In this document: piece by piece, positions 1-64,000 of the stretch
Layout of the letters: every line of letters starts with the position of its first letter
How positions within the stretch are numbered: position 1 is the first letter of the stretch
Assembly (NCBI GenBank): GCA_030695905.1
Contig: JAUYOL010000015.1
Span: 8,518-72,517, forward strand
DNA: 64,000 bases
Source of the DNA: Candidatus Omnitrophota bacterium
GTDB taxonomy: Bacteria > Omnitrophota > Gorgyraeia > 2-01-FULL-45-10
Direction: 5' to 3'
Position numbers and translations under genes: made by a program
Notes under the pieces: generated by a model
The model's database searches: none
What the model was told of the DNA's origin: nothing
The model's input: the letters and a program-made list of their open reading frames with translations, nothing else

Positions 1-210
1 ATAGCGCTTGCTTTCGCCGGGTTGCTCTACCATTTAAGCGGGGTGATTTTGGGCAATGCGCCGCACATGATCCCGATACGCCGGGAGCCGTTAAGTTTAA
101 AGATAGCGCTGTCATTTTTAGGTATCTTTATATTAGGGTTCGGGTTAAAGATCCCGCAGATACTTCTGAACCTGCTTGTAAATTGTCAGCAGCTTATTTT
201 AGGTAGTTAA
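1..210 (+). CDS. 3' end of an upstream gene (partial). Hydrophobic C-terminus, probably a membrane subunit of the same respiratory/hydrogenase-like module.
   Basis: The ORF runs in from the window edge and ends with TAA at 208-210, directly before the ATG at 211. The translation is strongly hydrophobic (..LSFLGIFILGFGL..). Confidence 0.3.
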   Translation: MALAFAGLLYHLSGVILGNAPHMIPIRREPLSLKIALSFLGIFILGFGLKIPQILLNLLVNCQQLILGS

Positions 211-1794
211 ATGGATAATCGTGATTATATAAAAAACATTCTGGATTCTGAAAAGATCGGCTTAGTTGATATATCTCAACCGCATAAGGATGAATTATAT
301 GTCGCCGTGGGCAGCGCCGATTTTCTCAAGGCATGCAATCTGCTGCACAAGCATCTCGACTCTCCGGTGATGATGTTTTTCGCCGAAGATCTACGGCGCC
401 TGTCCGGGAAATTTATTCTTTATTGCGCTTTTTTAAGTGTAAACAAACATTTATGGGTATTCGTTAAGCAGGAAATCCCGCAGGGCAAGACAATATTTGA
501 TTCTATCGCGAAAAATATATATTCCGCCAGTCTTTTTGAGCGCGAGATCAAGGAGATGTTCGGCATAGAGCCTGTAGGTAATCCGGATCCGCGAAGGCTT
601 AAGCTTCACGACGAGGTCTGGCCGGAAGGGAATTACCCCTTACGCAAAGATTTTATCCTGCGACGTGACGCTGCCCAAAAGACCGCGCAATATCAGTTTA
701 AGCGCGTTGAAGGCGAGGGAGTTTTTGAGGTTCCTGTCGGCCCTGTTCACGCCGGTATCATCGGCCCGGGCCATTTCAGATTTAGTGTAGCGGGGGAGCC
801 CATAATAAATTTAGAAACACGCCTTGGCTGGACACATAGAGGCGCGGAGAAGATACTCGAAGGAAAAAGCATTTCAGAAGCTGTAAATATCATAGAATGT
901 ATAAGCGGTGATACCGCGTTTGGATACAGCCTTGCTTTTTGTCAGAGTGCGGAGAAGATACTCGGTCTCAATATTCCGGACCGCTCGCAACTTCTGCGTG
1001 TATTGTATTTGGAACTGGAACGTATTTATAACCATGCCAACGATATAGGCGGCATCGCTTTAGATGTAAGCTTCAGCTTTCCCGCGCAATTCGCGAGCCT
1101 GATCAAAGAAGCCATATTACAACTTAATGACAGTTTAACGGGTTCCAGGTATCTTAAAGGCGTTAATGTTGTAGGCGGTATCGATAAAGATATTGACAAG
1201 GCCAAGTCAGGGCTTATTTGTGAAACGCTTGTAAAAATTCAAAAAGATTTTTTGGCGCTCGAAGAAATGCTTTTTTCCAGCGTCTCTTTTATGGACCGTG
1301 TTGATACAACAGGTATTTTACGCACTAAAACAGCCCGCGATCTCGGTATAACAGGGCCGGCGGCAAGAGCCAGCGGCATAGCGCATGATCTAAGAGGTAT
1401 TTTTCCGGGTATATATAACGATCTTTCTTTTAAGATATCAAAAGAGCTGTCGGGCGATGTGAAGGCCCGTCTCAAAATAAGATTCTCTGAAATAGAAGAA
1501 TCTATCAATCTTATACGATTGTGTCTGAAAAAGCTTGAGGGTTGCGCTTCCCAGGCCAAAGTTGCCGCGCAGGCAAAAGAGGGCATGGCATTAGGTTATG
1601 TAGAAGCCTGGCGCGGCGGTGTATTGATATGGACCAGGTTAAATGGAGAAGGAAAAATAGAACGATGCAAAATAGTAGATCCGTCTTTTCATAATTGGGA
1701 AGGCCTGTCTTTTGCCGTGCTCGGCAATATTATACCTGATTTTCCTTTGTGTAACAAAAGCTTTGACCTGTCATATTCGGGAAATGATCTATGA
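211..1794 (+). CDS. NuoC/NuoD-fused large-subunit-like protein of a group-4-hydrogenase-related (Ehr/Ech/Hyf-like) complex. The NiFe-binding cysteine pairs appear absent.
   Basis: The N-terminal third resembles NuoC (30 kDa). It is followed by PVGPVHAGIIGPGHFRF...RLGWTHRGAEK, typical of HycE/EchE/NuoD. At the positions of the L1 (RxCGxC) and L2 (DPCxxC) motifs it has ..IECISGDTAFGY.. and ..VDPSFHNW.. 527 aa. Confidence 0.8.
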   Translation: MDNRDYIKNILDSEKIGLVDISQPHKDELYVAVGSADFLKACNLLHKHLDSPVMMFFAEDLRRLSGKFILYCAFLSVNKHLWVFVKQEIPQGKTIFDSIAKNIYSASLFEREIKEMFGIEPVGNPDPRRLKLHDEVWPEGNYPLRKDFILRRDAAQKTAQYQFKRVEGEGVFEVPVGPVHAGIIGPGHFRFSVAGEPIINLETRLGWTHRGAEKILEGKSISEAVNIIECISGDTAFGYSLAFCQSAEKILGLNIPDRSQLLRVLYLELERIYNHANDIGGIALDVSFSFPAQFASLIKEAILQLNDSLTGSRYLKGVNVVGGIDKDIDKAKSGLICETLVKIQKDFLALEEMLFSSVSFMDRVDTTGILRTKTARDLGITGPAARASGIAHDLRGIFPGIYNDLSFKISKELSGDVKARLKIRFSEIEESINLIRLCLKKLEGCASQAKVAAQAKEGMALGYVEAWRGGVLIWTRLNGEGKIERCKIVDPSFHNWEGLSFAVLGNIIPDFPLCNKSFDLSYSGNDL

Positions 1795-2312
1795 ACCATT
1801 ATATTTTTAAAAATAGCCTAAGAAAGGGTAGAGTCACCATAAAACTCGATACAAAAAGTGTCCGCCCACCGACGGAGATTGAGTCTATGGGGCAAGAGCT
1901 TAAGAAGGCCATTCGCGCGAGATTCGGCAGGTCATTTCATATCCGTGAAGTGGATACCGGCTCCTGCGGCGGTTGTGAATCCGAGATAATAGCATGTTCC
2001 AACCCGCTATATGACATTCAGCGTTTTGGTATAGATTTTGTAGCCTCTCCCCGGCATGCCGACGCGCTTTTGGTTACCGGCCCTGTATCTAAAAATATGG
2101 AACTTGCGCTGAAAAAGACTTATCAGGCTATGCCCGAGCCTAAATTTGTAATTACTTTAGGAGACTGCGCAAAGGGCGCGGGCCCGTTTAAAGATTCTTA
2201 TTACACCTGCTCGGGCGCGCAGAATGTTCTACCTGTTACCATGCACATCCCGGGTTGCCCGCCAAACCCGACGACGATAATACAAACGTTACTGGTATTT
2301 CTACAAAGATAA
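1791..2312 (+). CDS. NuoB/hydrogenase small-subunit-like protein (proximal 4Fe-4S cluster subunit).
   Basis: Four conserved Cys in the HycG/NuoB pattern: GSCGGCESE, GDCAKG, PGCPPNP. Its start overlaps the stop of the large subunit (ATGA). Confidence 0.8.
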   Translation: MNHYIFKNSLRKGRVTIKLDTKSVRPPTEIESMGQELKKAIRARFGRSFHIREVDTGSCGGCESEIIACSNPLYDIQRFGIDFVASPRHADALLVTGPVSKNMELALKKTYQAMPEPKFVITLGDCAKGAGPFKDSYYTCSGAQNVLPVTMHIPGCPPNPTTIIQTLLVFLQR

Positions 2313-2350
2313 AAGCCTGGCTAAAAAAGCTCACCATAACCGCATATTTG

Positions 2351-2359
2351 TGATATAAT
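2351..2359 (+). promoter_or_regulatory. Putative extended -10 promoter element (TGaTATAAT) for the helicase gene.
   Basis: The sequence tgatataat lies about 20 nt upstream of the RBS gggaag and the ATG at 2379. No good -35 is present, which is common with an extended -10. Confidence 0.3.
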
Positions 2360-2378
2360 CTTACAAAAAGGGAAGATA

Positions 2379-3644
2379 ATGATAAAACATAATGGCAGCA
2401 ACCAGCAGAATGCTCCACTTGAGCCGGAGCAGGGATTTTTCGGGCTCGGCATAGCTCCAAAGATACTTGAGATACTTGAGCGCATTAAATTTAAGACACC
2501 TACCCCTATTCAGCGCAAAGCCATACCGCTCGCTATTGAGGGGAAGGATGTTATAGGTATTGCCCAGACGGGGACCGGCAAGACGCACGCGTTCGCTATA
2601 CCTATAATTCAGCAGTTAGCGAAAAAAGACGGCCTTGCGATAGTGCTTGCTCCCACGCGTGAACTCGCGCTGCAGATCGAAGAAGCCATACGTCCATTGG
2701 CGCAAGCCTTTGGGATGAGGACGGCTTGTCTCATAGGCGGGACTCCCATGCGTCCGCAAGAAGAGGCCCTGCGCAGGCGCCCGCATATCATAATAGCCAC
2801 CCCCGGGCGTTTTATCGACCATATGGAAAATAGAAATATTATGCTTATCAGGGCCGGCATGCTCGTTTTAGATGAAGCCGACCGCATGCTCGACATGGGA
2901 TTTGCTCCCCAAGTGGAGAGGATACTAAAAGGATTAACGCGCGAACGCCAAACGATGCTATTTTCGGCTACCATGCCGGCGGCGATAATGCGGATGATAA
3001 ATACTTATATGAAGCTTCCCGTGCATGTTGAGATCGCTCCATCAGGCACGACCGCCGAAGGCATAACGCAGGAGCTTTACATTGTAAAGCGTGAGGCAAA
3101 GCTGAGCCTTTTGCGCAAGATATTGGCGCAGCATAACGGTTCGGTGCTTCTTTTTTCGCGGACAAAACATAATGCGAAAAAGATCGCCAGGTCTATACGC
3201 GAAATGGGCCACCGGGCTACGGAGATCCATTCGAATAAGTCGATGTCACAAAGGCGTGAAGCGCTGGACGGGTTTAAGTCCGGCCGTTATCGCATACTCG
3301 TAGCTACCGATATCGCCTCAAGGGGCATAGATGTGACAAAGATAGAGATAGTAATAAATTATGATCTTCCGGAGGATGTGGAAAATTATGTGCACCGCAT
3401 AGGCCGTACCGGGAGAGCCGGGTGCAAGGGGCACGCCATCTCTTTTGCCACGCCGGATCAGAGTAGTGACGTAAAAAATATCGAGAAACTCATTAAGAAA
3501 CAGCTGCCGATAGCGAAACATCCTGAAATTCCGTCGGAGGAATTTGACAAGAATCAGAGGCCGCCTGTAAGCGCCGCGCATCACCGAGGCGCAGGGTTCG
3601 GGCATCGCTACAGGCCCAGGCCGGGGCATTTTTCTAGGAGATAA
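2379..3644 (+). CDS. DEAD-box ATP-dependent RNA helicase with a C-terminal RG-rich tail.
   Basis: Q-motif, Walker A AQTGTGKT, DEAD box (VLDEADRM), SAT, the HRIGRTGRAG motif VI, and an RG/HR-rich C-terminus. Confidence 0.9.
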   Translation: MIKHNGSNQQNAPLEPEQGFFGLGIAPKILEILERIKFKTPTPIQRKAIPLAIEGKDVIGIAQTGTGKTHAFAIPIIQQLAKKDGLAIVLAPTRELALQIEEAIRPLAQAFGMRTACLIGGTPMRPQEEALRRRPHIIIATPGRFIDHMENRNIMLIRAGMLVLDEADRMLDMGFAPQVERILKGLTRERQTMLFSATMPAAIMRMINTYMKLPVHVEIAPSGTTAEGITQELYIVKREAKLSLLRKILAQHNGSVLLFSRTKHNAKKIARSIREMGHRATEIHSNKSMSQRREALDGFKSGRYRILVATDIASRGIDVTKIEIVINYDLPEDVENYVHRIGRTGRAGCKGHAISFATPDQSSDVKNIEKLIKKQLPIAKHPEIPSEEFDKNQRPPVSAAHHRGAGFGHRYRPRPGHFSRR

Positions 3645-3678
3645 CCTATTAAAGGAAAGTAGAAAGGAGGGCGTAAAG

Positions 3679-4089
3679 ATGCGTGGAGTAAGGGTTTTAT
3701 TTTTTATAACAGTGGTTGGTTTTTTATGCCTTATCTGTAATTGGGCAAGCGCGGAAGATACAGTAGTTGCCGAGCATAAAGCCCAGGTCAGAGCGGATAA
3801 AGAAGCCATTAAAGAGCAGATCCAGGAAATAAAAGAAGATGCCCAGGCTGCCAGGGCCGAAGAAAAGCAGATAAGGGAACAGATGCGTCAGGCGCTTATA
3901 GCGGGCGATAAAGAAAAAGCGGCGCAGTTAAGAGAGCAGTTAAAGGCAACGCATGCCGAAAATGTTAAAGAGATGCGGATGGACAAGAAAGAATTAAGAG
4001 AAAATAAAAAAGACCTTCGGCAGGACATGAAAAAGCCGTTTAATCCTCCAGGCCCTCGGGGCGGCCCGGGAAGAGGCCCTAAGAAATAA
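3679..4089 (+). CDS. Small secreted K/E/Q-rich coiled-coil protein, possibly a Spy/CpxP/ZraP-like periplasmic protein.
   Basis: An N-terminal signal peptide (VVGFLCLICNWASA), then a highly charged helical repeat region (..AQLREQLKATHAENVKEMRMDKKELRENKKDLRQDMKK) and a PG-rich tail. A strong RBS aggagg lies upstream. Confidence 0.4.
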   Translation: MRGVRVLFFITVVGFLCLICNWASAEDTVVAEHKAQVRADKEAIKEQIQEIKEDAQAARAEEKQIREQMRQALIAGDKEKAAQLREQLKATHAENVKEMRMDKKELRENKKDLRQDMKKPFNPPGPRGGPGRGPKK

Positions 4090-4131
4090 CATATTATACT
4101 TTAGGTTCACCGATAATATTGTGACAATATA

Positions 4132-4169
4132 GCGGTTACAGCTGTGATTAGGCTGTAACCGCTTTTGTT
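4132..4169 (+). terminator. Rho-independent terminator after the small secreted protein gene.
   Basis: A perfect 11-bp stem, gcggttacagc (4132-4142) paired with gctgtaaccgc (4152-4162), a 9-nt loop, then TTTTGTT. Confidence 0.6.
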
Positions 4170-4290
4170 ACCGAATTCTTGTTAAGAAATGAAAAAACAT
4201 GCTTGTAATTTTTCCTGTTTTATGCTATTTTCTTATCCCTGTAATATTAGGTCGCACTAATCCAAAGTTAAACCAGAAGGAGTAGTTTTA

Positions 4291-7200
4291 ATGCGTAGAT
4301 TATTATTAATCGCAGCGGCACTCGTATCAGTGCTTACATCAAATGTTCAAGCATCGGATAACCAGCCATCATTCAGCATTATAGACGCGAAAGAGAAAGG
4401 CATATTCAATATAGGCCCAGCTGTCGGTGATGTTGTATCCAAGCAGGAAGAATCGGCCAAAAAAGAAGTTCTCGTATTGGATTATTCTATATTCAAGGGG
4501 GCCATAATAGGTGTTTGGACAAAGGGCTTTCCGAAAGGGATTAATCAAGAGGCGGTTGACGCTGTTAAGGTAGGGCTGAAGGTTCAAAATGACGAGTACT
4601 TAGATACAATTTCTGTAAAGCTTGAGATAAAAGGGTCGAAGGACGTGCAATCGGTTCCGCTGCGCCTGAAGAAAGGGTGGAACTATGTAAAGGAAACGAT
4701 AAACTGGAACACCATAGGCGATCTTAAAGAAGTAGTCTTTGTCGTAAGTCCTGTGACTATTAATCCTACCGGAGGCGATCCCATGTGGTGGTTCAGCACA
4801 CAGGAGGCTCCCACCGCAAAGAGCAATGGCAAGACCGACGGCATGCTTTATATAGACCTGGATTTTTACAAACTTACATTCCTGCAAAAATATTTCACCT
4901 TCATAAAATATGGGCTTGTTCTCATCTTAGGCCTTATCCTTGGCCTTGTCACATTGATATTTAGTGAATTGTTCGGCAAAAAACATAAGGCTGGTTCGGT
5001 TAAAAGGGCAGTGCCGACCGCTGGTTTCACACTTTCGAGTATTAAGCGCGATCTATTATATGGCATAGCCGCGGTTTCCATCATAGGCATATCTATGGCT
5101 GCGTTTTCCGTAGGATCTGCCCGCCTTCTGGATTCCGGTATAAGATTTGAGTTTCTGGCCATAGGATTGGCGGGCGCAGTTATCACATGGGTCATAAAAA
5201 GGGGTTTGACCGGAAAGAATCTTACGGCTGTAGAAGTTTTTCAGGATATTGTACTGACAGGAATACTCGCCGCCGCGTCGAGCAGACAGGCTGTCCTGCA
5301 GGCGCCTTCCAGCTGGGCTGATATATTAGTGTTCAGCAATCTAATAGCCGGTATAACACTTCTTATATATCACGTAGCCAATCTTTGCTCTATATCATCT
5401 TCCGGCAGGCACCTGAAATTTGTCACAGGGCTGCTGATAGCGATAACGCCGTATCTATTCAATTGGCTGTTATTATTGGAAAACGTCAGCATACCCCATA
5501 TGTTGGGCAATCTGCTTACATTTAATCTGCTTTCCGCCTGGCCGGCGATCTCCGGCATTATGGGCCGTGTCGTTATCGTGTTTATCTTTAACGAAGTTGT
5601 CACAAACATGATAAGTATCGCCATAGACGGCAAAGCGCTCAAGACTTTAAAAGCGCATCTCTTCACATTCTTTGTTTCACTGGCCATCTCTGTATCCCCC
5701 GATATCGCGGACCTTGGCTCAACTAAGATCATAGCGTCTTTGCCGGTGTTGTTAAGGGCGATCGCCTCTATCATCACAACTATGCTCTCTTATGCCGGTC
5801 TCTGGGGTGAGGTATATCTTATTACAGGAATGATATTGGATGGGATAAAGCGTGTCGCGCCTTCGCGTGAGGCCGTGTCCAAGAATATTATTACAGGTAT
5901 GCGCAAAGGTATGGCGTACAGCGGAATTTTAGTAGCATTCATGTACGCCCTTAAGATGCTGTTAGACGCGAATACTGTCCAGTCTATCGCGAAGAGCTTT
6001 CCTGTCATAGTAGGTATAGCGGTGGGAGCGGCGGTATTCCCGCTTCTAAAGACGATAATCGAGACCTTTGACGGAAGCCTGCCGTTTTTCCAGAGGATGC
6101 GATATAGTTATCGCGATGGAACACTTTATGCCAGGGGCGCTGTCGCCGGATTTGGGTTTGCCTACATGGTCACTCAAGGTTTTATTCAAAAGACCATGTC
6201 CGAGAGGATTTTATTTGGTACGACAACCGGCCTTATCGCGTCGGGCGGTATAAGCATTTTAAGGGACATATTTTACGCGATAAAACATCAAGGTAAAATT
6301 CAGTCGTGGAGGCTGTATTTTACGGACTCTATATTTGGCGCTTTTGCCGGGAGCGCTTTGGCGTTTTATATAGACGCTCTGCAGGTGCCGGTTGTTATAG
6401 AGAAGTTCAAGCTGTATATGAGTTCCGGGTTGCCTCCGGCCGATTACGTGACGTATCCGCTGATCAATAAATGGGGCCGTGTCAATCTTGGGACATACTC
6501 CGGCGGGCCGAAGCTTCTTTTTATAGAGTCTTTAGCCGGTGTAATAAATTGGTCTATAGCCGCGTGGTTGTTCGCGGTGAACAAGGTATTCATGCAGGCG
6601 TTTTTTGACAAAGATAAGACGCCGATAAAGTTTTTCTTCTCAAAAGCAGGGTTCGCGCAGCTTATGGAGCATATGCTCTATGTATTGAGATGGGGCCTGT
6701 GGATGTCGCCGATAATCTTTACATTCCTGCGCATGATGCCCAACCCTACATGGTATAACCAGGACGGCGCTATCAGGACAGCAGTCGCTATCTACAATAA
6801 TATTACGATGTCACCCGAGACATTTAACGCGTGGAGCCTCAAAGTATTCGTGTATGTTCTCGCTTTTGACATCTTCCGCGTTCTTATATGGATGGATCAT
6901 ATGGGATTACGTGTCGCAACGCTCGTCAACCTAAGCTTCATAGGCATGGATAAGCTGGACGAAAAAGTGTCCCGCTTTATCGGTCCGGCCGCGGCGCAAA
7001 GATACATACCCGAGGGGATCAAGAGGTTCGCTACATGGGCGCCGCTTTTAATACCTTTCTATCTTCCGCGCGGCCAGGATTGGGATTACGCCTGGAGCAC
7101 GGCGGAGGGCATACAGAGCGCTTCCAAAGACGCCGGCTTGGTGGCTAATATAAATTCTCTTGGGTTACCCGAAAAGATAACTCTTATATTCGCGGCTATA

Positions 7201-10200
7201 GCGTTATTTACTATACTATCCTTCGTCGGGCGTTTGTGGGGAAAGCGTATCAAGGAGCGCAAAGATAGAAATTATGAACTGACTAATGGAGAGTATAAAG
7301 TTACCGTCAAGGATACGGGCGAGGTCTTCAGCGAGTCCATATACAAGGAGCATGATGTGAGCCGCCGCTCTTACGATATTATAGATCCATGCGGAAGAAT
7401 TCTTTATCTTGTCGACGCTTCCGAATCCTCCGACAGTAAAAAACGTTATTGGCCCGTAGTCGGTAATTTTCCAAAGAAGCAGTTCGAACCTTCCAAAATT
7501 CAGAAGAATGAAGATTCGATAGAGTTTGTTAACGTTGCCAACGGCGTGAGCGCGTCTGTTAACATAACCATTCCGGATCCGGATGATATGGCGGAGATGT
7601 GGGCCATAAAACTTGAAAATACGACAGATAAGAAAAGAGAGCTTAAGGTCGTTCCATATTTAGAATGGGTGCTCAATAGAGCGCTCGATGACAGATTCCA
7701 TACGCAATACCAGAGGCTATATCCCGAAATGGAATACTTGAGCGAATTAAATACCATGCTTTCATGGCAGAAGAGCACAAAGGCGATGGGTATTCTGGCC
7801 AGCGATATCCCGGCACAGGGGATCCTTTCCTCGCGCGTAGATTTTATCGGCCGCGCGCAGAGCATATGGTCTCCGAGAGCGTTGGAGACCCTTAAATTTT
7901 TACCTGCCGGCGATACAGCCTCACACCCGACTTTCGATCCTATAGGGAGTCTGCTATTAGGTGTGTCGCTTGAGCCAAACTCATCGAAGACCTTTAATAT
8001 ATTGATAGGGTACTCGAAGAATAAGAAGGCAGCTTTAGAGCTTATAAATAAACACTTAAAGCCCAAAGGGATAAAGAAGCCGGCGGTGGAGAAAAAATCT
8101 CCTTTTATCGGTCATGGAGAAATTCCGGCGGGTACTCCTAAGCCATATTTTAGATATGAGGATAACGGTAATAAACTTATCGTGAATACTCCCTACACTC
8201 CGCGTCCTTATGACCATGCGTTATCGAACGCGATACATTCGGTAATGGTCACAAACCGTGGCCTTCATACATCGTGCAATGGTAATTCACAGCAGAACAG
8301 GTTGACTCCTGATTGGCCGGACATAGCGACGAAAGAGATACCGACGGAAGCCATATATCTCTATGATGAGAATAACGGCAGTTGGTATTCGCCCACGTAT
8401 CATCCTTTGAATGACAAGAACGCTAAATATGAATCCGAATTCGGCACAGACGGGACGGCGGTGTTTAGAATGTTACGCCAGGCGGTCTCCACAGAATTAA
8501 AAGTCTTCGTTCCGCATGACGATCCGCTGGGTGTTTATCTGTTAAAGATAAATAATAATTCCGATAAGCCGTTAAAGATGCGCGTCGCCCCATATTTCGA
8601 GATGACGCTTGCGTTCCAGCCCGAAAGATCAGGGCCTCTGCAGGCCAAGCGCGATAAAGTTTCCGGAGCGCTTTTATATGAAAACCCGCGCAATATTTTT
8701 AGATCGGGATGGGCATTCGCTTCTATGTCGTTGCCGTCACAGAAATTCGAGACGCGCCGCGGCAGATTTTTTGGAAACGGCCGAGGAGTCACAAACCCTT
8801 ACATGGTAGAAAAAGGAGAATCGGATAAGACGCAGTTTACCGACGACAGGGCAATCGCTTCCTTTATCGGCACAGTCGAGATCCCCGCCGGACAAGAGCG
8901 CGAGATAGCCGTTATATTGGGGCAGACAGATACCAAGAAAGATGCTCTTTCCCTCGCGCGCAAATATAACGATATAGGGTTGGTCAAAAAAGCGCTGGAT
9001 GATACACGCAACTGGTGGATGAAGCTCATGGGTACGCTTTCTGTCCAGACCAATAAGCCGGAATTCGATTATTATCAAAACTGGCTTAAGTATCAGGCGC
9101 TCGCGGAACGTATATGGGCAAGGCGCGGGTTCTATCAGACGAGCGGCGCGTACGGATTCAGGGACCAGCTTCAGGACACAGTGAACCTTATATGGATAGA
9201 CCCTGCTTTGGCGCGTAAACAGCTGATATTGCACGCGTCCCAGCAGTTTATAGAAGGCGATGTATTCCATTGGTTCTTTACGTTAACGGACGGCAGAACT
9301 TCGTTTTCCTGCAGATCTCACGCTTCGGATAACCCCGTCTGGCTTGCATGGGGCATCGTGGAATATATAAGAGCCACCGGCGATCATTCAATACTCGATG
9401 AGATGACTTCATATGTGGTATCGGAATTTCCTTTTGCGCCGCTTCCGAAAAACAAGCAGGGGTGGGGCCATATGTATCATCGTTCGACGCGCTCCGATAC
9501 CGTTTATAAACACTGCATGAGGTCCATAGACCTGATATTAAAGAAGCGTTCAGGGAAGCACGGGCTCCCGCTGATGGGAGTAGGCGACTGGAACGACGGA
9601 TTGGACGAGATAGGCAGTGAGGGCAAAGGCGAAAGTATATGGCTCGGCTTCTTCCTGTACTATATCTTGAAGGGAATGGTAGATATTATAGAGATGAAGG
9701 ACGGGCCGTCGCGTAAAGAATATTACGTGAAGAGAATGGCAAAACTCAAATCCGCGCTTGAAGACACATGGAGAGGCGACAGGTATCTGCGCGCCTTCCA
9801 CGACAATGGCATGGAGATAGGCGTAAAAGACAGCGGAATATGGGAGATAGACGCGCTTACCGCGTCGTGGGCCGTTATAGCGGGCATGGACTTTGACAGA
9901 TGCGTGACGATATTCTCCACCGCGCTGCAGGTGCTCGAAAAGGATAACGCGATATTGCTCGGTTGGCCGGCGCTACGCGAAGACTCGAAGCCTTATTTAG
10001 GCAGATCCAGCAAGTATCCGGAAGGCGTGCGCGAAAACGGTATGTATTGCCATGGCGTCCAGTGGCTTATCAGGGCCGCGCGTATCATCGCAGAAGAGTT
10101 CGATAAAAAAGGCAATCAGGATAAAGCCGGTGAATATAGGGCGACCGCTTACAGATTATGGCTTAAGGTTTCAGCTATATGGCATATGACGGAAAAAGAG

Positions 10201-10434
10201 ATTGAGGTCTATGGCGGACAGCCCAATAAGCAGGCGGCCGATCTTTTGACGAACTTCGATCCCGGCAGGATGATATGGCATGGTTATACAGGCGCCGCGG
10301 GATGGATGCTGCGTCAGGCTATGGAGGGCGTGATAGGCGCGTCTTTGGTGAAGAACGAACTTATTATGCCGTCAGACCTGGATAAGCCAAGAGGAGAATT
10401 AAAGATAAAAAGTGTCCGAAGGGAATGCGCATAG
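4291..10434 (+). CDS. Giant (2047 aa) polytopic membrane protein. It has a signal peptide, a periplasmic N-domain, a membrane region of about 750 aa, and a C-terminal region of about 1000 aa resembling a GH94-family glycoside phosphorylase / cyclic beta-1,2-glucan synthase C-terminal domain.
   Basis: A strong RBS aggag precedes the start, and there is a signal peptide. Many hydrophobic helices lie between roughly aa 200 and 950. The C-terminal part contains GFYQTSGAYGFRDQLQD and GVGDWNDGLDE, which resemble the GH94 (alpha/alpha)6-barrel catalytic motifs. This is an uninterrupted 6.1-kb ORF. Confidence 0.6.
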   Translation: MRRLLLIAAALVSVLTSNVQASDNQPSFSIIDAKEKGIFNIGPAVGDVVSKQEESAKKEVLVLDYSIFKGAIIGVWTKGFPKGINQEAVDAVKVGLKVQNDEYLDTISVKLEIKGSKDVQSVPLRLKKGWNYVKETINWNTIGDLKEVVFVVSPVTINPTGGDPMWWFSTQEAPTAKSNGKTDGMLYIDLDFYKLTFLQKYFTFIKYGLVLILGLILGLVTLIFSELFGKKHKAGSVKRAVPTAGFTLSSIKRDLLYGIAAVSIIGISMAAFSVGSARLLDSGIRFEFLAIGLAGAVITWVIKRGLTGKNLTAVEVFQDIVLTGILAAASSRQAVLQAPSSWADILVFSNLIAGITLLIYHVANLCSISSSGRHLKFVTGLLIAITPYLFNWLLLLENVSIPHMLGNLLTFNLLSAWPAISGIMGRVVIVFIFNEVVTNMISIAIDGKALKTLKAHLFTFFVSLAISVSPDIADLGSTKIIASLPVLLRAIASIITTMLSYAGLWGEVYLITGMILDGIKRVAPSREAVSKNIITGMRKGMAYSGILVAFMYALKMLLDANTVQSIAKSFPVIVGIAVGAAVFPLLKTIIETFDGSLPFFQRMRYSYRDGTLYARGAVAGFGFAYMVTQGFIQKTMSERILFGTTTGLIASGGISILRDIFYAIKHQGKIQSWRLYFTDSIFGAFAGSALAFYIDALQVPVVIEKFKLYMSSGLPPADYVTYPLINKWGRVNLGTYSGGPKLLFIESLAGVINWSIAAWLFAVNKVFMQAFFDKDKTPIKFFFSKAGFAQLMEHMLYVLRWGLWMSPIIFTFLRMMPNPTWYNQDGAIRTAVAIYNNITMSPETFNAWSLKVFVYVLAFDIFRVLIWMDHMGLRVATLVNLSFIGMDKLDEKVSRFIGPAAAQRYIPEGIKRFATWAPLLIPFYLPRGQDWDYAWSTAEGIQSASKDAGLVANINSLGLPEKITLIFAAIALFTILSFVGRLWGKRIKERKDRNYELTNGEYKVTVKDTGEVFSESIYKEHDVSRRSYDIIDPCGRILYLVDASESSDSKKRYWPVVGNFPKKQFEPSKIQKNEDSIEFVNVANGVSASVNITIPDPDDMAEMWAIKLENTTDKKRELKVVPYLEWVLNRALDDRFHTQYQRLYPEMEYLSELNTMLSWQKSTKAMGILASDIPAQGILSSRVDFIGRAQSIWSPRALETLKFLPAGDTASHPTFDPIGSLLLGVSLEPNSSKTFNILIGYSKNKKAALELINKHLKPKGIKKPAVEKKSPFIGHGEIPAGTPKPYFRYEDNGNKLIVNTPYTPRPYDHALSNAIHSVMVTNRGLHTSCNGNSQQNRLTPDWPDIATKEIPTEAIYLYDENNGSWYSPTYHPLNDKNAKYESEFGTDGTAVFRMLRQAVSTELKVFVPHDDPLGVYLLKINNNSDKPLKMRVAPYFEMTLAFQPERSGPLQAKRDKVSGALLYENPRNIFRSGWAFASMSLPSQKFETRRGRFFGNGRGVTNPYMVEKGESDKTQFTDDRAIASFIGTVEIPAGQEREIAVILGQTDTKKDALSLARKYNDIGLVKKALDDTRNWWMKLMGTLSVQTNKPEFDYYQNWLKYQALAERIWARRGFYQTSGAYGFRDQLQDTVNLIWIDPALARKQLILHASQQFIEGDVFHWFFTLTDGRTSFSCRSHASDNPVWLAWGIVEYIRATGDHSILDEMTSYVVSEFPFAPLPKNKQGWGHMYHRSTRSDTVYKHCMRSIDLILKKRSGKHGLPLMGVGDWNDGLDEIGSEGKGESIWLGFFLYYILKGMVDIIEMKDGPSRKEYYVKRMAKLKSALEDTWRGDRYLRAFHDNGMEIGVKDSGIWEIDALTASWAVIAGMDFDRCVTIFSTALQVLEKDNAILLGWPALREDSKPYLGRSSKYPEGVRENGMYCHGVQWLIRAARIIAEEFDKKGNQDKAGEYRATAYRLWLKVSAIWHMTEKEIEVYGGQPNKQAADLLTNFDPGRMIWHGYTGAAGWMLRQAMEGVIGASLVKNELIMPSDLDKPRGELKIKSVRRECA

Positions 10435-11249
10435 TCCATAAAGTATTTTTTACCCTATTAGTATTTATCTTAATAACTGTATCGGCGGCATCTGCCGCCG
10501 ATACAGTCCAGCCTAAATCAGGTATCTTACACACCAAAGATGGTATAATCATTTCATACGACCATTACAAAGAAGGTTCGAGGCCCGTCATTATAGTGTG
10601 CCCCGGATTTTTTAACAGCAAAGACAATAGATGGATGCGCAGATCCGTCGAGATGCTTAATTCTAATTATGACGTGATAATATTCGATTTTCGCGGTCAC
10701 GGAAAAAGCACAGGCAAATATACATGGTCGGCAAAAGAGTACATGGATCTGGACGCGGTTATAGATTACGCGAAGTCTTCTGGGTATAAATATATAGGCA
10801 TACTTGCTTTTTCTCTCGGCGCGGCCGTGGCGGTGAATGAAGCCGCCGTAAGAAGCGACATTGACAGTATGGTGCTTATAAGCTGCCCTTCAAGATTCCA
10901 GAGCATAGACTACTGTTTCTGGGAGCCCGGGATGTTTTCTGACTTAAAAGACAATATGGAATGTAATTGGCAGGGCAAGGGCGCGAAATTTTCGAATATA
11001 TTTATGCATAAAGAAGATCCGATAGACTCGATACGCCTTATAAAAAACACACCTCTGCTTTTTTTACAGGGAGACAATGATTGGGTAATAAAGGCCAGGC
11101 ACGCCAAAAAATTATATGACGCCGCAATATCAGAAAAGAAGCTCGGGATAATAAAAGACGGGCTGCACGCCGAGAGGCTATTACAGTTTCATTATGATGA
11201 GGTTAAAGATCTTGTGTTAGACTGGTTTTCCAAAACAATAAAGTCATAG
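10425..11249 (+). CDS. Secreted alpha/beta-fold hydrolase.
   Basis: A signal peptide, then FDFRGHGKSTG and a nucleophile-elbow-like AFSLGAA, then a GDNDW..H acid/His region. It overlaps the stop of the giant gene. Confidence 0.6.
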   Translation: MRIVHKVFFTLLVFILITVSAASAADTVQPKSGILHTKDGIIISYDHYKEGSRPVIIVCPGFFNSKDNRWMRRSVEMLNSNYDVIIFDFRGHGKSTGKYTWSAKEYMDLDAVIDYAKSSGYKYIGILAFSLGAAVAVNEAAVRSDIDSMVLISCPSRFQSIDYCFWEPGMFSDLKDNMECNWQGKGAKFSNIFMHKEDPIDSIRLIKNTPLLFLQGDNDWVIKARHAKKLYDAAISEKKLGIIKDGLHAERLLQFHYDEVKDLVLDWFSKTIKS

Positions 11250-11253
11250 TCAG

Positions 11254-12444
11254 ATGGATATGAAATTGTCCAAAGTTAAAAGCGTCCGTTATTGCATTGT
11301 TTTTGTATTGTGCGCCTCTATCCTCGCGGGATGCTCGTCCATACCGATACAGACATCATCGTCATATTTTAAGGATCTTTATAAGCGTATCCAATATACC
11401 ATGGACGGCCGGTACAGAGTGGTCGATATCTTCTATGCCACGACCAGAAAGTTGAATGAAAATAAGACATCATCCATATATTTTACCAATAAAATTTCCG
11501 ACAGCCTGGCGACAGGAGAACTTAATATAAAGATAGACCCGGGGTTAAGGATAGAGAAGATGCTGCCTAAACGCCTGAAAAGAGAAGGTATAATAGGCAT
11601 ACAGGATATAACTAAGTCCGACGAAGACGCGTTTATAAAAAAGTTATCGGATACGGTAAAATCATCGCCGCATAAATCCCTTCTCGTCGTTGTGTTTGGT
11701 TACAAAGATGATTTCGAGGCCACGGCAATTAAGGCGGCATATTTCGCGTATCTGCTTGATATAAATACTCCGGTACTTCTTTTTGATTGGCCCGGAGATC
11801 AGCCCGTTGATATAGGCGGTTATAAAAATGCCCAGGGGTTTGCTACGGAGTCAGGACACCGCCTGGGAGAGCTATTAATAAAGATAAACCGTGAGGTTAA
11901 GCCTGAAAAGCTATGGGTTAAAGCGTCCAGCCTTGGCTGCCAGGTTGTATGTGATGCCTTTGATCAGATGTATAAATGTTCGGACTGTTCCGACGCCGAT
12001 ACGGAGATAGATCATGTTATATTGGCCGCTCCTGATGTTAGCCAGGACGAATTCGACAACAAATTTAAGGAGCAATTAATGGCGCTTTCAAATAGGCTGA
12101 CCGCGTATGTCTCTTCCGACGATGAAGCGCTGCTTGTAAGCGGCCTCATAAATGACGATAGGAGGCTTGGCCGTCAGAAACCCAGGATAAAGGATCCGGC
12201 GCAGCTTGAGGAAGCGAAGAATCTATTATACTTGAAGTCTCAAAATCCGGACAGGGTAACCGTTATCGACGTGACGCCGATAAATTACGCGAGCTACAAG
12301 CACGGTTATTATCTTGAGTCTCCGGAATTCTTCGATGATTTCTATATGCGTATATTTGGTACAAATCCGAGTTTAAATCGCAGATTATATCTTCTTAAGT
12401 TCAAAGACAAGACCGATTATTGGGTCTTGCAGGGCAATAGGTAG
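11254..12444 (+). CDS. Lipoprotein, alpha/beta-hydrolase-like (DUF900-like esterase fold).
   Basis: A lipobox LAGCSS follows the signal peptide. It has KASSLGCQVV (xSxLG elbow) and a downstream D/H. Confidence 0.45.
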   Translation: MDMKLSKVKSVRYCIVFVLCASILAGCSSIPIQTSSSYFKDLYKRIQYTMDGRYRVVDIFYATTRKLNENKTSSIYFTNKISDSLATGELNIKIDPGLRIEKMLPKRLKREGIIGIQDITKSDEDAFIKKLSDTVKSSPHKSLLVVVFGYKDDFEATAIKAAYFAYLLDINTPVLLFDWPGDQPVDIGGYKNAQGFATESGHRLGELLIKINREVKPEKLWVKASSLGCQVVCDAFDQMYKCSDCSDADTEIDHVILAAPDVSQDEFDNKFKEQLMALSNRLTAYVSSDDEALLVSGLINDDRRLGRQKPRIKDPAQLEEAKNLLYLKSQNPDRVTVIDVTPINYASYKHGYYLESPEFFDDFYMRIFGTNPSLNRRLYLLKFKDKTDYWVLQGNR

Positions 12445-12464
12445 TTAAGACATCAAAAAGTGAT

Positions 12465-12493
12465 TTGACGCGCCTTCTCTTTTGCAATACAAT
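12465..12493 (+). promoter_or_regulatory. Sigma70-like promoter: TTGACG, a 17-bp spacer, then TACAAT.
   Basis: A near-consensus -35 at 12465-12470 and -10 at 12488-12493. The predicted TSS is about 12500, inside the annotated TTG-start of the GNAT ORF. Confidence 0.4.
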
Positions 12494-13108
12494 GATCGTG
12501 TGCAAAAGATAACTGTAAGACGAGGGAAGCCCGAAGACGCCCACCATTTTTCCGAACTCGTTGCGTTATCAAGTCCCGCGCTTTTTTTAGTCCTCTTTGG
12601 CTCAAAAGTAAAAAGATTGATGGAAAAACTCTTTCCGCATAAAAGGCACTACTATAGCTTTGACAGGTCTTTCTTTATTGAGGTCGACGGAAATACGGCG
12701 GGTATGGCGCAGTTGCACAGATTCAGACCCAGAAGAAGAGAAAAGATAAACCTGACTTTTCTGCTTATGAAGTATATGAATTGGCGCCTGCCTTCGAGCG
12801 TAGCCCCACTTTTAATGTCAGAAAAGATCATCAGAGATTTTTCAGGCAGAGACTGTTATTTGAGTAATGTCGCGGTCTACCCCGAATATAGAAGCCTTGG
12901 CCTTGGTTCAAAACTATTAGGCGCCATCGAAGAAGAAGTAAAGAGCGCCGGTAAAAATAGAATAGTGCTTCATGCGGATGCTAAAAATCATGGCGCAATC
13001 AGGTTATACGAAAGGCTCGGATACAGGATAGAAGAGAAGTCCCCCACTCTTAAGATTAGAAATAAATATTTTGATTATCTTATTATAAAAAAGAATCTTG
13101 CTTCTTAA
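12482..13108 (+). CDS. GNAT-family N-acetyltransferase. The true start may be the GTG at 12500.
   Basis: ITVRRGKPEDAHHFSEL (GNAT N-terminus); acetyl-CoA binding motif A VAVYPEYRSLGLGSKLL; and ..RLYERLGY. Confidence 0.7.
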   Translation: MQYNDRVQKITVRRGKPEDAHHFSELVALSSPALFLVLFGSKVKRLMEKLFPHKRHYYSFDRSFFIEVDGNTAGMAQLHRFRPRRREKINLTFLLMKYMNWRLPSSVAPLLMSEKIIRDFSGRDCYLSNVAVYPEYRSLGLGSKLLGAIEEEVKSAGKNRIVLHADAKNHGAIRLYERLGYRIEEKSPTLKIRNKYFDYLIIKKNLAS

Positions 13109-14468
13109 CTCTTCCCAGGTAGTAATACCAAAAGTCCAATCCCCTGTAACACTCCGACGCGGATGTATCTATTAAGGTATCGCTATCTATGCCGAACTCG
13201 GAAAGCTTATACAGGTTATCATTCTTCAACAGTTTGTGTTTTAGCAGTATTGCCGAGCCTATAATATTCGCCGGCATCCCTTTACGCAAACCCTCCTTAT
13301 TATTGCCATTACATATAAGATGATACTCCAGATTTCCCGATAAGACGCTCAAAATTTGTATTGCTATGGATATGAATATGAGAATAACGGCAAAATATCG
13401 CGCCAGACATTTTTTGGAGATAAAAATATAAAGCGGAAATAACCAAAGAAATATTGTCGGCACGAGAAGCCGCGGCCCCCAGCACCATCCGCCGTACCAC
13501 ATATGCCACATGGATATCGCGATAAGATTCGATAGTATTATGGATACAAAGAATACCGCTTCCCTGCGATAGTCCTTAAAAATTTTTATATAACCTATCA
13601 CGCTTAATATAAGTATTGGATTATATATAAATATTCCTTTATCCAGATAGTACAGTAATTTCGGGATATTTGTCTTTATGCCGGATAGATAGAACATGCC
13701 CGCTTCAGCGCCGTAACCAAATTCGAATATATCATGAAATCTTATATAGTTTAAAGATAGGCTAAAGCAGATAGCGCCCAGGATAAACGATAAAAATATC
13801 AGGCCGTGGGCGGCAGCGCGTTTTATATTCTCCTTATTTATTAGCCATATATAAACAAGGAACGGCGGCGCATATATTAAGTTAATGGTTCCTATCAAGA
13901 TAAGGAAAGCGTATGACGTGCCCGCCGCCAACAAACTATTTTTTGTATTTTTCAGGGTAAGATATACTGAAAGTATCAGAAAAAAGCCTTGGGTTACTTC
14001 CGAGAAGGTCCATATGCTATAGCGCCACTGCATCGTTGCCAGGCCCAGCACAAAAGCCATTATTACCGCGGTCTTTAATGGGACATAGAATTTTTTATAT
14101 AGCATGCGGAAGAATATTGCCGCCGCGCCGGCGCCGAAGAAGATATTATAAAAAGATACCAGAAAATTTACTATGAACTCTTTTGGGGCCGCGCTTATAT
14201 GCGCGATAAGCTTTGAGGCAAGAATAAAAGGGATAAATATTACCGCAAGGCCTATTCCGTATTTTGAATAGTATTTCCCATCCCGGGATTCAAAGCAATA
14301 CCCTCCTGTGTGCTCATCTATGGCCAGAGAGCCTTTCTCAATAATGGATTCCGCGGTGAGAATAGAGAAATGGGTGTCGCTTATCTCTATGAATCCTTTT
14401 GCCGTGATAAGATATATCAGGCCGAGCAGGCAGAATATGAGGATAGCGCTTTTTGTTGTCTTATCCAT
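13083..14468 (-). CDS. Polytopic membrane glycosyltransferase-like protein (ArnT/PMT/GT39-like).
   Basis: About 12 TM helices and the motif WHMWYGGWCWGPRLLVP, which is reminiscent of GT-C family transferases. It is divergent from the GH3 gene. Confidence 0.45.
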   Translation of the reverse strand: MDKTTKSAILIFCLLGLIYLITAKGFIEISDTHFSILTAESIIEKGSLAIDEHTGGYCFESRDGKYYSKYGIGLAVIFIPFILASKLIAHISAAPKEFIVNFLVSFYNIFFGAGAAAIFFRMLYKKFYVPLKTAVIMAFVLGLATMQWRYSIWTFSEVTQGFFLILSVYLTLKNTKNSLLAAGTSYAFLILIGTINLIYAPPFLVYIWLINKENIKRAAAHGLIFLSFILGAICFSLSLNYIRFHDIFEFGYGAEAGMFYLSGIKTNIPKLLYYLDKGIFIYNPILILSVIGYIKIFKDYRREAVFFVSIILSNLIAISMWHMWYGGWCWGPRLLVPTIFLWLFPLYIFISKKCLARYFAVILIFISIAIQILSVLSGNLEYHLICNGNNKEGLRKGMPANIIGSAILLKHKLLKNDNLYKLSEFGIDSDTLIDTSASECYRGLDFWYYYLGRVKKQDSFL

Positions 14469-14511
14469 AGCGTATATTATATAATAATCACAATAAATAG
14501 AGGTTTAAAAA

Positions 14512-16167
14512 TTGCGCATAGCGTATCTTGCTTTAAAAATACTGGCGCCTAAAGCCAGGCATTTCGAGAATTCCACAAAAAAACCCATAGAGGTTCAGAA
14601 AAAACTGCTTTTCCAATATCTGCATCGTAATAAGAATACCGAATATGGAGTCAAATATCACTTTTCGCATGTGAAATCCATCGGGGATTACCGCATGCTC
14701 GTTCCAATGAGCGATTCCGAAACCATCTTTCCGTATGTAGAGAAGATTAAGAAAGGGACCAATAATATCCTCACGAAGGATAAAGTTGTATTTTTCGGGC
14801 TTACAAGCGGCACCACCGGAAAACCGAAATTCATTCCGGTGACAAATTTTTCCCGGAAGAAGAAAGCCGAAGTGATGGATCTCTGGGCGTATTATATATT
14901 GAAAGATCATCGCGATGCATTGGACGGGAAGGTGCTTGCCATAATAAATCCCGATGACGATGATGCGACGGATATAGGTATACCGGTGGGCGCCGAAAGC
15001 GGTCATGCGTATAAAAATATGCCGCGTATGATAAAAAAGTTTTACGCGGTGCCTTACAATGTGTTTATGATACAGGATTACGAGTCCAGGTATTACTGCA
15101 TAGCGAGGATAGCCCTGGAAAAGAACGTAACTACCATTGCCACGCTGAATCCAAGCACTATCGTTCTTCTTTGCCATAAGATAGAAAAATATAAAGACGA
15201 GCTTATCGAGGATATAGAGAAGGGGACTTTAAGTAAGAATGTAAAAGTGCCGCCTTACGCAAGAAACGCTTTTGAGCGCACTTTCAGGCCGAATAAAAAA
15301 AGAGCCGATGAATTAAAGAATATTCTAAAAGAAAAAAAAGAGTTGCTGCCGAAATATTTTTGGCCAAACCTTAAACTCATAGAGTGCTGGAAGGGCGGGA
15401 CTGTAAAATTATACCTAAGAGAATTGCCGCAGTATTTCGGCGGCGTTCCCATAAGAGATTTCGGCTGCCTTTCAACGGAAGCCCGCAGCTCGATACCTAT
15501 GAGCGACACGGGAGCCGGCGGGGTCCTCGCGATAAACACCAATTTTTATGAATTTATTCCAAAAGAAGATATTGGAAAGAGCGAAAAGCGTTTTCTTTTG
15601 TGCGATGAACTGGAGAAGGCTAAAGAATATTATCTTATAGTTACTACTCCGGGCGGATTATACAGGTATAATATAGATGATATAATTACCGTTACCGGAT
15701 TTTATAACAGGACGCCTGTCATAGAATTTGTGCAGAAAGGGTTAAACGCCGTTTCTATAATGGGAGAGAAGCTTTATGAGTCTCAAGTGAATGAGGCGGT
15801 AAACAGGGCTGCCGATAAACACAAGCTTCTTATAGCCTTTTTCTCCGCCTGCGCCCAGTGGAATCCGCCAAGATATATATTTCTTGTGGAGTTTGGAAGA
15901 AACGGCCAGAGTGTGAATAAACAGGCATTATTAAGATCCATAGAGGAAGAGCTTGGTAAGGAAAATTCCGAATATAAATATGTCCGCGATTCGCAGCTGT
16001 TAAAGCCTCCTGTGCTGAAAGTAGTCAAGGCGGGAGAGTTTGAGAAGTATCGCGTCAGGCGTGTTAGTGAAGGCGCCAACGATAGCCAATTTAAAGTAGC
16101 CGAATTGACGGCCAATGCAGATTTTGAGAAAAACTTCGCGGTGGAGGAAGAGATCTGCCTGGATTAG
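14512..16167 (+). CDS. GH3-family (auxin-responsive GH3-like) adenylate-forming acyl-acid amido synthetase, copy 1.
   Basis: LTSGTTGKPKFIPVT matches the GH3 SSGTTxGxxKxIP AMP-binding motif. It has YRYNIDDIITVTGF, is 551 aa long, and uses a TTG start that aligns with the paralog's N-terminus. Confidence 0.75.
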   Translation: MRIAYLALKILAPKARHFENSTKKPIEVQKKLLFQYLHRNKNTEYGVKYHFSHVKSIGDYRMLVPMSDSETIFPYVEKIKKGTNNILTKDKVVFFGLTSGTTGKPKFIPVTNFSRKKKAEVMDLWAYYILKDHRDALDGKVLAIINPDDDDATDIGIPVGAESGHAYKNMPRMIKKFYAVPYNVFMIQDYESRYYCIARIALEKNVTTIATLNPSTIVLLCHKIEKYKDELIEDIEKGTLSKNVKVPPYARNAFERTFRPNKKRADELKNILKEKKELLPKYFWPNLKLIECWKGGTVKLYLRELPQYFGGVPIRDFGCLSTEARSSIPMSDTGAGGVLAINTNFYEFIPKEDIGKSEKRFLLCDELEKAKEYYLIVTTPGGLYRYNIDDIITVTGFYNRTPVIEFVQKGLNAVSIMGEKLYESQVNEAVNRAADKHKLLIAFFSACAQWNPPRYIFLVEFGRNGQSVNKQALLRSIEEELGKENSEYKYVRDSQLLKPPVLKVVKAGEFEKYRVRRVSEGANDSQFKVAELTANADFEKNFAVEEEICLD

Positions 16168-16209
16168 CTTAGCGAAAAAGGTGTTTAAAATATCGAAAGG
16201 ATATAAGGC

Positions 16210-16533
16210 ATGGACTTTGTTTCGATGAAGACACAGATCAAGAATGCGGGATTGGATAATATTCGTACCGACAACGACGATTATCTGGAGGCAGTGATCA
16301 AAAGAGAGTCGATAGACAATATTATACAGGCGCTTGAGAGTGTATTTGGCAAGCCGGCATGGCCCTCAAAAGATAAGTTGTCCTCCCCGGTGCAAAAACT
16401 TGTTAATGATTACGGAGGCTTAAGGAAAGGGCAGACTTTATTTTCCATTAATGGCGACGGGGTATTGGTATTTGCCATGCTTTGGCCGTGGCAGGATGGT
16501 GAAAGAATTACATTGAAGATGGGCAAAGCCTGA
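16210..16533 (+). CDS. Hypothetical small protein (107 aa) within the GH3 cluster.
   Basis: A clean ORF with an RBS aaagga. No recognisable motif. Confidence 0.35.
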   Translation: MDFVSMKTQIKNAGLDNIRTDNDDYLEAVIKRESIDNIIQALESVFGKPAWPSKDKLSSPVQKLVNDYGGLRKGQTLFSINGDGVLVFAMLWPWQDGERITLKMGKA

Positions 16534-16555
16534 GATAGGCCGGGAGGGTAGAAAA

Positions 16556-17539
16556 ATGAAAAATCTCATAACGGGCGCTACGGGTTTTGTAGGAAGTCAT
16601 ATCGCGGAAAGGCTCATCAAGGAGGGCGAAGAGGTTATAACGCTGGTCAGAAAGACCAGCAAGACAGATTTTTTAAAGAACATAGGCGCAAAGTTCGCTT
16701 ACGGAGATATTAATGATGTAGATTCGATAAAAGACGCGATGAGAGGCATAGATATAGTCTATCACAGCGCTGCGCTCGCCGATGAATGGATATCGCCCAA
16801 GCAAGCCCGCCGCGTCAATGTTGATGGGACGAGAAATTTACTCAATTGCGCGCTGGAAGCGAAAGTAAAAAGATTTGTATTCATAAGCAGCCTCGCTGTT
16901 CTCGGGATGAGAGATCACCATGGAACAAACGCTGATGCTCCATATCATAAAACGGGCGACAGTTATATCGATACCAAGATAGATTCCGAACAGCTCGTTA
17001 TGGGTTACTACAAAAAATATGGTTTGCCGGTTACCGTGGTAAGGCCCGGGTTTGTATTCGGCCCGAGAGACAATAAGCTGATACCGCGTCTTTCCGACAG
17101 GCTCGGAAAAAAGCAGTTTATGTTTGTCGGCAGCGGCAAGAACAAGATAAATTCCGTTTATGTCGAAAACCTCACAGACGCGATAATACTTGCCGCCAGA
17201 AGCGACAAGGCGATAGGTCAGAAGTATAATGTTACCAATGACAGCGGCATGACGCTGGAAGACCTGGTATTCAAAATCGTTGATATCTGGAAGTTCGACA
17301 AGCCCAAAAAGCATATTCCCAAAGCCATGGCTTATCTGGTATGCCATGTACTTACCGCCATCGCGCGCCTCACAAAGGCCAAAGAGCCGCCTTATATTAC
17401 AAAGACGCGTATAAAATTTTTGTGTTTAAACCTTGATTTCGATATTGCGAAAACAAGAAATGACCTCGGCTATGTTCCGCGAGTTTCGATAGAAGATGGT
17501 TTAAGAAGAACCAAAGAATGGATGCAGAAGAAAGGATAG
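16556..17539 (+). CDS. NAD-dependent epimerase/dehydratase (extended SDR, 3-beta-HSD/dihydroflavonol-reductase-like).
   Basis: ITGATGFVGSHI Rossmann motif, a YxxxK region (YIDTK), 327 aa. Confidence 0.8.
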   Translation: MKNLITGATGFVGSHIAERLIKEGEEVITLVRKTSKTDFLKNIGAKFAYGDINDVDSIKDAMRGIDIVYHSAALADEWISPKQARRVNVDGTRNLLNCALEAKVKRFVFISSLAVLGMRDHHGTNADAPYHKTGDSYIDTKIDSEQLVMGYYKKYGLPVTVVRPGFVFGPRDNKLIPRLSDRLGKKQFMFVGSGKNKINSVYVENLTDAIILAARSDKAIGQKYNVTNDSGMTLEDLVFKIVDIWKFDKPKKHIPKAMAYLVCHVLTAIARLTKAKEPPYITKTRIKFLCLNLDFDIAKTRNDLGYVPRVSIEDGLRRTKEWMQKKG

Positions 17540-17548
17540 CGCCGCAAA

Positions 17549-18373
17549 TTGGATGTCAGGGTAGGACAATTTACATCTGAAGATAATTTAGGCCTATACT
17601 ATAATTACTGGCCGGTTCAGGATAATCGGGCCCCTGTCGCGGTATATCTTCACGGCCTGGAAAGCCATATGGGCTGGTTTTTTAATCTCGCCGAATCTTT
17701 GAATTCAAGAGGTATTAACGTATATGCTTTTGACAGGCGCGGCTCCGGTATTAACAAAGAAAGTTGTAAGAGCTTCTGTCCCAGATATATATTAAGCGAC
17801 GTAAAAACATTTCTGGACCTTGTGAAGCAGGACCATCCGGACAGCAAGATATTCCTGGTGGGCCTTTGCCTGGGCGGGAAGATAGCTGTAAGCTTCGCCT
17901 CTTTATATCAAAATTATGTCGATGGCCTGGTGCTGGTATCCCCGTCGCTTAAAAGTAAACTTAAATTTTCGCCTTTTGAAATATTGTCAATATTATTCAG
18001 GCCCAACAGCACGCTCAAAATACCCATCGAAGACAGGATGTTTACCTCAAACGAAAAATATCTTAAGCATATCAAAGTGGATCCTATGAGGCTTCACTAT
18101 ATTCCGGCGCAGCACCTTCTTGAGATCGCAAAGATGGACAGGTTTGTGAAGGCAGCTTTGCGCAATCTTCGGCTTCCCGTCCTTCTTATGCTGGCCGGTA
18201 TAGATGAAATAATAGATACTGGAAGCATAAAGAAGTGGTATGAAAAGCTGCCATCCCAAGATAAGACCATAAAGATATATGAGGACTTTTATCATCTATT
18301 GACCTTCGAGGAGAAGGCCGATGGGGTTATGGATGAAATTTCCGGATGGATATGGGGTAGGTCCAATGCCTGA
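17549..18373 (+). CDS. Alpha/beta hydrolase (lysophospholipase/monoacylglycerol-lipase-like) with an apparent Cys at the nucleophile elbow.
   Basis: HGLESHMGWF; elbow VGLCLGG (a G-x-C-x-G, where GxSxG is expected; Cys codon tgc at 17867-17869); and a C-terminal YEDFYHLL His region. Confidence 0.6.
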   Translation: MDVRVGQFTSEDNLGLYYNYWPVQDNRAPVAVYLHGLESHMGWFFNLAESLNSRGINVYAFDRRGSGINKESCKSFCPRYILSDVKTFLDLVKQDHPDSKIFLVGLCLGGKIAVSFASLYQNYVDGLVLVSPSLKSKLKFSPFEILSILFRPNSTLKIPIEDRMFTSNEKYLKHIKVDPMRLHYIPAQHLLEIAKMDRFVKAALRNLRLPVLLMLAGIDEIIDTGSIKKWYEKLPSQDKTIKIYEDFYHLLTFEEKADGVMDEISGWIWGRSNA

Positions 18374-19484
18374 AATATCAAAAATAGAGATCTTCAAGAC
18401 AAACTTGCCTTTTAAGCATTCCTTCAAACATTCACTTAAATCAAGAAACGACAGCGAGAGTATATTTGTAAAAGTTATACTGGATAACGGCATAACCGGT
18501 TTCGGGGAGAGTCTGCCCAGAAGTTATGTTACGGGCAATACGCAGGATTCTGTATTTAAAAATTTAAGTGATTCCGCCGGAAAGCTTATAGGAACCAGGC
18601 TTGATGATAACATAGAATCCATTAATTTTATAAAGAGCCTTGAGGGGCTGGAGGGCGAAGCGCGCTGCGCGGTAGAAATAGCGCTGCTCGATTCTCTTGG
18701 AAAAATTTGCTCTAAGCCGGTATCGGCATTTTTGGCAGATGTGGTAAACACGAAATTTGTCTATAGCATGATAATTCCTACCGTATCGGCGTTTAAAACA
18801 GGCCTTATATGCTTATTTGCCAAGGTCCAGGGGTATGAATTTATAAAGGTGAAAGTAGGGGCGGATACAGATGTACAGAGGGTGAAGCTCTGCAGGAAGA
18901 TATTGCCGAAGGCGGATATAAGAATTGACGCCAATGGCGTGTGGGATTCAGCAAAGACCGCGCTTGGGATGATTCAAAGATTGCGCCCCTTTAAAATATC
19001 GTGCATAGAGCAGCCTACGCCAAAAGACGATCTTGAAGCGATGCAGGAAGTGGCGGATTTTTGCGCCGAGCCGGTAATGGCGGATGAGTCTCTATGTACC
19101 AGGCAGGATGCCTTGAAGCTTGCCCAATCCAGAGTTTGCGATATGTTCAATGTGAGGCTCTCGAAATGCGGAGGAATATTCAGGTCATTGGATATTATGG
19201 ATATAGCCCGCAACCACGAGATGTCTTGTCAGATAGGCTGTCTTGTAGGCGAATCCGGCATTTTGTCGGCAGCCGGAAGGCACATCGCAAGTGTTGCCAA
19301 AAATATCGTTTATTTTGAGGGTTCCTATTCGAGATTTTTGCTTAAAGAAGATATTGTGGAAGAAGATTTGACACCTGCCAGGAGCGTCGGATATACTCTA
19401 AAAGGGGCCGGGTTGGGTGTGACTGTGAAAGAAGATATCTTGAGGAAGTATTCAAAAGAAAGCCTTTTGATAGGCCAGAAATGA
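18366..19484 (+). CDS. Enolase-superfamily enzyme (MR/MLE subgroup), a dipeptide epimerase / N-acyl-amino-acid racemase / OSBS-like protein.
   Basis: KVKVG catalytic Lys pair; metal ligands IDANGVWD, IEQP and ADES. The track ORF starts at 18321, but the likely start is MPEISK at 18366, after the hydrolase stop. Confidence 0.75.
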   Translation: MPEISKIEIFKTNLPFKHSFKHSLKSRNDSESIFVKVILDNGITGFGESLPRSYVTGNTQDSVFKNLSDSAGKLIGTRLDDNIESINFIKSLEGLEGEARCAVEIALLDSLGKICSKPVSAFLADVVNTKFVYSMIIPTVSAFKTGLICLFAKVQGYEFIKVKVGADTDVQRVKLCRKILPKADIRIDANGVWDSAKTALGMIQRLRPFKISCIEQPTPKDDLEAMQEVADFCAEPVMADESLCTRQDALKLAQSRVCDMFNVRLSKCGGIFRSLDIMDIARNHEMSCQIGCLVGESGILSAAGRHIASVAKNIVYFEGSYSRFLLKEDIVEEDLTPARSVGYTLKGAGLGVTVKEDILRKYSKESLLIGQK

Positions 19485-21139
19485 ATGCGCTAAGCCTTCT
19501 TGTAAAGATGCGTGCTTTTGCGGCGGATAAATTCGATAAAAAGACGAAAAACCCGCTATCCGCGCAGAAGGAGTTTTTGCTAAATATGCTGTATAGCAAC
19601 AGAGATACGGTTTTTGGCAAAGAACATAAGTTTTCCGAAATTAAAACCATAGACGATTTCCAAAAGAATGTTCCCGTCCGCAATTATGAGGGCTTAAGGC
19701 CGTACATAAAGAAGATGATGGAGGGCTCTGACGGCATTCTTGTAAAGGATAAGGTAATATTTTACGGCATCACCTCCGGCACCACCAGTATCCCTAAATT
19801 TATCCCTGTCACGAAAAAATCCCGCAGACAAAAATCCGCGGTTATGAATTTATGGCTTTATCACTTGCTTAAGAAACATCCCGAAGCGCTTGACGGTAAA
19901 TCATTTATTGTCTCAAGCCCCGCGGTGGAAGGCTACGCCGAATCGGGCGTGCCGTATGGCTCCGAATCCGGGGACGCTTACAGGCACATGCCGTCTTTTA
20001 TCAGCAAGCATTATGCGCTTCCCTACGAGGTTTTCTGCATTAAGGACTATGAAGCGCGATACTATACGATGTTAAGGATAGGCATAGAGGCGGACGTTAC
20101 AAATGTAGGCACTATGAATCCTCTTACTATACTTGTCCTTTGCCAGAAGATAGAAAAATATGTCAAAGAAATTATCGAAGATATAAGAAATGGTACTCTA
20201 AATAGCGCGTTAAACATCGACACCGATATACGTAAAGCGCTGGAGAAAAAATTGAGGCCCAACATTTCAAGGGCCGCCCAATTAGAGAAGTTGTTTATTG
20301 AGAAGGGGGCCCTCGTTCCTAAGGACTTTTGGCCTAATATGGCCCTTATCGAATGCTGGACAGGCGGCACTGTAGGGTTGTACTTAAAAGAGGTGATAAA
20401 ATATTTTTCTGAAGATATAAGCGTGCGCGACTTCGGATTTTTGGCGACCGAAGCGCGTTGTTCCGTGCCTGTATCCGATAATGGCCCGAGCGGCATATTG
20501 ACCATAACATCCAATTTTTATGAGTTTATGCCCGAAGAGGATATCGAGAAGGAAAGCCCGCGGTATTTGACAGTCGAAAAATTGGAGAAGGGCAAAAGAT
20601 ACTACATTATATTTACGACGACAGGAGGGCTGTACCGCTATAATATAGACGATATAGTAAAAGTTATAGGATCTTACAATGCCACGCCTGTTATAGAATT
20701 TATACAGAAAGGCAAGAACGTCTCCTCCGCCACAGGCGAAAAACTGTACGAAAGCCAAATCATAAGCGCGATACACAAGGCGAAAGAGATTACCGGTGTC
20801 AATGTGGAATTCTTTTGCTGCTGCCTGGAATGCCAGATACCTCCTAAATATTCTTTTCTGATAGAGTTTACATCTGATCCCGGCCATTCACAGAAGAAGA
20901 ACTTTTTAAACGTTGTCGAAGACAACCTCGGCAAGATAAACATAGAGTACAAGTCGAAACGCCTTTCACAGCGGCTGGGTGACCCCAACCTGAAAGTTTT
21001 GGAAAAAGGTTCCTTTGAAAAGTTCAGAAGAGCGCGTTTGTCGGCATTGCAGCATGACAGCCAGTTTAAAGCAACTCACTTAAGATGCGACTTTAAGATC
21101 CCGCCGGAATTTAAAATCATCGAGGAAATAGCACTTTAA
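19481..21139 (+). CDS. GH3-family acyl-acid amido synthetase, copy 2 (paralog of 14512-16167).
   Basis: ITSGTTSIPKFIPVT, YRYNIDDIVKVIGSY. It is collinear with copy 1 at roughly 40-55% identity over the aligned blocks. Confidence 0.75.
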   Translation: MNALSLLVKMRAFAADKFDKKTKNPLSAQKEFLLNMLYSNRDTVFGKEHKFSEIKTIDDFQKNVPVRNYEGLRPYIKKMMEGSDGILVKDKVIFYGITSGTTSIPKFIPVTKKSRRQKSAVMNLWLYHLLKKHPEALDGKSFIVSSPAVEGYAESGVPYGSESGDAYRHMPSFISKHYALPYEVFCIKDYEARYYTMLRIGIEADVTNVGTMNPLTILVLCQKIEKYVKEIIEDIRNGTLNSALNIDTDIRKALEKKLRPNISRAAQLEKLFIEKGALVPKDFWPNMALIECWTGGTVGLYLKEVIKYFSEDISVRDFGFLATEARCSVPVSDNGPSGILTITSNFYEFMPEEDIEKESPRYLTVEKLEKGKRYYIIFTTTGGLYRYNIDDIVKVIGSYNATPVIEFIQKGKNVSSATGEKLYESQIISAIHKAKEITGVNVEFFCCCLECQIPPKYSFLIEFTSDPGHSQKKNFLNVVEDNLGKINIEYKSKRLSQRLGDPNLKVLEKGSFEKFRRARLSALQHDSQFKATHLRCDFKIPPEFKIIEEIAL

Positions 21140-22560
21140 TGGAAGATCATATAATTACGGATAAAGGTAAGCAGAATTGGCTTATAACTATCGTTTCTTT
21201 GACCGTATTTATGTTCACTCTGGATTACAGCATGCTGAACATATCGCTTCCTGTCATAGCCAATTTTTATGGGGCCAATATCGGTATTGTTTCCCGCCTG
21301 CCTCTTGCATATCTATTGGTAGTTACGAGCACGGTTTTACTATTCGGCAGGCTTGGCGATATCGCAAGCTTCAAAAAGATATTTGTCTGGGGCCTTGGGG
21401 TATTTATAGCGGGAACATTTATTTGCGGCCTCGCGCCTACATTAAATACACTTTTAGCATTTAGGATATTTCAGTGTCTCGGTGAAGCTATGTTCAGCCC
21501 TATGGGCATAGCCATCGTGACGACATTTCTTCCGGATAGCGCCAAGGGCAAAGCGCTCGGGTTAATGGCTACCGCCCAAGGTTTAGGTTTCTGTCTCGGG
21601 CCCATACTGGGTGGATTTATAAATGACCACATCGGCTGGCATAATATATTCTTTGTAAATATCCCCGTAGGAATATTGGCTCTTATGGCCGCGCTCAAAG
21701 TCATACCTTCCAATCAGCCTATGCCGGAATCGAAACGCGTAGATCTTCCCGGAGCGGTACTGATTTTTATTTCGTTATCAACTTTAATTTTCGCGCTGAA
21801 TTCTATCGCGAAATTGGGATTGAAAAATAATATCATAATATCGTGCTTTGTGGTTTCCGCGGCGGCAATGGGAATTTTTATAATGACTGAAAAGAGGACC
21901 TCAAGCCCTATACTCGATCTGTCGCTTTTTCGCAATCCGGACTTTACATTCGCCACAATTTCCGCGCTATGTACCGTATTCGTTTATATGGGGCTGATAT
22001 TTCTGCTGCCGTTTTATTTTAGCATGGTCAGGGGTATGGATATCGTGCACTCGGGACTTTTGCTTATGATACCGGCGATAATGGTGGTTATCTTTGCCCC
22101 TATAGCCGGCAAGATATCGGATATGATTGGTTCCAGGCTGATCTGCTCGGCCGGCATAGGCCTGACAACTTTGGCATTTTTGATATTTTCTATCCTTACG
22201 CCCAAGTCGCCTGTTATATGCGTGATTCCCTCGCTGATACTGGCCGGAGTCGCGATAGGATTTTTTCTCCCCGCGAATAATAAGCTTGTTATGGTCCATG
22301 CGCCTTCAGACAAACAGGGCATGGCATCGGCCGTGTATAAGATACTTAACAGCATAGGCGGCGTATTTGGCATAGCCATACTGCCGCTCGTCCTTATGAG
22401 CAAAATTTATAAGACAGCGGCCCTTGAACATGTGAATATAGCCGCGGCCAGACATTCACCCGAAATATTGATAGCCGGATTTAACGCGGCGTTCCAATTT
22501 GCCATGTTTGTATGCGTGGCGGGCCTGGCAGCAACGATTATGGCAAAGGACAAAAAATAA
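21139..22560 (+). CDS. MFS transporter (14-TM drug:H+ antiporter DHA2-like exporter).
   Basis: GRLGDIASFKKIF (MFS motif A) and about 14 TM helices. Its start overlaps the stop of GH3 copy 2 (TAATGG). Confidence 0.8.
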   Translation: MEDHIITDKGKQNWLITIVSLTVFMFTLDYSMLNISLPVIANFYGANIGIVSRLPLAYLLVVTSTVLLFGRLGDIASFKKIFVWGLGVFIAGTFICGLAPTLNTLLAFRIFQCLGEAMFSPMGIAIVTTFLPDSAKGKALGLMATAQGLGFCLGPILGGFINDHIGWHNIFFVNIPVGILALMAALKVIPSNQPMPESKRVDLPGAVLIFISLSTLIFALNSIAKLGLKNNIIISCFVVSAAAMGIFIMTEKRTSSPILDLSLFRNPDFTFATISALCTVFVYMGLIFLLPFYFSMVRGMDIVHSGLLLMIPAIMVVIFAPIAGKISDMIGSRLICSAGIGLTTLAFLIFSILTPKSPVICVIPSLILAGVAIGFFLPANNKLVMVHAPSDKQGMASAVYKILNSIGGVFGIAILPLVLMSKIYKTAALEHVNIAAARHSPEILIAGFNAAFQFAMFVCVAGLAATIMAKDKK

Positions 22561-22563
22561 GTG

Positions 22564-22638
22564 GAGACGCTTTCCAAGTCAATCGGGAAGCTGCCCCCGC
22601 AATAAGACACTTTCCCGATGCGCTTGGAAAGCGTCTCC
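22564..22638 (+). promoter_or_regulatory. Extended imperfect hairpin (a 16-bp perfect outer stem plus a nested 8-bp inner stem) between the MFS gene and the radical-SAM gene.
   Basis: GGAGACGCTTTCCAAG (22564-22579) pairs with CTTGGAAAGCGTCTCC (22623-22638). Inside, ATCGGGAA (22592-22599) pairs with TTCCCGAT (22612-22619). There is no U-tract. The hairpin ends 8 nt before the ATG at 22647. Confidence 0.4.
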
Positions 22639-22646
22639 AGGGTATT

Positions 22647-23882
22647 ATGAAAAGAAGCAGAGAAGATAATTTGCTGGAGCCAGCCGGCATGAAGGCCGGC
22701 CGGTTTTTTAAACTTTCAGCCGGCGACCTTATAAAATTGCCCCCGGGAAGCGATATATTTAAGCTTCCGTCCAGGGAGGCGGTAGTTTACGACCCCGTTA
22801 GCTTAAAGTTTGTATCCCAGAAAGGCCGTATAGCGATAGCGGCGTTCCTGCCTCCGGGATACACCGTCACGTATAACAGCGCATATAAGGAAATAGGCAA
22901 ACCCAGGAAGCTGCCCCTTTTCGCTTATGCCGCATGCGCGTTGCGTCACGGGGATATCTACACCGCCGCAGTAAGGGTGGATGTGTCGCCATGCCATGAT
23001 TCAAGATTTATGGATATGCGGCTTGTCGAAACCAACGCGCGCAAGTTTTTGAAGATCTTTCCTAAAAACAGCCTTATAAGGCATCTTAAAAATTGCGCTT
23101 TATGCTATGGCTGCCCTAACGCTAAAAATTTCTTCCTAAATAAATACGAGGCCCCGCTGCCGACATCTCCTTCGTGTAACGCTCAATGCGCCGGATGTAT
23201 ATCGTATCAACCGGACGGACAGATACGGCAGACCCAGCCCAGAATAAAATTTATTCCATCCCCGGAAGAGATTGCCCAGATAGCGTTATTTCATATAAAG
23301 AATACCAAAAATCCTATTGTAAGTTTTGGCCAGGGCTGCGAAGGAGAGCCGCTTCTTTGCGCCGGGATAATAGAGAAGGCGATAAAGCTGATAAGAAAGG
23401 CCACGTCAAAAGGCGTTATTAATATCAATACGAACGCGAGTTCTCCGGAGGCGGTTGCCAGGCTCTTTGACGCCGGCCTCGATTCTATTCGCGTTAGCCT
23501 TAATAGTGTCCGGCAGAAATTTTATACAAGTTACTATAATCCTATGGGGTATTCTTTTGGGGATGTCGCCAAATCCATAGATATAGCCAAGAAGAAAAAA
23601 GGTTTTGTTTCGATAAATTATCTTACGGTGCCCGGTTTTACCGATTCAAAAGACGAATTTACCGCGTTTAAAAAGTTTTTGGTAATATATGGTATCGACA
23701 TGATACAATGGCGCAATCTTAATTATGACCCATTGAGGTATTTCAAAGAGATGAATATAAAACCGAATGCGTCGGATATGCTTGGCATAAAAGAGATAAT
23801 AGATTTATTGAAGAAAGAATTTCCAAAGGTCAGAATGGGATATTTCAATACGTATGAAGGTGTTAATAGTAGACGGGTATAA
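22647..23882 (+). CDS. Radical SAM domain protein with an additional N-terminal Cys cluster.
   Basis: CNAQCAGC (CxxxCxxC) followed by GQGCEGEPLL (a SAM-binding GGE-like motif). An extra CALCYGC (CxxCxxC) lies upstream. The start is inferred at MKRSRE, after the hairpin. The track ORF begins at 22512, inside the MFS gene. Confidence 0.6.
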   Translation: MKRSREDNLLEPAGMKAGRFFKLSAGDLIKLPPGSDIFKLPSREAVVYDPVSLKFVSQKGRIAIAAFLPPGYTVTYNSAYKEIGKPRKLPLFAYAACALRHGDIYTAAVRVDVSPCHDSRFMDMRLVETNARKFLKIFPKNSLIRHLKNCALCYGCPNAKNFFLNKYEAPLPTSPSCNAQCAGCISYQPDGQIRQTQPRIKFIPSPEEIAQIALFHIKNTKNPIVSFGQGCEGEPLLCAGIIEKAIKLIRKATSKGVININTNASSPEAVARLFDAGLDSIRVSLNSVRQKFYTSYYNPMGYSFGDVAKSIDIAKKKKGFVSINYLTVPGFTDSKDEFTAFKKFLVIYGIDMIQWRNLNYDPLRYFKEMNIKPNASDMLGIKEIIDLLKKEFPKVRMGYFNTYEGVNSRRV

Positions 23883-24240
23883 CGCTATACACAAGATACC
23901 GGAAATAGACTCCATCATGGATGAGAGCCTTGACCAGGCGCGGAGCGCTATAACCGGATTAGCGAAAGAGTATCAGCGCAGGATAGGGGGTATTTCAGAG
24001 GTATTCGTCGTGTTTGACGGCCAAGATGAATACAGGGGGCTTTCTTTAAATAAGCCAAACCAGGTTTTTTCAAGAACTGGCCAGGGCGATAGAAAAGTGA
24101 TAAGGCTGGCCCAGGACAAATCGGACAAGTTTCATGTGGTAGTGGTTTCAGACGATAATCGCGTAGGAAACAGCTGCCGCGCAGCCGGAGCGACGGTGAT
24201 AACGGTAAAGAAGTTTTATGACGCTATTAAAAAATATTAA
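23854..24240 (+). CDS. NYN-domain protein (YacP/Rae1-like putative ribonuclease).
   Basis: N-terminal MKVLIVDGYNAIHK, characteristic of YacP-type NYN domains. 128 aa. Confidence 0.5.
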   Translation: MKVLIVDGYNAIHKIPEIDSIMDESLDQARSAITGLAKEYQRRIGGISEVFVVFDGQDEYRGLSLNKPNQVFSRTGQGDRKVIRLAQDKSDKFHVVVVSDDNRVGNSCRAAGATVITVKKFYDAIKKY

Positions 24241-25450
24241 ACATACATTTAGGGCGCTTCGCTATAGAAACTACAGGCTATATTTTTCAGGCCAGACCAT
24301 ATCGCTTGTAGGTACATGGATGCAGCAGATGGCGATAAGCTGGCTCACATACCGTATAACAAATTCTGTTTTTATGTTGGGGCTTATAGGTTTTTTGGGC
24401 CAGATACCGACGCTTCTATTCACTCCTTTCGCCGGTGTATTCGCGGATAGATACAACAGGCATCGCATCCTTATGATAACCCAGGTATTGGAGATGGTTC
24501 AGGCGCTTATACTCGCGGCGCTTATAATGTCGGGGGTGATTTCTATATGGCATATAGTGATACTTACAATATTTTTAGGTATAGTAACGGCTTTTGACGC
24601 GCCCGCGCGCCATGCGTTTGTGGTGGAAATGGTTTCGACAAAAGAAGATCTAAGCAACGCCATCGCCTTAAACTCGCTGTCATTTAACGCGGCCCGTCTT
24701 ATAGGCCCGGCGATGGCCGGCATACTGGTCGCTATAGTGGGAGAGGGGATGTGCTTTTTCATAAACGGAGTAAGTTATATCGCGGTTATACTGGCTTTGT
24801 TCGGTATGCGTATTACTCCGAGGATGATACAAAAGGAGCATAAGCCGATAATGCATGGTTTCAAAGAAGGGATGCGTTATGTCCTGAATCATCCGACTAT
24901 AAAATCTATAATGCTTATAACGGCGCTGATAAGCCTTGTCGGCATGTCATATGTGGTATTGATGCCGGTATTTGCCAAAGATGTTCTGGGCGGCGGGCCG
25001 GGTACGCTGGGATATCTTATGGGAGTCTCAGGTTTGGGCGCGCTACTCGGTGCGCTATACCTTGCTTCAAGGAAGGATGTCAAGGGGCTTGGCAGAGTGG
25101 CCTTCTTTAACGCGAATTTATTCGGCATGGGCCTTATAGCCTTCTCATTTTCGCGCGTGCTTTGGCTCTCTATGGCAATTCTTGTATTTATAGGATTCGG
25201 GATGATGGCCCAGATGGCGTCTTATAATACGGTTTTGCAAACTATAGTGCATGATGATAAGCGCGGCAGGGTGATGAGCATATTTATGGCTGCTTTCATG
25301 GGCATGGTGCCGTTCGGCTATCTCATCGCCGGATCTTTAGCCAGTTTATTGGGAGCGCCGCGCTCACTTATGATATTTGGAATATTATCTGTCGCCGGTT
25401 CGCTTCTTCTCGTGCGCAAGGCGGATATGGCCAAGGAGGGGTTATGGTAA
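24218..25450 (+). CDS. MFS transporter (12-TM, EntS/MFS_3-like).
   Basis: FAGVFADRYNRHRIL (motif A-like), 12 predicted TM helices, 410 aa. Confidence 0.8.
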   Translation: MTLLKNIKHTFRALRYRNYRLYFSGQTISLVGTWMQQMAISWLTYRITNSVFMLGLIGFLGQIPTLLFTPFAGVFADRYNRHRILMITQVLEMVQALILAALIMSGVISIWHIVILTIFLGIVTAFDAPARHAFVVEMVSTKEDLSNAIALNSLSFNAARLIGPAMAGILVAIVGEGMCFFINGVSYIAVILALFGMRITPRMIQKEHKPIMHGFKEGMRYVLNHPTIKSIMLITALISLVGMSYVVLMPVFAKDVLGGGPGTLGYLMGVSGLGALLGALYLASRKDVKGLGRVAFFNANLFGMGLIAFSFSRVLWLSMAILVFIGFGMMAQMASYNTVLQTIVHDDKRGRVMSIFMAAFMGMVPFGYLIAGSLASLLGAPRSLMIFGILSVAGSLLLVRKADMAKEGLW

Positions 25451-25983
25451 ATTTTCATTTTGTGGAATTTTTTGATATCCCGGTATTTAATTTTATTAAT
25501 CATAATTTAAGTAATCATTTTTTAAATTATGTAATGCCCATTATAAGCCGGATGGGAGGCGGTGAATTGTACTTTGCCTTAGGTGTCTTGTTGCTTTTTT
25601 CCAGAAAAAGGGAATTAAAAATTTTAGGCATTGCCTTATTGGCAGGTATTACGGTCTCATACTATATTGTCACCGTGCTTAAAGTATTCATAGCAAGGCC
25701 CAGGCCTTTTGTAGCTCTTGCCAATGTAATTTTTTTGGGGCCTACGGAAAGAGGCTATTCCTTTCCGTCTAACCACACGACGATGGCTTTTATGACGGTC
25801 TCGTTATTGGCGAGCCATTTTAAAAAATATATTTTGTTTTATTCCTTCGCCGCGCTTGTGGCATTTTCAAGAGTTTATATGGGTGTCCACTATCCTATAG
25901 ACGTCCTCTCCAGCGCCATTCTCGGATGTTTTATAGGGTGGCCGTTAGTTCGGATCAGTCGTTTACTCGAAACAAAAGTATAG
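25444..25983 (+). CDS. PAP2-family membrane phosphatase (undecaprenyl-diphosphatase-like).
   Basis: The PAP2 signature KxxxxxxRP (KVFIARPRP), SFPSNHT, and SRVYMGVHYPIDV. Confidence 0.75.
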   Translation: MVNFHFVEFFDIPVFNFINHNLSNHFLNYVMPIISRMGGGELYFALGVLLLFSRKRELKILGIALLAGITVSYYIVTVLKVFIARPRPFVALANVIFLGPTERGYSFPSNHTTMAFMTVSLLASHFKKYILFYSFAALVAFSRVYMGVHYPIDVLSSAILGCFIGWPLVRISRLLETKV

Positions 25984-26016
25984 TAAGAAAAATATAGGAG
26001 TTTTGGCATAATTCAC

Positions 26017-26044
26017 TTGTTCTCGCCAGTAATTCCGTTATAAT
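26017..26044 (+). promoter_or_regulatory. Sigma70-like promoter: TTGTTC, a 16-bp spacer, then TATAAT.
   Basis: A perfect -10 at 26039-26044. The ATG of ETF-QO is at 26057, so the leader would be only about 6 nt, with no SD. Confidence 0.4.
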
Positions 26045-26056
26045 AGGTACCTATAT

Positions 26057-27766
26057 ATGTCAGAGAATGCGGAAAATCAAATTATTGAAACGGATATTCT
26101 GATTATCGGAAGTGGTCCGGCGGGGCTATCCGCCGCGATTCATTTTACCGATCTTATATGTCAGCATAATAAGGCTGTCGAGGCCAGATCGTTAAATGAA
26201 GCAAAGCTTCCTTTAAATGTTATGCTCCTTGAAAAGGCCCACGCTTTAGGAAACCATACTCTCTCAGGCGCTGTAATTAATCCGGTTTCGCTCCGCCAGC
26301 TTTTACCTGATATTGCAGATAAAGATATGCCTTTTGAAAGCCCGGTTCTTAAAGAAGATATCCGGTTTTTCACCAAAGATAAATCTTTCAAGCTTCCTTT
26401 CAAGCCGCCTTATATGTCCAACAAAGGAAATTATATCTCATGCTTGGGTAAAGTGGTGCGCTGGCTCGGCGGGATCGCGGAAAAAAAAGGCGCTCAAGTA
26501 TTTACCGGTATTAGCGCCTGCGAGCTTCTTTTTGAAAACGGCAAGGTCGCGGGCGTTCGGACCTGCGCTTCAGGTATTGATAAACATGGCATGAGGCTGC
26601 CGAATTACCAGCCCCCCGCAGATGTCAGGGCCAAGATCACCATTCTCGCTGAAGGGGTAAGAGGATATCTTACTAAGGCGCTGATCAAGCAATTGAGTTT
26701 ATCGAGAAATCGCAATCCGCAAGTTTATTCTTTAGGCGTCAAAGAGGTTTGGAAAATACCGGAAGGCGTATTTAAACCCGGTCATGTCATGCACACTCTT
26801 GGCTACCCGCTCGATTTTAATCAATTTGGAGGCGGTTTTGTTTATGGCTTAAGCAAGGATCTCATAGCTGTCGGCTTTGTCGTTGGTTTGGATTACAACG
26901 ACCCTACTTTTGATATACATCATGCGCTTCAAATTTACAAAATGCACCCCCATATTCTTCGTATTATTAAAGACGGTAAAATAGTGCGTTATGGAGCTAA
27001 AACTATACCGGAAGGCGGGTTTTTTTCTATGCCCCAACTGTACCATGATAATGTGATGATCGTAGGTGATTCTGCCGGCTTTACGTCTGTGCCCAGCCTG
27101 AAAGGAGTCCATCTGGCAATCCAGTCCGGGATGCTTGCGGCGAAAACAGCGTTTGATGCCATCAAAAAGAATAACACCTCCGCCGGTCAGCTTGCCGTTT
27201 ACGAAGAACTCTTTAAAAAAAGCCCTGCCTATAAAGAGCTTTATGCCGTCAGGAATTTCCGCCAGGGCTTTAAAACAAATTTATTATTTGGCATGTTGCA
27301 GTTTGGCGCGCAAATTTTAACCGGCGGCCGCGGCTTATCTTTGAGCGGGAGGCAAGCCATAAAGGAAGATTATAAACATTGCCGGTTGATCAAAGAGCTG
27401 AATGGGAGAACATTTTTAGAGCGGAATAAGGACAAGCTGGCTTTCGATGATAAAATGACATTTAGTAAGGAAGCCGATCTATTTTATTCCGGGACAAAGC
27501 ATAATGAAGAACAGCCCTCTCATATTGTGGTGCCGAGTGCCGATGTTTGCCAGGAGTGCATTAAAAAGTATAATGCGCCATGCCAGAGATTCTGTCCATC
27601 AGATGTTTTTGAAATCACCACTGATCCGAAAACAGGAAAAAAAGAATTAGTACTTCATCCATCGAATTGCCTGCACTGCAAGACATGTGATATTAAAGAC
27701 CCCTTCGAAAATGCAATATGGAACCCGCCCTACGGCGGCGATGGCCCGCGATACGAGAGTATGTGA
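26057..27766 (+). CDS. Electron-transfer-flavoprotein:quinone oxidoreductase (ETF-QO / FixC-FixX-like).
   Basis: FAD Rossmann ILIIGSGPAGLSAAI; a C-terminal ferredoxin-like 4Fe-4S region (CQECIKKYNAPCQRFCP ... CLHCKTCDIKDP). Confidence 0.85.
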   Translation: MSENAENQIIETDILIIGSGPAGLSAAIHFTDLICQHNKAVEARSLNEAKLPLNVMLLEKAHALGNHTLSGAVINPVSLRQLLPDIADKDMPFESPVLKEDIRFFTKDKSFKLPFKPPYMSNKGNYISCLGKVVRWLGGIAEKKGAQVFTGISACELLFENGKVAGVRTCASGIDKHGMRLPNYQPPADVRAKITILAEGVRGYLTKALIKQLSLSRNRNPQVYSLGVKEVWKIPEGVFKPGHVMHTLGYPLDFNQFGGGFVYGLSKDLIAVGFVVGLDYNDPTFDIHHALQIYKMHPHILRIIKDGKIVRYGAKTIPEGGFFSMPQLYHDNVMIVGDSAGFTSVPSLKGVHLAIQSGMLAAKTAFDAIKKNNTSAGQLAVYEELFKKSPAYKELYAVRNFRQGFKTNLLFGMLQFGAQILTGGRGLSLSGRQAIKEDYKHCRLIKELNGRTFLERNKDKLAFDDKMTFSKEADLFYSGTKHNEEQPSHIVVPSADVCQECIKKYNAPCQRFCPSDVFEITTDPKTGKKELVLHPSNCLHCKTCDIKDPFENAIWNPPYGGDGPRYESM

Positions 27767-27787
27767 AAATTATAGGCATCAGTATAA

Positions 27788-28342
27788 ATGCATTCTTTTC
27801 TCGAACTTGTAAATAAAAGAAGCAGCGTGAGAAGGTATTCCGCGAGGCCGATACCGCGGGAAGTCATTGGTAGATGCCTCGAGGCAGCGCGGCTGGCGCC
27901 GTCTGCCTGCAATTCACAGCCATGGTATTTTATAATAGTCGACGACCCCTCATTGAAGGATAAGATTTCAGCTGCGGCCTTTTCCGGAATATATTCGATG
28001 AACTCGTTCGCTAAAAACGCGCCTGCGCTTGCTGTAGTGGTCAGAGAGAAATCCAGCCGGCTTGCTGCTGCCGGAGGATGTTTCAGGGGCGTTCAGTACA
28101 ATCTGATAGATATCGGCATAGCATGCGAGCATTTTATTCTGCAGGCCGCGGAGGATGGTGTCGGGACATGCTGGCTCGGCTGGTTCAATGAAAGAGCGGT
28201 AAAGAAGGCTCTGGGCATACCAAGAGAGAAGAAGGCCGACATGATAATAAGCATGGGTTATCCTGAAAAGATAAGCGAGAGGCCCAAGACGAGAAAGTCT
28301 TTAGACGAGATCAGCACCTTCAATAATCCCCACAAATCATAA
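27788..28342 (+). CDS. Nitroreductase-family FMN oxidoreductase.
   Basis: RSSVRRYSARPIPREVI ... APSACNSQPW, the classic nitroreductase N-terminal motifs. Confidence 0.8.
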   Translation: MHSFLELVNKRSSVRRYSARPIPREVIGRCLEAARLAPSACNSQPWYFIIVDDPSLKDKISAAAFSGIYSMNSFAKNAPALAVVVREKSSRLAAAGGCFRGVQYNLIDIGIACEHFILQAAEDGVGTCWLGWFNERAVKKALGIPREKKADMIISMGYPEKISERPKTRKSLDEISTFNNPHKS

Positions 28343-28366
28343 ATAAAATCAAATAAGATATTTTTC

Positions 28367-28395
28367 TTGACAAGAAACGCCATGTCTGGTATTAT
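28367..28395 (+). promoter_or_regulatory. Sigma70-like promoter: TTGACA, a 17-bp spacer, then TATTAT. It drives the small cytochrome gene.
   Basis: A consensus -35 at 28367-28372 and a -10 at 28390-28395, immediately followed by the palindrome. Confidence 0.45.
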
Positions 28396-28411
28396 TGAAA
28401 ACGATTTTCAA
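28395..28411. promoter_or_regulatory. 17-bp palindromic operator-like site TTGAAAACGATTTTCAA (copy 1), overlapping the -10/TSS.
   Basis: A perfect 7-3-7 inverted repeat. A near-identical copy lies upstream of the next gene. Confidence 0.45.
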
Positions 28412-28440
28412 TAAGTGAGTGGATCAAGGGGTGAATAAAT

Positions 28441-28701
28441 TTGAAAGTGGTAATTTTGGTAGCCATAATGATCTTGTTTGGCTGTGCCGCCGCGACAAAA
28501 CAACTTAACGCCCAAGCGCGAGACCCGGATTTATTATACCGCGCTAAATGTACGGCGTGTCATAGATTATATCCGCCCCAGGATTATACTTATCAGAAGT
28601 TTCAGGTATACGTAACAAGATACGGTTCAGGCCTTAGTGACGAAGAGCGGCCCAGGCTTTTAGACTATTTAGCAGAGAACGCAAAACAGGAGCGCGAATG
28701 A
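28441..28701 (+). CDS. Small lipoprotein monoheme c-type cytochrome (86 aa).
   Basis: A signal peptide with lipobox LFGC, and a single CxxCH (AKCTACHRL). Confidence 0.5.
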   Translation: MKVVILVAIMILFGCAAATKQLNAQARDPDLLYRAKCTACHRLYPPQDYTYQKFQVYVTRYGSGLSDEERPRLLDYLAENAKQERE

Positions 28702-28757
28702 AGAACAAAAATAGGTAATAATTAAGAGGGGAGGGTAGAAATTTTTTTAAGATATAA

Positions 28758-28774
28758 TTGAAAATGATTTTCAA
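28758..28774. promoter_or_regulatory. 17-bp palindromic operator-like site TTGAAAATGATTTTCAA (copy 2), overlapping a TATAAT (28753-28758).
   Basis: It matches the palindrome at 28395-28411 at 16 of 17 positions, in the same position relative to a -10 hexamer. An RBS aggagg follows. Confidence 0.45.
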
Positions 28775-28789
28775 TAAAAGGAGGATAAG

Positions 28790-29515
28790 ATGTTTAAGAA
28801 AATAACAGCTGTTTTTATTGTGTGCCTTTTAGGCATCACATGCATTTCAGAAAATGTTTTTGCTGATAGAAGAAGCTATGTATGGACCTATGAGTACCAG
28901 ACCATGCCCAAAGGGATGGCCGAGATTGAATACTATTTGACAGAGGAGCAGAAAAACATAAATAAAGCTAAGCCCAATACCTGGAAACACTGGTTTGAGC
29001 TGGAATACGGCATCACGGACCATTGGGATATAAGCATGTATCAGCAGTTCAAACAGTCCAATACAATTTCATCCAGCACATTCGAATACGACGGGTTTAA
29101 GGTCAGAACAAGGTATCGATTTTTTGAGAAGGATAAACTGCCCGTTGACACCATGTTATACCTTGAATATATAAGGAACGATAATCTCGAGAAGCCGAAT
29201 GTGCTGGAGGGGAAAATCATCTTTGCCAAAGATATTGCCAATTTTAATATAGCCTATAATCAGATATTGAAACAGGAATTGGCCTATGCCGGCAAAACCG
29301 AACATGAATATGCGGCAGGCGTAAGTTACGAAATAACACCGGCATTTAAAATCGGGATTGAATCGAAGGGCAACTATACGGACCGAAAATATTATGTCGG
29401 CCCGACTATAGGATGGGCGTCGTCCAAATTCTGGGTTTCTGCGGGTGTTGCAGCCGGACTTAATGAGCAAAGCGATGATATGCAGGTCAGGATGATAATG
29501 GGATTCCTTTTCTGA
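28790..29515 (+). CDS. Outer-membrane beta-barrel protein (small, 241 aa).
   Basis: A signal peptide, alternating amphipathic beta-strand pattern, aromatic girdle residues, and a C-terminal ..GFLF (terminal Phe OMP signature). Confidence 0.45.
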   Translation: MFKKITAVFIVCLLGITCISENVFADRRSYVWTYEYQTMPKGMAEIEYYLTEEQKNINKAKPNTWKHWFELEYGITDHWDISMYQQFKQSNTISSSTFEYDGFKVRTRYRFFEKDKLPVDTMLYLEYIRNDNLEKPNVLEGKIIFAKDIANFNIAYNQILKQELAYAGKTEHEYAAGVSYEITPAFKIGIESKGNYTDRKYYVGPTIGWASSKFWVSAGVAAGLNEQSDDMQVRMIMGFLF

Positions 29516-29519
29516 TGAT

Positions 29520-30950
29520 TTAAAATAAGAATGATTGCGACGCCCTGACCCAATTTAAAAAAGGAGCGGGATAGAGGCCTACTATTAACACGCCTGTCAT
29601 TACTATAACAAGCGCGGCCTGAAGAGGCAATGATCTTTGCCCGGCACTCGCCACTTTTGGTTCATCAAGGTACATAAACTTGATTACCCGCATATAGTAA
29701 TACGCCGCTACCACACTATTTACGACACCTGCTATAGCAAGAAGAATGAACTTCGATTGGATCGCGGCGGCAAATACCAGGAATTTTCCCAAAAACCCCG
29801 CTAACGGCGGTACCCCCGCGAGCGATAGTAAAAATACGGTCAGCATGAATGCGGTGAAAGGATTCTTTTTGGAGAGTCCCGCATAATCTTCTATTGCGTC
29901 ACTTCCTATAGAGTTTGAAACCAGAATAATACATCCAAAGGCGCCTAAGTTCATGAGAGCGTAGGCAAGGATATAATACATGACGCCTTCCATCCCCGAC
30001 GCGGTTCCGACAACAAAGCCTATGAGTATATATCCGGCCTGAGCTATGGATGAGTATGCCAGCATGCGTTTTATGTTGCTTTGAGAAATAGCTATGACAT
30101 TTCCGATGGTCATGGTAAAAATCGATATGAGCATGACCAGGCCCGACCAGTTGGCGTATAGGGGAAGAAAATTTTCCGTAAATATGCGCAACAGTATGGC
30201 AAAACCTGCGGCCTTCGGCCCGGCAGAAATGAACGCAGTGACAGCCGTAGGCGCTCCTTGATATGCGTCTGGCGCCCACATATGGAACGGCACGAGCGCG
30301 CATTTGAAACTGATGCCTGCCAATATTAGTATAAGCAGAATTAATGCGACAAAAATGTTCACTTGCCCTGCTTTCAAGGCGCTTGAAATCAGAGACAGGT
30401 CTGTAGTGCCGAATAATCCATAGGCCAAAGAAATACCGTAAAGCATTATGCCTGTTGAAAGAGCGCCGAACAGGAAATATTTCAAAGCTCCCTCGCTTGA
30501 TAAAGGGTCGTGTTTAAGGAACGCGACCAGGATGTATGAAATTAACGAAAGCATCTCAAGTGATATGTAGATCATGAGCAGGTTATTTGACGAAACCGCC
30601 AGAAGGAGCGCGATAGCGGCGTTTAGAAGAAGAAAATAATATTCTCCCATGGATTCTTCTTTTAACGCCTTATAACCCATCGAGATCAGGATTACGATGC
30701 CGGTGACGAATAAGCATATCTCTTTAAAAAATAGAGAGAATGAATCGTTGGTGAGCATGTCAAAAAAGATGACCGGATTCGTTTTATGGCTTTGCGGCAG
30801 GCATAATGACGCGGCTACAACCGCTAAAAGGGCAAGTGCTCCCAGTATATGCTTATTTCTGATGAATAATGAAGAGATCAGAATTGTAATCGAAAATCCA
30901 AGCAGTATGATCTCCGGAGCGATAAATCTTATATTTTCAATGATGGTCAA
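29520..30950 (-). CDS. nuoN: NADH-quinone oxidoreductase subunit N.
   Basis: A 14-TM antiporter-like subunit, the last gene of the nuo operon. Gene order follows nuoM. Confidence 0.85.
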   Translation of the reverse strand: MTIIENIRFIAPEIILLGFSITILISSLFIRNKHILGALALLAVVAASLCLPQSHKTNPVIFFDMLTNDSFSLFFKEICLFVTGIVILISMGYKALKEESMGEYYFLLLNAAIALLLAVSSNNLLMIYISLEMLSLISYILVAFLKHDPLSSEGALKYFLFGALSTGIMLYGISLAYGLFGTTDLSLISSALKAGQVNIFVALILLILILAGISFKCALVPFHMWAPDAYQGAPTAVTAFISAGPKAAGFAILLRIFTENFLPLYANWSGLVMLISIFTMTIGNVIAISQSNIKRMLAYSSIAQAGYILIGFVVGTASGMEGVMYYILAYALMNLGAFGCIILVSNSIGSDAIEDYAGLSKKNPFTAFMLTVFLLSLAGVPPLAGFLGKFLVFAAAIQSKFILLAIAGVVNSVVAAYYYMRVIKFMYLDEPKVASAGQRSLPLQAALVIVMTGVLIVGLYPAPFLNWVRASQSFLF

Positions 30951-32425
30951 AATATCAATCCCCCGAGTTTTTGTATGAGTGAGTTGACAGATACAAGCTG
31001 GTATTTAAGCGCTAATAAAGGATATACGCCTATCGCTATTGTGATTATCGCAAGGGGTATCAATGTAAAAAGCTCGCGTTTATTTATATCAAGAATGGCC
31101 GCCCATTTTTGATTTAAAGGCCCAAGAAGCACTCTCTGGATCATATATAAGAAATATCCCGCGGTTATGATTAATCCTAAGACGGAAACAATAGTTATTA
31201 TTTTGAATACAGGATATGCTCCCATAAGCGCCATGAATTCACTTACGAACCCGCTTAAGCCGGGAAGGCCCAGCGATGCGAGCGTGAATACGGTCAGTAT
31301 CCCGCCATAGACAGGCATCTTCACGCCAAGCCCCCCGAATTTATCAAGCTCTCTTGTATGCGCGCGATCATAAAGCACGCCGACCAGGAAGAACATCCCG
31401 CCTGTTATTATTCCGTGATTGAACATTTCAAGAAGAGCGCCGTTAAGCCCGGTTACAGACATGCTGGCCAGGCCGAGCATTACAAATCCCATGTGGCTTA
31501 CAGATGAATAAGCGACCATTTTTTTAAAATCTGTCTGTGCCATTGCCACGAACGCTCCGTAAACTATGTTTATTACACCGACGATAGCAAATGGCAGCGC
31601 AAAATAATGCGCTGCGTCCCTTAATAACGGAAAACTTATTCTGAAGAAACCATACCCTCCCATCTTAAGCAAAACACCGGCCAGTAAAACGCTTATAGGG
31701 GTCGGCGCTTCGACGTGCGCGTCAGGAAGCCATGTGTGGAAGGGGAAGGCCGGGACTTTTACCGCGAACCCGAGATAAAAAGCTATGAATATTATGATCT
31801 GCATACCCAGCGTCAAGGCATTTCCCGTTTTACCGAGTTCCAATATATTGAAAGTATGCGGCGCGGACATGAAGTAGAGCGCAAGTATACCCAGAAGCAT
31901 GAAGACCGAGCCTGCCAGGGTATATATAAAGAACTTTATGGCAGCGTATTCTTTTCTCGGGCCGCCCCAGATGCCTATCAAAAAATACATCGGGACCAAT
32001 ACTATTTCCCATAGGACATAGAATAGGACAAGGTCGAGCGCGGCAAATGTGCCGAGCATGCCGGTTGAGAGCAGTAGATATAAGAAGAAATATTCCTTCT
32101 GCCGTGTATCTATGCCGTAAGATCCTATGCACGCCAGGAAACTCAATAAAGTCGTCAGGACTATAAGGCCGATACTTAAGCCGTCTACGCCGAGGTGATA
32201 GAATACATTTATCGACGGGATCCAGCTTGCGATCTCCTCAAATTGCATTGCGCTGCTTGAGTGGTTAAACTTCAGCAATAAAAGGACGGAGAGTATAAAA
32301 GAAATAGCGGTGGCAGCCGTGGCGATCGTTTTTATCAATACTATATTTCTTTTGGGAGCGAAAAGTATTAATATGCCGCCAACCAGCGGCAAAAATACAA
32401 TATAAGACAAAATCGGGAAATGCAT
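30947..32425 (-). CDS. nuoM: NADH-quinone oxidoreductase subunit M.
   Basis: An ND4/NuoM-like antiporter subunit, 492 aa, with the conserved ..HTWLPDAH.. region. Confidence 0.85.
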   Translation of the reverse strand: MHFPILSYIVFLPLVGGILILFAPKRNIVLIKTIATAATAISFILSVLLLLKFNHSSSAMQFEEIASWIPSINVFYHLGVDGLSIGLIVLTTLLSFLACIGSYGIDTRQKEYFFLYLLLSTGMLGTFAALDLVLFYVLWEIVLVPMYFLIGIWGGPRKEYAAIKFFIYTLAGSVFMLLGILALYFMSAPHTFNILELGKTGNALTLGMQIIIFIAFYLGFAVKVPAFPFHTWLPDAHVEAPTPISVLLAGVLLKMGGYGFFRISFPLLRDAAHYFALPFAIVGVINIVYGAFVAMAQTDFKKMVAYSSVSHMGFVMLGLASMSVTGLNGALLEMFNHGIITGGMFFLVGVLYDRAHTRELDKFGGLGVKMPVYGGILTVFTLASLGLPGLSGFVSEFMALMGAYPVFKIITIVSVLGLIITAGYFLYMIQRVLLGPLNQKWAAILDINKRELFTLIPLAIITIAIGVYPLLALKYQLVSVNSLIQKLGGLIF

Positions 32426-32427
32426 CT

Positions 32428-34347
32428 TTATCCTCCTATTAATTTAACAAAAATAATAAGCGCCAGGCAGAAGAACGCTATGAGTAAATACGTCTGGATA
32501 TAACCCGTTTGAATCCGCCGCAATGTGGCTGAAAATAATCCCACGACATTCGCAGTCATATTTACCGCGCCGTCCACTATATAACGGTCTATCCAGGCTT
32601 TTATCTTACTTAAGATAACAGCCACCCGGGCAGTCCCATTAACGGCGCCATCTATTATGCCCAGATCGAATTTAGACGCAAGGCGGGCCAGGCGGACAGC
32701 CGGTTTAATAAATATAAATTCATAAATTTCATCGATATAATATTTGTTATATAAGAGGTTATACAGGGGCGCGAATTTATTTCGTATTCCAAGCGGCAAT
32801 ATTTTGTTCTTCATTATATAGAATAGATACGCTGTCCCTATGCCTAACGATGCCGCAAGAGTAGAAAGAAGCATGACGAGATAATTCGGGGCGAGGCTCT
32901 CGGAATTCTCGGATAGGCCGGGATGGATAAAGGCCTGAAACGCATTATGCATAAAAGGGGACCCCACGAAGCCTATAAATATAGCAAATATCGCCAGTAT
33001 AGACAGTGGGATGGTCATTACTTTCGGAGATTCATGAGGGTGGAGTTCCGACCGCGGTTTTCCGAATAGGACCAAAAATATAAGCCTGAACATGTAAAAT
33101 GCCGTCAAAAGGCTCGTTATCATCGCTATTGCAAAAAGATAAGGATGTCCGCTATGCAAGGCCTCGGACAGTATCTCGTCTTTTGACCAGAATCCGGAGA
33201 ATGGCGGCACGCCTGAAATTGCGAGACTCGCTATTACAAAAGTCATGCCCGTAATCTTCATCTTTTGAAATATGCCGCCCATCTGGCGTATATCCTGAGT
33301 ATGTATAGAATGTATTACGCTGCCGGCGCATAGGAAGAGAAGAGCCTTAAAAAAGGCGTGCGTCATGAGATGGAATGTTCCCGCGGAATATCCGCCCACA
33401 CCCAGGCCTATCATCATGAACCCCAGCTGGCTTATGGTCGAATACGCAAGTATACGTTTTATGTCATTATTTACAGTCGCGATGGTGGCGGCAAAGATAG
33501 CCGTAGTCGCGCCGATATACGCCACCCAGATCAGCGCCGGCTGATGCGCCAAAAATAATACAAAGCATCTGGCGACCAGATACACTCCTGCGGCGACCAT
33601 TGTCGCTGCGTGGATCAGTGCCGAGACAGGTGTGGGACCCTCCATGGCGTCAGGCAGCCATACATGAAGCGGAACCTGTGCGGATTTTCCTATAGCGCCG
33701 CAGAATATCAGTAACGCCGCCGCAGTGAATAATGGGCTGTGGTCGGTTATGCCGGCCAGTCCGCTGAAATGTACCGTGTGAGCCGAGAAGAATAGGATAA
33801 ATACGCCGATCAAAAGGCCGGCATCTCCTATCCTCGTAGTTACGAATGCCTTCATGCCTGCTTTCGCGGCAGATGTTTTTTCGAACCAGAATGAGATTAA
33901 TAGGTACGAGCAGAGCCCTACTCCTTCCCAGAATATCAGAAGCGTAATAAAGTTGTCGGCGAGAAGAAGCCCGAGCATCGAACTCATAAAAAGCGACATA
34001 TAGGCGAAGAATCTGGAAAAACGCGGATCATCCTTCATGTAGCCTATAGAATATATCTGGATAAGCGTTCCGATGATAGTCACAACAAGAAGCATCATAC
34101 AGGTTAACGGGTCGACTATTACGCCGACATTTAATGACGTGGCGCCGAATACGATCCACTTAAATAGGGTATACGAGCCATGGCCCTTAAGTAATAAGGC
34201 AAACGTATAAATGGAAAGGCACAAAGAGATGCCACAGGCAAGGATCGACACAATCGCGCTTATCTTTTTAATCTTCCGACCGAAAAAGATATTTATCACA
34301 AATGCTAAAAAAGGGAAAACCGGTATTAGGTGCGCTATGTTTACCAT
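32428..34347 (-). CDS. nuoL: NADH-quinone oxidoreductase subunit L.
   Basis: ND5/NuoL-like, 639 aa, with a C-terminal extension (horizontal helix) and ..HVWLPDAMEGPTPVSALIHAATMV.. Confidence 0.85.
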   Translation of the reverse strand: MVNIAHLIPVFPFLAFVINIFFGRKIKKISAIVSILACGISLCLSIYTFALLLKGHGSYTLFKWIVFGATSLNVGVIVDPLTCMMLLVVTIIGTLIQIYSIGYMKDDPRFSRFFAYMSLFMSSMLGLLLADNFITLLIFWEGVGLCSYLLISFWFEKTSAAKAGMKAFVTTRIGDAGLLIGVFILFFSAHTVHFSGLAGITDHSPLFTAAALLIFCGAIGKSAQVPLHVWLPDAMEGPTPVSALIHAATMVAAGVYLVARCFVLFLAHQPALIWVAYIGATTAIFAATIATVNNDIKRILAYSTISQLGFMMIGLGVGGYSAGTFHLMTHAFFKALLFLCAGSVIHSIHTQDIRQMGGIFQKMKITGMTFVIASLAISGVPPFSGFWSKDEILSEALHSGHPYLFAIAMITSLLTAFYMFRLIFLVLFGKPRSELHPHESPKVMTIPLSILAIFAIFIGFVGSPFMHNAFQAFIHPGLSENSESLAPNYLVMLLSTLAASLGIGTAYLFYIMKNKILPLGIRNKFAPLYNLLYNKYYIDEIYEFIFIKPAVRLARLASKFDLGIIDGAVNGTARVAVILSKIKAWIDRYIVDGAVNMTANVVGLFSATLRRIQTGYIQTYLLIAFFCLALIIFVKLIGG

Positions 34348-34649
34348 TTCATTAAATTTAGTTTATTTACCAATATAGTCTTCACATTTCTGTATATCGA
34401 GATCACCAAACCCAGACCGACTACGGCCGAAGCAGCGGCAATAGCTATTACGAAAAGGGCAAATATCTGGCCCAAACCGTCGTTTGACCCCAAAAATTTA
34501 TTGAACATTATCAGGTTTATATTAGCCGCGTTTAATATCAATTCGATAGACATTAAAATCCCGATGGCATTCCTGCGTGTTAAGATTCCGAATATACCTA
34601 TTGAAAACAGTGCCGCGCTCAAGATCAAAAAATGGCTCTGGCAGATCAT
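34341..34649 (-). CDS. nuoK: NADH-quinone oxidoreductase subunit K.
   Basis: 102 aa, 3 TM, ND4L-like with a conserved Glu (..SIELILNAANINL..). Confidence 0.85.
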   Translation of the reverse strand: MICQSHFLILSAALFSIGIFGILTRRNAIGILMSIELILNAANINLIMFNKFLGSNDGLGQIFALFVIAIAAASAVVGLGLVISIYRNVKTILVNKLNLMKW

Positions 34650-35188
34650 CTCTTCCCCTGCCTTCCGATGACTATGGCCCCGACAAGTGCCGCCAGCGAG
34701 ATCAAAGATATGACTTCAAATGGCAGGACATATTTTGACATCAGAAGTTTTCCCAACTGCGGAAGGCCCAAAGGCGCCGTCTCCTGCCCGACGGCATGCC
34801 AGGCAGCCCTGGCTGTCACTTTAATAAGTATAAAAAATATTGCCAGTGATGCTAACGCGGGAATCCATATGCGCCGGATCATTTCACGCATAGAGCCGGT
34901 ATCGCCTTGCGCGGTCAGCATTATTGTAAAGATGAATAATGTTACTATGGCGCCTACATAGATCAGGATCTGCACGATAGCCAGGAATTCCGCGTCTAAA
35001 TATAAGTAGACGCACGCTATGCCTATCAGCGTGAGGGCAAGATATATAGCGCTATGGAATATGTTACGGCTCATCACGACTAAAGCTGCGAATAGTAACG
35101 TGCCGCAAGCGATTGTATAGAATGTCGCTTTGATCACTATGTCTTGAGGAATGCCGGTATTATTTAACAGTTGGATTAATCCACTCAC
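34646..35188 (-). CDS. nuoJ: NADH-quinone oxidoreductase subunit J.
   Basis: 180 aa, ND6-like, 5 TM. Sits between nuoI and nuoK. Confidence 0.8.
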   Translation of the reverse strand: MSGLIQLLNNTGIPQDIVIKATFYTIACGTLLFAALVVMSRNIFHSAIYLALTLIGIACVYLYLDAEFLAIVQILIYVGAIVTLFIFTIMLTAQGDTGSMREMIRRIWIPALASLAIFFILIKVTARAAWHAVGQETAPLGLPQLGKLLMSKYVLPFEVISLISLAALVGAIVIGRQGKR

Positions 35189-35612
35189 TATACTTCTCCG
35201 GATCTAACAGGTCTATATATAATTTATTACGGTCGTATACGCTTATCTCATATATCTTATTCATGTATACCGCGCTCGTCGGGCATACCTGCTGGCACAG
35301 CCCGCAAAAACAGCAAAGTTCCATGTTGTATTTAAACGTCTCAAGAGATTTTTTCTTATCTGCCTCTTTATGGGTAATGGCAAGGCACGCTGTCGGGCAT
35401 ATCTTTACGCATTGGTTGCAGACGATGCATTTTTCACGGCGCAAGTCCACCAGCCCTCTGAATCGTTCTGTCATAGGCTGTTTTTGCGTCGGATACTGGA
35501 GCGTTATCGCGGGCCTTAAGTGGTACTTTAGCGTAATTGCAAGCCCCTTTACGAGGCTCCACGCGCCGCCGATAACATTTTTCAAAAAATTTATCGTTTT
35601 AATAATAACCAT
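35160..35612 (-). CDS. nuoI: NADH-quinone oxidoreductase subunit I (2x[4Fe-4S] ferredoxin).
   Basis: Two CxxCxxCxxxCP motifs: CIVCNQCVKICP and CCFCGLCQQVCP. Confidence 0.9.
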   Translation of the reverse strand: MVIIKTINFLKNVIGGAWSLVKGLAITLKYHLRPAITLQYPTQKQPMTERFRGLVDLRREKCIVCNQCVKICPTACLAITHKEADKKKSLETFKYNMELCCFCGLCQQVCPTSAVYMNKIYEISVYDRNKLYIDLLDPEKYSEWINPTVK

Positions 35613-36556
35613 CCTGATACCGCCAGATTAATAAACGCAACTGGTGTTAAAACTTTCCACGCGAATGCCATCAATTGGTCCACCCTTACACGCGGGAATG
35701 TCCACCTGACCCACATCCAGATAAATATGAGAGCGTATGTCTTGATCAGAAACCACGCCACAGGCGGTAATATCGGACCTTGCCAACCTCCGAAGAAGAG
35801 CGTGGTCGCGATTGCCGCTATAATGAAAAGGCTCGTGTATTCCCCCACGAAGAACATGGCGAATTTCATTCCCGAATATTCCGTATGAAATCCCGCGACG
35901 AGCTCCGATTCGGCCTCGGGTATGTCGAAGGGGGCCCTATTTACTTCGGCAGTAGCGGCTATAGTATAGATTACGAAGGCCAATATCATGTCCGGGTGGA
36001 ATATATACCAGCACTTTTCCTGCGCCTCGACTATTTTTTGCATCGAAAACGAATTAGCGTGCATTGCTACGATGACCACCGATAGTATCATCGGGACCTC
36101 ATAGCTTATTATTTGCGCCGCTGACCTCATGCCGCCGAGCAGGGAATATTTATTATTAGAACCCCAGCCCGCCATGAATATCCCGATCACGCATATAGAA
36201 GAGATAGCCATCATGTAAAGGATGCCGACATTTAAATCCTTCGGAATAAGGGTTCTGCCGAATGGTATTGTTACGAAGGCCATGACCGTGGGGACCACGA
36301 CAAAGAACGGCGCCAGCCACCACACCAATTTATCCGCTTCGGCGGGCCTTATATCTTCTTTGAGTAAAAGTTTAACCGCGTCCGCAATCGACTGTAAAAC
36401 GCCGTGCCATCCGACGCGCATAGGCCCGAATCTGGATTGTATATGGGCCGATATTTTTCTTTCCCACCAGATAAGGAACATGGCGGACGCCGCGATGAAG
36501 CCGAGCACCGCGAACCCTGTCGCCAGCATTAGTATAAAGGTAAGCATGGTTAACAT
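35591..36556 (-). CDS. nuoH: NADH-quinone oxidoreductase subunit H.
   Basis: ND1-like: ..WWERKISAHIQSRFGPMRVGWHGVLQSIADAVKLLLKED.., 8 TM. Confidence 0.9.
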   Translation of the reverse strand: MLTMLTFILMLATGFAVLGFIAASAMFLIWWERKISAHIQSRFGPMRVGWHGVLQSIADAVKLLLKEDIRPAEADKLVWWLAPFFVVVPTVMAFVTIPFGRTLIPKDLNVGILYMMAISSICVIGIFMAGWGSNNKYSLLGGMRSAAQIISYEVPMILSVVIVAMHANSFSMQKIVEAQEKCWYIFHPDMILAFVIYTIAATAEVNRAPFDIPEAESELVAGFHTEYSGMKFAMFFVGEYTSLFIIAAIATTLFFGGWQGPILPPVAWFLIKTYALIFIWMWVRWTFPRVRVDQLMAFAWKVLTPVAFINLAVSGWLLLKR

Positions 36557-37677
36557 TATCTGTCTATCTCTCCCATGATGATATCGAGGCTGCCCAAGAC
36601 GCAGACGATGTCAGCTATTTTTAATCCGCTTATTAATTCCGGCAAGACAGCCAGATTGGAAAAGGAAGGGCTCCTTATCTTTAATCTGTATGGATACATA
36701 GATCCATCGCTTACAATGAAAAAACCCAATTCGCCTCGCGGATTTTCCGTCCTCATATATGCTTCGCCCGCGGCCGGTTTATGGATGCGTCCTGCCTTTG
36801 CGGTAGGGTCACCTTCCGGCAGCGCTTCGATGGCCTGTTCGATGATCCTCAAGCTCTGGCGTATCTCCTCTATCCTCACCTTGTATCTATCCCAGGCGTC
36901 GCCGTTTTCTCCTACGGGTATATCAAATTTGAACTTATCATATACAAGATACGGCTCGTCCCGTCTTAAGTCCCATTTTACGCCGGACGCGCGCAGATTA
37001 GGCCCGGTTACGCTGTAATTTATCGCAAGGTCTTTAGGAAGCACACCTATGTGTTTGGATCTGGCGAGAAATATCGTATTGTAGGTAAGGAGCCAATCAT
37101 AGTCATCGACTTTTGACCGCATATATTTGATGAATTTCTTTATATCTTCATCTATGCCTTTAGGAAGATCGAACTGAACCCCGCCTACGCGCGTATAGTT
37201 ATAGGTAAGGCGGTTTCCGCATATCTTGTCAAATATATCTACTATCTTTTCGCGCTCACGGAAACAATAGAATAAGGGGGTCGCGAAAGCTCCCAGGTCC
37301 TGGGCAAAAGTGCCGACCGCGAGCAGATGGCTTGCGATCCTGTTGAGTTCGGCTATAATGACACGTATATATTTTGCGCGCTGTGGGATCTCCAATTTCA
37401 TCAGTTTTTCAACGGCCATTACATAGGCAAGGTTATTATTCATGGATGCGACATAGTCAAGCCTGTCTGTAAATGGGATGAACTGCGTATAGGTGCGGTT
37501 TTCGGCTATTTTTTCCATGGAGCGGTGCAGATAACCGATGTGAGTGGTGCAGCCTTTGATCATCTCCCCGTCCAGTTTCAATTCAAGCGAAAGGACGCCG
37601 TGCGTGGAGGGATGCTGGGGTCCCATATTGATAAGGAACTCCTCGGTGCATATATCTTTTGTCTGTATCGTATCCAT
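36556..37677 (-). CDS. nuoD: NADH-quinone oxidoreductase subunit D (49 kDa).
   Basis: MGPQHPSTHGVL..., RLDYVASMNN, and a C-terminal ..VLGSLDIIMGEIDR. It is not fused to NuoC here. Confidence 0.9.
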   Translation of the reverse strand: MDTIQTKDICTEEFLINMGPQHPSTHGVLSLELKLDGEMIKGCTTHIGYLHRSMEKIAENRTYTQFIPFTDRLDYVASMNNNLAYVMAVEKLMKLEIPQRAKYIRVIIAELNRIASHLLAVGTFAQDLGAFATPLFYCFREREKIVDIFDKICGNRLTYNYTRVGGVQFDLPKGIDEDIKKFIKYMRSKVDDYDWLLTYNTIFLARSKHIGVLPKDLAINYSVTGPNLRASGVKWDLRRDEPYLVYDKFKFDIPVGENGDAWDRYKVRIEEIRQSLRIIEQAIEALPEGDPTAKAGRIHKPAAGEAYMRTENPRGELGFFIVSDGSMYPYRLKIRSPSFSNLAVLPELISGLKIADIVCVLGSLDIIMGEIDR

Positions 37678-37685
37678 AGGCTTAA

Positions 37686-38138
37686 TTATAATCTTGGCTT
37701 TGCGATGAATTCCGGATTGGAATAATTTTTTCGCAGAGGATATTCTTTCCAGTCATAGGGATTAAGTATCCGGCGAAGGTCCGGGTGGTTTAAAAAATTG
37801 ACTCCGAACAGGTCGTATACCTCGCGCTCCAGCCAGTTGGCCGATTTCCAGATCCCTGTTAAGCTGCCAACATGCAGATCATCATAAGTTAAATATATTT
37901 TAAGACTTATAGCATGATGCTCGCGGATGGAATAGAGGGTATAATTTAACTCTATCTTTTCTTTTGTGTCTATCGCGGTTATGCAATGAAGATTATCAAA
38001 GGCAAGCTTGCCGCTTTTTAAATATTGCGCCACATCCAAAAGCGATTCTTTGGATATAACGATAGAACCGCTTACCGGCCCTTCTAAAGCGTCCGGAAAT
38101 TTATTTATAATAGCTGCGGATATTTCACTTGAGAGCAT
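37686..38138 (-). CDS. nuoC: NADH-quinone oxidoreductase subunit C (30 kDa).
   Basis: 150 aa, ..[16 protein letters not shown](V)[16 protein letters not shown]. Confidence 0.85.
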
Positions 38139-38640
38139 CTTTCTCTTTCCTTATTTTTTCCTGTAGTTTCATTATCCCGAAGAGCAGATTTTCAGGGCGG
38201 GGAGGGCAGCCGGGTATATATACATCTACCGGTATACCGAGGGCATCCGTGCCCTTCGTAACAGAATAGGTGTCATAGTAGAATATGCCTCCCGATATGG
38301 CGCAATTTCCCATGGCAATAACATATTTAGGTTCAGGCATCTGCGCGTAGAGACGCTTGATACAATCGTTCATCTTGACGCATATTGTACCTGCTACTAC
38401 CATGACATCGCACTGCCTTGGGCTCGCGCGGAATACTCCCGCGCCGAACCTGTCTATATCGAAACGTGAAGCGCCTGTAGCTATCATCTCTATGGCGCAG
38501 CAGGCCAGCCCGAACGTCATCGGCCACAAGGAAGAGGCCTTGCCCCACTTTAAAAGACTCTCGCTCGTTGTGAGAAATAATCCGCCTCCGGGCATCTTAT
38601 TTATCAGTTTTGCTGCCGGTATTTTTTCGATTACTGCCAT
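38125..38640 (-). CDS. nuoB: NADH-quinone oxidoreductase subunit B (N2 cluster).
   Basis: [17 protein letters not shown] and GCPPRP, the Cys ligands of cluster N2. Confidence 0.9.
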
Positions 38641-38990
38641 TCGAAAACTCCTTTTTTCCAGGCGTATATCAATCCGAATACAAGTATAGCTATAAATATC
38701 ATCATTTCAATGTATGAAACTATCCCGAGGTCCCGGAATACGGTAGCCCAGGGGACTAAAAACAAGACCTCTATGTCGAATATTACGAATAAGAGGGCGA
38801 CAAGATAGTAACTGACGTTAAATTGCACCCTCGCGCACCCTTTTAATACCTCGCCGCATTCGTAGGTAGCGTTTTTTTCGGGGCTCGGCGCCCGCGGACG
38901 GAGCAGCCATGACACAATAAACGCGCCCGCCACGAATACGATCCCTAAAATGAAAAAAAGGCCTACAATGCCGTAATTTCCGATAATCAT
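38631..38990 (-). CDS. nuoA: NADH-quinone oxidoreductase subunit A.
   Basis: 119 aa, 3 TM, ..YECGE.. motif, and the first gene of the minus-strand operon. Confidence 0.85.
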
Positions 38991-39051
38991 ATTTAAATAT
39001 TATATCCATTATCGTTTTATATGCAAGTATTAAAATTAGCCACCATTTTTA

Positions 39052-39080
39052 TTGCGAAATTGGTTTGAGTGTAATATAAT
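39052..39080 (+). promoter_or_regulatory. Sigma70-like promoter: TTGCGA, a 17-bp spacer, then TATAAT.
   Basis: The -10 is at 39075-39080. It implies the CDS starts at the ATG at 39097, not at 39052. Confidence 0.35.
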
Positions 39081-39096
39081 CTATAGCCTATTTAAT

Positions 39097-40593
39097 ATGG
39101 CTACCACGTGGGATAATAAAGACCTTTTCTGTAGTGATCTCCCTACTAAATTCCAGCCCGGCATAGGCAGGATTTTAGTAACAGGCGCTTCCGGATATAT
39201 AGGTGGAAGGCTGGTTCCGGAACTTCTGGGAAGAGGGTATAAGGTTCGCGCCATGGTGCGCAGCGCGCCGGATACTTACAGGACGCTTTGGCCACATGCG
39301 GAAGTGGCGGTAGCAGATGTGCAGAATATCGATAGTTTAAGAGCGGCGCTTGATAACATAGATACGGCTTATTACCTGATTCATTCGCTGCGCCTTGGTC
39401 CTAAGAGATTCGCGCAGGCCGATATAAATGCGGCCAGGAATTTCAGTAAAGTAGCCGAAGAGAAACACGTCAGCAGGATTATCTACCTCGGCGGCCTTGG
39501 CGATGTCCGTAGCTCCCTATCGTCTCATTTACGCAGCCGAGCCGAAGTAGCCAGAGAAATCAGGCGCAGGAAGACTCCGGTAACGGTTCTCCGGGCGGCG
39601 ATAATTGTCGGAAGCGGAAGCGCCTCATATGAGATCATTCAGCATCTGGTAAGGGAGCTTCCGATAATTTTTATTCCGCGCTGGGCAAAAAACAGATGCC
39701 AGCCGATAGCCGTACGAGATATTATAAAGTATCTTGTGGGTGTATTAGAGACTCCGGAAACGTCCGGCCAGTCTTTTGATATAGGCGGCAAGGATGTTCT
39801 GACATACGAAATGATGCTCAAGACACTGGCAGAGATACGCCGCAAAAAGATCTTTTTTATACCCGTACCGTTTTCCAGTATCCGATTTTATGCCTATGGC
39901 GCGAGTCTTCTAACGCCGGTTCCGGAAGCGATTACTTCGTGCCTGATGGAGGGGTTAAAGAACGAAGTTATCTGCCAGGATAATAGCATAAGAGGGCTTA
40001 TACCGTTTGAGCCGCTTTCGTATAAAGAGGCGATAATAAGGGCCATGTCCCGGGAAGAGCAAGATAAGGTATATACGAGATGGTCCGATGCCTCTACGCC
40101 GGCCTACGAATTGGCATTGAAACTCGACGAACTTAAGGGCATGCCTACCTACACTGCCAGCGACTCGATCACGACAGCAAAAGACGCCTCCCGGTTATTC
40201 GGGTCTATATGCAGGATAGGAGGAAAAGAAGGGTGGTTTCACAGTAACTGGTTGTGGCGCTTAAGGGGAGGCATAGACCGCGTTTTGCTTGGAGTAGGTT
40301 CTGCCCGCGGGAGGAGATCCGATTCGAGCCTAAAGATCAACGATGTAATAGACTTTTGGCGCATAGAAGACTTGCAGGAAAATAGACGGCTTCTGCTGCG
40401 CGCCGAGATGCGCCTGCCGGGGAAAGCATGGTTAGAGTTCAACATTAAAGAAGATGGTCCAGATAGGGTGTTGAATGTCACAGCGTACTACGACACACAT
40501 AGCCTTTTTGGCAGGATATACTGGTACATGTGCCTGCCTTTGCACCATTTTATTTTTCATAATTTGATCAAAGAAATAGAGAAAAGGAGTTAG
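39097..40593 (+). CDS. NAD(P)-binding atypical SDR (NmrA-like) with a C-terminal DUF2867-like domain.
   Basis: VTGASGYIGGRLVPELLGRGYKVRAMVR Rossmann fold and a long C-terminal extension. The start is chosen downstream of the predicted promoter. Confidence 0.55.
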   Translation: MATTWDNKDLFCSDLPTKFQPGIGRILVTGASGYIGGRLVPELLGRGYKVRAMVRSAPDTYRTLWPHAEVAVADVQNIDSLRAALDNIDTAYYLIHSLRLGPKRFAQADINAARNFSKVAEEKHVSRIIYLGGLGDVRSSLSSHLRSRAEVAREIRRRKTPVTVLRAAIIVGSGSASYEIIQHLVRELPIIFIPRWAKNRCQPIAVRDIIKYLVGVLETPETSGQSFDIGGKDVLTYEMMLKTLAEIRRKKIFFIPVPFSSIRFYAYGASLLTPVPEAITSCLMEGLKNEVICQDNSIRGLIPFEPLSYKEAIIRAMSREEQDKVYTRWSDASTPAYELALKLDELKGMPTYTASDSITTAKDASRLFGSICRIGGKEGWFHSNWLWRLRGGIDRVLLGVGSARGRRSDSSLKINDVIDFWRIEDLQENRRLLLRAEMRLPGKAWLEFNIKEDGPDRVLNVTAYYDTHSLFGRIYWYMCLPLHHFIFHNLIKEIEKRS

Positions 40594-40595
40594 AT

Positions 40596-41519
40596 GTGAA
40601 TTTTAAGATCTGGTTAAAAGCTGTACGAATACCGTTTTTTACAGCGACAGTAATACCCGTGCTTTTCGGATATTTATTGGCATGGCGTGACGGGCATAGT
40701 TTTATATGGCACCGTTTTCTTCTCACGCTTTTCGGTGCAATATTCATTCATGCCGGTACTAATCTGGCAAATGATTATTTTGACTATCTTGCGGGTTGTG
40801 ACGAAGCCAACCCTACGCCAACGCCGTTCAGCGGAGGGAGCAGAGTGATCCAAAATGGTCAAATCATGCCTAAGAAAATATTATACGCTTCTTTGCTATT
40901 TTTCATCCTGGGTTCCGGAATAGGCCTTTACCTTAATTATATATGCGGCGGGAATGTCATCCTTGTTTTAGGCGCAATAGGTGTTTTCTTTGGATTCTTT
41001 TACAGCGCCCGTCCGTTCAAGATAGGGTATGGCGGTTTCGGCGAACTCGCCACAGGCATAGGATTCGGGCCGCTTATGGTAATGGGCGCGTATTATGTGG
41101 GAGCGCAGCAGTTAACCTTCAGGATATTTTTTGCCTCCATGCCGATCGGTATCCTGATCGCCCTGGTGTTATTTATAAACGAATTTCCTGATTATATAGG
41201 GGATAAGGCGGTAGGAAAACGTACGTGGGTCGTGATTTTAGGCAAAAAGAACGCGATTTTTATTTATTATATACTGCTTGCGGCAGTATATGTTATAATA
41301 ACAGCCTTAGCGTTGGCTAAATCTTTACCGTACACCTGCCTTATAGCGGTCCTTAGCTTACCGGTAGCATTCAAGGCGTTCACGGTATCCAGAAATAATT
41401 ATGAAAAGATTCATGAGTTATTGCCGGTTAATGCGGCTACGATAGGGCTGCATTCAATGATAGGCATACTGCTATGTGCCGGGATAGCGATAGATAAGAT
41501 TTTTGTACCCTGGAGATAA
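40596..41519 (+). CDS. UbiA-family aromatic prenyltransferase (MenA-like 1,4-dihydroxy-2-naphthoate polyprenyltransferase).
   Basis: NDYFDYLAG.D (Asp-rich motif 1), 8-9 TM, and a second Asp-rich region at ..NEFPDYIGD... Confidence 0.75.
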   Translation: MNFKIWLKAVRIPFFTATVIPVLFGYLLAWRDGHSFIWHRFLLTLFGAIFIHAGTNLANDYFDYLAGCDEANPTPTPFSGGSRVIQNGQIMPKKILYASLLFFILGSGIGLYLNYICGGNVILVLGAIGVFFGFFYSARPFKIGYGGFGELATGIGFGPLMVMGAYYVGAQQLTFRIFFASMPIGILIALVLFINEFPDYIGDKAVGKRTWVVILGKKNAIFIYYILLAAVYVIITALALAKSLPYTCLIAVLSLPVAFKAFTVSRNNYEKIHELLPVNAATIGLHSMIGILLCAGIAIDKIFVPWR

Positions 41520-41522
41520 AAT

Positions 41523-42506
41523 ATGCAGTTAAAAGAAATTTATAGCCCCATCAGGAATGAGTTGACCGAGATCGAGCGGCTGATCAGGTTTAACATCGAA
41601 AACAGCCCGACCGCGTCGATAGTGAAGATAGGAGGATATCTTCTGCGCTCGGGAGGCAAAAGGCTCCGGCCGGCCCTGGTGACTTTATCCGCAAGGGCCA
41701 CTTTGGAAGGCGATGTTTCGGCGTCTTCAAAACAGGTGCTAAATATAGCTTCAGCGGTTGAATTAATACATCTGGCGTCGTTGTTACATGACGACGTGAT
41801 AGATCATTCAAAGATACGCCATAATAAGCCTACGGTTAATGCCAAATGGGGCGAGGATGTGGCAATTGTCCTGGGCGACTATCTCTATTCAATAGGCTTT
41901 GACCTGATATCGTCCTGCAGAAACCCGGATGTCCTTGACTGTATAAGCCGGTCTACTCGCATGATGTGCGAGGGTGAGCTTACGCAGGTTTGCGAAAGGG
42001 ACAATCTCGACATATTGAAAGAACGGTACATAACTATAGTGAAGAATAAAACAGCCAATCTGTTCGCGGCATGTTGTCAGGCCGGCGTACTGGCTGTCGG
42101 CAGACACACCGCGCTGGGTATGCTAAAAGAATATGGGCTGAATTTCGGGATAGCGTTCCAGATCGTAGATGATTCGCTCGACCTGATCGGTGAAATAAAG
42201 GATCTGGGGAAAGTCCCGGGCGCTGATTTTAAGATGGGCGAGTTGACCATGCCTATATTGAACCTGCTTTCTGAAACCGAAGATAAAAGATTGGTCCGTA
42301 AACTCATTGCGCAGAAAGACAGCAAAAGGGCATTCAAAGATATAAGGAAGATGTTTATCAATTCCGGCGCGCTTACAAAGACGATAGACGATGTCCATCT
42401 CTACGCCGAAAAGGCGAAGAAGAGCCTGCGCGGATTAGCGGATTCTTCGTTCAAGCACAGCCTGTGCGCCCTGGCCGATTTTGCTGTTGATAGGATAAAG
42501 GCATGA
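41523..42506 (+). CDS. Long-chain trans-polyprenyl diphosphate synthase (hepta/octaprenyl).
   Basis: LLHDDVIDHS (FARM DDxxD) and IVDDSLDL (SARM), 327 aa. Confidence 0.85.
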   Translation: MQLKEIYSPIRNELTEIERLIRFNIENSPTASIVKIGGYLLRSGGKRLRPALVTLSARATLEGDVSASSKQVLNIASAVELIHLASLLHDDVIDHSKIRHNKPTVNAKWGEDVAIVLGDYLYSIGFDLISSCRNPDVLDCISRSTRMMCEGELTQVCERDNLDILKERYITIVKNKTANLFAACCQAGVLAVGRHTALGMLKEYGLNFGIAFQIVDDSLDLIGEIKDLGKVPGADFKMGELTMPILNLLSETEDKRLVRKLIAQKDSKRAFKDIRKMFINSGALTKTIDDVHLYAEKAKKSLRGLADSSFKHSLCALADFAVDRIKA

Positions 42507-42510
42507 TAAG

Positions 42511-43155
42511 ATGGCCAAATATTATCCCATAAATCTGTGCCTGAAAAATAAAAAATGTCTGGTAATAGGCGCCGGCGTAGTAGCCGAGCGCAAGATAAGA
42601 CGGCTCCTGGGAAGCGGAGCTCTTGTTTCGGTAGTAAGTCCCGTTAGCACCCCCGCTTTAAAGGCTTTATGGAAAAAGAAAAAGATCGTATTTAAAAATA
42701 GGAAATTCGACTTAAGGGATCTATCTGGAGCATACATGGTAATTGCCGCCACAACCGATAGATCAGTAAACTCTGCCGCATCCTCCTATTGCCTCAAAAA
42801 TAATATTTTAGTCAATGTTGTAGATTCCCCTGAAGAATGCAGTTTTATTCTGCCTTCTGTAATAAGAAGAGGGGCCTTGACTATAAGCATATCTACGGAC
42901 GGTGTAAGCCCGGCATTGTCAAAGAAGATCCGCCAGGATCTTGATAAAGTGTTTGGCCCTGAATACGCCGACTATCTACGTATAATGAAAGATCTCCGGC
43001 CCAAGGTGCGGGAAAAAATAAAAAATATGAAATCCAGAAAATGTTTTTTTAAAGAAACGCTTAAAGGGCAAATATTCGATCTTCTCAGGCAGAAGAAGGT
43101 GCGGCAGGTCAAAATAAAGCTGGAGCGTATTTTAAAAAATGCAAAGGTATCTTAA
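42511..43155 (+). CDS. sirC: Precorrin-2 dehydrogenase / sirohydrochlorin ferrochelatase (SirC / CysG N-domain-like).
   Basis: CLVIGAGVVAERKIRRLL NAD-binding fold; the length (214 aa) and context (next to hemA and cobA) fit. Confidence 0.7.
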   Translation: MAKYYPINLCLKNKKCLVIGAGVVAERKIRRLLGSGALVSVVSPVSTPALKALWKKKKIVFKNRKFDLRDLSGAYMVIAATTDRSVNSAASSYCLKNNILVNVVDSPEECSFILPSVIRRGALTISISTDGVSPALSKKIRQDLDKVFGPEYADYLRIMKDLRPKVREKIKNMKSRKCFFKETLKGQIFDLLRQKKVRQVKIKLERILKNAKVS

Positions 43156-43567
43156 TCTTCATATAGCGGCCGCTTATATTAGTTACATCATATTTTTTGT
43201 GGCTTCGGTAGCCGCGGTATTATATATCATACAGGACAACGCCATAAAGAATAAGCGGACAGCCGTTATCTTCAGCCGGCTACCGAGCCTATCTTTTTTA
43301 GACAAGCTTAACTACAGGAGCATAAGTTTAGCGTTTCCCATACTTACGCTCTCGATTTTCTGCGGATTTCTTTGGTCCGAGAATATCCACGGTATCTGCT
43401 GGTGGGGTTATAATTCCCGCCAGTTCTATTCTCTTGTCCTTTGGCTGATCTATGCCCTTATCCTGCATGTAAGATTATCTGCTAAGGTGCGGGGCCGAAA
43501 AGTGGCTCTGCTGTCTATTTTAGCTTTTTTTATAATAATTCTCAGTTTATTCGGTACCTGCCCGTAG
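43139..43567 (+). CDS. HemX-like truncated CcsA-family heme-handling membrane protein.
   Basis: 4 TM. ..HGICWWGYNSRQFYSLVLWLIYALILHVRL parallels the WWD/His region of the CcsA encoded at 56269 ([29 protein letters not shown]). It lies directly upstream of hemA, as in the Bacillus hemAX arrangement. Confidence 0.5.
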   Translation: MQRYLNLHIAAAYISYIIFFVASVAAVLYIIQDNAIKNKRTAVIFSRLPSLSFLDKLNYRSISLAFPILTLSIFCGFLWSENIHGICWWGYNSRQFYSLVLWLIYALILHVRLSAKVRGRKVALLSILAFFIIILSLFGTCP

Positions 43568-43582
43568 TTCGGAGAAATATAT

Positions 43583-44629
43583 ATGGATTTAGTGGTTATT
43601 GGCATAAATCATAAAACCGCCCCTGTTGAGATAAGGGAGAAATTTTCTTTCTCTGCCAGGAATATTACCGAGGCGAATCGTTTGCTTAAGGAAAGTGCTA
43701 TTTTGGAAGAGAGCCTTATCTTGTCTACGTGCAACCGCATGGAGATATACGCTCTTGCGCTCCGGGATAAAGACTATGTGGGTTGCATAAAGAGCTTTCT
43801 GGGCCGGATCCATAATATTGATGTATCGGATTATGAGGATAGAATTTATATTTATAAAGGTAAAAAAGCGGTAGAGCATTTATTCGGAGTTACCGCGGGC
43901 CTTGATTCTATGGTTATCGGGGAGATGGAGATATCAGGCCAGGTTAAGAATGCCTATAAGGATGCCAGAGAAGGAAAAACTACAGGCAAGATATTGAACA
44001 GATTGTTTGAAAAAGCCCTTAATACCGCAAAGAAGATAAGAACTGAAACATCTATCGGGCGGGGGGCTGTTTCCGTGAGTTCAGCTGCGGCTATGCTTGC
44101 GAAAAAAATATTGGGTGACCTGAAGGATAAAACGGCGATGATTGTAGGTGCCGGCGCCGTCGGTGAACAACTGATCGTGTATTTGAAAAAAAACGGCATA
44201 GGTTCTATCCTGGTCGCGAACCGTACTTTGGAAAAGGCGCAAAGTCTCGCCCAAAAGTTCGACGCCACTGCTGTCGCATTCAATGATTTCAGCGAGAGAT
44301 TGATCGATGTGGAGATAGTGGTCGCTTCCACCGGCGCCCCGCATTGTATCATACGCAAAGACGATATAGCGGCTCTGATGCCGAAAAGAAAACAGAGGCC
44401 GCTTTTCATCATCGACCTTGCGGTTCCGCGTGATGTGGAGTCCCAGGTTAACACCATAGACAATTCGTACCTTTATGATATAGACGATCTGCAACGGATA
44501 GTTGATGATAATATAAGCTTAAGGAAAAATGAGCTGGATAACTGTTCCAGGGTCATCGGCAATGCGGCAGATGTCTTCATAGGGTGGATGGCGAGGGAGA
44601 ACATAAGGCATGAGTATAGCGGAAAATAA
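43583..44629 (+). CDS. hemA: Glutamyl-tRNA reductase.
   Basis: ..ESLILSTCNRMEIYA.. (active-site Cys); NADPH domain IVGAGAVGEQ. Confidence 0.85.
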   Translation: MDLVVIGINHKTAPVEIREKFSFSARNITEANRLLKESAILEESLILSTCNRMEIYALALRDKDYVGCIKSFLGRIHNIDVSDYEDRIYIYKGKKAVEHLFGVTAGLDSMVIGEMEISGQVKNAYKDAREGKTTGKILNRLFEKALNTAKKIRTETSIGRGAVSVSSAAAMLAKKILGDLKDKTAMIVGAGAVGEQLIVYLKKNGIGSILVANRTLEKAQSLAQKFDATAVAFNDFSERLIDVEIVVASTGAPHCIIRKDDIAALMPKRKQRPLFIIDLAVPRDVESQVNTIDNSYLYDIDDLQRIVDDNISLRKNELDNCSRVIGNAADVFIGWMARENIRHEYSGK

Positions 44630-45554
44630 ACGTTTTATTATAGGATCGCGATCGAGCAAACTAGCCCTGACGCAGACCAGATACGTCATGGATAAACTGA
44701 AAAAATTTCACCCCTCGCCTAATTTTGAGATAAAGACCATAAAGACGGCGGGGGATAAGATACCGGATGTGGCTTTAAGTAAGATCGCCGACAAGGGGTT
44801 TTTCACTAAAGAGATCGAGGAAGCGTTATTGAGGCGCGAGATCGACCTTGCTGTGCACAGCATGAAAGATTTGCCGACGGAATTGTCGCCACACCTAAAG
44901 ATTGCCGCGGTCACAAAAAGGGAAGATCCGCGCGATGTGCTGGTTTCAAGGGAAGGATTTACTTTAAAGACACTGCCTCAAGGTTCCAGGGTGGGGACTA
45001 GTAGTCTGCGTCGTAGCGCTCAACTGCTATATATAAGAAAAGACCTGAAGATTATGGATCTGCGCGGGAATCTGGATACGCGGATAAATAAATTAGATCG
45101 CGGCATATATGACGCGATAATACTTGCCTATGCCGGCATAAAACGGCTGGGGCTTACGGTAAAGCTCTCGGCTATATCTACGCAAGAGATGTTGCCGCAG
45201 GCAGGCCAGGGCGCATTGGCCATCGAGGCGCATGAGGATAATCACGAAGTCATTAATATGGCCAAGGCGTTAGACGATGCAGATTACCATTTGGCCATCG
45301 ACGCGGAGAGGGCTGTACTCTCAGGCCTGGGAGGCGGTTGCCAGGTGCCGATAGGAGTATATGCCGCAGTAGAAGGTGATATCCTACATGTAACAGCGGG
45401 CGTATTTTCACTTGATGGTAAAATGGCCGTAAGGGATGAAATTTCGGGAAAGAAAATCAATGCTCAGGCCTTAGGCCGGCAATTAGCCGAAAGAGTCCTG
45501 GAGAAAAATGGCGCACAGCAGATTCTTCGGGATTTCAGTAAAGGTATGAGGTGA
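44610..45554 (+). CDS. hemC: Hydroxymethylbilane synthase (porphobilinogen deaminase).
   Basis: IGSRSSKLALTQT..., and a cofactor-binding Cys region GGGCQVPIG. Confidence 0.9.
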   Translation: MSIAENKRFIIGSRSSKLALTQTRYVMDKLKKFHPSPNFEIKTIKTAGDKIPDVALSKIADKGFFTKEIEEALLRREIDLAVHSMKDLPTELSPHLKIAAVTKREDPRDVLVSREGFTLKTLPQGSRVGTSSLRRSAQLLYIRKDLKIMDLRGNLDTRINKLDRGIYDAIILAYAGIKRLGLTVKLSAISTQEMLPQAGQGALAIEAHEDNHEVINMAKALDDADYHLAIDAERAVLSGLGGGCQVPIGVYAAVEGDILHVTAGVFSLDGKMAVRDEISGKKINAQALGRQLAERVLEKNGAQQILRDFSKGMR

Positions 45555-47056
45555 TATCAATGTTGAGGTCAACAGTATTTCTTGTCGGTGCAGGCCCGGG
45601 TGACGAAAAGTTGATAACTGTCAGGGGTCGAGAACTGGTAGGCCGGGCCGATTGTATTATTTATGATAACTTGGTTAATGCTCAAATTTTAAAGAACGCG
45701 AAATTTGGCTGTAAGATTATATATGTTGGCAAGAAAGCGAGCGCGCACACATTATCGCAAGATAATATAAATAAACTTCTGGTAAAAGAGGCAAGGCGGT
45801 ATTGCAATGTAGTTCGCCTTAAAGGCGGAGACCCGTTTATATTCGGAAGGGGTGCCGAAGAGGCGGTATATTTAAGGAAGAAAGGAATAGATTTCCAAAT
45901 TGTTCCGGGAGTCACCAGCGCAATAGCGGTTCCTGCCTATGCAGGCATCCCCCTTACAGAAAGAAGCATGACCTCGACGGTAGGTTTTATCACAGGACAC
46001 GAAGACCCCACTAAGCCGGACTCGGGGGTAGACTGGAACGCATTGACAAAAGCGCTGGGTACGATGGTATTCTTGATGGGCGCGGGCAACCTTGGACTGA
46101 TAGTAAAAAGGTTGATCGCAAGCGGTAAGCCTGTAGATACTCCGGTCGCCGTGATAAGGTGGGGTACTACGGCAAAACAGAAGACGGTGGCCGGTGTTTT
46201 AAGCAACATAGTCAGCCTGTCGCGAAAAAATAAAATATCACCGCCAGCCATAATAGTCGTCGGCAAGACTGTGGAGTTGAGAAAGGAATTGAATTGGTTC
46301 GAGAAGAGGCCTCTTTTTGCAAAAAGGGTGATCGTCACCCGTACGCGAGAGCAGGTCAGCGAACTTTCGTGTAAACTCCGGGATCTGGGGGCTGAAGTTA
46401 TCGAGATACCTACAATCAAGACCGTATCGCTTAAATCCGATACGTTGTTAAGAAAAGCTTTTTCATCTGGGAAATACGACTGGGTATTCTTCACAAGTCA
46501 GAACGGCGTATATGAATTCGACGGATTTTTAAATAGATCCGGCAAAGACTGCCGAATGCTGTGCGAGGCGAAGATATGTGCCATAGGTTCCCAGACTGCG
46601 AAGGCATTACGCGGTATCGGCATAAGGCCCGATTACACACCACCGGAATTTACCGCGGAATCTATAGTGGAACATTTTAAAAAGATGCGTTGTCCGGGCC
46701 GAGCCCTTATTCTGCATGCTAAAAAAGCGCGCGAGGTGCTGCCGGAGGGCCTTAAAAGATCAGGATTTAAGGTAATGGCAATAGATTTGTACGATACGGT
46801 TGTGGCAAAGGAAAGTTCCATCGCCCTGAATCAGGCGTTGGCCGAATATGTAGATATCATCACATTTACCAGTTCGTCAACGGTTGAGAATTTTATTAAA
46901 CTTGCCGGGAAAGATTACAAGCGTAAACTTTCCGGAGTAAAACTTGTTTCAATAGGGCCTGTCACATCAGACACGTTAAAAAAGTTCGGTTTAAAACCAG
47001 GCGCGCAGGCCAAGGTCCATACCATAGACGGGCTTGTAAAGGTATTAGTGGAGTAA
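45551..47056 (+). CDS. Bifunctional uroporphyrinogen-III C-methyltransferase / uroporphyrinogen-III synthase (CobA-HemD fusion).
   Basis: N-terminal VFLVGAGPGDEKLITVRGRELVGRADCIIYD (SUMT), C-terminal HemD fold. 501 aa. Confidence 0.85.
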   Translation: MISMLRSTVFLVGAGPGDEKLITVRGRELVGRADCIIYDNLVNAQILKNAKFGCKIIYVGKKASAHTLSQDNINKLLVKEARRYCNVVRLKGGDPFIFGRGAEEAVYLRKKGIDFQIVPGVTSAIAVPAYAGIPLTERSMTSTVGFITGHEDPTKPDSGVDWNALTKALGTMVFLMGAGNLGLIVKRLIASGKPVDTPVAVIRWGTTAKQKTVAGVLSNIVSLSRKNKISPPAIIVVGKTVELRKELNWFEKRPLFAKRVIVTRTREQVSELSCKLRDLGAEVIEIPTIKTVSLKSDTLLRKAFSSGKYDWVFFTSQNGVYEFDGFLNRSGKDCRMLCEAKICAIGSQTAKALRGIGIRPDYTPPEFTAESIVEHFKKMRCPGRALILHAKKAREVLPEGLKRSGFKVMAIDLYDTVVAKESSIALNQALAEYVDIITFTSSSTVENFIKLAGKDYKRKLSGVKLVSIGPVTSDTLKKFGLKPGAQAKVHTIDGLVKVLVE

Positions 47057-47064
47057 AAACTAAA

Positions 47065-48231
47065 ATGATAAATTGTACGAGATTGCTTTCTGGTAAAAAA
47101 GGTTTTTATGACGAGATCCGTTATGCTAAGGGTAAGCCCGCGGACACTAACCGGCCGATAGTGGTATGGAATACCACCAAAAGCTGTAATTTACAGTGTG
47201 TCCATTGTTATTTTGATGCTCACGCAAAGAAAGACAAAGGCGAACTTACGACTGAACAAGCAAGGACCATGATCGACGATATTGCGGCCTTCGGCGCGCC
47301 CGTATTCTTATTCTCCGGCGGGGAACCTTTTATGCGCGAGGACCTGTTTGACCTCGGCAAGTATGCGTTATCCAAAGGATTGCGCACGGTAATATCCACT
47401 AATGGTACTCTGATCACCAAAGATACCGCTAAAAGAATAAAGGATGCAGGATTTTCATATGTGGGCATCAGTCTGGACGGACTGGAGGCTGTGAATGACA
47501 AGTTCCGTAAAGCGCCGGGAGCTTTTAAGAAAACATTAGAAGGGATAAGGAACTGTCACTCATGCGGGGTGCGCGCGGGATTAAGGTTTACTATTAATAA
47601 GCATAGCTTCCGTGATATGGCCGGCATATTCGACCTGATCGAAAATGAAGGCATCAAACGAGCCTGTTTTTATCATCTGGTATATTCAGGCAGGGGAAGT
47701 GCAATGATAAAAGAAGACCTGACTAAGGAAGGGTCACGGGATGCCCTGGACCTTATCTTTGACAGGACTATAGACTTAAGCCGTAAAAGCGAAGATACGG
47801 AAATCCTTACTGTGGATAATCACGCGGACGGTGTCTATCTGTATCTGCGCCTGAAGAAAGAAGGCAAAAAGCGCGCGGACGAGACACTTGAGCTTCTAAA
47901 AATCAACGGAGGCAATAAATCAGGCATCGGTATCGCGGACATCGACAATCTTGGCTTTGTCCACCCAGATCAGTTTTGGAGGCATTATTCTCTGGGCAAT
48001 GTAAGAGAAAGGAATTTCAGTGATATATGGTCCGATGAAAGTGATGCCTTACTGCATAATTTAAGGAATAGGCTTCATCTATTAAAGGGAAAGTGCGGCC
48101 GCTGTCACTTCCAGGATATCTGTGCCGGAAATTTTAGAGTAAGGGCAGAGGCGTTTTATGGCGATGTGTGGCAGGAGGATCCGGCCTGTTATTTGAGCGA
48201 AGAAGAGATATTGAGTGTAAGAGAGGATTAG
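47065..48231 (+). CDS. Radical SAM/SPASM heme biosynthesis enzyme (AhbC or AhbD, NirJ-like).
   Basis: CNLQCVHCY (CxxxCxxC), GGEP, and a C-terminal SPASM Cys cluster CGRCHFQDICAG. Confidence 0.7.
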   Translation: MINCTRLLSGKKGFYDEIRYAKGKPADTNRPIVVWNTTKSCNLQCVHCYFDAHAKKDKGELTTEQARTMIDDIAAFGAPVFLFSGGEPFMREDLFDLGKYALSKGLRTVISTNGTLITKDTAKRIKDAGFSYVGISLDGLEAVNDKFRKAPGAFKKTLEGIRNCHSCGVRAGLRFTINKHSFRDMAGIFDLIENEGIKRACFYHLVYSGRGSAMIKEDLTKEGSRDALDLIFDRTIDLSRKSEDTEILTVDNHADGVYLYLRLKKEGKKRADETLELLKINGGNKSGIGIADIDNLGFVHPDQFWRHYSLGNVRERNFSDIWSDESDALLHNLRNRLHLLKGKCGRCHFQDICAGNFRVRAEAFYGDVWQEDPACYLSEEEILSVRED

Positions 48232-48237
48232 CTTAGG

Positions 48238-49305
48238 ATGGCCCAAAAGCGACCGAAGGAAACTCCCAAGAGGAGACAGAAAGTAGATCTAAGGTTAGTT
48301 GCGTGGGAATTGACACGCAGCTGCAACTTAGCCTGCAGTCATTGCCGGGCGTCAAGTAAGCATGGGCCGTATCCGGATGAATTGACCACCGAAGAATGTT
48401 TTAAGGTCATCGACGATATTGTTTCATTCAGTAAGCCCATTATCATTCTCACGGGCGGTGAGCCGTTATTAAGAAAAGATATTTTCGAGATCGCCGGATA
48501 CGGGAAAAAGAAGGGGCTTACCATGGTGATGGCGCCTAACGGCACGCTCTTAACCGAAGAGAATGTCAAAAAAATAATTAGCTCGGGTGTAAAAAGGATC
48601 TCGGTCAGCCTGGACGGCCCTGATGCCGGCTCTCATGATAATTTGAGGCAGGTTCCCGGTGCCTTCAATACTGCCTGTGACGGAATAGCAAGAGCAAAAA
48701 TAGCCGGTCTTGAATTTCAGATAAATACTACCGTCACCAAAAGAAATATAAAGCTGCTTCCCCGGATAATCAAATTGGCCAAAGACCTTGGAGCGAAGGC
48801 GCACCACATCTTTCTTCTTGTGCCAACGGGTCGGGCAAAAGAGATGGCCGAAGAAGAGTTGTCGGCATCGGAATATGAGGAAACGCTTAAATTGTTAGCG
48901 AGGGAGAAGAAGGGTTCTTCTTTGGAGATAAAGATAACCTGCGCTCCACACTTCAACCGCGTTTTGCTGCAGGAACACGCGGCCGCCGCGCCCAGCCTGT
49001 CCGGCAGGGGGTGCATGGGAGGGGTAAGTTTTTGTTTTATCTCGCATGTAGGCGACGCGCAGCCGTGCGGTTATCTTGAAATCAAATGCGGCAATATACG
49101 CAAACAAGCCTTTAAAGACATATGGCTTGAGTCCGAAGTATTTAATAATATCAGAGATTTCGGACAATATAAAGGTAAGTGCGGCGTCTGTGAATTTAAA
49201 GCCGTCTGCGGAGGATGCCGCGCCCGCGCTTATGCAAAATACAGTGATTATTTAAGAGAGGAACCTTATTGCACATATGAGCCAAAGTTTCCTGTCAAAA
49301 AATAG
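48238..49305 (+). CDS. Radical SAM/SPASM heme biosynthesis enzyme (AhbD or AhbC, NirJ-like), second copy.
   Basis: CNLACSHCR, GGEPLL, and a C-terminal CGVCEFKAVCGGC. Confidence 0.7.
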   Translation: MAQKRPKETPKRRQKVDLRLVAWELTRSCNLACSHCRASSKHGPYPDELTTEECFKVIDDIVSFSKPIIILTGGEPLLRKDIFEIAGYGKKKGLTMVMAPNGTLLTEENVKKIISSGVKRISVSLDGPDAGSHDNLRQVPGAFNTACDGIARAKIAGLEFQINTTVTKRNIKLLPRIIKLAKDLGAKAHHIFLLVPTGRAKEMAEEELSASEYEETLKLLAREKKGSSLEIKITCAPHFNRVLLQEHAAAAPSLSGRGCMGGVSFCFISHVGDAQPCGYLEIKCGNIRKQAFKDIWLESEVFNNIRDFGQYKGKCGVCEFKAVCGGCRARAYAKYSDYLREEPYCTYEPKFPVKK

Positions 49306-49753
49306 ATTAAGCTTGCTGGACAGGCGCATCCTGAACCGACTTCAGGAAGATATTCCGTTTGTAGAAAAGCCTTGGGCATTGATAGCGCAAGAGCTCGGGA
49401 TCAAGGAAGATCATCTTCTGGGGAGGGTCATTTTTTTTAAAGAGAAGGGCATAATCCGCAGGATAAGCGCGGTCTTCTCTCCGCGCAAAATTAATTTTAC
49501 CTCTACCCTGGCAGCGGTAAAAGTTACTCCGGGCAATATCGGGAAGATAGCAAAGAAGATAAATTCCTACCATGAGGTTACCCATAATTACAGACGAACC
49601 GGTGAATACGATCTTTGGTTTACACTGGTGGCTAAGGATAAGAAGAGGATCACACACATCCTGCGCCGGCTTAAGATGGATAAAAATATCGAAACAATAT
49701 CAGAGTTTCCAATGGTAAAATTATTTAAAATAGATGTAAAGTTCTACACCTGA
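49277..49753 (+). CDS. Siroheme decarboxylase subunit (AhbA/AhbB, NirD/L/G/H family Lrp/AsnC-like).
   Basis: About 155 aa with an N-terminal wHTH (LDRRILNRLQEDIPFVEKPW..) characteristic of NirDL-type proteins. Confidence 0.65.
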   Translation: MSQSFLSKNRLSLLDRRILNRLQEDIPFVEKPWALIAQELGIKEDHLLGRVIFFKEKGIIRRISAVFSPRKINFTSTLAAVKVTPGNIGKIAKKINSYHEVTHNYRRTGEYDLWFTLVAKDKKRITHILRRLKMDKNIETISEFPMVKLFKIDVKFYT

Positions 49754-49764
49754 AAGTATATCCG

Positions 49765-50232
49765 ATGCCCTCGAAACTCGACAAAGTAATAATAGGTTTA
49801 ATTTCACGGGACATGCCTTTAACAAAAAAGCCATTTAGGGATTTGGCCGCCTCACTTGGTATTGATGAGGGTCTTTTGCTCGAAAGGATACGATCGTTTA
49901 AAAAAAACGGGCTCATGCGCAAGTTCGCAGCGATCCTTAACCACAAAAAAATAGGTTTTCGGTATAATGCGATGGTGGTCTGGAATGTCCCGCAAAAATT
50001 TGTTGATAAGGCGGGCAGGGCAATGGCTTCATTTGACGAAGTAAGCCATTGTTATCAGAGGGAAAAAAGAAATGGCTGGAATTATAATTTGTATTCCATG
50101 ATACATGGCAGGACCAAGGAAGAAGTTTTCAGCGCAGTTAAAAAAATATCTGTCAGATTAGGGGGAAATTTTGAGCATAAAGCCTTGTTTTCATTTAAAG
50201 AAGAAAAGAAGACGGGAGCCAAATATTTATAA
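49765..50232 (+). CDS. Siroheme decarboxylase subunit (AhbB/AhbA), paralog of the preceding gene.
   Basis: Same architecture (LISRDMPLTKKPFRDLAASLGIDE...). It forms a tandem pair with the gene at 49277. Confidence 0.65.
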   Translation: MPSKLDKVIIGLISRDMPLTKKPFRDLAASLGIDEGLLLERIRSFKKNGLMRKFAAILNHKKIGFRYNAMVVWNVPQKFVDKAGRAMASFDEVSHCYQREKRNGWNYNLYSMIHGRTKEEVFSAVKKISVRLGGNFEHKALFSFKEEKKTGAKYL

Positions 50233-50239
50233 ATATTGC

Positions 50240-50267
50240 TTGACGTTTTTTAGAAATATGCTACAAT
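50240..50267 (+). promoter_or_regulatory. Sigma70-like promoter: TTGACG, a 16-bp spacer, then TACAAT, upstream of the octaheme cytochrome gene.
   Basis: Same hexamers as the promoter at 12465. The ATG at 50284 would give a leader of about 10 nt. Confidence 0.4.
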
Positions 50268-50283
50268 TCTTTACAAAATAATT

Positions 50284-51072
50284 ATGAAAAATTGGAATAG
50301 ATATATATTTATCTTTTGCACAGCCGTGGTATTTGGAACAGCCGCCGTAAGTTATTGCGCCGCCCGATCAGAAGGTGATGCTGTCGAGCAGCCAGGCAAG
50401 ATTGCCGGCGCGACATATGTGGGCATGGAAACATGCGCCATGTGTCATGAAAAGATAGCGAAAAATTTTAAGAGATCCGACCATGCGCGTATAGTCGTCG
50501 CTTCCAAAGCTAAGGAAGGGCAAGCGTGCGAGACTTGTCATGGGCCGGGCAGCCTGCATGCCGATGCCCAGACAAAGGCCGAGAAGCACGCCACCATAAT
50601 TAATCCTAAGAAAACCCCCGAAACTTGTTATCAGTGTCATATGGATAAAAAAGCCTCTTTCAACCTGCAATATCACCATCCTGTGCCCGAAGGTAAAATG
50701 AGCTGTGCTGATTGCCACGATCCGCACGGAGAAGATGCCATCAGGCCGAACACAAATCGGTCTCTTTCACCCAAGAATGCCGTATGCGCCAAGTGTCATA
50801 AGGACCAGACGATGGTTTTTGCTTACGAACATGATGCGTTGAGAGAAGGCTGTACGACATGCCATGATGTGCATGGCTCGATAAATGATAAGATGCTTGT
50901 AGAAAGAGATGCTACCCTCTGCCTAAAGTGCCATTTCCAGGCGAATTTTCCTTCAACAGGTAATATTGGCAATCGAGGGCATGCGACTTCTGTAAATCGC
51001 GGTCCGTGCTGGAGTGGCGGTTGCCATACGGCAGTGCACGGTTCAAATTATAATGACCATCTCAGAATATAG
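50284..51072 (+). CDS. Periplasmic multiheme c-type cytochrome (7 canonical CxxCH plus one CxxxxCH), MtrA/OmaB-like.
   Basis: A signal peptide. CAMCH, CETCH, CYQCH, CADCH, CAKCH, CTTCH, CLKCH, plus CWSGGCH. 262 aa. Confidence 0.8.
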   Translation: MKNWNRYIFIFCTAVVFGTAAVSYCAARSEGDAVEQPGKIAGATYVGMETCAMCHEKIAKNFKRSDHARIVVASKAKEGQACETCHGPGSLHADAQTKAEKHATIINPKKTPETCYQCHMDKKASFNLQYHHPVPEGKMSCADCHDPHGEDAIRPNTNRSLSPKNAVCAKCHKDQTMVFAYEHDALREGCTTCHDVHGSINDKMLVERDATLCLKCHFQANFPSTGNIGNRGHATSVNRGPCWSGGCHTAVHGSNYNDHLRI

Positions 51073-51077
51073 TTAAT

Positions 51078-53144
51078 ATGAAGAAGAAAATAATATCGAT
51101 AGTCTGTATAAATTTTACCTTACCTGTATTACTATGCTCTTCATTGGTTTATGCGGGCGTATCAGAAGCGGGCGGTAATGGCGTAATCTACCCTTCGGTA
51201 TTATCGGTAGTTTCAGTCGGGGACAATGAAAAATTCCAGGAAGATCATTGGATGACGAACAATGTTCAGGGGGGCGTGTCCGATTACAACTATATCAACG
51301 AAGATCAACACGGCGGTTCTATTGTCGCCGACGGAAGGGTGGTCGCGGGCAATAACGACTATCTCTTTAATTTTGACTTAAAAAAAGAGGGGATAGGCAG
51401 CCTTATCTTCGATTTCAAACAGTTCAGGAAATATTATGACGGCACCGGAGGGTTTTTCTCTAACTTTGCGCCCACAGCTGCGTCTCGCTCAACTTATCTC
51501 GAGGCAGACAGAGCGCTTTTTCTGGATATAGGCAATTTTAAGATCGAAGGCACTCTTTCAAAAGAAGAGAACGCAAAATGTATCTTTTTATACGAGCGGG
51601 AGTATAGGCAGGGCACAAAGTCTTTGACAAGCTGGGGCAGTGTGGTCGAAGGCGGGACAACTCGAAATATATTGCCTACTTTCCTCGAAACCGATGAGAT
51701 CGTGGATAAATTTGAGATGAAGATCGAGCATACCACACCAAGCGGTATAGAGGTATCTGCGGAACAAGGGTATGAGAAGGTAAGGGTTGCCAACCAGAAG
51801 GTCAATAACCGGACCTATAATCTGGGTACCGGAGTATTTTCAAGCATCAGGTATAAATACGAAAATCTGAACGCCGATATTTATACAACGATATTGCGCA
51901 TATCTAAGGAGTTGAATGAAAGGGTCTTTTTGTCTATCGCCTTCCTGGAGGACTATAATGTCGGCAAGACAGAAGAAGTTATAACCGATACCTTGGCCCC
52001 CGGACTCGCCTCCACTGCCGAGAACCATCCTTTAAACCCGCAAAAGGTGCGTCAAAATCAGGTTAGCGTCCTTCCTAAGGCGACTATTTTACTATTAGAA
52101 AATTTGACGATGGATGTGGGGCTGAAGTGGGAGTGGATAAAGACGAAGGCTGTTGGAACTTATAATAAGAACAGGGCAACCGCCACCGTAACAGATGAGT
52201 TTGTGGATCTTGAGGTTAAAAAGGATGATAACCATATTGGGGAAACCTTTGGTCTTAAGTACGATGGGATGAGAGACGTAATATTTTACGCGGATGGTGA
52301 ACTCGAACAGCAGCTACGAAACGAAGATGAATCGCAGAGATCCTTCGGTCCTCAACCGGTTGGCACTGATAATTTTTCAAGAGACCAGAATATCCTTAGC
52401 CTTGATTACGATGTCACGTCAGGTTTTAAATGGTACCCTATATCGAAGGTCAATGTTACAGCGGAGTTTAAATATAAACATGGCACGCGGGACTACACAT
52501 TTCTTAGCACCACAAAGGCGGGCGACGTTGTAGGCGGCTACAGGGGTTTTCTTGACGAAATTGAGTACACCTCATACAAGCCTCTCGTTATGTTTAACTG
52601 TAAGCCTTTTAGATGGCTCGCCTGCAATTTTCGTTATGCTTTAGATACAACGGTCTACGGAGTACGGACACCGGCTGCCGAGGCTACCGAAAAAGCTCAA
52701 TACCTGGCGCATATCTATTCCGCGGGAGCCACGCTTACGCCGAAAGATTGCCTTTACATGACATTGTTTTACCAGTACAAACAGGCGTCAACCGAGACAC
52801 AGGCAAATGGTAACGGCGGTTCGGTGGAAAGAATGCCTACATATAACGCGAGTTTCAGGACGTTGAGCGCCTCATGCGGATATTCACCGGTTAAGGATAT
52901 TACACTAAAAGGCGACTACTCGTTCTCCAATGCCGATAACTTTAATGACTTCGTGAATATAGGGTTGCCGCTCGGGCTGGATAACTTTTCACAGGACGCC
53001 TCTATCGGAATTGAAAAAAAGCTCCGCGGCGACTGCTCCGTAGAATTCAAGTATGACTTCACGCAATATCACGAAACCTCTAACGGCGGTATCGATGATT
53101 ACGAAGCGCATCTTTTTTATACCGGATTAAAGATGAAATTTTAG
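51078..53144 (+). CDS. Large outer-membrane beta-barrel protein (688 aa), a candidate porin partner of the upstream cytochrome (MtrB/PioB/OmbB-like).
   Basis: A signal peptide. Abundant Y/G/T/N-rich alternating strands. It ends ..YTGLKMKF (C-terminal Phe). It starts 6 nt after the cytochrome gene. Confidence 0.55.
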   Translation: MKKKIISIVCINFTLPVLLCSSLVYAGVSEAGGNGVIYPSVLSVVSVGDNEKFQEDHWMTNNVQGGVSDYNYINEDQHGGSIVADGRVVAGNNDYLFNFDLKKEGIGSLIFDFKQFRKYYDGTGGFFSNFAPTAASRSTYLEADRALFLDIGNFKIEGTLSKEENAKCIFLYEREYRQGTKSLTSWGSVVEGGTTRNILPTFLETDEIVDKFEMKIEHTTPSGIEVSAEQGYEKVRVANQKVNNRTYNLGTGVFSSIRYKYENLNADIYTTILRISKELNERVFLSIAFLEDYNVGKTEEVITDTLAPGLASTAENHPLNPQKVRQNQVSVLPKATILLLENLTMDVGLKWEWIKTKAVGTYNKNRATATVTDEFVDLEVKKDDNHIGETFGLKYDGMRDVIFYADGELEQQLRNEDESQRSFGPQPVGTDNFSRDQNILSLDYDVTSGFKWYPISKVNVTAEFKYKHGTRDYTFLSTTKAGDVVGGYRGFLDEIEYTSYKPLVMFNCKPFRWLACNFRYALDTTVYGVRTPAAEATEKAQYLAHIYSAGATLTPKDCLYMTLFYQYKQASTETQANGNGGSVERMPTYNASFRTLSASCGYSPVKDITLKGDYSFSNADNFNDFVNIGLPLGLDNFSQDASIGIEKKLRGDCSVEFKYDFTQYHETSNGGIDDYEAHLFYTGLKMKF

Positions 53145-54454
53145 TGAAATCCCGCAATAATGGAAAAAAAAAGTTCAAAAATTCCGCAAACCTTTTTAAA
53201 CTAGCCAAGAAGTTTATTCCAGGAGGAGTAAATAGTCCCGTACGCGCTTTTAAGGCCGTTGGTACAACGCCTCTCTTCATTTCCAGGGGCAAGGGCGCGT
53301 ATGTCTATGATGTGGATGGTAATAAATTCATCGATTATGTCATGTCATGGGGTCCTCTTGTTTTAGGCCATGCCGATGAGAGAGTGGTCGGGCCGGTAGC
53401 CAAGGCTTTAAAGCGAGGCACCAGTTTTGGCGCTCCGACCAAACAAGAAATAGAGTTAGCGCGGTTAGTGACCGACATCTACCCCTCTATTAAAAAAGTC
53501 CGGCTCACTTCTTCCGGGACCGAGGCTGCGATGAGCGCTATCAGGCTTGCTCGCGGATACACCGGCCGTGAGAAGATATTAAAATTCGAAGGCTGTTATC
53601 ACGGCCACTCAGATAGCCTTTTAGTTAAAGCGGGTAGTGGCTTGGCCACTTTTGGGGTTCCTTCCTCTGCAGGCGTGAACAAAAATGTCGCCAGGGACAC
53701 GATTACAATCCCATTCAATAGTATAGAAAAATTCGAAAAAGCTGTCGCGAAGGAAAAAGATAATATCGCCTGCGTTATTGTTGAGCCTATACCGGCAAAT
53801 ATGGGCGTTGTGTTGCCCGGGCCGGGATTTCTTAAAAAGTTAAGACAGGTAACGAAAGAAAGCGGTATCGTCCTGATCTTCGATGAAGTAATAACGGGTT
53901 TCCGCGTGGCCCTGGGTGGGGCGCAGGAGTTTTTAGGGGTATCTCCGGATCTAACCATACTGGGTAAGATTTTGGGAGGCGGCTTTCCCATAGGCGCTTT
54001 TGGCGGTAAGCCCGAGATAATGGATCTTCTATCTCCCGATGGTCCGGTATATCAGGCCGGCACTCTGTCAGGGAATCCCGTGGCTGTCGAGGCAGGTCTT
54101 GCCACCATACGTATTTTAATGAGCAATAAGGTGTATGATAAACTGCGGAATTTGGGGGATGCGCTTGAGTCGGGCTTTCGGCGGATCATCGCACGGCAGG
54201 CGCAGGGTGTAACATTGCAGAGATGTGGTTCTTTGTTCACTCTTTTCTTTACAGAAAAAAAGGAGATATTAAATTATCAGGATGCGTTGGCGTGCGATAC
54301 AGATGCATTCGCGTTATTTTTTCGCGGGATGCTTGAGCGGGGTATATATCTTGCCCCTTCGCAATTCGAGGCAAATTTTATTTCCGCTGCGCACACCCTG
54401 CGCGAGATAGAGAAGACTTTAAAAGCGGCAGAAGCCGCGTTTTTAAAAGAATAA
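53144..54454 (+). CDS. hemL: Glutamate-1-semialdehyde 2,1-aminomutase.
   Basis: IPGGVNSPVRAF; PLP lysine region ..ILGKILGGGFPIGAFGG.. Confidence 0.9.
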   Translation: MKSRNNGKKKFKNSANLFKLAKKFIPGGVNSPVRAFKAVGTTPLFISRGKGAYVYDVDGNKFIDYVMSWGPLVLGHADERVVGPVAKALKRGTSFGAPTKQEIELARLVTDIYPSIKKVRLTSSGTEAAMSAIRLARGYTGREKILKFEGCYHGHSDSLLVKAGSGLATFGVPSSAGVNKNVARDTITIPFNSIEKFEKAVAKEKDNIACVIVEPIPANMGVVLPGPGFLKKLRQVTKESGIVLIFDEVITGFRVALGGAQEFLGVSPDLTILGKILGGGFPIGAFGGKPEIMDLLSPDGPVYQAGTLSGNPVAVEAGLATIRILMSNKVYDKLRNLGDALESGFRRIIARQAQGVTLQRCGSLFTLFFTEKKEILNYQDALACDTDAFALFFRGMLERGIYLAPSQFEANFISAAHTLREIEKTLKAAEAAFLKE

Positions 54455-54495
54455 AATAGACGGTGTCATTTATCATGGTATAATATTCAAAATAT

Positions 54496-54543
54496 CAGGC
54501 CGGGGCTGTGCAAGTAGATATCGACTATACCAGCCCCGGCCTG
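54496..54543 (+). terminator. GC-rich hairpin after hemL (13-bp perfect stem, 22-nt loop, no U-tract). It may act as a terminator or attenuator.
   Basis: caggccggggctg (54496-54508) paired with cagccccggcctg (54531-54543). Confidence 0.3.
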
Positions 54544-54577
54544 TACAAATAGAGAAATAGACAAAGGGGAGGAGAAA

Positions 54578-55114
54578 GTGCGTAAATTGTTTTTTTGGAT
54601 AGTAGTGATGTCGGTTTTTTGTGCGATTGGTTATGTCTGGGCAGAAGGGCCTCATAAATATGTGGGAGTGAAGAAGTGTGCGATGTGTCACAAATCCGAA
54701 TCAAAGGGGAACCAGTATGGCCAATGGCTTGCTTCTGCGCACGCCAAGGCCTATGAAAGGCTCGCAAGCCCCGAGGCGCTGGAATCGGCTAAGAAGAAAG
54801 GTATCGCGGGTAACCCGCAGGAAGCCCCCCAATGTGTAAAATGCCACGTTACCGGTTATGGCGAAGACACCAGCCTGTTTGCCGAAAGTTTTGTAAAGAC
54901 GGATGGTGTCCAGTGCGAGACTTGCCATGGAGCGGGAAGCGACTACTTGAGCTTAAGCGTGATGAAGGACAGGGCAAAGGCCATAGCGGCAGGCCTTATT
55001 ATTCCGACTAAGGAGCTATGTGTCAAATGTCATAACCCGGAGAGCCCGAATTATAAAGAATTTAATTACGACGAATATGTTAAAAGGATAGCTCATCCGA
55101 GGCCGAAAGAATAA
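54578..55114 (+). CDS. Periplasmic tetraheme c-type cytochrome.
   Basis: GTG start with RBS aaggggagg. A signal peptide. CAMCH, CVKCH, CETCH, CVKCH. Confidence 0.8.
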   Translation: MRKLFFWIVVMSVFCAIGYVWAEGPHKYVGVKKCAMCHKSESKGNQYGQWLASAHAKAYERLASPEALESAKKKGIAGNPQEAPQCVKCHVTGYGEDTSLFAESFVKTDGVQCETCHGAGSDYLSLSVMKDRAKAIAAGLIIPTKELCVKCHNPESPNYKEFNYDEYVKRIAHPRPKE

Positions 55115-55125
55115 AGAATAAAAAT

Positions 55126-56265
55126 ATGTCTTTAAAGCAGACCAGGGTCTGGAAGTTTTTTTCTTCGATAAAGCTGGCCATATGGTTACTCGCTATAATC
55201 GCCGCGCTTTCTTTGCTGGGCACATTTATCCCGCAAAATCAGGAAGCCTCCTTTTACATCGATAAATATGGACATTCTGGGTATAGGGCCTTGCTGGAGA
55301 CCGGCCTAACCGACGTCTATTCTTCTTTCTGGTTTGTACTTCTCCTGGTGCTTTTCTCAATAAACCTGATCGTGTGTCTTATAAACAGGATCTCCCTTAA
55401 GATGCGCATGCTGGGGTCTATACTATCCCACGCCAGTATCCTGATAATATTGATAGGTGCTCTTATAGGCATATTCTTCGGCCAAAAAGGGCTTGTAAAA
55501 ATAAGCGACGGTGAAGAGGTGAGTTCTTTTACCACCCAGGATAAAAAGCGTGTTGACCTGGGGTTTTCGGTAAGGCTTGATAAATTTATCTATAGCGAGC
55601 ACATCGACCCGAAAGAAAAATTATTAGTTTGTCCCGTTAAAAATACCGTCTCTAATGGGGCTGATTCCCCGCAAAGTGATGCATGCTGCAGTAAAGATAG
55701 CCCTCAAAGTTCCGGCAAGAACCAGGGTCTTATAGCGGAGATCCCTACTGAAATAGGCGTAGAGCATGATATTGCGGACACTGGGTATAAGATAAAGATT
55801 CTGCGTTACATCCCTGATTTTGCTATAGATACTGTCACGAAAGTAGCAGCGAGCCGATCGGCTAAGGCAAATAATCCCGCGATACAGGTTCAACTTAATG
55901 ATAAGGCCGGTCAAGTCTCCACATTCTGGGTATTTGCCCGCTTTCCCGACATGCATCAGAAGATGGACCAAAGGTTTAAATTCACATATCATTGGATCGG
56001 CCGTCGGCCGAAAGATTTTATCAGCAAAGTTACCATATTGAAGGCCGGCAAGGAGATTATAACTAAAGATATACGCGTAAATGAACCGCTTCGTTTCGGC
56101 GGATATACTTTTTTTCAGTTCAGTTACGATGCCGAAGATCTTAAGTGGTCGGTCCTTCAGGTAGTTAAAGATCCCGGCGTGGGTGTGGTTTACGCCGGAT
56201 TTATTATGCTCATAGCGGGTCTCATTATCATATTCTATGTCAATCCGCTAACCAGGGGGAGATAA
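55126..56265 (+). CDS. resB: Cytochrome c biogenesis protein ResB/CcsB (system II).
   Basis: The N-terminus ..VWKFFSSIKLAIWLLAIIAALSLLGTFIPQ.. is the classic ResB. A large periplasmic domain and a C-terminal TM. Confidence 0.8.
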   Translation: MSLKQTRVWKFFSSIKLAIWLLAIIAALSLLGTFIPQNQEASFYIDKYGHSGYRALLETGLTDVYSSFWFVLLLVLFSINLIVCLINRISLKMRMLGSILSHASILIILIGALIGIFFGQKGLVKISDGEEVSSFTTQDKKRVDLGFSVRLDKFIYSEHIDPKEKLLVCPVKNTVSNGADSPQSDACCSKDSPQSSGKNQGLIAEIPTEIGVEHDIADTGYKIKILRYIPDFAIDTVTKVAASRSAKANNPAIQVQLNDKAGQVSTFWVFARFPDMHQKMDQRFKFTYHWIGRRPKDFISKVTILKAGKEIITKDIRVNEPLRFGGYTFFQFSYDAEDLKWSVLQVVKDPGVGVVYAGFIMLIAGLIIIFYVNPLTRGR

Positions 56266-56268
56266 GAG

Positions 56269-57042
56269 ATGTCGGCCATGTATATTAATTTCAGTTTCGC
56301 GGTATTTTTTTTAGCCATGATTTTATATGCGGCAGGGCTCTTGTTCAAAAATAAGGCGCTCCCGTTGTTAGCAAAATCTCTCATGGCCTGCGGTATCCTC
56401 AGCCTTTCACTATATATAGGTATCCGCTGGCAGGTTGCCGGCAGGCCGCCATTCAGTAATATGTTTGAATCGCTGGTCGTGCTCAGCTGGGCTATCGCCA
56501 TTACTTCTGTTTTTATCGATATAAAATACAGGATTAAGAATATTGCGGCATTGACGGCTTTGATGAGCTTGCTGGCGATAGGATATGCTTCGTTATTAGA
56601 TAAAGAAATAGTCCCCCTCCTGCCTGCTTTGAAAAGCAACTGGCTTTCCATCCATGTCTTGACCTGCTTCATCGGATATGCTGCTTTAACCGTAGCTTTT
56701 GTTTCAAGCGCCGTGCTTTTGTGCAGGAAAAAAGAGGATATAAGTCTGGATATTGTAAGTTACAAGATGATAACATTCGGATTTTTATTCCTTACACTGG
56801 GCATCATCAGCGGCGCCATATGGGCGAATTCTGCGTGGGGCACTTACTGGAGCTGGGATCCTAAAGAAACATGGTCTTTGATTACCTGGTTTGTCTACGC
56901 CATCTATTTACATATCCGTCTGACGAAAGGATGGAAGGGAAAGCCAGCGGCCTGGCTATCGGTGGCGGGGTTCCTGGCAATGCTCTTTACCTATTTCGGC
57001 GTAAATTATCTATTGCCGGGTTTACATAGTTACTCGGGTTAA
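56269..57042 (+). CDS. ccsA: Cytochrome c assembly protein CcsA/ResC (system II heme lyase).
   Basis: WWD domain WGTYWSWDPKETWSL, and conserved His residues. Confidence 0.85.
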   Translation: MSAMYINFSFAVFFLAMILYAAGLLFKNKALPLLAKSLMACGILSLSLYIGIRWQVAGRPPFSNMFESLVVLSWAIAITSVFIDIKYRIKNIAALTALMSLLAIGYASLLDKEIVPLLPALKSNWLSIHVLTCFIGYAALTVAFVSSAVLLCRKKEDISLDIVSYKMITFGFLFLTLGIISGAIWANSAWGTYWSWDPKETWSLITWFVYAIYLHIRLTKGWKGKPAAWLSVAGFLAMLFTYFGVNYLLPGLHSYSG

Positions 57043-57045
57043 TAC

Positions 57046-57486
57046 ATGGTACAGAAAAAAATTACCAGACGTGAATTTATAAATTACATTTTAGGCGGAT
57101 CCCTTTTGGGCCTGGCGGCAAGCGCCGCGTACTCGATATTCCGTTACATAACACCCCCCGAAGGCACAGAGACCGCAGTTTCGAGCGCAGTAGCGGGCCG
57201 AAAAGGAGAATTGGCTCCCAATTCCGGCAAAATATTTAAATTCGGGGATAAGCCCGGTATATTGATAAATACTTTAGGCGGTGAATTATTAGCCTTTAAT
57301 GCCGTTTGCACTCATCTAAACTGCACCGTCCAGTATGATCCGCAGGCGGCTTGTATCTGGTGCGCGTGCCATAACGGGCGTTTCGACCTGAACGGCAAGG
57401 TGATCTCCGGCCCACCGCCCCGTCCTCTGGAAAAATACGATGTTAATATAAGGGGGGATGATATTGTCGTTTCAAAAAATATATAA
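57046..57486 (+). CDS. Rieske [2Fe-2S] subunit of a cytochrome bc-type complex.
   Basis: Tat signal TRREFI. Box I CTHLNC and box II CACHNGRF. Confidence 0.85.
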   Translation: MVQKKITRREFINYILGGSLLGLAASAAYSIFRYITPPEGTETAVSSAVAGRKGELAPNSGKIFKFGDKPGILINTLGGELLAFNAVCTHLNCTVQYDPQAACIWCACHNGRFDLNGKVISGPPPRPLEKYDVNIRGDDIVVSKNI

Positions 57487-58540
57487 TTGGTTTGATGAGA
57501 GATACCAGATCTCCGGCGTCAGGGATTTTCTCGCGAAAAAGACCGTGCCCGTACATAAGCATTTCGTATGGTATTATTTCGGCGGCATAACGCTGTTTCT
57601 ATTTCTGGTTCAGGTTGTGACAGGAGTGCTCCTGCTTTTTTACTACAAGCCAACCGCCTCCGAGGCGTTTGAGTCTGTAAAATTCATAATGACCAAAGTT
57701 GAATTTGGATGGCTTATACGTTCCATCCATTCCTGGAGCGCTAATCTGATGGTTTTTTCGGCGTTTGTGCATCTCTTTTCTACATTTTTTATGAAATCAT
57801 ACAGGCCGCCGCGTGAGGTGACATGGGTCACGGGCGCATTCCTGTTTTTTATTGCAATGGGACTGGGATTTACAGGGTATTTGCTGCCATGGAACGAGCT
57901 TTCATTTTTTGCCACCAAGGTCGGCACCCAGATAGCCGGTTCGGTACCGGTAGTGGGATCATACCTTCGGACCGTACTTCGCGGTGGAGAAGAGATATCG
58001 GACGCCACTATAACAAGATTTTTTGCATTGCATGTCATGGTGCTTCCTATTGCTATTGTAGCGATGTTGGGACTGCACCTGGCAATGGTACAGGTTCAGG
58101 GGATGAGCGAACCGCTTTCGGTAGCTAAAAGTCCCGAGAAGAAGAGCATGAAGTTCTTTCCTAATTTTTTTTTGAGAGACATAATCGTTTGGCTATTAAT
58201 ATTTGCCGGGCTTCTTGCTTTAAGTGTTATGTTCCCATGGGAGTTGGGCAAGAAAGCAGATCCTTTTGCACCTACCCCGATCGGCATAAAACCTGAATGG
58301 TATTTTGTATGGATGTTCCAGACGTTGAAGATAATCCCGTCCAAGATACTATTATTTGACGGTGAAGTGCTCGGTATTTTAGCGTTTGGCGCGGCCGGAC
58401 TCGCATTGGTTATACTCCCCTTTATGGATATCTGGGCCAGACGTGAAAAGCGCAACCCTTTATTATCGATCTTGGGCGTTTGCGTTATATTATATATGCT
58501 AGTAATGACTTATCTGGCGTACTTCGGTCCGCAAAAGTGA
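57458..58540 (+). CDS. Cytochrome b subunit (fused b6/subunit-IV type) of a bc complex.
   Basis: ..WYYFGGITLFLFLVQVVTGVLL.., heme-ligand His residues in helices B and D, and ..PEWYF.. 360 aa. Confidence 0.85.
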   Translation: MILSFQKIYNWFDERYQISGVRDFLAKKTVPVHKHFVWYYFGGITLFLFLVQVVTGVLLLFYYKPTASEAFESVKFIMTKVEFGWLIRSIHSWSANLMVFSAFVHLFSTFFMKSYRPPREVTWVTGAFLFFIAMGLGFTGYLLPWNELSFFATKVGTQIAGSVPVVGSYLRTVLRGGEEISDATITRFFALHVMVLPIAIVAMLGLHLAMVQVQGMSEPLSVAKSPEKKSMKFFPNFFLRDIIVWLLIFAGLLALSVMFPWELGKKADPFAPTPIGIKPEWYFVWMFQTLKIIPSKILLFDGEVLGILAFGAAGLALVILPFMDIWARREKRNPLLSILGVCVILYMLVMTYLAYFGPQK

Positions 58541-59796
58541 TGAGGGCATTAATGTATAAAAAACTTATATTCATATTCATTATCGTTTTAGCGGCGTCTT
58601 TCGTTGTAAAGTCCGAGGCGGCGGCAAAGGATTATTGTATCGAATGCCACAAGTCATTAGAGGCAAGTGCGAAAGAGCCTACAGACAAGATTGAAGGGGA
58701 TGTTCATTTCAAACGCGGCCTTTCATGTTCCGACTGTCATGGTGGTGACTCCACAAAAGAGGATTTTACGGAGGCAAAAGATACAGGCAAAGGGTTTATC
58801 GGAAAGCCGAAGAGAAACGATATCCCTTTATTCTGTGGCAAGTGCCATGCCGACCCCGCGTATATGCGAAAGTTCAATCCAAACATCCAGACAGACCAGC
58901 TTGCAAAATATAATGAAAGCCAACACGGAAAATTGAATGCCCAGGGTGATCAGAAAGTCGCTGTTTGCGTAAGCTGTCACGACGTTCACGGAATAAGAGA
59001 GAAGAATGATCCTTTGTCACCGATATTCATAACGAACGCGCCGAAACGCTGTGCGTCTTGCCATGCCGATAAAGAATACATGAAAGAATATAGTATACCG
59101 ACGAACCAGATGGAGGAATACGAGCAGGGCGTTCATGGGGAAGCGCTGCTGAAGAAAGGCGATCGCGGCGCACCCGCCTGCCATAGTTGTCACGGTTCTC
59201 ATGACGCGGCACTGCCTCGGGCTATCGCTGTCGGCAATATCTGTGCCCAGTGCCATTCGCTGACACGGGACCTTTTCGCAAAAAGCCCGCACAAAGCGGC
59301 TCATGATAAGCTGGGGATACCCGAATGTGAAGCTTGCCACGGAAATCATAAGATCGTCCGCACATCCGATGACATGCTCGGGACAGGCGAAGGAGGCGTG
59401 TGTGTAAAATGCCATAAGGAGGATTCTGCCGGGTACGCCGTAGCCACGCTGATGAAGAAGGTTATATTAGGATTAAAGGGCGATATAGAAGCTTCGCAAG
59501 CTATAGTTGAGGATGCCGAAAAGTACGGCATGGAGGTCTCGGATACAAAATTCTATCTGGATGAGGCAAAAAATTCCCTAACGAAATCACGCACCTATAT
59601 ACATACCTTTTCAAAAGATAGCGTAGACAGAATAGTGAAAGACGGCATAAGTTCAGCAGATAAAGCAAAGGATAAAGGCAAGCTCGCTATAAGTGAGCTT
59701 GGTTTCAGGCGTAAGTGGCTTGCGGTTGTAGTCGGTATAATATTATTGCTGGCATTTGCGGTTTATCTCAAAATCAGGGGGATGGAGAAGAAATAA
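58540..59796 (+). CDS. Nonaheme c-type cytochrome with a C-terminal membrane anchor (the multiheme subunit of the bc complex).
   Basis: 9 CxxCH (CIECH, CSDCH, CGKCH, CVSCH, CASCH, CHSCH, CAQCH, CEACH, CVKCH) and a C-terminal TM (WLAVVVGIILLLAFAVYL). The start is chosen at the ATGA overlap with the cytochrome b stop; the ATG at 58552 is also possible. Confidence 0.75.
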   Translation: MRALMYKKLIFIFIIVLAASFVVKSEAAAKDYCIECHKSLEASAKEPTDKIEGDVHFKRGLSCSDCHGGDSTKEDFTEAKDTGKGFIGKPKRNDIPLFCGKCHADPAYMRKFNPNIQTDQLAKYNESQHGKLNAQGDQKVAVCVSCHDVHGIREKNDPLSPIFITNAPKRCASCHADKEYMKEYSIPTNQMEEYEQGVHGEALLKKGDRGAPACHSCHGSHDAALPRAIAVGNICAQCHSLTRDLFAKSPHKAAHDKLGIPECEACHGNHKIVRTSDDMLGTGEGGVCVKCHKEDSAGYAVATLMKKVILGLKGDIEASQAIVEDAEKYGMEVSDTKFYLDEAKNSLTKSRTYIHTFSKDSVDRIVKDGISSADKAKDKGKLAISELGFRRKWLAVVVGIILLLAFAVYLKIRGMEKK

Positions 59797-59800
59797 GGTA

Positions 59801-61384
59801 ATGAAGAAAAAAATCCTCCTTATAATAGCGGGAATCGCGTTCTTTTTTATTGCCGGTTTTATTTTTTTCTTTAAATTCTCAACCAGCCCCCAATTCTGCA
59901 GATCCTGCCATATAATGAAACCGTATTATGACTCATGGAAGGCCTCCAAACATAATAAAGTGGCCTGCGTGGATTGTCATTATCCCCCAGCGGGCCATAG
60001 GACACTTTTATGGAAGAAATTTCAGGCTATGTCGCAGATAGTAAAATATATAACTCGGACATATTCATCCAGGCCGTTCGCGGAAATTGACGACAGTGCC
60101 TGTTTGAGAGAGGGCTGCCATTCGAAGCGACTGGTGGAAGGTAAGTTGACATTTGGTAATGGGATAAAATTTGACCACAGGCCGCATCTTACACAGCCGC
60201 GGCGGGACAGGCAGCTGCGTTGCGTATCCTGCCATTCGCAGATCATGGTCGGAAAACACCTCGAGGTTACGCTCGATACTTGTTATCTGTGCCATTTTAA
60301 AGGTATGAAGGGCTCGCGAACGCTTGAGCCTATAGGCGGCTGCATCTCCTGCCATGAATTACCGGAAAAACAATTTATGTTGGGGAACATCAAATACAGG
60401 CATAAAGATTTTGTTAGTGAGCATGGCGTCGAATGTCAAAACTGTCATTTGGATGTGATTCAGGGGGATGGCTCCGCTCCGAAAGAGAGGTGCTATGCCT
60501 GTCATAACCAACCGGACAGGCTGGAAAGATATAGCGATACATCGTTCATCCATGAAAATCATATAACCAAACATAGTATAGCGTGTTTTCATTGTCATAC
60601 AGAGATGAAGCACTCCGTGAAGACAGTAGCGAGAACTCAGAAGCTTGATTGTGCAATGTGTCACGTTGACATGCATTCCGGGCAGAAGGATATGTATGAA
60701 GGGCATGGCGGCGAAGAAGTGGGCGAGATGCCGTCCCCAATGTATTTGGCCCGCGTAGATTGTTTGGGATGCCACATAATAGAGACGCATAGAGGCGAAG
60801 AGTCAGACGAGCGCTTCACCGGTAAGACATTTAAGGCCTCCGAAGCGGGATGCATTAAATGCCATGGCCAGAAATATGCGGGTCTCGTGGCCGACTGGAA
60901 AAAAGAATTAAGATTCGCGCTGGAAGTTATCGATGCCCGGCTTAAGACGACACAGGATATGTTGTCGCAGATTTCGCCAAATGCGCCAAATTTCTCATCG
61001 TTGAATAACCTGTATGACGGCGCGCGTCATAATTATGACTTCGTACGTCTTTCGACCGGGATACACAATATATATTACTCCGCAAAATTGCTGGAAAAAG
61101 TAAACGACGACCTGAATAAGTTAACTAATGAAGCAAAGAAGCCTCTTCCCGAGTCGTCCAAAGCCAGCCTGCTGGATGGCAGTTTCTGTGCTACGCTTTG
61201 CCACGCTAAATTAGACGTTAAAATTCCCGAAGAGGTTAAATATAAGGGTAAAGATATGCCCCATAGTATGCATATTGAACAAGTGGGGGCGTGTGTGAAT
61301 TGCCACACCATAGGCCGCCATAAAGAGATGCCGCTTAAGGAAGATCTTTCTATCTGTAACACCTGCCATGAAAAAGGTATATAG
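59801..61384 (+). CDS. NapC/NrfH-type membrane-anchored multiheme c-type cytochrome (about 13 CxxCH plus 1 CxxxCH).
   Basis: An N-terminal TM followed directly by CRSCH, the NapC/NirT family hallmark. 13 canonical CxxCH motifs plus CATLCH. Confidence 0.8.
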   Translation: MKKKILLIIAGIAFFFIAGFIFFFKFSTSPQFCRSCHIMKPYYDSWKASKHNKVACVDCHYPPAGHRTLLWKKFQAMSQIVKYITRTYSSRPFAEIDDSACLREGCHSKRLVEGKLTFGNGIKFDHRPHLTQPRRDRQLRCVSCHSQIMVGKHLEVTLDTCYLCHFKGMKGSRTLEPIGGCISCHELPEKQFMLGNIKYRHKDFVSEHGVECQNCHLDVIQGDGSAPKERCYACHNQPDRLERYSDTSFIHENHITKHSIACFHCHTEMKHSVKTVARTQKLDCAMCHVDMHSGQKDMYEGHGGEEVGEMPSPMYLARVDCLGCHIIETHRGEESDERFTGKTFKASEAGCIKCHGQKYAGLVADWKKELRFALEVIDARLKTTQDMLSQISPNAPNFSSLNNLYDGARHNYDFVRLSTGIHNIYYSAKLLEKVNDDLNKLTNEAKKPLPESSKASLLDGSFCATLCHAKLDVKIPEEVKYKGKDMPHSMHIEQVGACVNCHTIGRHKEMPLKEDLSICNTCHEKGI

Positions 61385-61389
61385 CAAGT

Positions 61390-63267
61390 ATGTGCATAGA
61401 TAAATTTAAATTTAGTTGCCCTGCTATATTTTTTTTAATAATGTTTTCATCGCTTTGCGCTGCTTCCGCGATTGAAAATTCCGATTGTTTGGAATGTCAT
61501 GAAGATAGTGTACGCTCCGCTTATAATTTATCCGTCCACCGTAAAAATTTATGCACAAGTTGCCATGCAGATATTACCACGCTGCCGCATTCTGAAAAAG
61601 TAAGCAAACCTGTATGCAATCAATGCCATAGACTCGAAACCGAAATCTATAATTCGAGCGACCATGGCGTAGCTTTAAAGGCCGGCGTAGACGAGGCCGC
61701 TTCCTGCCGTAATTGCCACGGTGAACCGCATTCTATCTTAGACTCCCGTAATAAAGACTCGTCGGTCTATCGGGCAAATATTCCCAAAACCTGTGCCTTG
61801 TGCCACGAAGACCAAAAAAGAATGGCAAAATACGAATTAACGGAGAAGATGCCGTATAGATCTTATTCCGAAACAGTCCACGGTAAGGCATTAATAGAAA
61901 AAGGTTTGATCTCAGCCGCTGTCTGTACCGATTGCCATGGCTCGCATGACCTATATTCCATGGCCAACCCCAAATCAAAAATATACCGGACAAACGTTCC
62001 TTCTACCTGTGGGAAATGCCATGAGAACGTATCGAAGACCTATGAGCGCAGTGTTCATGGAAAATCCGTTTTGGCAGGCCGCAGAGAAGCGCCTGTCTGT
62101 ACCGATTGCCACGGCGAACATAGCATAAAGTCCCACAGCGAACCCTCATCGTCGGTATACCCGACCGCCATATCCGAAAAAACCTGCCCGCGCTGTCACG
62201 CGTCGGAAACCGTCATCAGCAAATACCGGCTTCCGGGCAATATGGTAAAGACATATATGGAGAGTTATCATGGCCTTGCAAGCAAAAGCGGGTCCACGGT
62301 AGTCGCAAACTGCGCAAGCTGCCATGGTGTGCACGACATACTGCCGTCAAGCGACCCCAATTCCTCCGTAAACAAAGCTAACCTGCCCCAGACCTGTGGG
62401 AAATGCCATCCGGGAGCGGGGGCAAGATTAGCGAAGGGTTCCGTGCATATCAATCCTTCGGCAACGAGGGATAGGGCGGTATTCTATGTCACTATTTTTT
62501 ATATCTTCCTGATAATTATGACAATAGGCGGGATGAGTATCTATGTTGGCCTGGATTATTTAAGCAGATTAAGAGAGCATTACAAGAGAGTCCGCTCCGA
62601 AGCTAAAATCATGAGATGGACATTTAATGAACGCCTTCAGCATGGCCTGCTTCTTATAACTTTCACTGTCCTTGCATATACCGGTTTTGCCCTGAGGTTC
62701 TCTGACGCGTGGTGGGCGTTCCCATTCACGGTCGTTAAAGGCGGTTTTGACTGGAGGGGGATATTACACAGATGTATGGCGGTAATATTTTGCCTGCTCT
62801 GTGTTTATCACGCAGGATTTTTAATTTTCACGAAGCGGGGCAAGATTGAATTCAAGGCGTTTCTGCCGAGAATGAAGGATTTTGTGGATTTATATAAAAT
62901 GCTTATGTATAATCTTGGTATCTCCAAAGAAAAGCCAAAATTCGAAAGATTTAATTTTATAGAAAAATCCGAATATTGGGCGCTTATTTGGGGAGCGTTA
63001 ATAATGATCGTAACAGGGCTGCTGCTTACTTTTAACAACTTAGCAATGCGGTATTTGCCGAAATGGCTATTGGATGTTGCGGCGACCATACATTTCTATG
63101 AAGCCCTTCTCGCTACACTGGCTATCCTTATCTGGCATTTATATTTTTCGATATTTTCGCCCGAGCATTATCCGATGAATTGGTCCTGGCTTACCGGGAG
63201 GACCACCGAAGATGAACGCCGGGAGAACGATCCTTCAAAGGATAAAGAAAACAAGGCTGATTCATAA
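61390..63267 (+). CDS. Fusion protein: a periplasmic 11-heme c-type cytochrome domain plus a C-terminal di-heme cytochrome b membrane domain (FdnI/HydC-like), CbcL-like.
   Basis: A signal peptide. 11 CxxCH in aa 30-340. Then 5 TM with RWTFNERLQHG (the FdnI/PhsC/HyaC-type motif) and conserved His residues. Confidence 0.75.
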   Translation: MCIDKFKFSCPAIFFLIMFSSLCAASAIENSDCLECHEDSVRSAYNLSVHRKNLCTSCHADITTLPHSEKVSKPVCNQCHRLETEIYNSSDHGVALKAGVDEAASCRNCHGEPHSILDSRNKDSSVYRANIPKTCALCHEDQKRMAKYELTEKMPYRSYSETVHGKALIEKGLISAAVCTDCHGSHDLYSMANPKSKIYRTNVPSTCGKCHENVSKTYERSVHGKSVLAGRREAPVCTDCHGEHSIKSHSEPSSSVYPTAISEKTCPRCHASETVISKYRLPGNMVKTYMESYHGLASKSGSTVVANCASCHGVHDILPSSDPNSSVNKANLPQTCGKCHPGAGARLAKGSVHINPSATRDRAVFYVTIFYIFLIIMTIGGMSIYVGLDYLSRLREHYKRVRSEAKIMRWTFNERLQHGLLLITFTVLAYTGFALRFSDAWWAFPFTVVKGGFDWRGILHRCMAVIFCLLCVYHAGFLIFTKRGKIEFKAFLPRMKDFVDLYKMLMYNLGISKEKPKFERFNFIEKSEYWALIWGALIMIVTGLLLTFNNLAMRYLPKWLLDVAATIHFYEALLATLAILIWHLYFSIFSPEHYPMNWSWLTGRTTEDERRENDPSKDKENKADS

Positions 63268-63276
63268 AATTTAAGA

Positions 63277-63462
63277 ATGGAGGTGGTAAGTATGTTTGGT
63301 AATATAGGAATGCCGGAACTATTTGTTATACTTTTAATTTGTCTTTTAGTCTTTGGCGCGGGAAAATTGCCGGAGATTGGCAAGTCATTTGGTAAGGCTA
63401 TCAACGAATTTAAAAAAGGGATGAAAGAAATAGATTCAGACACGAAGAACGTGGGAAAATAA
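63277..63462 (+). CDS. tatA: Twin-arginine translocase subunit TatA/E.
   Basis: MFGNIGMPELFVILLICLLVFGAGKLPEIGKSFGKAI.., 61 aa, and an RBS ggaggtgg. Confidence 0.85.
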   Translation: MEVVSMFGNIGMPELFVILLICLLVFGAGKLPEIGKSFGKAINEFKKGMKEIDSDTKNVGK

Positions 63463-63478
63463 AAGGTATATCTATTTC

Positions 63479-64000
63479 ATGGATAAAGATTTAACCTTTG
63501 TAGGGCATCTCGAAGAATTGCGCCGCAGGATAATAGTGTCTTTGATATTTATTACCATAGTCAGTGTCCTCGCGTTTCCTTGCGCTTCAAAGATATTGGC
63601 TATCCTGAAAATTCCGAGCGCGGGCTTTATAGGAAAACTTGTTTTTTTTGATCCTCAAGAGGCCTTTTTAATCCATATTAAAATCGCTTTTTTTGCCGGA
63701 TTAGCGGTATCTATGCCTGTAATATTGTATCAATTATGGGCGTTTATCTCTCCTGCCATAGAAACTAATACAAAAAAAATCGGTTCATTATTTTTATTTT
63801 TTTCCGTAGGAGCATTCGCTTCAGGCGTGTCTTTCGGATTTTTTATATTACTTCCGGCAGCCCTTAAGTTTCTGCTTAGCTTCTCCGGGAACAATCTGGA
63901 GCCGTTAATTTCTGCTTCAAATTATATATCTTTTGTGTTAGGCTTGACTTTAGGGTGCGGGCTTGTTTTTGAAATGCCTGTTTTAAGTTTCATATTATCA
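63479..64000 (+). CDS. tatC: Twin-arginine translocase subunit TatC (partial, runs off the window).
   Basis: ..FVGHLEELRRRIIVSLIFI.. is the TatC N-terminus, followed by TM helices. No stop before position 64000. Confidence 0.8.
   Translation, partial: MDKDLTFVGHLEELRRRIIVSLIFITIVSVLAFPCASKILAILKIPSAGFIGKLVFFDPQEAFLIHIKIAFFAGLAVSMPVILYQLWAFISPAIETNTKKIGSLFLFFSVGAFASGVSFGFFILLPAALKFLLSFSGNNLEPLISASNYISFVLGLTLGCGLVFEMPVLSFILS

What the first reader, a model, noticed from the sequence alone, without database searches (positions are those of the whole stretch)
50240..53144. Porin-cytochrome-like module (octaheme periplasmic cytochrome plus 688-aa outer-membrane beta-barrel) embedded inside the heme-biosynthesis cluster
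A 262-aa secreted cytochrome with 7 CxxCH plus one CxxxxCH is followed 6 nt later by a 688-aa signal-peptide protein. That protein has beta-barrel strand periodicity and a C-terminal Phe, the OMP insertion signature. The arrangement (small periplasmic multiheme cytochrome then large barrel, co-transcribed from a TTGACG/TACAAT promoter) mirrors MtrAB/PioAB/MtoAB and Geobacter OmaB-OmbB porin-cytochrome conduits for trans-outer-membrane electron transfer. It sits between ahbAB and hemL, so heme supply and this conduit may be co-regulated. Sequence relatedness to known conduits is not obvious by eye, so this may be a distinct family.
Basis: partly seen in the sequence, partly recalled or inferred. 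Interest (0 to 1): 0.75.

Follow-up and report, generated by a model that had tools for sequence, protein, structure and literature searches.

The report
MtrAB-like outer-membrane electron conduit
Two adjacent genes in an uncultured Omnitrophota bacterium encode an eight-heme relative of the Shewanella cytochrome MtrA and a 26-strand outer-membrane barrel shaped like MtrB. Together they most likely form a wire that carries respiratory electrons across the outer membrane: a divergent version of a known device in a phylum where I found no description of it.

Summary
ORF 50284-51072 encodes a 262-aa secreted cytochrome with 7 CxxCH sites plus one CWSGGCH. Five nt later, ORF 51078-53144 encodes a 688-aa signal-peptide protein ending in Phe.

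The cytochrome is a clear MtrA homologue: E=7e-32 to chain A of the solved Mtr complex. It has eight hemes rather than ten and scores below the curated DmsE and GSU2203 family cut-offs.

The pair is adjacent in all 19 related loci that include upstream DNA, down to 24% barrel identity, and the two proteins co-diverge (r=0.88). In Omnitrophota the pair sits within a conserved cluster for heme synthesis, cytochrome c maturation, Rieske/cytochrome b and a CbcL-like protein.

A large Verrucomicrobiota sister group fuses a monoheme cytochrome domain to the same barrel. This is probably the "novel porin-MHC" noted computationally in 2017.

Verdict: a sequence-divergent MtrAB/MtoAB-type porin-cytochrome conduit with two components. 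Direction and substrate are unknown, and no function has been shown experimentally. Moderately interesting.

The parts
50240..50267 (+). Sigma-70-like -35/-10 motif (TTGACG, 16 nt, TG-TACAAT) in the 51-nt gap between ahbB and the cytochrome gene
   Evidence: Consensus match only; such matches are frequent in this region, and read-through from the upstream ahb genes on the same strand is equally possible.
50284..51072 (+). Octaheme c-type cytochrome, 262 aa, homologous to MtrA/DmsE/OmcK (7 CxxCH plus a C-terminal CX4CH); proposed periplasm-to-surface heme wire
   Evidence: motifs; TIGR03508 158 bits, NF041028 161 bits, both below cut-off; 6r2q_A E=7e-32; all eight sites and 7-9 further His conserved in 46 homologues.
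51078..53144 (+). 688-aa outer-membrane beta-barrel, 26 strands in the model, MtrB-like fold, C-terminal Phe; proposed sheath for the cytochrome
53144..54454 (+). hemL (glutamate-1-semialdehyde aminomutase); its start overlaps the barrel stop codon, so it is probably co-transcribed
   Evidence: TIGR00713 617.6 bits, above cut-off.
42511..50232 (+). Upstream siroheme-dependent heme pathway: sirC, a CcsB-like fragment, hemA, hemC, cobA-hemD, ahbC-like, ahbD-like, ahbA, ahbB
54578..55114 (+). Secreted tetraheme c554-like cytochrome, 178 aa; candidate periplasmic shuttle feeding the conduit (inferred)
   Evidence: conserved next to the barrel in L001.
55126..57042 (+). ResB and CcsB: system II cytochrome c maturation
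57046..58540 (+). Rieske protein and cytochrome b (b6/ExtP-like)
58480..63267 (+). Three membrane-associated multiheme cytochromes: a 9-heme protein, an NrfH-anchored protein with about 15 hemes, and a CbcL-like fusion of 11 hemes to a b-type cytochrome. Candidate quinol oxidases that feed the periplasm.
   Evidence: the CbcL-like gene co-occurs with the pair in L002, L008, L010, L011, L013, L015, L016 and L019.

Best explanation
The two genes encode a two-component porin-cytochrome conduit of the MtrAB/MtoAB/PioAB type. The octaheme cytochrome is exported to the periplasm and matured by the adjacent ResB/CcsB system, using heme from the surrounding ahb pathway. It is then threaded into the lumen of the 26-strand barrel. 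Its chain of bis-His hemes would span the outer membrane, with the C-terminal CX4CH heme at the cell surface, by analogy with heme 10 of MtrA. Electrons from the quinone pool would reach it through the neighbouring Rieske/cytochrome b and CbcL-like or NrfH-like multiheme proteins and a small periplasmic tetraheme. They would then pass to an extracellular acceptor such as Fe(III), humic quinones or a partner cell, or flow the other way. Shown here: homology of the cytochrome to MtrA, the MtrB-like predicted fold of the barrel, strict gene adjacency and co-divergence, and the conserved respiratory and heme context. Inferred: physical insertion of the cytochrome, its orientation, the direction of electron flow and the substrate.
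For: 1. Eight conserved heme sites, plus 7 invariant and 2 nearly invariant extra His residues as candidate distal ligands.
2. Cytochrome against MtrA of the solved Mtr complex (6r2q_A): E=7e-32. DmsE family E=2.6e-46; GSU2203/OmcK family E=3.5e-47.
4. A cytochrome of 246-382 aa carrying seven or eight CxxCH sites, plus the CX4CH site in 17 of the 19, lies directly upstream of the barrel in 19 of 19 related loci with upstream DNA, down to 24% barrel identity. Where start codons are unambiguous the gaps are mostly 20 nt or less.
5. Pairwise identities of cytochromes and barrels correlate: r=0.88, Mantel p about 2e-4.
6. A sister clade fuses a PSCyt1 monoheme cytochrome c domain to the N-terminus of the same barrel, which ties the barrel family itself to redox function.
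7. The pair is conserved in Omnitrophota alongside CbcL-like, ResB/CcsB, Rieske/cytochrome b and hem genes. Complex I, ETF-QO and quinone-biosynthesis genes are also in the window.
8. Forty-two of 47 family members end in Phe.
Confidence: 0.78

Rival explanations
1. The architecture is the same, but it works inward. It would be an MtoAB/PioAB-like Fe(II)-oxidising or electron-uptake conduit (from minerals, a cathode or a host or partner cell), feeding electrons to the Rieske/cytochrome b complex. This is a variant of the main explanation, not an alternative structure.
For: The module has two components and no adjacent extracellular cytochrome, as in MtoAB/PioAB (background in PMC6344600). A Rieske/cytochrome b complex lies directly downstream. 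CbcL homologues (MtoC/MtrH) also occur in Fe(II) oxidisers (PMC6295460).
Against: The window contains no carbon-fixation genes, terminal oxidase or nitrate reductase to accept the electrons. ETF-QO and complex I nearby suggest that organic electron donors fill the quinone pool. Heme potentials are unknown.
Confidence: 0.25
2. The barrel is a substrate channel. A soluble oxidant such as selenite, tellurite, chelated metal or a sulfur species would enter through it and be reduced in the periplasm by the octaheme cytochrome, with no trans-membrane heme wire.
For: The neighbouring cytochrome b scores 224 bits against ExtP, from the Geobacter selenite/tellurite-reduction operon, though below the 290-bit cut-off. 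Weak hits link some family members to GSU2204-family (seleno)proteins. Eight hemes may be too few to span the membrane.
Against: A 26-strand barrel is far larger than a solute channel needs. The best structural match is MtrB, which sheathes MtrA. The cytochrome is homologous along its length to MtrA, an inserted wire. Strict pairwise co-divergence fits a physical complex.
Confidence: 0.1
3. The barrel is a heme or iron import receptor that sits in the heme cluster for supply reasons, and the cytochrome is an unrelated neighbour.
For: It is located inside a heme-biosynthesis cluster. After MtrB, the next-best structural hits are TonB-dependent siderophore and heme receptors.
Against: No Plug or TonB-dependent-receptor domain was detected, and the model has 26 rather than 22 strands with no plug. 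Alignments to the receptors cover only about 400 residues at TM 0.51 or less. The Verrucomicrobiota loci L012 and L014 keep the pair with none of the window's heme or respiratory genes nearby. The organism makes its own heme.
Confidence: 0.03

Closest known systems
MtrA-MtrB of Shewanella (MtrCAB complex, PDB 6R2Q) and the two-component relatives MtoAB and PioAB
   Same: A periplasmic multiheme cytochrome gene lies directly upstream of a large barrel gene. The cytochrome is homologous to MtrA (E=7e-32). The barrel model has 26 strands, and MtrB is its best structural match. As in MtoAB/PioAB, no extracellular cytochrome gene is adjacent.
   Different: It has eight hemes, not ten; the alignment to MtrA indicates that two hemes from the middle of the chain are missing. 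The last site is CX4CH rather than CxxCH. It scores below the DmsE family cut-off (158 against 192 bits). The barrel gives no hit to the MtrB/PioB sequence models and is about 10-13% identical in structural alignment. The host is Omnitrophota rather than Proteobacteria.
Verrucomicrobia 'novel porin-MHC' clusters (He et al. 2017, PMC5615132) and the Verrucomicrobiota EET3/EET4 clusters in preprint 10.64898/2026.05.27.727921
   Same: These are described as a porin with at least 20 transmembrane strands next to a periplasmic cytochrome with eight conserved heme sites, with no detectable homology to the Shewanella or Geobacter systems. Verrucomicrobiota members of the present barrel family (L012, L014, P0280 of Pedosphaera parvula, Limisphaerales) have exactly such an 8-heme neighbour.
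   Different: Identity with the published genes is inferred; I did not compare sequences directly. The Verrucomicrobiota barrels carry an extra N-terminal PSCyt1 monoheme domain that the window protein lacks. The two Verrucomicrobiota loci checked (L012, L014) lack the heme, Ccs and Rieske/cytochrome b context. Both papers are computational or transcriptomic only.
Geobacter sulfurreducens GSU2203 (OmcK) and GSU2204
   Same: The best NCBIfam hit of the cytochrome is the GSU2203 family (E=3.5e-47). The adjacent GSU2204 family is listed as an MtrB/PioB-family barrel carrying a CXXCH motif (PMC13188914), which echoes the cytochrome-barrel fusions in the sister clade. Two of 47 barrel homologues hit the GSU2204 model weakly (best E=1.2e-4).
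   Different: The cytochrome scores 161 bits against a 325-bit cut-off and has eight hemes rather than ten. The window barrel itself does not hit the GSU2204 model. No conduit function for GSU2203/2204 was found in the papers searched, only up-regulation of both genes with iron oxides (PMC4070692).
Geobacter Pcc complexes (OmaB/OmbB/OmcB; PMC4245776)
   Same: An eight-heme periplasmic cytochrome paired with a porin-like barrel. Two-gene versions without an outer cytochrome exist in Anaeromyxobacter and Kuenenia.
   Different: No OmcB-like outer-membrane lipoprotein cytochrome is adjacent. The gene order here is cytochrome then barrel, and the cytochrome's clear affinity is to MtrA/DmsE. Homology to OmaB or OmbB was not tested.

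Membership tests
DmsE/MtrA family decaheme cytochromes (TIGR03508) | Whole-protein score above the curated cut-off (192.2 bits) | tested here: not met
   158.2 bits, E=2.6e-46: homologous, but below the family threshold.
DmsE/MtrA family decaheme cytochromes (TIGR03508) | Ten CxxCH heme-binding sites | tested here: not met
   Seven CxxCH plus one CX4CH, eight in all, conserved in 46 homologues.
DmsE/MtrA family decaheme cytochromes (TIGR03508) | Detectable homology to structurally characterised MtrA | tested here: met
   6r2q_A E=7.3e-32. Query 46-149 aligns to MtrA 62-168, and query 108-256 to MtrA 176-325.
DmsE/MtrA family decaheme cytochromes (TIGR03508) | Gene adjacent to and co-oriented with a large outer-membrane barrel gene | tested here: met
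   5-nt gap in the window; 19 of 19 related loci.
MtrB/PioB outer-membrane barrel family (TIGR03509, PF11854) | Sequence match to the family model | tested here: not met
   No Pfam or NCBIfam hit at E<=0.1 for the window protein. No MtrB/PioB family appeared among the hits when all 47 members were scanned at E<=1. The family profile found nothing in PDB sequences at E<=10.
MtrB/PioB outer-membrane barrel family (TIGR03509, PF11854) | 26-strand barrel fold matching MtrB | tested here: met
MtrB/PioB outer-membrane barrel family (TIGR03509, PF11854) | Sheathes the partner cytochrome within its lumen | not testable with these tools
   No multimer or heme-aware prediction was available, and model coordinates could not be measured.
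Geobacter Pcc (OmaB-OmbB-OmcB) | Outer-membrane lipoprotein multiheme cytochrome encoded in the same cluster | tested here: not met
   The flanking genes are ahbB and hemL. Of the other multiheme proteins in the window, Pfam and NCBIfam found a NapC/NrfH-type membrane anchor in one and a b-type cytochrome domain in another, and the small tetraheme has a signal-like N-terminus. The localisation of the 9-heme protein was not assessed. No formal lipoprotein predictor was run.
Geobacter Pcc (OmaB-OmbB-OmcB) | Sequence homology to OmaB and OmbB | not tested
   No OmaB or OmbB model or sequence was available in the libraries used.
GSU2203/GSU2204 families (NF041028, NF041027) | Scores above the curated cut-offs (325 and 350 bits) | tested here: not met
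   Cytochrome 161.2 bits. The window barrel gave no hit; only 2 of 47 homologues hit weakly, best E=1.2e-4.
Verrucomicrobia porin-MHC (He et al. 2017) | Large porin gene next to a periplasmic cytochrome with eight conserved heme sites | tested here: met
   Verrucomicrobiota loci L012 and L014 belong to the same barrel family.
Verrucomicrobia porin-MHC (He et al. 2017) | Direct sequence homology to the published Trout Bog or Opitutus genes | not tested
TonB-dependent receptors | N-terminal plug domain and 22-strand barrel | tested here: not met
   No Plug or TonB_dep_Rec hit. The model has 26 strands and no plug. Structural alignments are partial.

The most novel reading that the evidence does not exclude
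This would be a distinct lineage of MtrAB-type conduits found mainly in Omnitrophota and the PVC phyla. Its invariant surface-facing CX4CH heme would itself be the terminal electron-exchange site, so no extracellular cytochrome is needed. In Omnitrophota, a phylum suggested in the literature to take part in direct interspecies electron transfer (PMC7382037), it would mediate direct electron exchange with partner or host cells rather than with minerals.
Probability: 0.12. Interest if true: 0.75.

Novelty: new variant of a known kind. Interest (0 to 1): 0.45.

Why it matters
Omnitrophota are widespread and uncultured, and their energy metabolism is poorly understood. A complete, co-clustered chain would give a concrete and testable basis for extracellular electron transfer in this phylum: complex I and ETF-QO, quinone, Rieske/cytochrome b and CbcL-like cytochromes, a periplasmic tetraheme, and an octaheme-barrel conduit, together with their own heme synthesis and cytochrome c maturation genes.

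The barrel family has about 1,000 clusters at 50% identity and no Pfam or NCBIfam model. HMM-based surveys that rely on the known MtrB/PioB models would therefore probably miss these barrels, so EET capacity in Omnitrophota and Verrucomicrobiota may be undercounted. The eight-heme MtrA variant with a conserved CX4CH end heme is a natural experiment on the minimal length and exit chemistry of a trans-membrane heme wire.

Tried and rejected
- A profile of the barrel family against all PDB sequences found no hit at E<=10, so only a fold comparison could link it to MtrB.
- The AF2 model of the cytochrome, built from a 46-sequence alignment, had pLDDT 51.6. As is common for heme-free multiheme models, it was too poor to use, so I made no fold search with it.
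- The afdb50 fold library was unavailable.
- My first guess was an anammox planctomycete, because of the ahb pathway and the many cytochromes. This was rejected: an identical protein is deposited as Candidatus Omnitrophota.
- Literature searches for Omnitrophota with porin-cytochrome, MtrA/MtrB or porin found only generic mentions: multiheme cytochromes and possible DIET, CbcL and ImcH homologues, and FeGenie iron cycling.
- The TonB-dependent receptor and LptD readings were rejected on strand number, lack of a plug and much poorer structural alignment.
- The idea that the position between ahbB and hemL is a fixed feature was rejected. It recurs in L004, but in L001 hemL precedes the pair and regulator genes intervene. 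What is conserved is looser linkage to the hem, ccs and cbc genes.
- Hits labelled Chloroflexi or Limnocylindria (L018, P0272) are few. I treat them as possible mis-binning, not as evidence of wider distribution.
Full report
**1. What is in the sequence**

ORF 50284-51072 encodes a 262-aa protein with a hydrophobic, signal-like N-terminus. It has CxxCH sites at residues 51, 82, 115, 141, 168, 190 and 213, and a CWSGGCH (CX4CH) site at 242.

Five nucleotides after its stop codon, ORF 51078-53144 encodes a 688-aa protein. This also has a signal-like N-terminus, contains no heme motif, and ends in ...LKMKF.

A TTGACG / 16 nt / TG-TACAAT motif lies at 50240-50267, in the 51-nt gap after ahbB. It is only a consensus match: 26 such sites occur in 6.5 kb against 10.4 expected. 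The upstream genes are on the same strand, so read-through is equally possible.

The barrel's stop codon overlaps the start of hemL, so hemL is probably co-transcribed with the pair.

An identical barrel protein is deposited from a Candidatus Omnitrophota MAG.

**2. The cytochrome**

It is a clear homologue of the periplasmic component of known conduits:
- It matches chain A of the solved Mtr complex (6R2Q, MtrA) at E=7.3e-32. The C-terminal six heme sites align to MtrA 176-325 and the N-terminal four to MtrA 62-168. Residues 108-149 are therefore used twice, which fits an MtrA-like chain lacking two central hemes.
- It matches the DmsE decaheme family (158 bits, E=2.6e-46) and the GSU2203/OmcK family (161 bits, E=3.5e-47). 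Both scores are below the curated cut-offs of 192 and 325 bits.

In an alignment of 46 homologues (51-88% identical), all eight heme sites are conserved. Seven further His residues are invariant and two more nearly so, enough for bis-His ligation of eight hemes.

The C-terminal motif C-[WFY]-[SA]-[GAS]-[GSE]-C-H recurs in 15 of 16 pairs examined, across phyla. If the protein is oriented like MtrA, this atypical heme is the one at the cell surface. That is inference.

The family has at least 3,569 relatives at E<=1e-5. Where a source names them, NCBI calls them "cytochrome c3 family protein".

**3. The barrel**

It has no Pfam or NCBIfam family. The only hit is DUF6252 at E=0.029, below threshold. 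A profile of 47 homologues finds nothing among PDB sequences at E<=10.

An AlphaFold2 model built on that alignment is confident (mean pLDDT 86.6, pTM 0.77). It consists almost entirely of long antiparallel strands. Counting the DSSP elements gives 26 membrane-length strands and no plug domain.

Two independent structure comparisons put MtrB first:

| Method | Best hit | Score for MtrB | Next-best hits |
|---|---|---|---|
| Foldseek | 6r2q_B (MtrB) | E=3.6e-14; TM 0.62/0.66 | TM at most 0.51 |

By predicted structure, then, this is an MtrB-sized barrel and not a conventional porin, autotransporter or TonB-dependent receptor. By sequence it lies outside the MtrB/PioB family models.

There is one weak sequence bridge. 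Two of the 47 homologues hit the NCBIfam GSU2204 model (best E=1.2e-4), and two fused sister-clade proteins do so marginally. [quoted passage not shown] Its neighbour GSU2203/OmcK is the family closest to the cytochrome here.

**4. Conservation of the pair**

Twenty related loci were examined: L001-L003 and L004-L020, the latter from one genome per GTDB species.
- All 19 loci that include DNA upstream of the barrel have a cytochrome of 246-382 aa directly upstream. It carries seven or eight CxxCH sites, plus the CX4CH site in 17 of the 19.
- This holds down to 24% barrel identity. It also holds in MAGs labelled Omnitrophota, Verrucomicrobia, Pedosphaera, Planctomycetia and Lentisphaeria.
- Where start codons are unambiguous, the gaps between the genes are mostly 20 nt or less.
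- Pairwise identities of cytochromes and barrels across 16 pairs correlate strongly (Pearson r=0.88, Mantel p about 2e-4). The cytochromes are much more conserved: mean 52% identity against 29% for the barrels.

**5. Size and shape of the barrel family**

An exhaustive profile search finds 1,035 cluster representatives at E<=1e-3 and 476 at E<=1e-30.

A large subgroup of about 800 aa carries an N-terminal PSCyt1 ("Planctomycete cytochrome C") monoheme domain fused to the barrel. It includes the cultured Pedosphaera parvula as well as Limisphaerales and Verrucomicrobiales MAGs.

A covalently attached c-type cytochrome domain on the same barrel is independent evidence that the barrel family serves electron transfer.

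**6. Genomic context**

- **Upstream:** the complete siroheme-dependent heme pathway. This comprises sirC, hemA, hemC, cobA-hemD, an AhbC/NirJ1-like radical SAM enzyme, an AhbD-like radical SAM enzyme, and ahbA and ahbB.
- **Downstream:** hemL, a secreted tetraheme c554-like cytochrome, ResB and CcsB, and a Rieske protein with a b6/ExtP-like cytochrome b. These are followed by a 9-heme cytochrome, an NrfH-anchored cytochrome with about 15 hemes, and a CbcL-like fusion of 11 hemes to a b-type cytochrome.
- **Elsewhere in the window:** a complex I operon (nuoB, C, D, H, I, J, L, M, N; 29520-38640, minus strand), ETF-quinone oxidoreductase, and UbiA and polyprenyl synthase genes.

The exact order ahbCDAB-cytochrome-barrel-hemL recurs in L004. 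In L001, hemL precedes the pair and a two-component system and a MerR gene intervene.

In distant Omnitrophota loci (L002, L008, L011, L013, L015, L019) the pair is still flanked by CbcL-like, ResB/CcsB, Rieske/cytochrome b and hemA/C/D/L genes. The Verrucomicrobiota loci L012 and L014 retain only the pair.

The link between heme supply, cytochrome maturation, quinol oxidation and this module is therefore a conserved Omnitrophota trait, not an accident of this genome.

The Shi laboratory had already listed three CbcL/MtoC/MtrH and three ImcH homologues in Candidatus Omnitrophica (PMC6295460).

**7. Most likely mechanism**

The pair most likely forms a two-component porin-cytochrome conduit of the MtrAB/MtoAB/PioAB type.
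- The octaheme protein is exported, matured by ResB/CcsB and inserted into the 26-strand barrel, forming a heme wire across the outer membrane.
- It would be fed from the quinone pool through the Rieske/cytochrome b and CbcL-like or NrfH-like cytochromes and the small periplasmic tetraheme.

Shown here: homology, predicted fold, adjacency, co-divergence and context. Inferred: insertion of the cytochrome, its orientation, and the direction and partner of electron flow.

Outward transfer to Fe(III), humics or a partner cell is somewhat favoured by the ETF-QO, complex I and CbcL-like context. The absence of an extracellular cytochrome resembles the Fe(II)-oxidising MtoAB/PioAB systems, so inward flow remains a live option.

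The substrate-channel and heme-uptake-receptor readings are much less likely; the rival explanations give the reasons.

**8. Comparison with what is known, and novelty**

This works like MtrAB/MtoAB. It is not a member by the curated criteria: it has eight hemes rather than ten, it scores below the cut-offs, and the barrel is invisible to the MtrB/PioB models.

The closest published description is the "novel porin-multiheme cytochrome c" cluster of freshwater Verrucomicrobia: a porin with at least 20 transmembrane strands and a periplasmic 8-heme cytochrome (He et al. 2017, PMC5615132; also PMC6344600). A 2026 preprint describes transcribed porin-MHC clusters in Verrucomicrobiota, including Limisphaerales (10.64898/2026.05.27.727921).

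Verrucomicrobiota members of the present family fit that description. The identity is nevertheless inferred, because I did not compare sequences directly.

I found no paper describing this module in Omnitrophota. What I found were general remarks about multiheme cytochromes and possible DIET (PMC7382037) and about iron cycling (PMC8478452).

I therefore rate it a new variant of a known kind. It is useful because the barrel family is large and has no model in Pfam or NCBIfam, and because the module gives Omnitrophota a testable EET pathway. It is not a new principle.

**9. Limits**

- No experiment exists for any family member.
- No co-fold could be run.
- The cytochrome-only model failed (pLDDT 51.6).
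- The afdb50 library was unavailable.
- Signal peptides and protein localisation were judged by reading the sequences, not with a dedicated predictor.

Noticed in passing
P0134, P0145, P0152, P0280 and about 1,000 relatives; loci L012 and L014: A large Verrucomicrobiota subgroup of this barrel family, about 800 aa long, carries an N-terminal PSCyt1 monoheme cytochrome c domain (two in P0152). This is a cytochrome-barrel fusion reminiscent of Cyc2, yet it is still paired with the octaheme gene. JGI names some of these proteins 'mono/diheme cytochrome c family protein'.
   Followed up: partly
window 58480-63267: Downstream of the Rieske and cytochrome b genes lie three large multiheme cytochromes: 9 hemes, about 15 hemes with an NrfH-type anchor, and 11 hemes fused to a formate-dehydrogenase-gamma-like b-type cytochrome (CbcL-like). 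The arrangement resembles Geobacter Cbc and anammox-style bc complexes and is conserved in L001.
   Followed up: partly
L015 691-3558 and L016 16576-19377: Proteins of about 950 aa with 18-19 CxxCH sites, ending MLFTYK or MVFAYK, lie in the same clusters as the pair in two distant Omnitrophota loci. They may be extracellular or outer-membrane partners of the conduit in those lineages. None is present in the window.
   Followed up: no
window 43139-43567: A 142-aa ORF matches only the C-terminal part of CcsB (model positions 92-240 of 252). It sits between sirC and hemA, apart from the full ResB/CcsB pair at 55126-57042. It could be a truncated paralogue or a split gene.
   Followed up: no
window 211-2312 and 29520-38640 (minus strand): There are two sets of complex I-type genes. 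One is a fused NuoC-NuoD-like protein plus NuoB at the window's start. The other is a separate nuoB-C-D-H-I-J-L-M-N operon on the minus strand. No NuoEFG genes were seen among the ORFs scanned, which may mean the electron donor is not NADH.
   Followed up: partly
window 4291-10434: A 2,047-aa protein whose C-terminal part carries the glycoside hydrolase 94 supersandwich and catalytic domains, as in cyclic beta-1,2-glucan synthase or cellobionic-acid phosphorylase. Its roughly 1,300-aa N-terminal part has no Pfam match.
   Followed up: no
window 14512-16167 and 19481-21139: Two paralogous GH3-family (acyl-acid amido synthetase-like) genes lie in a cluster with an epimerase, hydrolases, an enolase-superfamily enzyme, MFS transporters and a radical SAM enzyme. 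This may be a small-molecule biosynthesis cluster.
   Followed up: no
window 57458-58540: The cytochrome b scores 224 bits against NCBIfam ExtP, the b-type cytochrome of the Geobacter selenite/tellurite-reduction operon (cut-off 290). The tetraheme at 54578-55114 and the octaheme weakly hit the 'UshA-like (seleno)protein' model. These are faint links to the Geobacter ext and selenoprotein gene neighbourhoods.
   Followed up: no
L002 7234-8001: In the most divergent Omnitrophota pair (26% barrel identity), the cytochrome shows seven CxxCH sites but no CX4CH site where it is expected. The last heme site may use a different spacing or may be lost.
   Followed up: no

Follow-up and report, generated by a model that had tools for sequence, protein, structure and literature searches.

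Gene organisation

The window, a stretch of 64,000 nucleotides from an uncultured Omnitrophota bacterium, carries a multiheme respiratory gene cluster, proposed to reach from the menaquinone pool to the outer membrane, the parts of which are real and conserved. Nine complete, co-directional genes lie between positions 54578 and 63462 of the forward strand, on which all features given below are found. Their open reading frames, including those of the multiheme proteins, are intact and, compared with homologues, of full length. The initial annotation had described a ten-gene operon here; it is indeed one tight unit, but holds nine complete genes, as tatC begins at 63479.

With the most plausible start codons, on which all spacing figures depend, intergenic gaps are 16 nt or less and the remaining genes overlap. 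The gaps measure 11 nt from the c554-like gene to resB, 3 nt from resB to ccsA, 3 nt from ccsA to the Rieske gene, 4 nt from the nonaheme gene to mhc14, 5 nt from mhc14 to mhc11b, 9 nt from mhc11b to tatA and 16 nt from tatA to tatC. The Rieske and cytochrome b genes overlap by 29 nt, and the cytochrome b stop and the nonaheme start share the overlap TGATG. Start/stop overlaps of this kind imply translational coupling, and no terminator-like site that would split the genes was seen in the intergenic gaps inside the operon.

Motif counting yielded 39 c-heme sites in the operon (4 + 9 + 15 + 11), where about 38 had been estimated. The motif scan confirmed that the multiheme proteins are real and that two of them carry 9 and 11 hemes, and raised the count for the supposed 14-heme cytochrome (mhc14) to 15 conserved motifs. 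The multiheme open reading frames of the window are the five described here, and an MtrC/OmcS-type extracellular cytochrome is absent from it. The unit reaches further upstream than first noted, to an MtrA-like/MtrB-like pair at 50284-53144.

Tetraheme cytochrome, maturation and Tat genes

The first gene of the operon (54578..55114, MDP3790932.1), which has a GTG start and a GGAGG ribosome-binding site, encodes a c554-family tetraheme cytochrome, soluble and periplasmic. The protein has a signal peptide ending in VWA/EG and four CXXCH motifs, and it matches PF13435 (5.4e-21) and cytochrome c554 (PDB 1bvb, 9.2e-11). The operon's own System II maturation genes, already recognised at the outset, come next. 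A ResB/CcsB-like cytochrome c biogenesis protein of the short form (55126..56265, 379 aa, PF05140 8e-50) has transmembrane segments at both ends, and CcsA, the heme handling/lyase subunit (56269..57042, PF01578 1.7e-52), carries the Trp-rich WGTYWSWDPKETW motif and exceeds the cutoff of the CcsB model (TIGR03144, 1.6e-78, 263.9 bits vs 187.6). At the other end of the operon lie TatA (63277..63462; NF011430, 73.4 bits vs a cutoff of 62; PF02416 8.9e-19) and the N-terminal 173 aa of TatC, which runs off the window (63479..64000, PF00902 2e-46).

Rieske/cytochrome b complex with a nonaheme subunit

The Rieske 2Fe-2S subunit (57046..57486) was recognised by PF00355 (5.3e-13) and by b6f iron-sulfur models (2.8e-21). 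It bears a twin-arginine signal (TRREFI), in agreement with the Tat dependence initially proposed, and its translation contains the boxes CTHLNC and CACHNGRF. According to the signature rule for Rieske potentials (PMC4122944), the G-F signature predicts a low potential of about +150 mV.

The adjoining cytochrome b (57458..58540; PF00033 2.5e-53, PF00032 1.4e-11) is a fusion of b6 and subunit IV, as had been annotated, with about seven transmembrane helices in a TM scan and the Qo motif PEWY. Its nearest solved structures are those of cytochrome b6 (4.6e-64), and all four histidine ligands align. The cysteine for heme cN is absent, the site reading YYFGG. Resemblance to anammox Rieske/cytochrome b complexes, which had been suggested, is superficial: in those complexes cytochrome b is split whereas it is fused here, and the locus lacks the NAD(P) reductase subunit as well as that cysteine.

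The third gene encodes a c-type subunit with nine CXXCH motifs (58540..59796), which is 418 aa long when counted from the ATG overlapping the cytochrome b stop. It is built of a signal peptide, the nine motifs, a helical stalk and a C-terminal transmembrane anchor. Among its homologues, nine motifs were present in 83 of 86 and the C-terminal transmembrane segment in 82 of 86; the family comprises 480 clusters at 50% identity (E<=1e-30). The three genes are contiguous in 67 of 75 loci, and the trio occurs in Omnitrophota, Acidobacteriota, Ignavibacteria, Latescibacteria and Gemmatimonadota. Natural fusions join the nonaheme protein to cytochrome b (P0348, P0355 and P0407) or to subunit IV (P0309). 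Because of the contiguous trio, the C-terminal anchor in the homologues and these Rosetta-stone fusions, the nonaheme protein is, as judged from sequence, dedicated to a Rieske/cytochrome b complex of the b6 type, in which it serves as c subunit in place of cytochrome f or c1.

Membrane-bound cytochromes mhc14 and mhc11b

The protein mhc14 (59801..61384, MDP3790938.1) is an NrfH/NapC-type membrane-anchored cytochrome with 15 hemes. Its 13 CXXCH, one CX4CH and one CX3CH motifs are all invariant in 110 homologues; it has a single N-terminal transmembrane segment, and the first motif is CXXCHxM. The NrfH model TIGR03153 matched at 1e-19, covering positions 4-136 of 138, and structure matches were PDB 2j7a (NrfH, 5.9e-08) and 6i5b (1.9e-07). 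The latter, which residues 216-420 resemble, is presumably a multiheme cytochrome with kinship to enzymes of the nitrite-reductase type. Homologues number more than 1000, and those with a source name span many phyla. The NrfH module bears out the NapC/NrfH-type assignment of the initial annotation, but not the likeness to ImcH, mhc14 being NrfH-like. It is a quinone-pool module.

In mhc11b (61390..63267, MDP3790939.1), a CbcL/MtoC/MtrH-type fusion, a periplasmic 11-heme domain is followed by a linker transmembrane segment and an FdnI/HydC-like four-helix diheme b domain. The 11 CXXCH motifs are invariant in 112 homologues; 11 distal histidines are present, and His418, His460, His474, His568 and His583 are conserved at 0.96 at least. 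The C-terminal b-type domain with five transmembrane segments matches PF01292 (3e-15) and TIGR01583 (7.7e-17), and five such segments were counted after the signal peptide. The heme count had thus been given correctly, whereas the C-terminal diheme b membrane domain had been missed; it is this domain that makes mhc11b a quinone-coupled cytochrome of the CbcL/MtoC/MtrH type. The published family already lists Omnitrophica members, and OGX07562.1 in PMC6295460 has the same architecture.

MtrAB-like conduit and putative control elements

MenA, which scores above cutoff (TIGR00751, 119.9 vs 102.15), and genes for heme b synthesis by the siroheme route precede the MtrA/MtrB-like pair; the O2-independent Ahb heme route is encoded in the window. 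The first gene of the pair (50284..51072, MDP3790929.1) encodes an MtrA/DmsE-like periplasmic octaheme cytochrome with a signal peptide, in whose translation seven CXXCH and one CX4CH motifs were read. It matches the DmsE family (TIGR03508, 2.6e-46) and the GSU2203 family (3.5e-47), both below cutoff, and chain A of the Mtr complex (PDB 6r2q, 7.3e-32). Having 8 hemes and not 10, it may be unable to cross the barrel by itself.

The second gene (51078..53144) encodes a 688-aa protein without a Pfam match, and its family consists of 49 'hypothetical' proteins, of which those with a source name are all from Omnitrophota. The AF2 model (pLDDT 87.3, pTM 0.77) has about 26-28 long strands, and its best Foldseek match is the barrel chain of the Mtr complex, which we take to be MtrB (6r2q_B, E 2.7e-14, TM 0.64/0.67), vs about 0.4 for TonB receptors. 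The protein ends in a C-terminal Phe and, by its predicted fold, is an MtrB-fold outer-membrane beta-barrel. The wire that had been proposed, leading from the quinone pool to the periplasm or the exterior, is strengthened by this octaheme cytochrome and barrel directly upstream.

Between the conduit genes and the operon sits hemL, for a glutamate-1-semialdehyde aminomutase-type class III aminotransferase (53144..54454, PF00202 1e-71), whose start overlaps the barrel stop (TAGTG). Two related loci (L002 and L003) have a 68-76% identical hemL ahead of the cluster, and in another (L081) it is absent from the position between conduit and operon. The 123-nt gap ahead of the first operon gene contains both a promoter-like site, a consensus match only (TAGACG-16-TATAAT with an extended -10 TG, 54457..54484), and a strong hairpin with a 13-bp perfect stem and no U tract (54496..54543, dG -31.2 kcal/mol, z -4.36), the arm sequence of which is unique in the window. 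Either the hairpin acts in the 5'-UTR or as an operator, or it marks where an mtrAB-hemL unit ends. Together with hemL and the promoter-like site it parts the conduit genes from the operon, so that the two may be regulated separately.

Conservation and relation to described systems

In a close relative, the same 11 genes follow one another in the same order, with mtrA first and the 11-heme gene last. The conduit pair immediately precedes the Rieske genes in L025, L034, L054 and L076 and the operon-opening c554-like gene in L081, and acidobacterial loci hold analogous pairs of a decaheme and a large barrel ahead of the trio. In L002 and L003, both Omnitrophota, the gene set is largely kept but reordered, which argues for functional linkage. 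The tat genes, which had been counted as part of the cluster, are linked inconsistently among relatives: they are absent from it in L001-L003, and in L081 genes for molybdenum cofactor and formate dehydrogenase come after them, with an NAD-linked formate dehydrogenase downstream. This inconsistency, and about 25 kb of forward-strand genes from 39052 on that mostly serve heme, quinone and cytochrome maturation, would also fit a 'heme regulon', in which shared cofactor logistics place several unrelated cytochromes beside housekeeping genes for System II, Tat and heme synthesis without a single electron-transfer pathway. We regard this as highly improbable, since the cytochrome set largely recurs (in L081 in identical order), the overlaps imply translational coupling, and the fusions prove that cytochrome b and the nonaheme protein, at the least, act jointly.

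An MtrA-like gene lies within 10 kb in only 16 of 80 trio-bearing loci, so that an outer-membrane conduit is no fixed companion of the Rieske/cytochrome b-nonaheme complex. This would suit an ordinary complex III whose periplasmic carriers feed terminal reductases that are soluble, located in the periplasm and encoded at other loci, with substrates such as nitrite, selenite/tellurite or sulfur compounds. In that case the MtrAB-like pair would be functionally unlinked or serve uptake or reduction of soluble substrates, as proposed for ExtI of Geobacter. The Geobacter ext cluster with its porin-like ExtI has been linked to selenite/tellurite and not to Fe(III) oxide reduction, a Rieske/cytochrome b pair in the nap cluster of Caldithrix has been proposed to feed multiheme reductases, and the 6i5b-like part of mhc14 points the same way. 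However, five independent Omnitrophota loci have the conduit pair immediately adjoining the cluster, and a reductase gene is absent from the cluster both here and in L081. The catalytic signature is lacking as well (no CXXCK motifs), and mhc14 and mhc11b have enough conserved non-motif histidines for one distal ligand per heme, so that this explanation appears quite unlikely.

That the composition is not described, as initially stated, was too strong, since comparable clusters have been published in Zixibacteria RBG-1, Geobacter (ext) and Mto/MtrH systems. As here, the RBG-1 clusters combine MtrAB and multihemes with Rieske/cytochrome b, and ext is a conserved cluster of porin, multiheme and Rieske/cytochrome b genes.

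Proposed electron route and its direction

The best reading of the cluster is that of three differently coupled quinol modules, namely the Rieske/cytochrome b-nonaheme complex, the NrfH-type mhc14 and the CbcL-type mhc11b. Complex I and ETF-QO, both quinone-reducing and encoded in the window, would reduce menaquinone, and menaquinol would be oxidised by one of these 'gears', the energetics of which are drawn by analogy to FdnI, NrfH and Geobacter. The Rieske/cytochrome b gear would run a Q cycle, generate proton-motive force and depend on an acceptor with a potential of more than about +150 mV. The NrfH-type gear would be electroneutral with a site on the periplasmic side. An N-side quinone site, by analogy with FdnI, would make outward electron flow through the CbcL-type gear cost membrane potential, and low-potential acceptors could be reached. 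From the c554-like shuttle, electrons would enter the MtrAB-like conduit, which would deliver them to an oxidant, extracellular or soluble, e.g. Fe(III), Mn(IV) or humics.

Against outward flow, we know of no Fe(III) reducers that use Rieske/cytochrome b complexes in extracellular electron transfer, and most Fe(III) oxides are not positive enough to serve as acceptor for a menaquinol Q cycle. Complex I, ETF-QO, the Ahb route and the formate dehydrogenase downstream in L081 count in its favour, as does the Qo motif PEWY, not APWY, which is associated with reverse-running complexes.

Alternatively, the same proteins could carry electrons inward. An MtoAB-like conduit would then oxidise Fe(II) or some other reduced donor outside the cell, and electrons would pass via the c554-like shuttle and split: some would run downhill to a terminal enzyme encoded elsewhere, be it a reductase or an oxidase, and others uphill into the menaquinone pool. 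The uphill path would lead through the MtoC-like and NrfH-like proteins or through the Rieske/cytochrome b complex working backwards, with NAD(P)H formed via complex I, which could itself run in reverse. In Nitrosomonas, c554 and a NapC/NrfH-type cytochrome (cM552) feed the quinone pool, which counts for this direction. MtoC members of the CbcL family are found in Fe(II) oxidisers, adjoining mtoAB. An extracellular multiheme cytochrome is absent beside the conduit, a pattern taken in the literature to speak for Fe(II) oxidation or for soluble acceptors, and on the same grounds Castelle et al. argued for Fe(II) oxidation by the MtrAB and PetAB cluster of RBG-1. We nevertheless consider inward flow rather unlikely, since complexes proposed to run backwards have APWY or PPWY and not PEWY, the low-potential G-F Rieske protein and MenA indicate a low-potential chain, and the O2-independent Ahb pathway points to an anaerobe. 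Oxidase, nitrate reductase and carbon-fixation genes were not found in the 64 kb, and ETF-QO and the formate dehydrogenase of L081 suggest organotrophic electron input.

With a probability of roughly 0.6, the locus would represent a conserved respiratory cluster of an anaerobic, menaquinone-using Omnitrophota bacterium, in which about 47 c-type hemes may wire the menaquinone pool to the periplasm and the outer membrane.

Operon structure and leader region

Nine intact genes lie on the forward strand between 54578 and 63462, and a tenth, tatC, begins at 63479 and leaves the window. The initial annotation had placed a ten-gene operon in this interval, with overlaps or gaps of 12 nt or less and about 38 heme c sites. 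The tight co-directional unit was confirmed, but only nine genes are complete there and tatC is incomplete. With the most plausible starts, the first three junctions are gaps of 11, 3 and 3 nt; Rieske and cytochrome b then overlap by 29 nt, the stop of cytochrome b and the start of the nonaheme cytochrome share a TGATG, and gaps of 4, 5, 9 and 16 nt follow. Most thus keep to the 12-nt limit, and the tatA/tatC gap (16 nt) exceeds it. The motif count for this many-heme operon is 39 c-heme sites, to which four b hemes are added. The check for internal terminators proposed at that stage was run as well: terminator-like matches all lie within coding sequence, none falls in any operon junction, and with gaps of at most 16 nt a splitting of the operon by internal terminators was ruled out. 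Base composition is uniform across the region. In GenBank, the cluster proteins (MDP3790929-MDP3790939, from a Candidatus Omnitrophota MAG) carry generic labels ('cytochrome c3 family', 'NapC/NirT family', 'cytochrome b/b6 domain-containing' and 'hypothetical').

The sole sizeable gap in the operon region is a 123-nt leader 5' of the first gene. It contains a promoter-like site by sequence match (54457-54484) and, just 3' of it, a very stable hairpin between hemL and the first operon gene (54496-54543; dG -31 kcal/mol, z -4.4), in which the GC-rich stem pairs perfectly over 13 bp and no U tract is present. The hairpin sequence is unique and matches no Rfam family, and neither a riboswitch nor another RNA family was found in the leader or elsewhere in the window; tRNA genes were likewise not found in the window. 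Three related loci (L002, L003 and L081) lack the hemL/c554-like junction and therefore offer no place where the hairpin could be kept.

The first operon gene encodes a soluble tetraheme cytochrome of the cytochrome c554 family (PF13435 5e-21; PDB 1bvb 9e-11). It is followed by the two components of System II cytochrome c maturation, ResB/CcsB (PF05140 8e-50) and CcsA (TIGR03144, 263.9 bits against a cutoff of 187.6), the latter with the Trp-rich heme-handling motif WGTYWSWDPKETW, as read from the translation.

The Rieske/cytochrome b core

The Rieske gene (57046-57486, forward strand) and the cytochrome b gene (57458-58540, forward strand) encode all hallmarks of a Rieske/cytochrome b complex, namely cluster boxes, Tat signal, His ligands and Qo motif. 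In the Rieske protein these are the boxes CTHLNC and CACH and the twin-arginine signal TRREFI (PF00355 5.3e-13; b6f iron-sulfur models 2.8e-21). Cytochrome b is a single protein of 360 aa with about 7 TM helices, in which b6 and subunit IV are fused. Its four His ligands (RSIHSWSA, FVHLF, FALHVM and LGLHLAM) align to cytochrome b6 (7r0w_I; PF00033 2.5e-53), to which the first 220 residues are closest (E 4.6e-64), and its C-terminal part is subunit IV-like, with KPEWYF as the PEWY Qo motif (PF00032 1.4e-11). The sequence YYFGG stands where the Cys of the heme cN-binding motif, defined as CxGG (PMC4122944), would be expected, and this Cys is absent. Together with the fusion of b6 and subunit IV and a nonaheme c subunit, this places the complex outside the b6f/Firmicute b6c subtype.

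The signature residues after the CxCH of the Rieske protein are G and F, a pair that marks a low-potential cluster of about +150 mV (Kao and Hunte, PMC4122944). A UbiA-family gene that lies 14 kb upstream (40596-41519) matches MenA above the curated cutoff (TIGR00751), so the quinol substrate is most likely menaquinol, which would fit the low-potential Rieske protein. The same match ruled out heme O synthase for this gene, a product that would have implied a heme-copper oxidase.

A nonaheme cytochrome as the third subunit

Directly downstream (58540-59796, forward strand) is encoded a protein with a signal peptide, nine CXXCH motifs, a heme-free helical stretch of about 100 residues and a C-terminal TM helix. 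Its role as third subunit of the Rieske/cytochrome b complex is well supported at the level of gene order, family conservation and natural fusions. Among 80 genomic loci fetched with the cytochrome b sequence, 75 had room downstream, and in 67 of these Rieske, cytochrome b and a nonaheme homologue are contiguous; they come from Omnitrophota, Acidobacteriota (Terriglobia, Blastocatellia, Bryobacteraceae), Ignavibacteria, Latescibacteria, Gemmatimonadota and others. An exhaustive HMMER search at E<=1e-30 gathered the nonaheme family into 480 clusters at 50% identity, and nearly all full-length members have exactly nine CXXCH motifs (83/86) and the C-terminal anchor (82/86). The repeated context C..CHAD..YM contains two Met residues, Met109 and Met181, with 93% conservation, from which His/Met hemes may result.

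Furthermore, natural fusions occur in metagenomic homologues, either of the whole cytochrome b (b6 + subunit IV) with the nonaheme domain (P0348, P0355 and P0407) or of subunit IV alone (P0309). The fusion of a c-type domain to a subunit of the complex follows the same logic in Bacillus QcrC. A sequence search of solved structures with the nonaheme protein was uninformative. A further protein (P0291, 760 aa) has 18 CXXCH motifs, apparently from a doubled multiheme module.

The NrfH-type and CbcL-type cytochromes

The next gene (59801-61384, forward strand) encodes mhc14, a cytochrome of the NrfH type. A single N-terminal TM helix lies at residues 5-23 of its 527-aa form (20-38 of the 542-aa ORF), and the first heme motif, CRSCHIM, aligns to CTSCHIM of D. 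vulgaris NrfH, both of the form CXXCHxM. The N-terminal module covers positions 4-136 of 138 of the NrfH model (TIGR03153, 1e-19), although its 71 bits are below the 134-bit cutoff. The single N-terminal TM helix and the tetraheme module with CXXCHxM are the defining features of NrfH/NapC/NirT/CymA proteins, with which mhc14 shares the NrfH-profile N-terminal part of about 150 aa. However, NrfH, CymA and NapC tetrahemes have about 160-200 aa and 4 hemes, whereas mhc14 has 527 aa and 15 motifs and is not a small tetraheme or pentaheme with a dedicated reductase. The motifs (13 CXXCH, one CX4CH and one CX3CH) are all invariant in 110 homologues and are therefore counted as 15 hemes; of the original assignment, 'NapC/NrfH-type, about 14 hemes', the type holds and the number changes. 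The family comprises more than 1000 proteins and is unnamed, with members of named source from many phyla.

A nitrite-reducing Nrf system was ruled out, as the operon encodes no CXXCK protein that could be the NrfA partner. ImcH is characterised by a TM domain of three helices at the N terminus, a CX3CH beside it and roughly 7 hemes (PMC6295460). The likeness to Geobacter ImcH suggested in the initial annotation was not borne out, and this identity was ruled out for mhc14, which has one TM helix, a CXXCH as its first motif and its CX3CH at the wrong end (residue 463, near the C terminus).

For the following gene (61390-63267, forward strand), encoding mhc11b, the first reading as an 11-heme cytochrome gave the right motif number but overlooked a C-terminal b-type membrane domain. 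After a signal peptide, the protein has 11 CXXCH motifs, invariant in 112 homologues and each with a conserved distal His, and ends in a linker helix and a four-helix FdnI/HydC-type cytochrome b (5 TM; PF01292 3e-15; formate dehydrogenase gamma TIGR01583 7.7e-17). His418, 460, 474, 568 and 583 are conserved at at least 0.96 among the same homologues. The CbcL/MtoC/MtrH family is defined by an N-terminal periplasmic multiheme domain with 3-23 CX2CH and a C-terminal HydC/FdnI-like diheme b domain of 5-6 TM with conserved TM histidines; the genes often adjoin mtrAB/mtoAB, and the survey of Zhong and Shi (2018) contains three Omnitrophica proteins, one of them with 11 hemes (PMC6295460). As predicted from its sequence, mhc11b fits this family in every architectural respect, and the likeness to Geobacter CbcL named at first holds at the level of architecture. 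Compared by architecture, G. sulfurreducens CbcL has 9 hemes and 6 TM against 11 hemes and 5 TM in mhc11b. When the heme-motif spacing is set against that published for 11-heme OGX07562.1, the two differ by no more than 1 residue in 7 of 10 intervals. A sequence search of solved structures with mhc11b gave no matches. The location of mhc11b in one operon with a Rieske/cytochrome b complex is a pairing on which the family survey is silent (PMC6295460).

An MtrA-like/barrel pair and a cofactor block upstream

The observation can be enlarged by the genes upstream. An octaheme cytochrome (50284-51072, forward strand) is homologous to MtrA (PDB 6r2q_A 7.3e-32); it also matches DmsE (TIGR03508, 2.6e-46) with 158 bits against a cutoff of 192, and has 8 hemes rather than 10. 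The adjacent gene (51078-53144, forward strand), the stop of which overlaps the start of hemL (53144-54454, forward strand), encodes a 688-aa protein without a Pfam match. Its family has 49 members, all hypothetical, and every source-named member is from Omnitrophota. An AlphaFold2 model from the family alignment (pLDDT 87) predicts a barrel of about 26-28 strands, for which the best PDB match is 6r2q_B, a chain of the Mtr complex that we take to be MtrB (TM 0.64/0.67, E 2.7e-14; a fold-level match only, with 13% identity). At fold level, the octaheme is therefore accompanied by a large MtrB-type beta-barrel. A TonB-dependent receptor was ruled out, with a TM of about 0.4, no plug-domain match in Pfam and 6r2q_B as the clear top match. 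No MtrC/OmcA-type extracellular decaheme is encoded in the 64-kb window, where the five multiheme ORFs described here are the only ones with at least two CXXCH motifs.

The pair belongs to a contiguous cofactor and conduit block (39052-54454, forward strand) that precedes the operon. Its order is NAD-binding/DUF2867 protein, MenA, polyprenyl synthase, SirC, a truncated CcsA/HemX-like protein (43139-43567, forward strand), HemA, HemC, CobA-HemD, AhbC, AhbD, AhbA, AhbB, the MtrAB-like pair and HemL, and the four Ahb proteins constitute the O2-independent siroheme route to heme b. Block and operon form a supercluster of about 25 kb for menaquinone, anaerobic heme b synthesis and cytochromes. The observation of the operon is confirmed and now extended by these upstream genes, and its earlier reading as a respiratory wire was judged reasonable.

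The cluster in related genomes

In a relative with 81% identity (L081), the order is MerR, MtrA-like, barrel, c554-like, ResB, CcsA, Rieske, cytochrome b, nonaheme, 15-heme and 11-heme-b, without hemL between the barrel and c554-like genes. On the 3' side (11952-21863) follow MoeA, TatA, TatC, MobA and a NuoE-like protein, and further on a fusion of NuoF-like and GltD-like parts (1003 aa), a NuoG-type alpha subunit of formate dehydrogenase (906 aa), MoaA and MoaC. From these NuoE-, NuoF/GltD- and NuoG-type genes, a soluble NAD(P)-linked formate dehydrogenase, possibly bifurcating, is predicted beside the cytochrome wire.

Four further Omnitrophota loci have the MtrA-like/barrel pair directly 5' of the Rieske genes, and in two loci (L002 and L003) a largely identical set of cytochrome genes follows hemL in another order. 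In acidobacterial loci, a decaheme and a 700-960-aa protein with a terminal aromatic residue precede the Rieske/cytochrome b/nonaheme trio, and these loci also encode a fusion of the CbcL type with 9-13 hemes and an ImcH-like protein (3 TM, 5-7 hemes). Larger versions around the trio were seen in other phyla (L004, L006, L011, L013, L019 and L066). A Latescibacteria locus has 19-heme CbcL-type fusions of 893 and 959 aa, an Acidiferrales locus a 19-heme cytochrome of 723 aa, and Ignavibacteria 14-, 11- and 9-heme proteins.

Comparison with known systems

The cluster of Zixibacteria RBG-1 described by Castelle et al. (2013) contains a decaheme MtrA, MtrB, multihemes and a PetAB Rieske/cytochrome b (PMC3903129). 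This combination of MtrAB, periplasmic and inner-membrane multihemes and Rieske/cytochrome b without an extracellular cytochrome resembles the present cluster, and is known from a MAG only. Compared by description only, RBG-1 differs in its phylum and in two monoheme cytochromes, and a nonaheme subunit, an NrfH-type 15-heme cytochrome, a CbcL-type fusion, ccs genes and linkage to heme synthesis are not reported there (PMC3903129).

The Geobacter extHIJKLMNOPQS cluster encodes a porin-like protein, 12-, 10- and 4-heme cytochromes, the Rieske protein ExtO, the b6-like ExtP and a small membrane protein; it is conserved and its bioenergetic role is undefined (PMC5877670). The N-terminal half of the window's cytochrome b reaches 223.9 bits on the ExtP model. 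However, every ext equivalog is below its cutoff (ExtP 223.9 against 290; the other three by a wide margin, ExtM 1e-4, ExtN 2.1e-3, ExtO 1.8e-3), and ExtP and ExtQ are split in Geobacter where the counterpart is fused here. Moreover, ExtI is a phosphate-porin-like channel, whereas the barrel has an MtrB fold, and the rhodanese and the selenoprotein cytochrome of the ext cluster are absent.

With b6f and the Firmicute/heliobacterial b6c complexes the window's complex shares a b6-like N-terminal half, the four His, PEWY and a Tat-dependent Rieske protein. In contrast, the nonaheme cytochrome replaces cytochrome f or a diheme c, b6 is joined to subunit IV in one protein, no Cys for heme cN is present and the quinone is presumably menaquinone (MenA).

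The anammox complexes (Kuste4569-4574 and Kustd1480-1485) likewise combine Rieske/cytochrome b with membrane-anchored multiheme c-type subunits (PMC12954380). Unlike the window's complex, they contain NAD(P) reductase subunits, heme cN and an HAO-like octaheme; their cytochrome b is split, with 5 TM helices in subunit IV, and the potential of their Rieske proteins is unusually high. Domain searches of the operon proteins found no NAD(P) oxidoreductase, HAO-like or hexaheme subunit. The resemblance to anammox complexes put forward in the initial annotation proved superficial, and an anammox-type complex was ruled out by the missing NAD(P) reductase subunit, the missing heme cN Cys and the fused cytochrome b.

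Dibrova et al. (2013) proposed that in anaerobic bc complexes the Rieske protein passes its electrons to multiheme cytochromes. A preprint of 2026 on peat extracellular electron transfer, which treats porin-multiheme clusters of Acidobacteriota, makes no mention of Rieske/cytochrome b; the link between such clusters and adjacent Rieske/cytochrome b genes therefore seems under-recognised, though not new. Almost nothing specific was found in the literature on Omnitrophota multiheme or Rieske proteins. The composition, at first thought to be undescribed, is so only in part: it has like clusters in RBG-1 and ext, and the CbcL family is published; what is given here is the first detailed description for Omnitrophota of an already known cluster type.

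Proposed electron path and its direction

Complex I and ETF-QO (26057-27766), both of which reduce quinone, are encoded in the window and would make menaquinol. While the genes present, how they are conserved and the nonaheme protein's place as a subunit are shown, we infer that three differently coupled modules can oxidise this menaquinol. The Rieske/cytochrome b-nonaheme complex would run a Q cycle and build proton-motive force, with the need for an acceptor above roughly +150 mV. The NrfH-type mhc14 module would have its quinol site on the periplasmic side and be electroneutral. In the CbcL-type mhc11b module, quinone would bind near the cytoplasmic-side heme, by analogy with FdnI, so that outward flow would spend membrane potential; acceptors of low potential could be served in this way. 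In Geobacter, ImcH and CbcL work with acceptors of differing potential. From the quinol modules, electrons would pass to the c554-like shuttle and on to the MtrAB-like conduit.

Electrons might also flow inward through the cluster, as in Fe(II) oxidation. The pairing of c554 with a NapC-type cytochrome is a known path into the quinone pool, and an extracellular cytochrome is absent from the window. MtoC relatives of the published family are found in Fe(II) oxidisers, and Castelle et al. argued likewise for RBG-1 (PMC3903129). However, the Qo motif is PEWY and not the APWY linked to reverse-running complexes (PMC4122944), the heme pathway in the neighbourhood is of the anaerobic type, and the neighbouring dehydrogenases suggest organotrophic electron input. 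Overall, inward flow appears roughly half as likely as outward flow.

Other features of the window

A fused NuoC/NuoD-like protein of 527 aa and a NuoB-like protein (211-2312) form a complex I-related module, and a nuo operon lies on the reverse strand (29520-38640), where three antiporter-like subunits, NuoH and NuoD were recognised by Pfam among the ORFs scanned. A 2047-aa protein (4291-10434) has a C-terminal GH94 supersandwich and catalytic domains of the cellobiose/cyclic beta-1,2-glucan phosphorylase type, and its N-terminal part of about 1300 residues is without a Pfam match. Two acyl-acid amido synthetases of the GH3 family, encoded by paralogous genes (14512-16167 and 19481-21139), are neighboured by an epimerase, an alpha/beta hydrolase, an enolase-superfamily enzyme, an MFS transporter and a radical SAM protein, and the region (14512-23882) looks like a small-molecule conjugation or biosynthesis cluster, unusual for bacteria. 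Two ORFs (13083-14468, reverse strand, 461 aa; 28790-29515, forward strand, 241 aa) have no Pfam match at E<=1e-5.

Implications

The link from the quinone pool to extracellular acceptors, and energy conservation there, are little understood outside Shewanella and Geobacter, and relatives of the cluster sit in abundant soil and groundwater phyla. A Rieske/cytochrome b-nonaheme complex beside a conduit and two quinone-coupled multihemes offers a concrete case, open to testing, in which extracellular electron transfer may conserve energy or run in reverse. The nonaheme subunit, the 15-heme NrfH-type family and the Omnitrophota MtrB-fold barrel, for which Pfam has no model, now have working names, where the present labels of these families go no further than 'cytochrome c3 family', 'NapC/NirT family' or 'hypothetical protein'. 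The barrel family could in addition yield a profile that finds porin-cytochrome conduits missed by sequence searches.

With a probability of about three in ten, the Rieske/cytochrome b-nonaheme unit may represent a class of complex III in its own right, spread across phyla and specialised for electron exchange with MtrAB-like outer-membrane conduits. Should it instead be an ordinary complex III, multiheme c subunits would still be the rule for the b6-like clade of the window. In the Shewanella/Geobacter paradigm, quinol is oxidised by CymA, ImcH or CbcL without a bc complex. A distinct class, carried by Omnitrophota, Acidobacteriota, Latescibacteria and Ignavibacteria, would depart from this paradigm and couple quinol oxidation in extracellular respiration to a Q cycle, or serve reverse flow in Fe(II) or electrode oxidation. 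Together with the NrfH-type 15-heme and CbcL-type modules, it would make up a three-gear, potential-adaptive set of quinol dehydrogenases, and some Omnitrophota would then stand out as free-living respirers of metals or humics.

Follow-up and report, generated by a model that had tools for sequence, protein, structure and literature searches.

An 11-haem c-type cytochrome fused to an FdnI/HydC-type dihaem cytochrome b in Candidatus Omnitrophota, a relative of CbcL

Proteins of the CbcL/MtrH/MtoC family are described as carrying 3-23 haems and mostly six transmembrane (TM) helices, with 4-6 accepted (PMC6295460). In CbcL of Geobacter sulfurreducens (GSU0274, 619 aa), nine CxxCH motifs occupy the N-terminal half and the TM helices the C-terminal half (PMC6295460), and bis-His ligation of the nine haems has been measured (PMC9129911). 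CbcL is a menaquinol oxidase for which proton release on the cytoplasmic side was proposed (10.1101/2022.08.31.506072; 10.1101/2023.05.03.539133); it functions without partner subunits (10.1101/2022.08.31.506072) and is required when the extracellular acceptor has a low potential, below about -0.1 V (10.1101/2022.08.31.506072; PMC9129911). Family members are found in Fe(III) reducers as well as Fe(II) oxidisers, and no sequence feature tells the two directions apart (PMC6295460). Table S2 of the 2018 survey of this family already includes an 11-CxxCH Omnitrophica protein, OGX07562.1, with motif spacing nearly as in the protein described here (PMC6295460).

The stretch of DNA analysed (64,000 nucleotides from a Candidatus Omnitrophota genome; hereafter, the window) contains an uninterrupted open reading frame (ORF) on its forward strand that encodes a single chain of 625 aa, in which a signal peptide, an 11-haem c domain, a linker TM helix and a four-helix FdnI-type cytochrome b follow one another:

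61390..63267, + strand: whole gene, multihaem c / cytochrome b fusion (625 aa, stop codon included; from ORF listing and translation)
61390..61470, + strand: probable Sec signal peptide (aa 1-27, ending ...CAASA before IENSDC; by inspection)
61471..62448, + strand: predicted periplasmic 11-haem c-type cytochrome domain (aa 28-353; CxxCH motifs, Pfam matches and invariant His)
62461..62559, + strand: TM helix 1 (aa 358-390; hydropathy and an AlphaFold helix at 358-390)
62614..63156, + strand: FdnI/HydC-type dihaem cytochrome b domain (aa 409-589; four-helix core TM2-TM5; PF01292 and Foldseek)
62641..62643, + strand: codon of His418, candidate cytoplasmic-side haem b ligand (aligns with FdnI His18)
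62767..62769, + strand: codon of His460, candidate periplasmic-side haem b ligand (aligns with FdnI His57)
63091..63093, + strand: codon of His568, candidate periplasmic-side haem b ligand (aligns with FdnI His155)
63136..63138, + strand: codon of His583, candidate cytoplasmic-side haem b ligand (aligns with FdnI His169)
63157..63264, + strand: short charged tail, predicted cytoplasmic (aa 590-625; without a sixth TM helix)

GC content is 0.452 both in the ORF and in the whole window, and a protein of a Candidatus Omnitrophota MAG at NCBI (P0001) is 100% identical to the 625-aa product. The signal-like hydrophobic segment, read by inspection, spans aa 6-31 with an A-S-A site preceding I28, and the A-x-A/IEN junction is retained in homologues. 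By its sequence, the gene truly joins an 11-haem c-type cytochrome to a dihaem cytochrome b of the FdnI/HydC type. That an assembly or sequencing error had joined two genes might be suggested by some Acidobacteria, in which an 11-haem protein is followed by a separate cytochrome b; however, a fused paralogue is present there too, and the split forms support the view that the two halves work together. The frame is continuous across a conserved linker helix, and independent assemblies supply more than 100 listed homologues of the same architecture. Full-length relatives are encoded by at least 587 species genomes, and at E<=1e-30 the matches amount to 1130 clusters (50% identity). An artefact, including the frameshift that the first-pass annotation had raised against its own proposal of a single polypeptide, was thus rejected as of practically negligible probability, on the continuous ORF and on a fusion conserved across hundreds of independently assembled genomes.

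The c domain holds exactly 11 CxxCH motifs after the signal peptide (aa 33-340), as that annotation had counted, at aa 33, 55, 76, 106, 135, 179, 207, 237, 266, 308 and 336, with 0.06 expected by chance from the protein's own composition. Three single haem motifs are followed by four doubled-CxxCH modules (106/135, 179/207, 237/266 and 308/336), and the Pfam matches are Paired_CXXCH_1 (five times), Cytochrome_C7 and Cytochrom_c3_2. In 27 homologues of 49-88% identity, all 11 motifs are invariant, and exactly 11 His outside them are invariant as well (50, 67, 92, 114, 164, 186, 223, 244, 294, 315 and 353). These additional His fit bis-His ligation of the 11 haems, with one distal His for each and no conserved Met ligand; such ligation was measured in CbcL, whereas here it is predicted from conservation.

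Hydropathy and the AlphaFold model, which is of moderate quality for the whole protein (mean pLDDT 68, pTM 0.49), place five hydrophobic helices after the haem domain (about aa 358-390, 412-436, 455-480, 523-547 and 558-589), bearing out the five C-terminal TM helices proposed at first. By the positive-inside rule and the FdnI structure, TM1 would link a periplasmic c domain to a cytoplasmic start of the b domain; the loop after it (aa 391-411) is rich in K/R. The tail (aa 590-625) reaches a hydropathy maximum of -1.7, and a sixth TM helix after TM5 was found neither in the window protein nor in 60 eleven-haem plus 14 thirteen-haem fused relatives from genome loci, nor in the 109 eleven-haem homologues of the first search.

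PF01292 (Ni_hydr_CYTB), the Pfam family expected for the membrane part, matches aa 409-589 (E 3e-15; 56.9 bits vs a cut-off of 30.1), and the best Foldseek match of the model in the PDB is FdnI (1kqf_C; probability 1.00, TM-score 0.66 on the target, 206 columns). Likeness to FdnI in sequence is weak (E 0.065 against the PDB; 19% identity in the structural alignment). The RWTFNERLQH motif previously pointed out (aa 409-418) corresponds in the alignment to RTKFIDRACH of E. coli FdnI, and the domain opens with an R-x5-R-x2-H motif in FdnI, HyaC and the window protein alike. The conserved His ligands named in the same annotation are four in number (H418, H460, H568 and H583); they are invariant in the 27 homologues of 49-88% identity and also align with His of CbcL-type fragments. 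E. coli FdnI (PDB 1KQF chain C) and HyaC have the same four-helix dihaem fold and His ligand positions; FdnI, however, is a separate subunit docking an iron-sulfur subunit, while the window protein has instead a fused 11-haem domain and an extra helix. A cytochrome b of the bc1/b6f type, as the NCBI name implies, was ruled out, with neither PF00033 nor PF00032 matching the protein; the genuine b6-type cytochrome b is encoded by a different gene, at 57458-58540.

The resemblance to CbcL-type c-b fusions was substantiated by BLASTP against two Desulfuromonadia-type CbcL C-terminal fragments, P0130 (31% identity over 342 columns, E 4e-37, covering the last two haems, TM1 and the entire b domain) and P0128 (26% identity, E 4e-25), both close kin of P0127, whose NCBI name is 'cytochrome C, partial [Geobacteraceae bacterium]'; homology is therefore by alignment for the last two haems and the membrane domain, and the first nine haems were compared by published motif spacing only. 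In GSU0274 as in the window protein, one polypeptide carries a periplasmic c domain at the N-terminus, then a linker helix, and a b domain of the FdnI/HydC type at the C-terminus. All four b-haem His align with the CbcL type, and the last four haems before the membrane are spaced alike (29/42/28 residues then the helix, vs 28/43/28 in GSU0274). Of the two features by which the first-pass annotation had set the window protein apart from CbcL, the order did not hold, since GSU0274 likewise has c then b; the haem count did, being 11 vs 9, or one doubled-CxxCH module more by spacing. Neither makes the protein a distinct variant, as the family spans 3-23 haems and an 11-haem Omnitrophica member has been published; the window protein adds another member to an already described family. 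Haem number in this family was also seen to shift by whole doubled-CxxCH modules.

Further differences from CbcL are five TM helices rather than six, the C-terminal one missing, and shorter TM1-TM2 and TM3-TM4 loops. Identity of b domains is 26-35% between the window clade and the CbcL clade, vs 41-53% within each. The attributes that define the family (an N-terminal multihaem c domain, a PF01292 b domain, conserved His and homology to CbcL) are all present; six helices are not, but five are inside the 4-6 that the survey tolerates. CbcL in the strict sense has nine haems and a sixth helix, and its orthologues are more than about 57% identical to one another. With 11 haems, no sixth helix and 31-32% b-domain identity, the window protein is, so far as sequence and architecture define it, a CbcL/MtrH/MtoC family member from a sister clade of CbcL and not a CbcL orthologue. 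MtoC and MtrH (Dechloromonas Daro_1404, Gallionella Galf_2006 and Rhodoferax Rfer_4073), compared by description, share the architecture with 9 haems and 6 predicted helices, against 11 and 5 here.

Complex I and ETF-QO are encoded elsewhere in the window. The gene itself stands at the end of a cluster in which genes for haem synthesis and cytochrome maturation accompany those for Rieske/cytochrome b and multihaem cytochromes, and the whole context fits a respiratory electron-transfer role:

50284-51072, + strand: 7-haem MtrA/DmsE-like cytochrome (TIGR03508, 158 bits, under the cut-off of 192)
51078-53144, + strand: 688-aa secreted protein, putative outer-membrane beta-barrel (sequence features)
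54578-55114, + strand: tetrahaem c554-like cytochrome (four CxxCH)
55126-56265, + strand: ResB/CcsB, system II cytochrome c maturation
56269-57042, + strand: CcsA, system II cytochrome c maturation
57046-57486, + strand: Rieske iron-sulfur protein (PF00355)
57458-58540, + strand: cytochrome b, b6/subunit IV type (PF00033, PF00032; NF002990 cytochrome b6)
58480..59796, + strand: 9-haem cytochrome with C-terminal membrane anchor, accompanying the Rieske/cytochrome b pair
59756..61384, + strand: membrane-anchored 13-haem cytochrome with NrfH/NapC-type quinol-dehydrogenase N-terminus (PF03264; TIGR03153 NrfH, E 1e-19)
63292-63462, + strand: tatA, downstream (translation)
63479 to the window end (64000), + strand: tatC, partial, downstream (translation)

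The 688-aa protein has a signal peptide, no TM helix and the C-terminus ...YTGLKMKF, from which an outer-membrane barrel or porin may be inferred; family searches with it gave nothing significant, only DUF6252 at a sub-threshold E of 0.029. MtoC/MtrH genes adjoin mtoAB/mtrAB, and the window gene is likewise linked to an MtrA-like cytochrome and a putative porin, as are its Acidobacteria relatives, near which decahaem MtrA-family cytochromes each precede a putative porin of large size (726-851 aa). Geobacter cbcL, in contrast, stands alone; since the window gene lies in an operon-like cluster that also encodes two other quinol-interacting modules, its role may differ from that of Geobacter CbcL.

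The product of the gene immediately upstream (59756..61384) has one TM helix, 13 CxxCH and one CxxxCH; translation probably starts some 15 codons after the TTG, and the orthologue at L001, an orthologous locus of 81% identity with the same gene order, has 527 aa. Only 5 bases separate it from the fusion gene, an order kept at L001. Of 82 fetched loci, 39 have an ImcH-like gene adjoining the CbcL-like gene, and 12 have the Rieske/cytochrome b/9-haem trio no more than 10 kb from it. Such linkage could mean that the window protein is not stand-alone but a subunit of a membrane supercomplex with the NrfH-like 13-haem cytochrome and/or the Rieske/cytochrome b/9-haem module. This is unlikely, as the linkage is not universal (an NrfH-like 13-haem neighbour is found in only 5 of the 82 loci, or 6 loci counting the window), adjacency does not prove physical association, and CbcL works without partners (10.1101/2022.08.31.506072).

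The nearest curated models are those of formate dehydrogenase gamma (TIGR01583, E 8e-17) and Ni/Fe-hydrogenase cytochrome b (TIGR02125), and whereas the window stops within tatC, L001 continues downstream with moeA and then the TatA and TatC genes, and also carries molybdenum-cofactor genes and a formate-dehydrogenase-like gene. On this evidence the protein could be the gamma subunit that anchors a periplasmic formate dehydrogenase or hydrogenase to the membrane, its c domain being accessory. Both scores, however, are far under the equivalog cut-offs (61.9 vs 115.85 bits and 17.8 vs 121.5 bits, respectively), no gene for FdnG/FdnH or a hydrogenase large or small subunit is adjacent in the window or at L001, the formate dehydrogenase of L001 is of the cytoplasmic, NuoE/NuoF-linked type, and the c domain fills the position at which FdnH would dock. 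The gamma-subunit assignment is very improbable and was rejected on the sub-cut-off scores and the missing catalytic partner genes.

The reading preferred here, with a probability of about 0.78, is that the protein belongs to the CbcL/MtrH/MtoC family and works as an inner-membrane quinol/quinone:multihaem-cytochrome oxidoreductase, most likely exchanging electrons between (mena)quinol and periplasmic cytochromes, a function transferred by analogy from a relative of just 31-32% b-domain identity. In the topology predicted from the positive-inside rule and the FdnI structure, with the c domain in the periplasm, His460 and His568 would hold a haem b near the periplasmic face, and His418 and His583 another near the cytoplasmic face, beside the quinone site. 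By analogy with published work on CbcL and FdnI, (mena)quinol would be oxidised at this cytoplasmic-side site with release of protons to the cytoplasm, and the electrons would traverse the membrane via the two b haems and then pass along the chain of 11 bis-His c haems. Onward transfer may be to soluble or outer-membrane cytochromes encoded nearby, that is, the c554-like tetrahaem protein and the MtrA-like 7-haem cytochrome with its putative porin. Since reversibility is to be expected of such a reaction, the mechanism would also allow quinone to be reduced with electrons from outside.

As a description of what the protein does in this organism, such a reversed flow, a quinone reductase whose electrons come from a donor in the periplasm or outside the cell (Fe(II), for instance, has been proposed for MtoC) while the neighbouring Rieske/cytochrome b complex serves the other branch, is possible, though on balance improbable. 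It is consistent with the occurrence of the family in organisms of both kinds, with no sequence feature that marks the direction (PMC6295460), and with the presence of the Rieske/cytochrome b complex, the MtrA-like cytochrome and the putative porin in one cluster. However, a look through the window revealed neither an oxidase nor another high-potential sink, and an FdnI-type cytoplasmic-side site works either way, so that sequence does not discriminate.

The sister clade, defined by 11 or 13 haems and five TM helices, is large and common in Omnitrophota, Acidobacteriota and Verrucomicrobiota; Geobacter was absent from the best 80 loci of the genome scan. The frequent adjacency of ImcH-like or NrfH-like genes and the recurrent linkage to the Rieske/cytochrome b/9-haem module and to MtrAB-like conduits tentatively suggest that this lineage might be distinct and very widespread and might act as one arm of a multi-module hub carrying electrons from quinone to the outside in uncultivated phyla (Omnitrophota, Acidobacteriota and Verrucomicrobiota); if so, its energetic role would be unlike the stand-alone low-potential 'safety valve' of Geobacter CbcL. 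The Omnitrophota genome is marked as having a full tool-kit for electron transfer linking the quinone pool with the periplasm or the cell exterior, comprising haem synthesis and cytochrome maturation together with three quinol-interacting modules, an MtrA-like cytochrome and its putative porin, which bears on the livelihood of a poorly understood, uncultivated phylum in groundwater. The current picture of how such proteins work is unchanged; what the CbcL field gains is a large sister clade without the sixth helix, the modular variation of haem number by doubled-CxxCH units, and ImcH-like and CbcL-like genes that are often adjacent outside Geobacter.

The survey entries from Omnitrophica, OGX07562.1 (11 haems) and OGW95399.1 and OGW82754.1 (20 haems each), share phylum and architecture with the window protein, but were predicted to have six helices against its five. 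OGW95399.1 is encoded ten genes from P0051, the orthologue of the window protein in the same genome, and the b domain of a 19-haem paralogue that was examined groups with the CbcL type, not with the window clade.

The target gene (61390-63267, + strand) is an unbroken ORF of 625 aa (ORF listing, translation), and a script count found exactly 11 CxxCH motifs in its product (aa 33, 55, 76, 106, 135, 179, 207, 237, 266, 308 and 336), with 0.06 expected by chance from composition alone and no CxxxCH or CxxCK variants. By inspection only, the N-terminus has the lysines and hydrophobic core of a typical secretion signal, and A-S-A stands ahead of I28. C-terminal of the haem-rich part lie five hydrophobic stretches, over which AlphaFold placed long helices (aa 358-390, 412-436, 455-480, 523-547 and 558-589), and aa 409-589 matched PF01292 (Ni_hydr_CYTB, FdnI/HydC family) in Pfam at E 3e-15, above the cut-off. 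The first-pass description of a signal peptide, 11 CxxCH, five transmembrane helices and a cytochrome b domain was thus right in every detail, as judged by motif count, hydropathy and Pfam. Among NCBIfam models the nearest were those for formate dehydrogenase gamma and for hydrogenase cytochrome b, each scoring far under its equivalog cut-off. The AlphaFold model of the whole protein was of moderate quality (mean pLDDT 68, pTM 0.49); its top PDB match in Foldseek was FdnI, the gamma subunit of E. coli formate dehydrogenase-N (probability 1.00, TM-score 0.66 on the target, 206 columns), with the hydrogenase-1 subunit HyaC lower down the list. The distribution of Lys and Arg in the loops fits a predicted topology with the c domain outside, a linker helix running inward and a four-helix core starting and ending in the cytoplasm.

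Haem ligands were examined in an alignment of the window protein with 26 homologues. All 11 CxxCH were invariant across the 27 sequences, and the further invariant His of the c domain were exactly 11 (50, 67, 92, 114, 164, 186, 223, 244, 294, 315 and 353), the number that bis-His ligation of 11 haems requires. For Geobacter sulfurreducens CbcL (GSU0274, 619 aa), bis-His ligation has been measured for its nine haems (PMC9129911). The membrane domain holds four invariant His (H418, H460, H568 and H583), in agreement with the conserved ligands that had been proposed, and HMMER aligned them with His18, His57, His155 and His169 of FdnI (1kqf_C), respectively. In the FdnI structure of Jormakka et al. 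from 2002, His18/169 reportedly ligate the cytoplasmic-side haem and His57/155 the periplasmic-side haem.

The target has a 100% identical match at NCBI, a Candidatus Omnitrophota MAG protein that carries the name 'cytochrome b/b6 domain-containing protein', and over 100 listed homologues from independent assemblies, at 49-88% identity, share its length and Pfam architecture. When each species was represented by a single genome, at least 587 genomes encoded a relative; the best 80 relatives are full-length at 40-59% identity and come, among others, from Omnitrophota, Verrucomicrobiota, Kiritimatiellales, Elusimicrobia, Desulfobaccales, KSB1, Zixibacteria, Ignavibacteria and many Acidobacteriota. 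Searched exhaustively with HMMER, 1.84 billion cluster representatives gave 1130 clusters at E<=1e-30. Such conservation excludes a frameshift as the origin of the fusion, which the first-pass annotation had named as the artefact to be considered. A split form was seen in seven Acidobacteria loci (L040, L041, L049, L059, L063, L066 and L080; for example, L059:9950-10819), in which a cytochrome b of ~290 aa with an extra C-terminal helix is encoded separately, after an 11-haem protein of ~400 aa; these loci also hold a fused 11-haem paralogue, directly adjacent in most and a few genes off in L066 and L080.

The proposed likeness to CbcL stood: in BLASTP the window protein shared 31% identity over 342 columns (E 4e-37) with P0130, a Desulfuromonadia-type CbcL C-terminal fragment that spans the last two haems, linker helix, b domain and a sixth helix, and all four His aligned. 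Spacing of the last haems ahead of the membrane agrees as well, at 29/42/28 residues then helix in the target and 28/43/28 in GSU0274. The bait for CbcL-type sequences, pieces of a published alignment in corrupted machine-read form, yielded Desulfuromonadia-type C-terminal fragments; where CbcL of the Geobacter type was sought, 6130 proteins passed E 1e-10, and the matches listed were fragments or short proteins of at most 394 aa, with no full-length CbcL of ~619 aa among them. The distinctness that had been argued from c-domain-first order and haem count was not upheld, since c-first is the normal order of the CbcL/MtrH/MtoC family and 11 lies inside its published range: a 2018 survey of EET quinol oxidases describes 3-23 haem motifs, 416-1034 aa and 4-6 helices across 15 phyla, three Omnitrophica proteins being included (PMC6295460). 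OGX07562.1 (Omnitrophica WOR_2, 649 aa; PMC6295460 Table S2) has 11 CxxCH at spacings near-identical to those of the window protein. The c domain is itself modular, with three single motifs followed by four doubled-CxxCH units (C-x2-C-H-G-x-H ... T-C-x2-C-H, 28-29 residues separating the two motifs), and by motif spacing the 9-, 13- and 19-haem relatives differ from the target by whole doubled units.

The sixth C-terminal helix was absent from every 11- or 13-haem fused relative examined (60 + 14 from the genome loci, plus 109 with eleven haems that the first search had returned), and present in 100 of 106 haem-free Geobacteraceae-type fragments, in 11 of 12 stand-alone cytochrome b proteins of split forms and in 19-haem paralogues. 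In a pairwise matrix, b-domain identity was 41-47% within the window type and 44-53% within the CbcL type (Geobacteraceae-type fragments, one 19-haem Omnitrophota paralogue and one stand-alone b), versus only 26-35% between the two; the window protein is therefore not a CbcL orthologue. It is a member of a large, very common sister clade of CbcL with the same architecture, a new and uncharacterized member of a known protein type that would not surprise a specialist. Of moderate interest as side results are the sixth helix as a marker of the clade split, the variation of haem number by modules and the frequency with which ImcH and CbcL genes adjoin outside Geobacter. Some Omnitrophota (L008:7072-9873; the genome of P0051, an orthologue of the target) encode an 11-haem protein with five helices and, a few genes away, a paralogue with 19-20 haems and six helices; the b domain of this long paralogue is 50-53% identical to Geobacter-type CbcL versus 32% to its 11-haem neighbour.

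With architecture, ligand conservation, FdnI-like fold and CbcL-type homology established for the target, published work on FdnI and CbcL would place a quinone site near the cytoplasmic-side haem b, from which electrons would traverse the membrane via the two b haems to the chain of periplasmic bis-His c haems and then pass to soluble or outer-membrane cytochromes. The protons of the quinol would be released to the cytoplasm, so that this step would bring no gain in proton motive force. Complex I subunits and ETF-QO encoded elsewhere in the window show a quinone-based chain in this organism. The family has members in metal reducers as well as in metal oxidisers (PMC6295460), and electron flow in either direction in this organism is compatible with the sequence, which cannot decide between them.

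The target is surrounded by the following genes:

40596-42506, +, prenyltransferase and polyprenyl synthetase
42511-50232, +, genes for haem biosynthesis by the siroheme-dependent (Ahb) route, adjoining the cytochrome genes on their upstream side
50284-51072, +, 7-haem MtrA/DmsE-like cytochrome, score under the family cut-off
51078-53144, +, 688-aa secreted protein, no TM helix, C-terminal Phe (...YTGLKMKF)
53144-54454, +, class-III aminotransferase among the cytochrome genes, possibly HemL
54578-55114, +, tetrahaem c554-like cytochrome
55126-57042, +, ResB and CcsA
57046-58540, +, Rieske protein and b6-type cytochrome b
58480-59796, +, 9-haem cytochrome with C-terminal anchor
59756-61384, +, 13-haem cytochrome with NrfH-type N-terminus, immediately upstream of the target
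63292-64000, +, tatA and tatC, downstream of the target

The Ahb-type cluster comprises a siroheme synthase-like gene, HemA, HemC, a CobA-HemD fusion, two radical-SAM genes and a NirDL-like decarboxylase. Family searches with the 688-aa protein gave no significant match, only DUF6252 at E 0.029; as it is secreted, lacks a TM helix and ends in a terminal Phe, it is probably an outer-membrane barrel, and the 50284-53144 pair is a candidate porin-cytochrome outer-membrane conduit. Orthologues occur in L001 (57%) and L008 (29%). The membrane-anchored 59756-61384 product has 13 CxxCH and a single CATLCH; NrfH-like over its first four haems (TIGR03153, E 1e-19), it is a putative second quinol dehydrogenase. 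The target may act by itself or jointly with its neighbours. Farther off, the C-terminal 750 aa of a 2047-aa protein (4291-10434) form a GH94 (cellobiose/chitobiose phosphorylase-like) module, its N-terminal 1300 aa having no Pfam match, and two GH3-family genes (PF03321, auxin-responsive GH3-type) lie at 14512 and 19481.

The 81%-identical orthologous locus (L001) keeps the same gene order between the c554-like gene and the target, followed there by moeA, the tat genes, mobA and a formate dehydrogenase of the cytoplasmic NuoEF-linked type. Across the 82 fetched loci, the commonest neighbour of the CbcL-like gene is a directly adjoining ImcH-like gene (39 loci; L009:8409-9935 and 38 others), whose product of ~500 aa has three N-terminal helices and whose one CxxxCH and six CxxCH motifs match Geobacter ImcH in position; Geobacter itself shows no such linkage between the ImcH and CbcL genes, which operate in different ranges of potential. 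In 12 of 82 loci the conserved Rieske/cytochrome b/9-haem trio is encoded no more than 10 kb from the CbcL-like gene; the trio is a bc-type complex in which a multihaem subunit replaces cytochrome c1 or f; it was seen at window 57046-59796 and in L007-L009, L012, L020, L021, L029, L035, L042, L047 and L053. The NrfH-like 13-haem cytochrome is rare (5 of 82). In two Acidobacteria loci (L026 and L053, checked against family models), a decahaem MtrA-family cytochrome and then a 726-851 aa protein stand beside the gene, and clustering recovered a 10-haem cytochrome paired with a 750-905 aa protein in L029, L032, L047 and L056. In several Omnitrophota and Verrucomicrobia loci, the CbcL-like gene is followed by a putative further quinone-interacting module, exemplified directly downstream in L009:11813-14834 (similar in L008, L015, L016, L017 and L020) by a multihaem cytochrome, an HmcB/HybA-like iron-sulfur protein and an HmcC/NrfD-like membrane protein.
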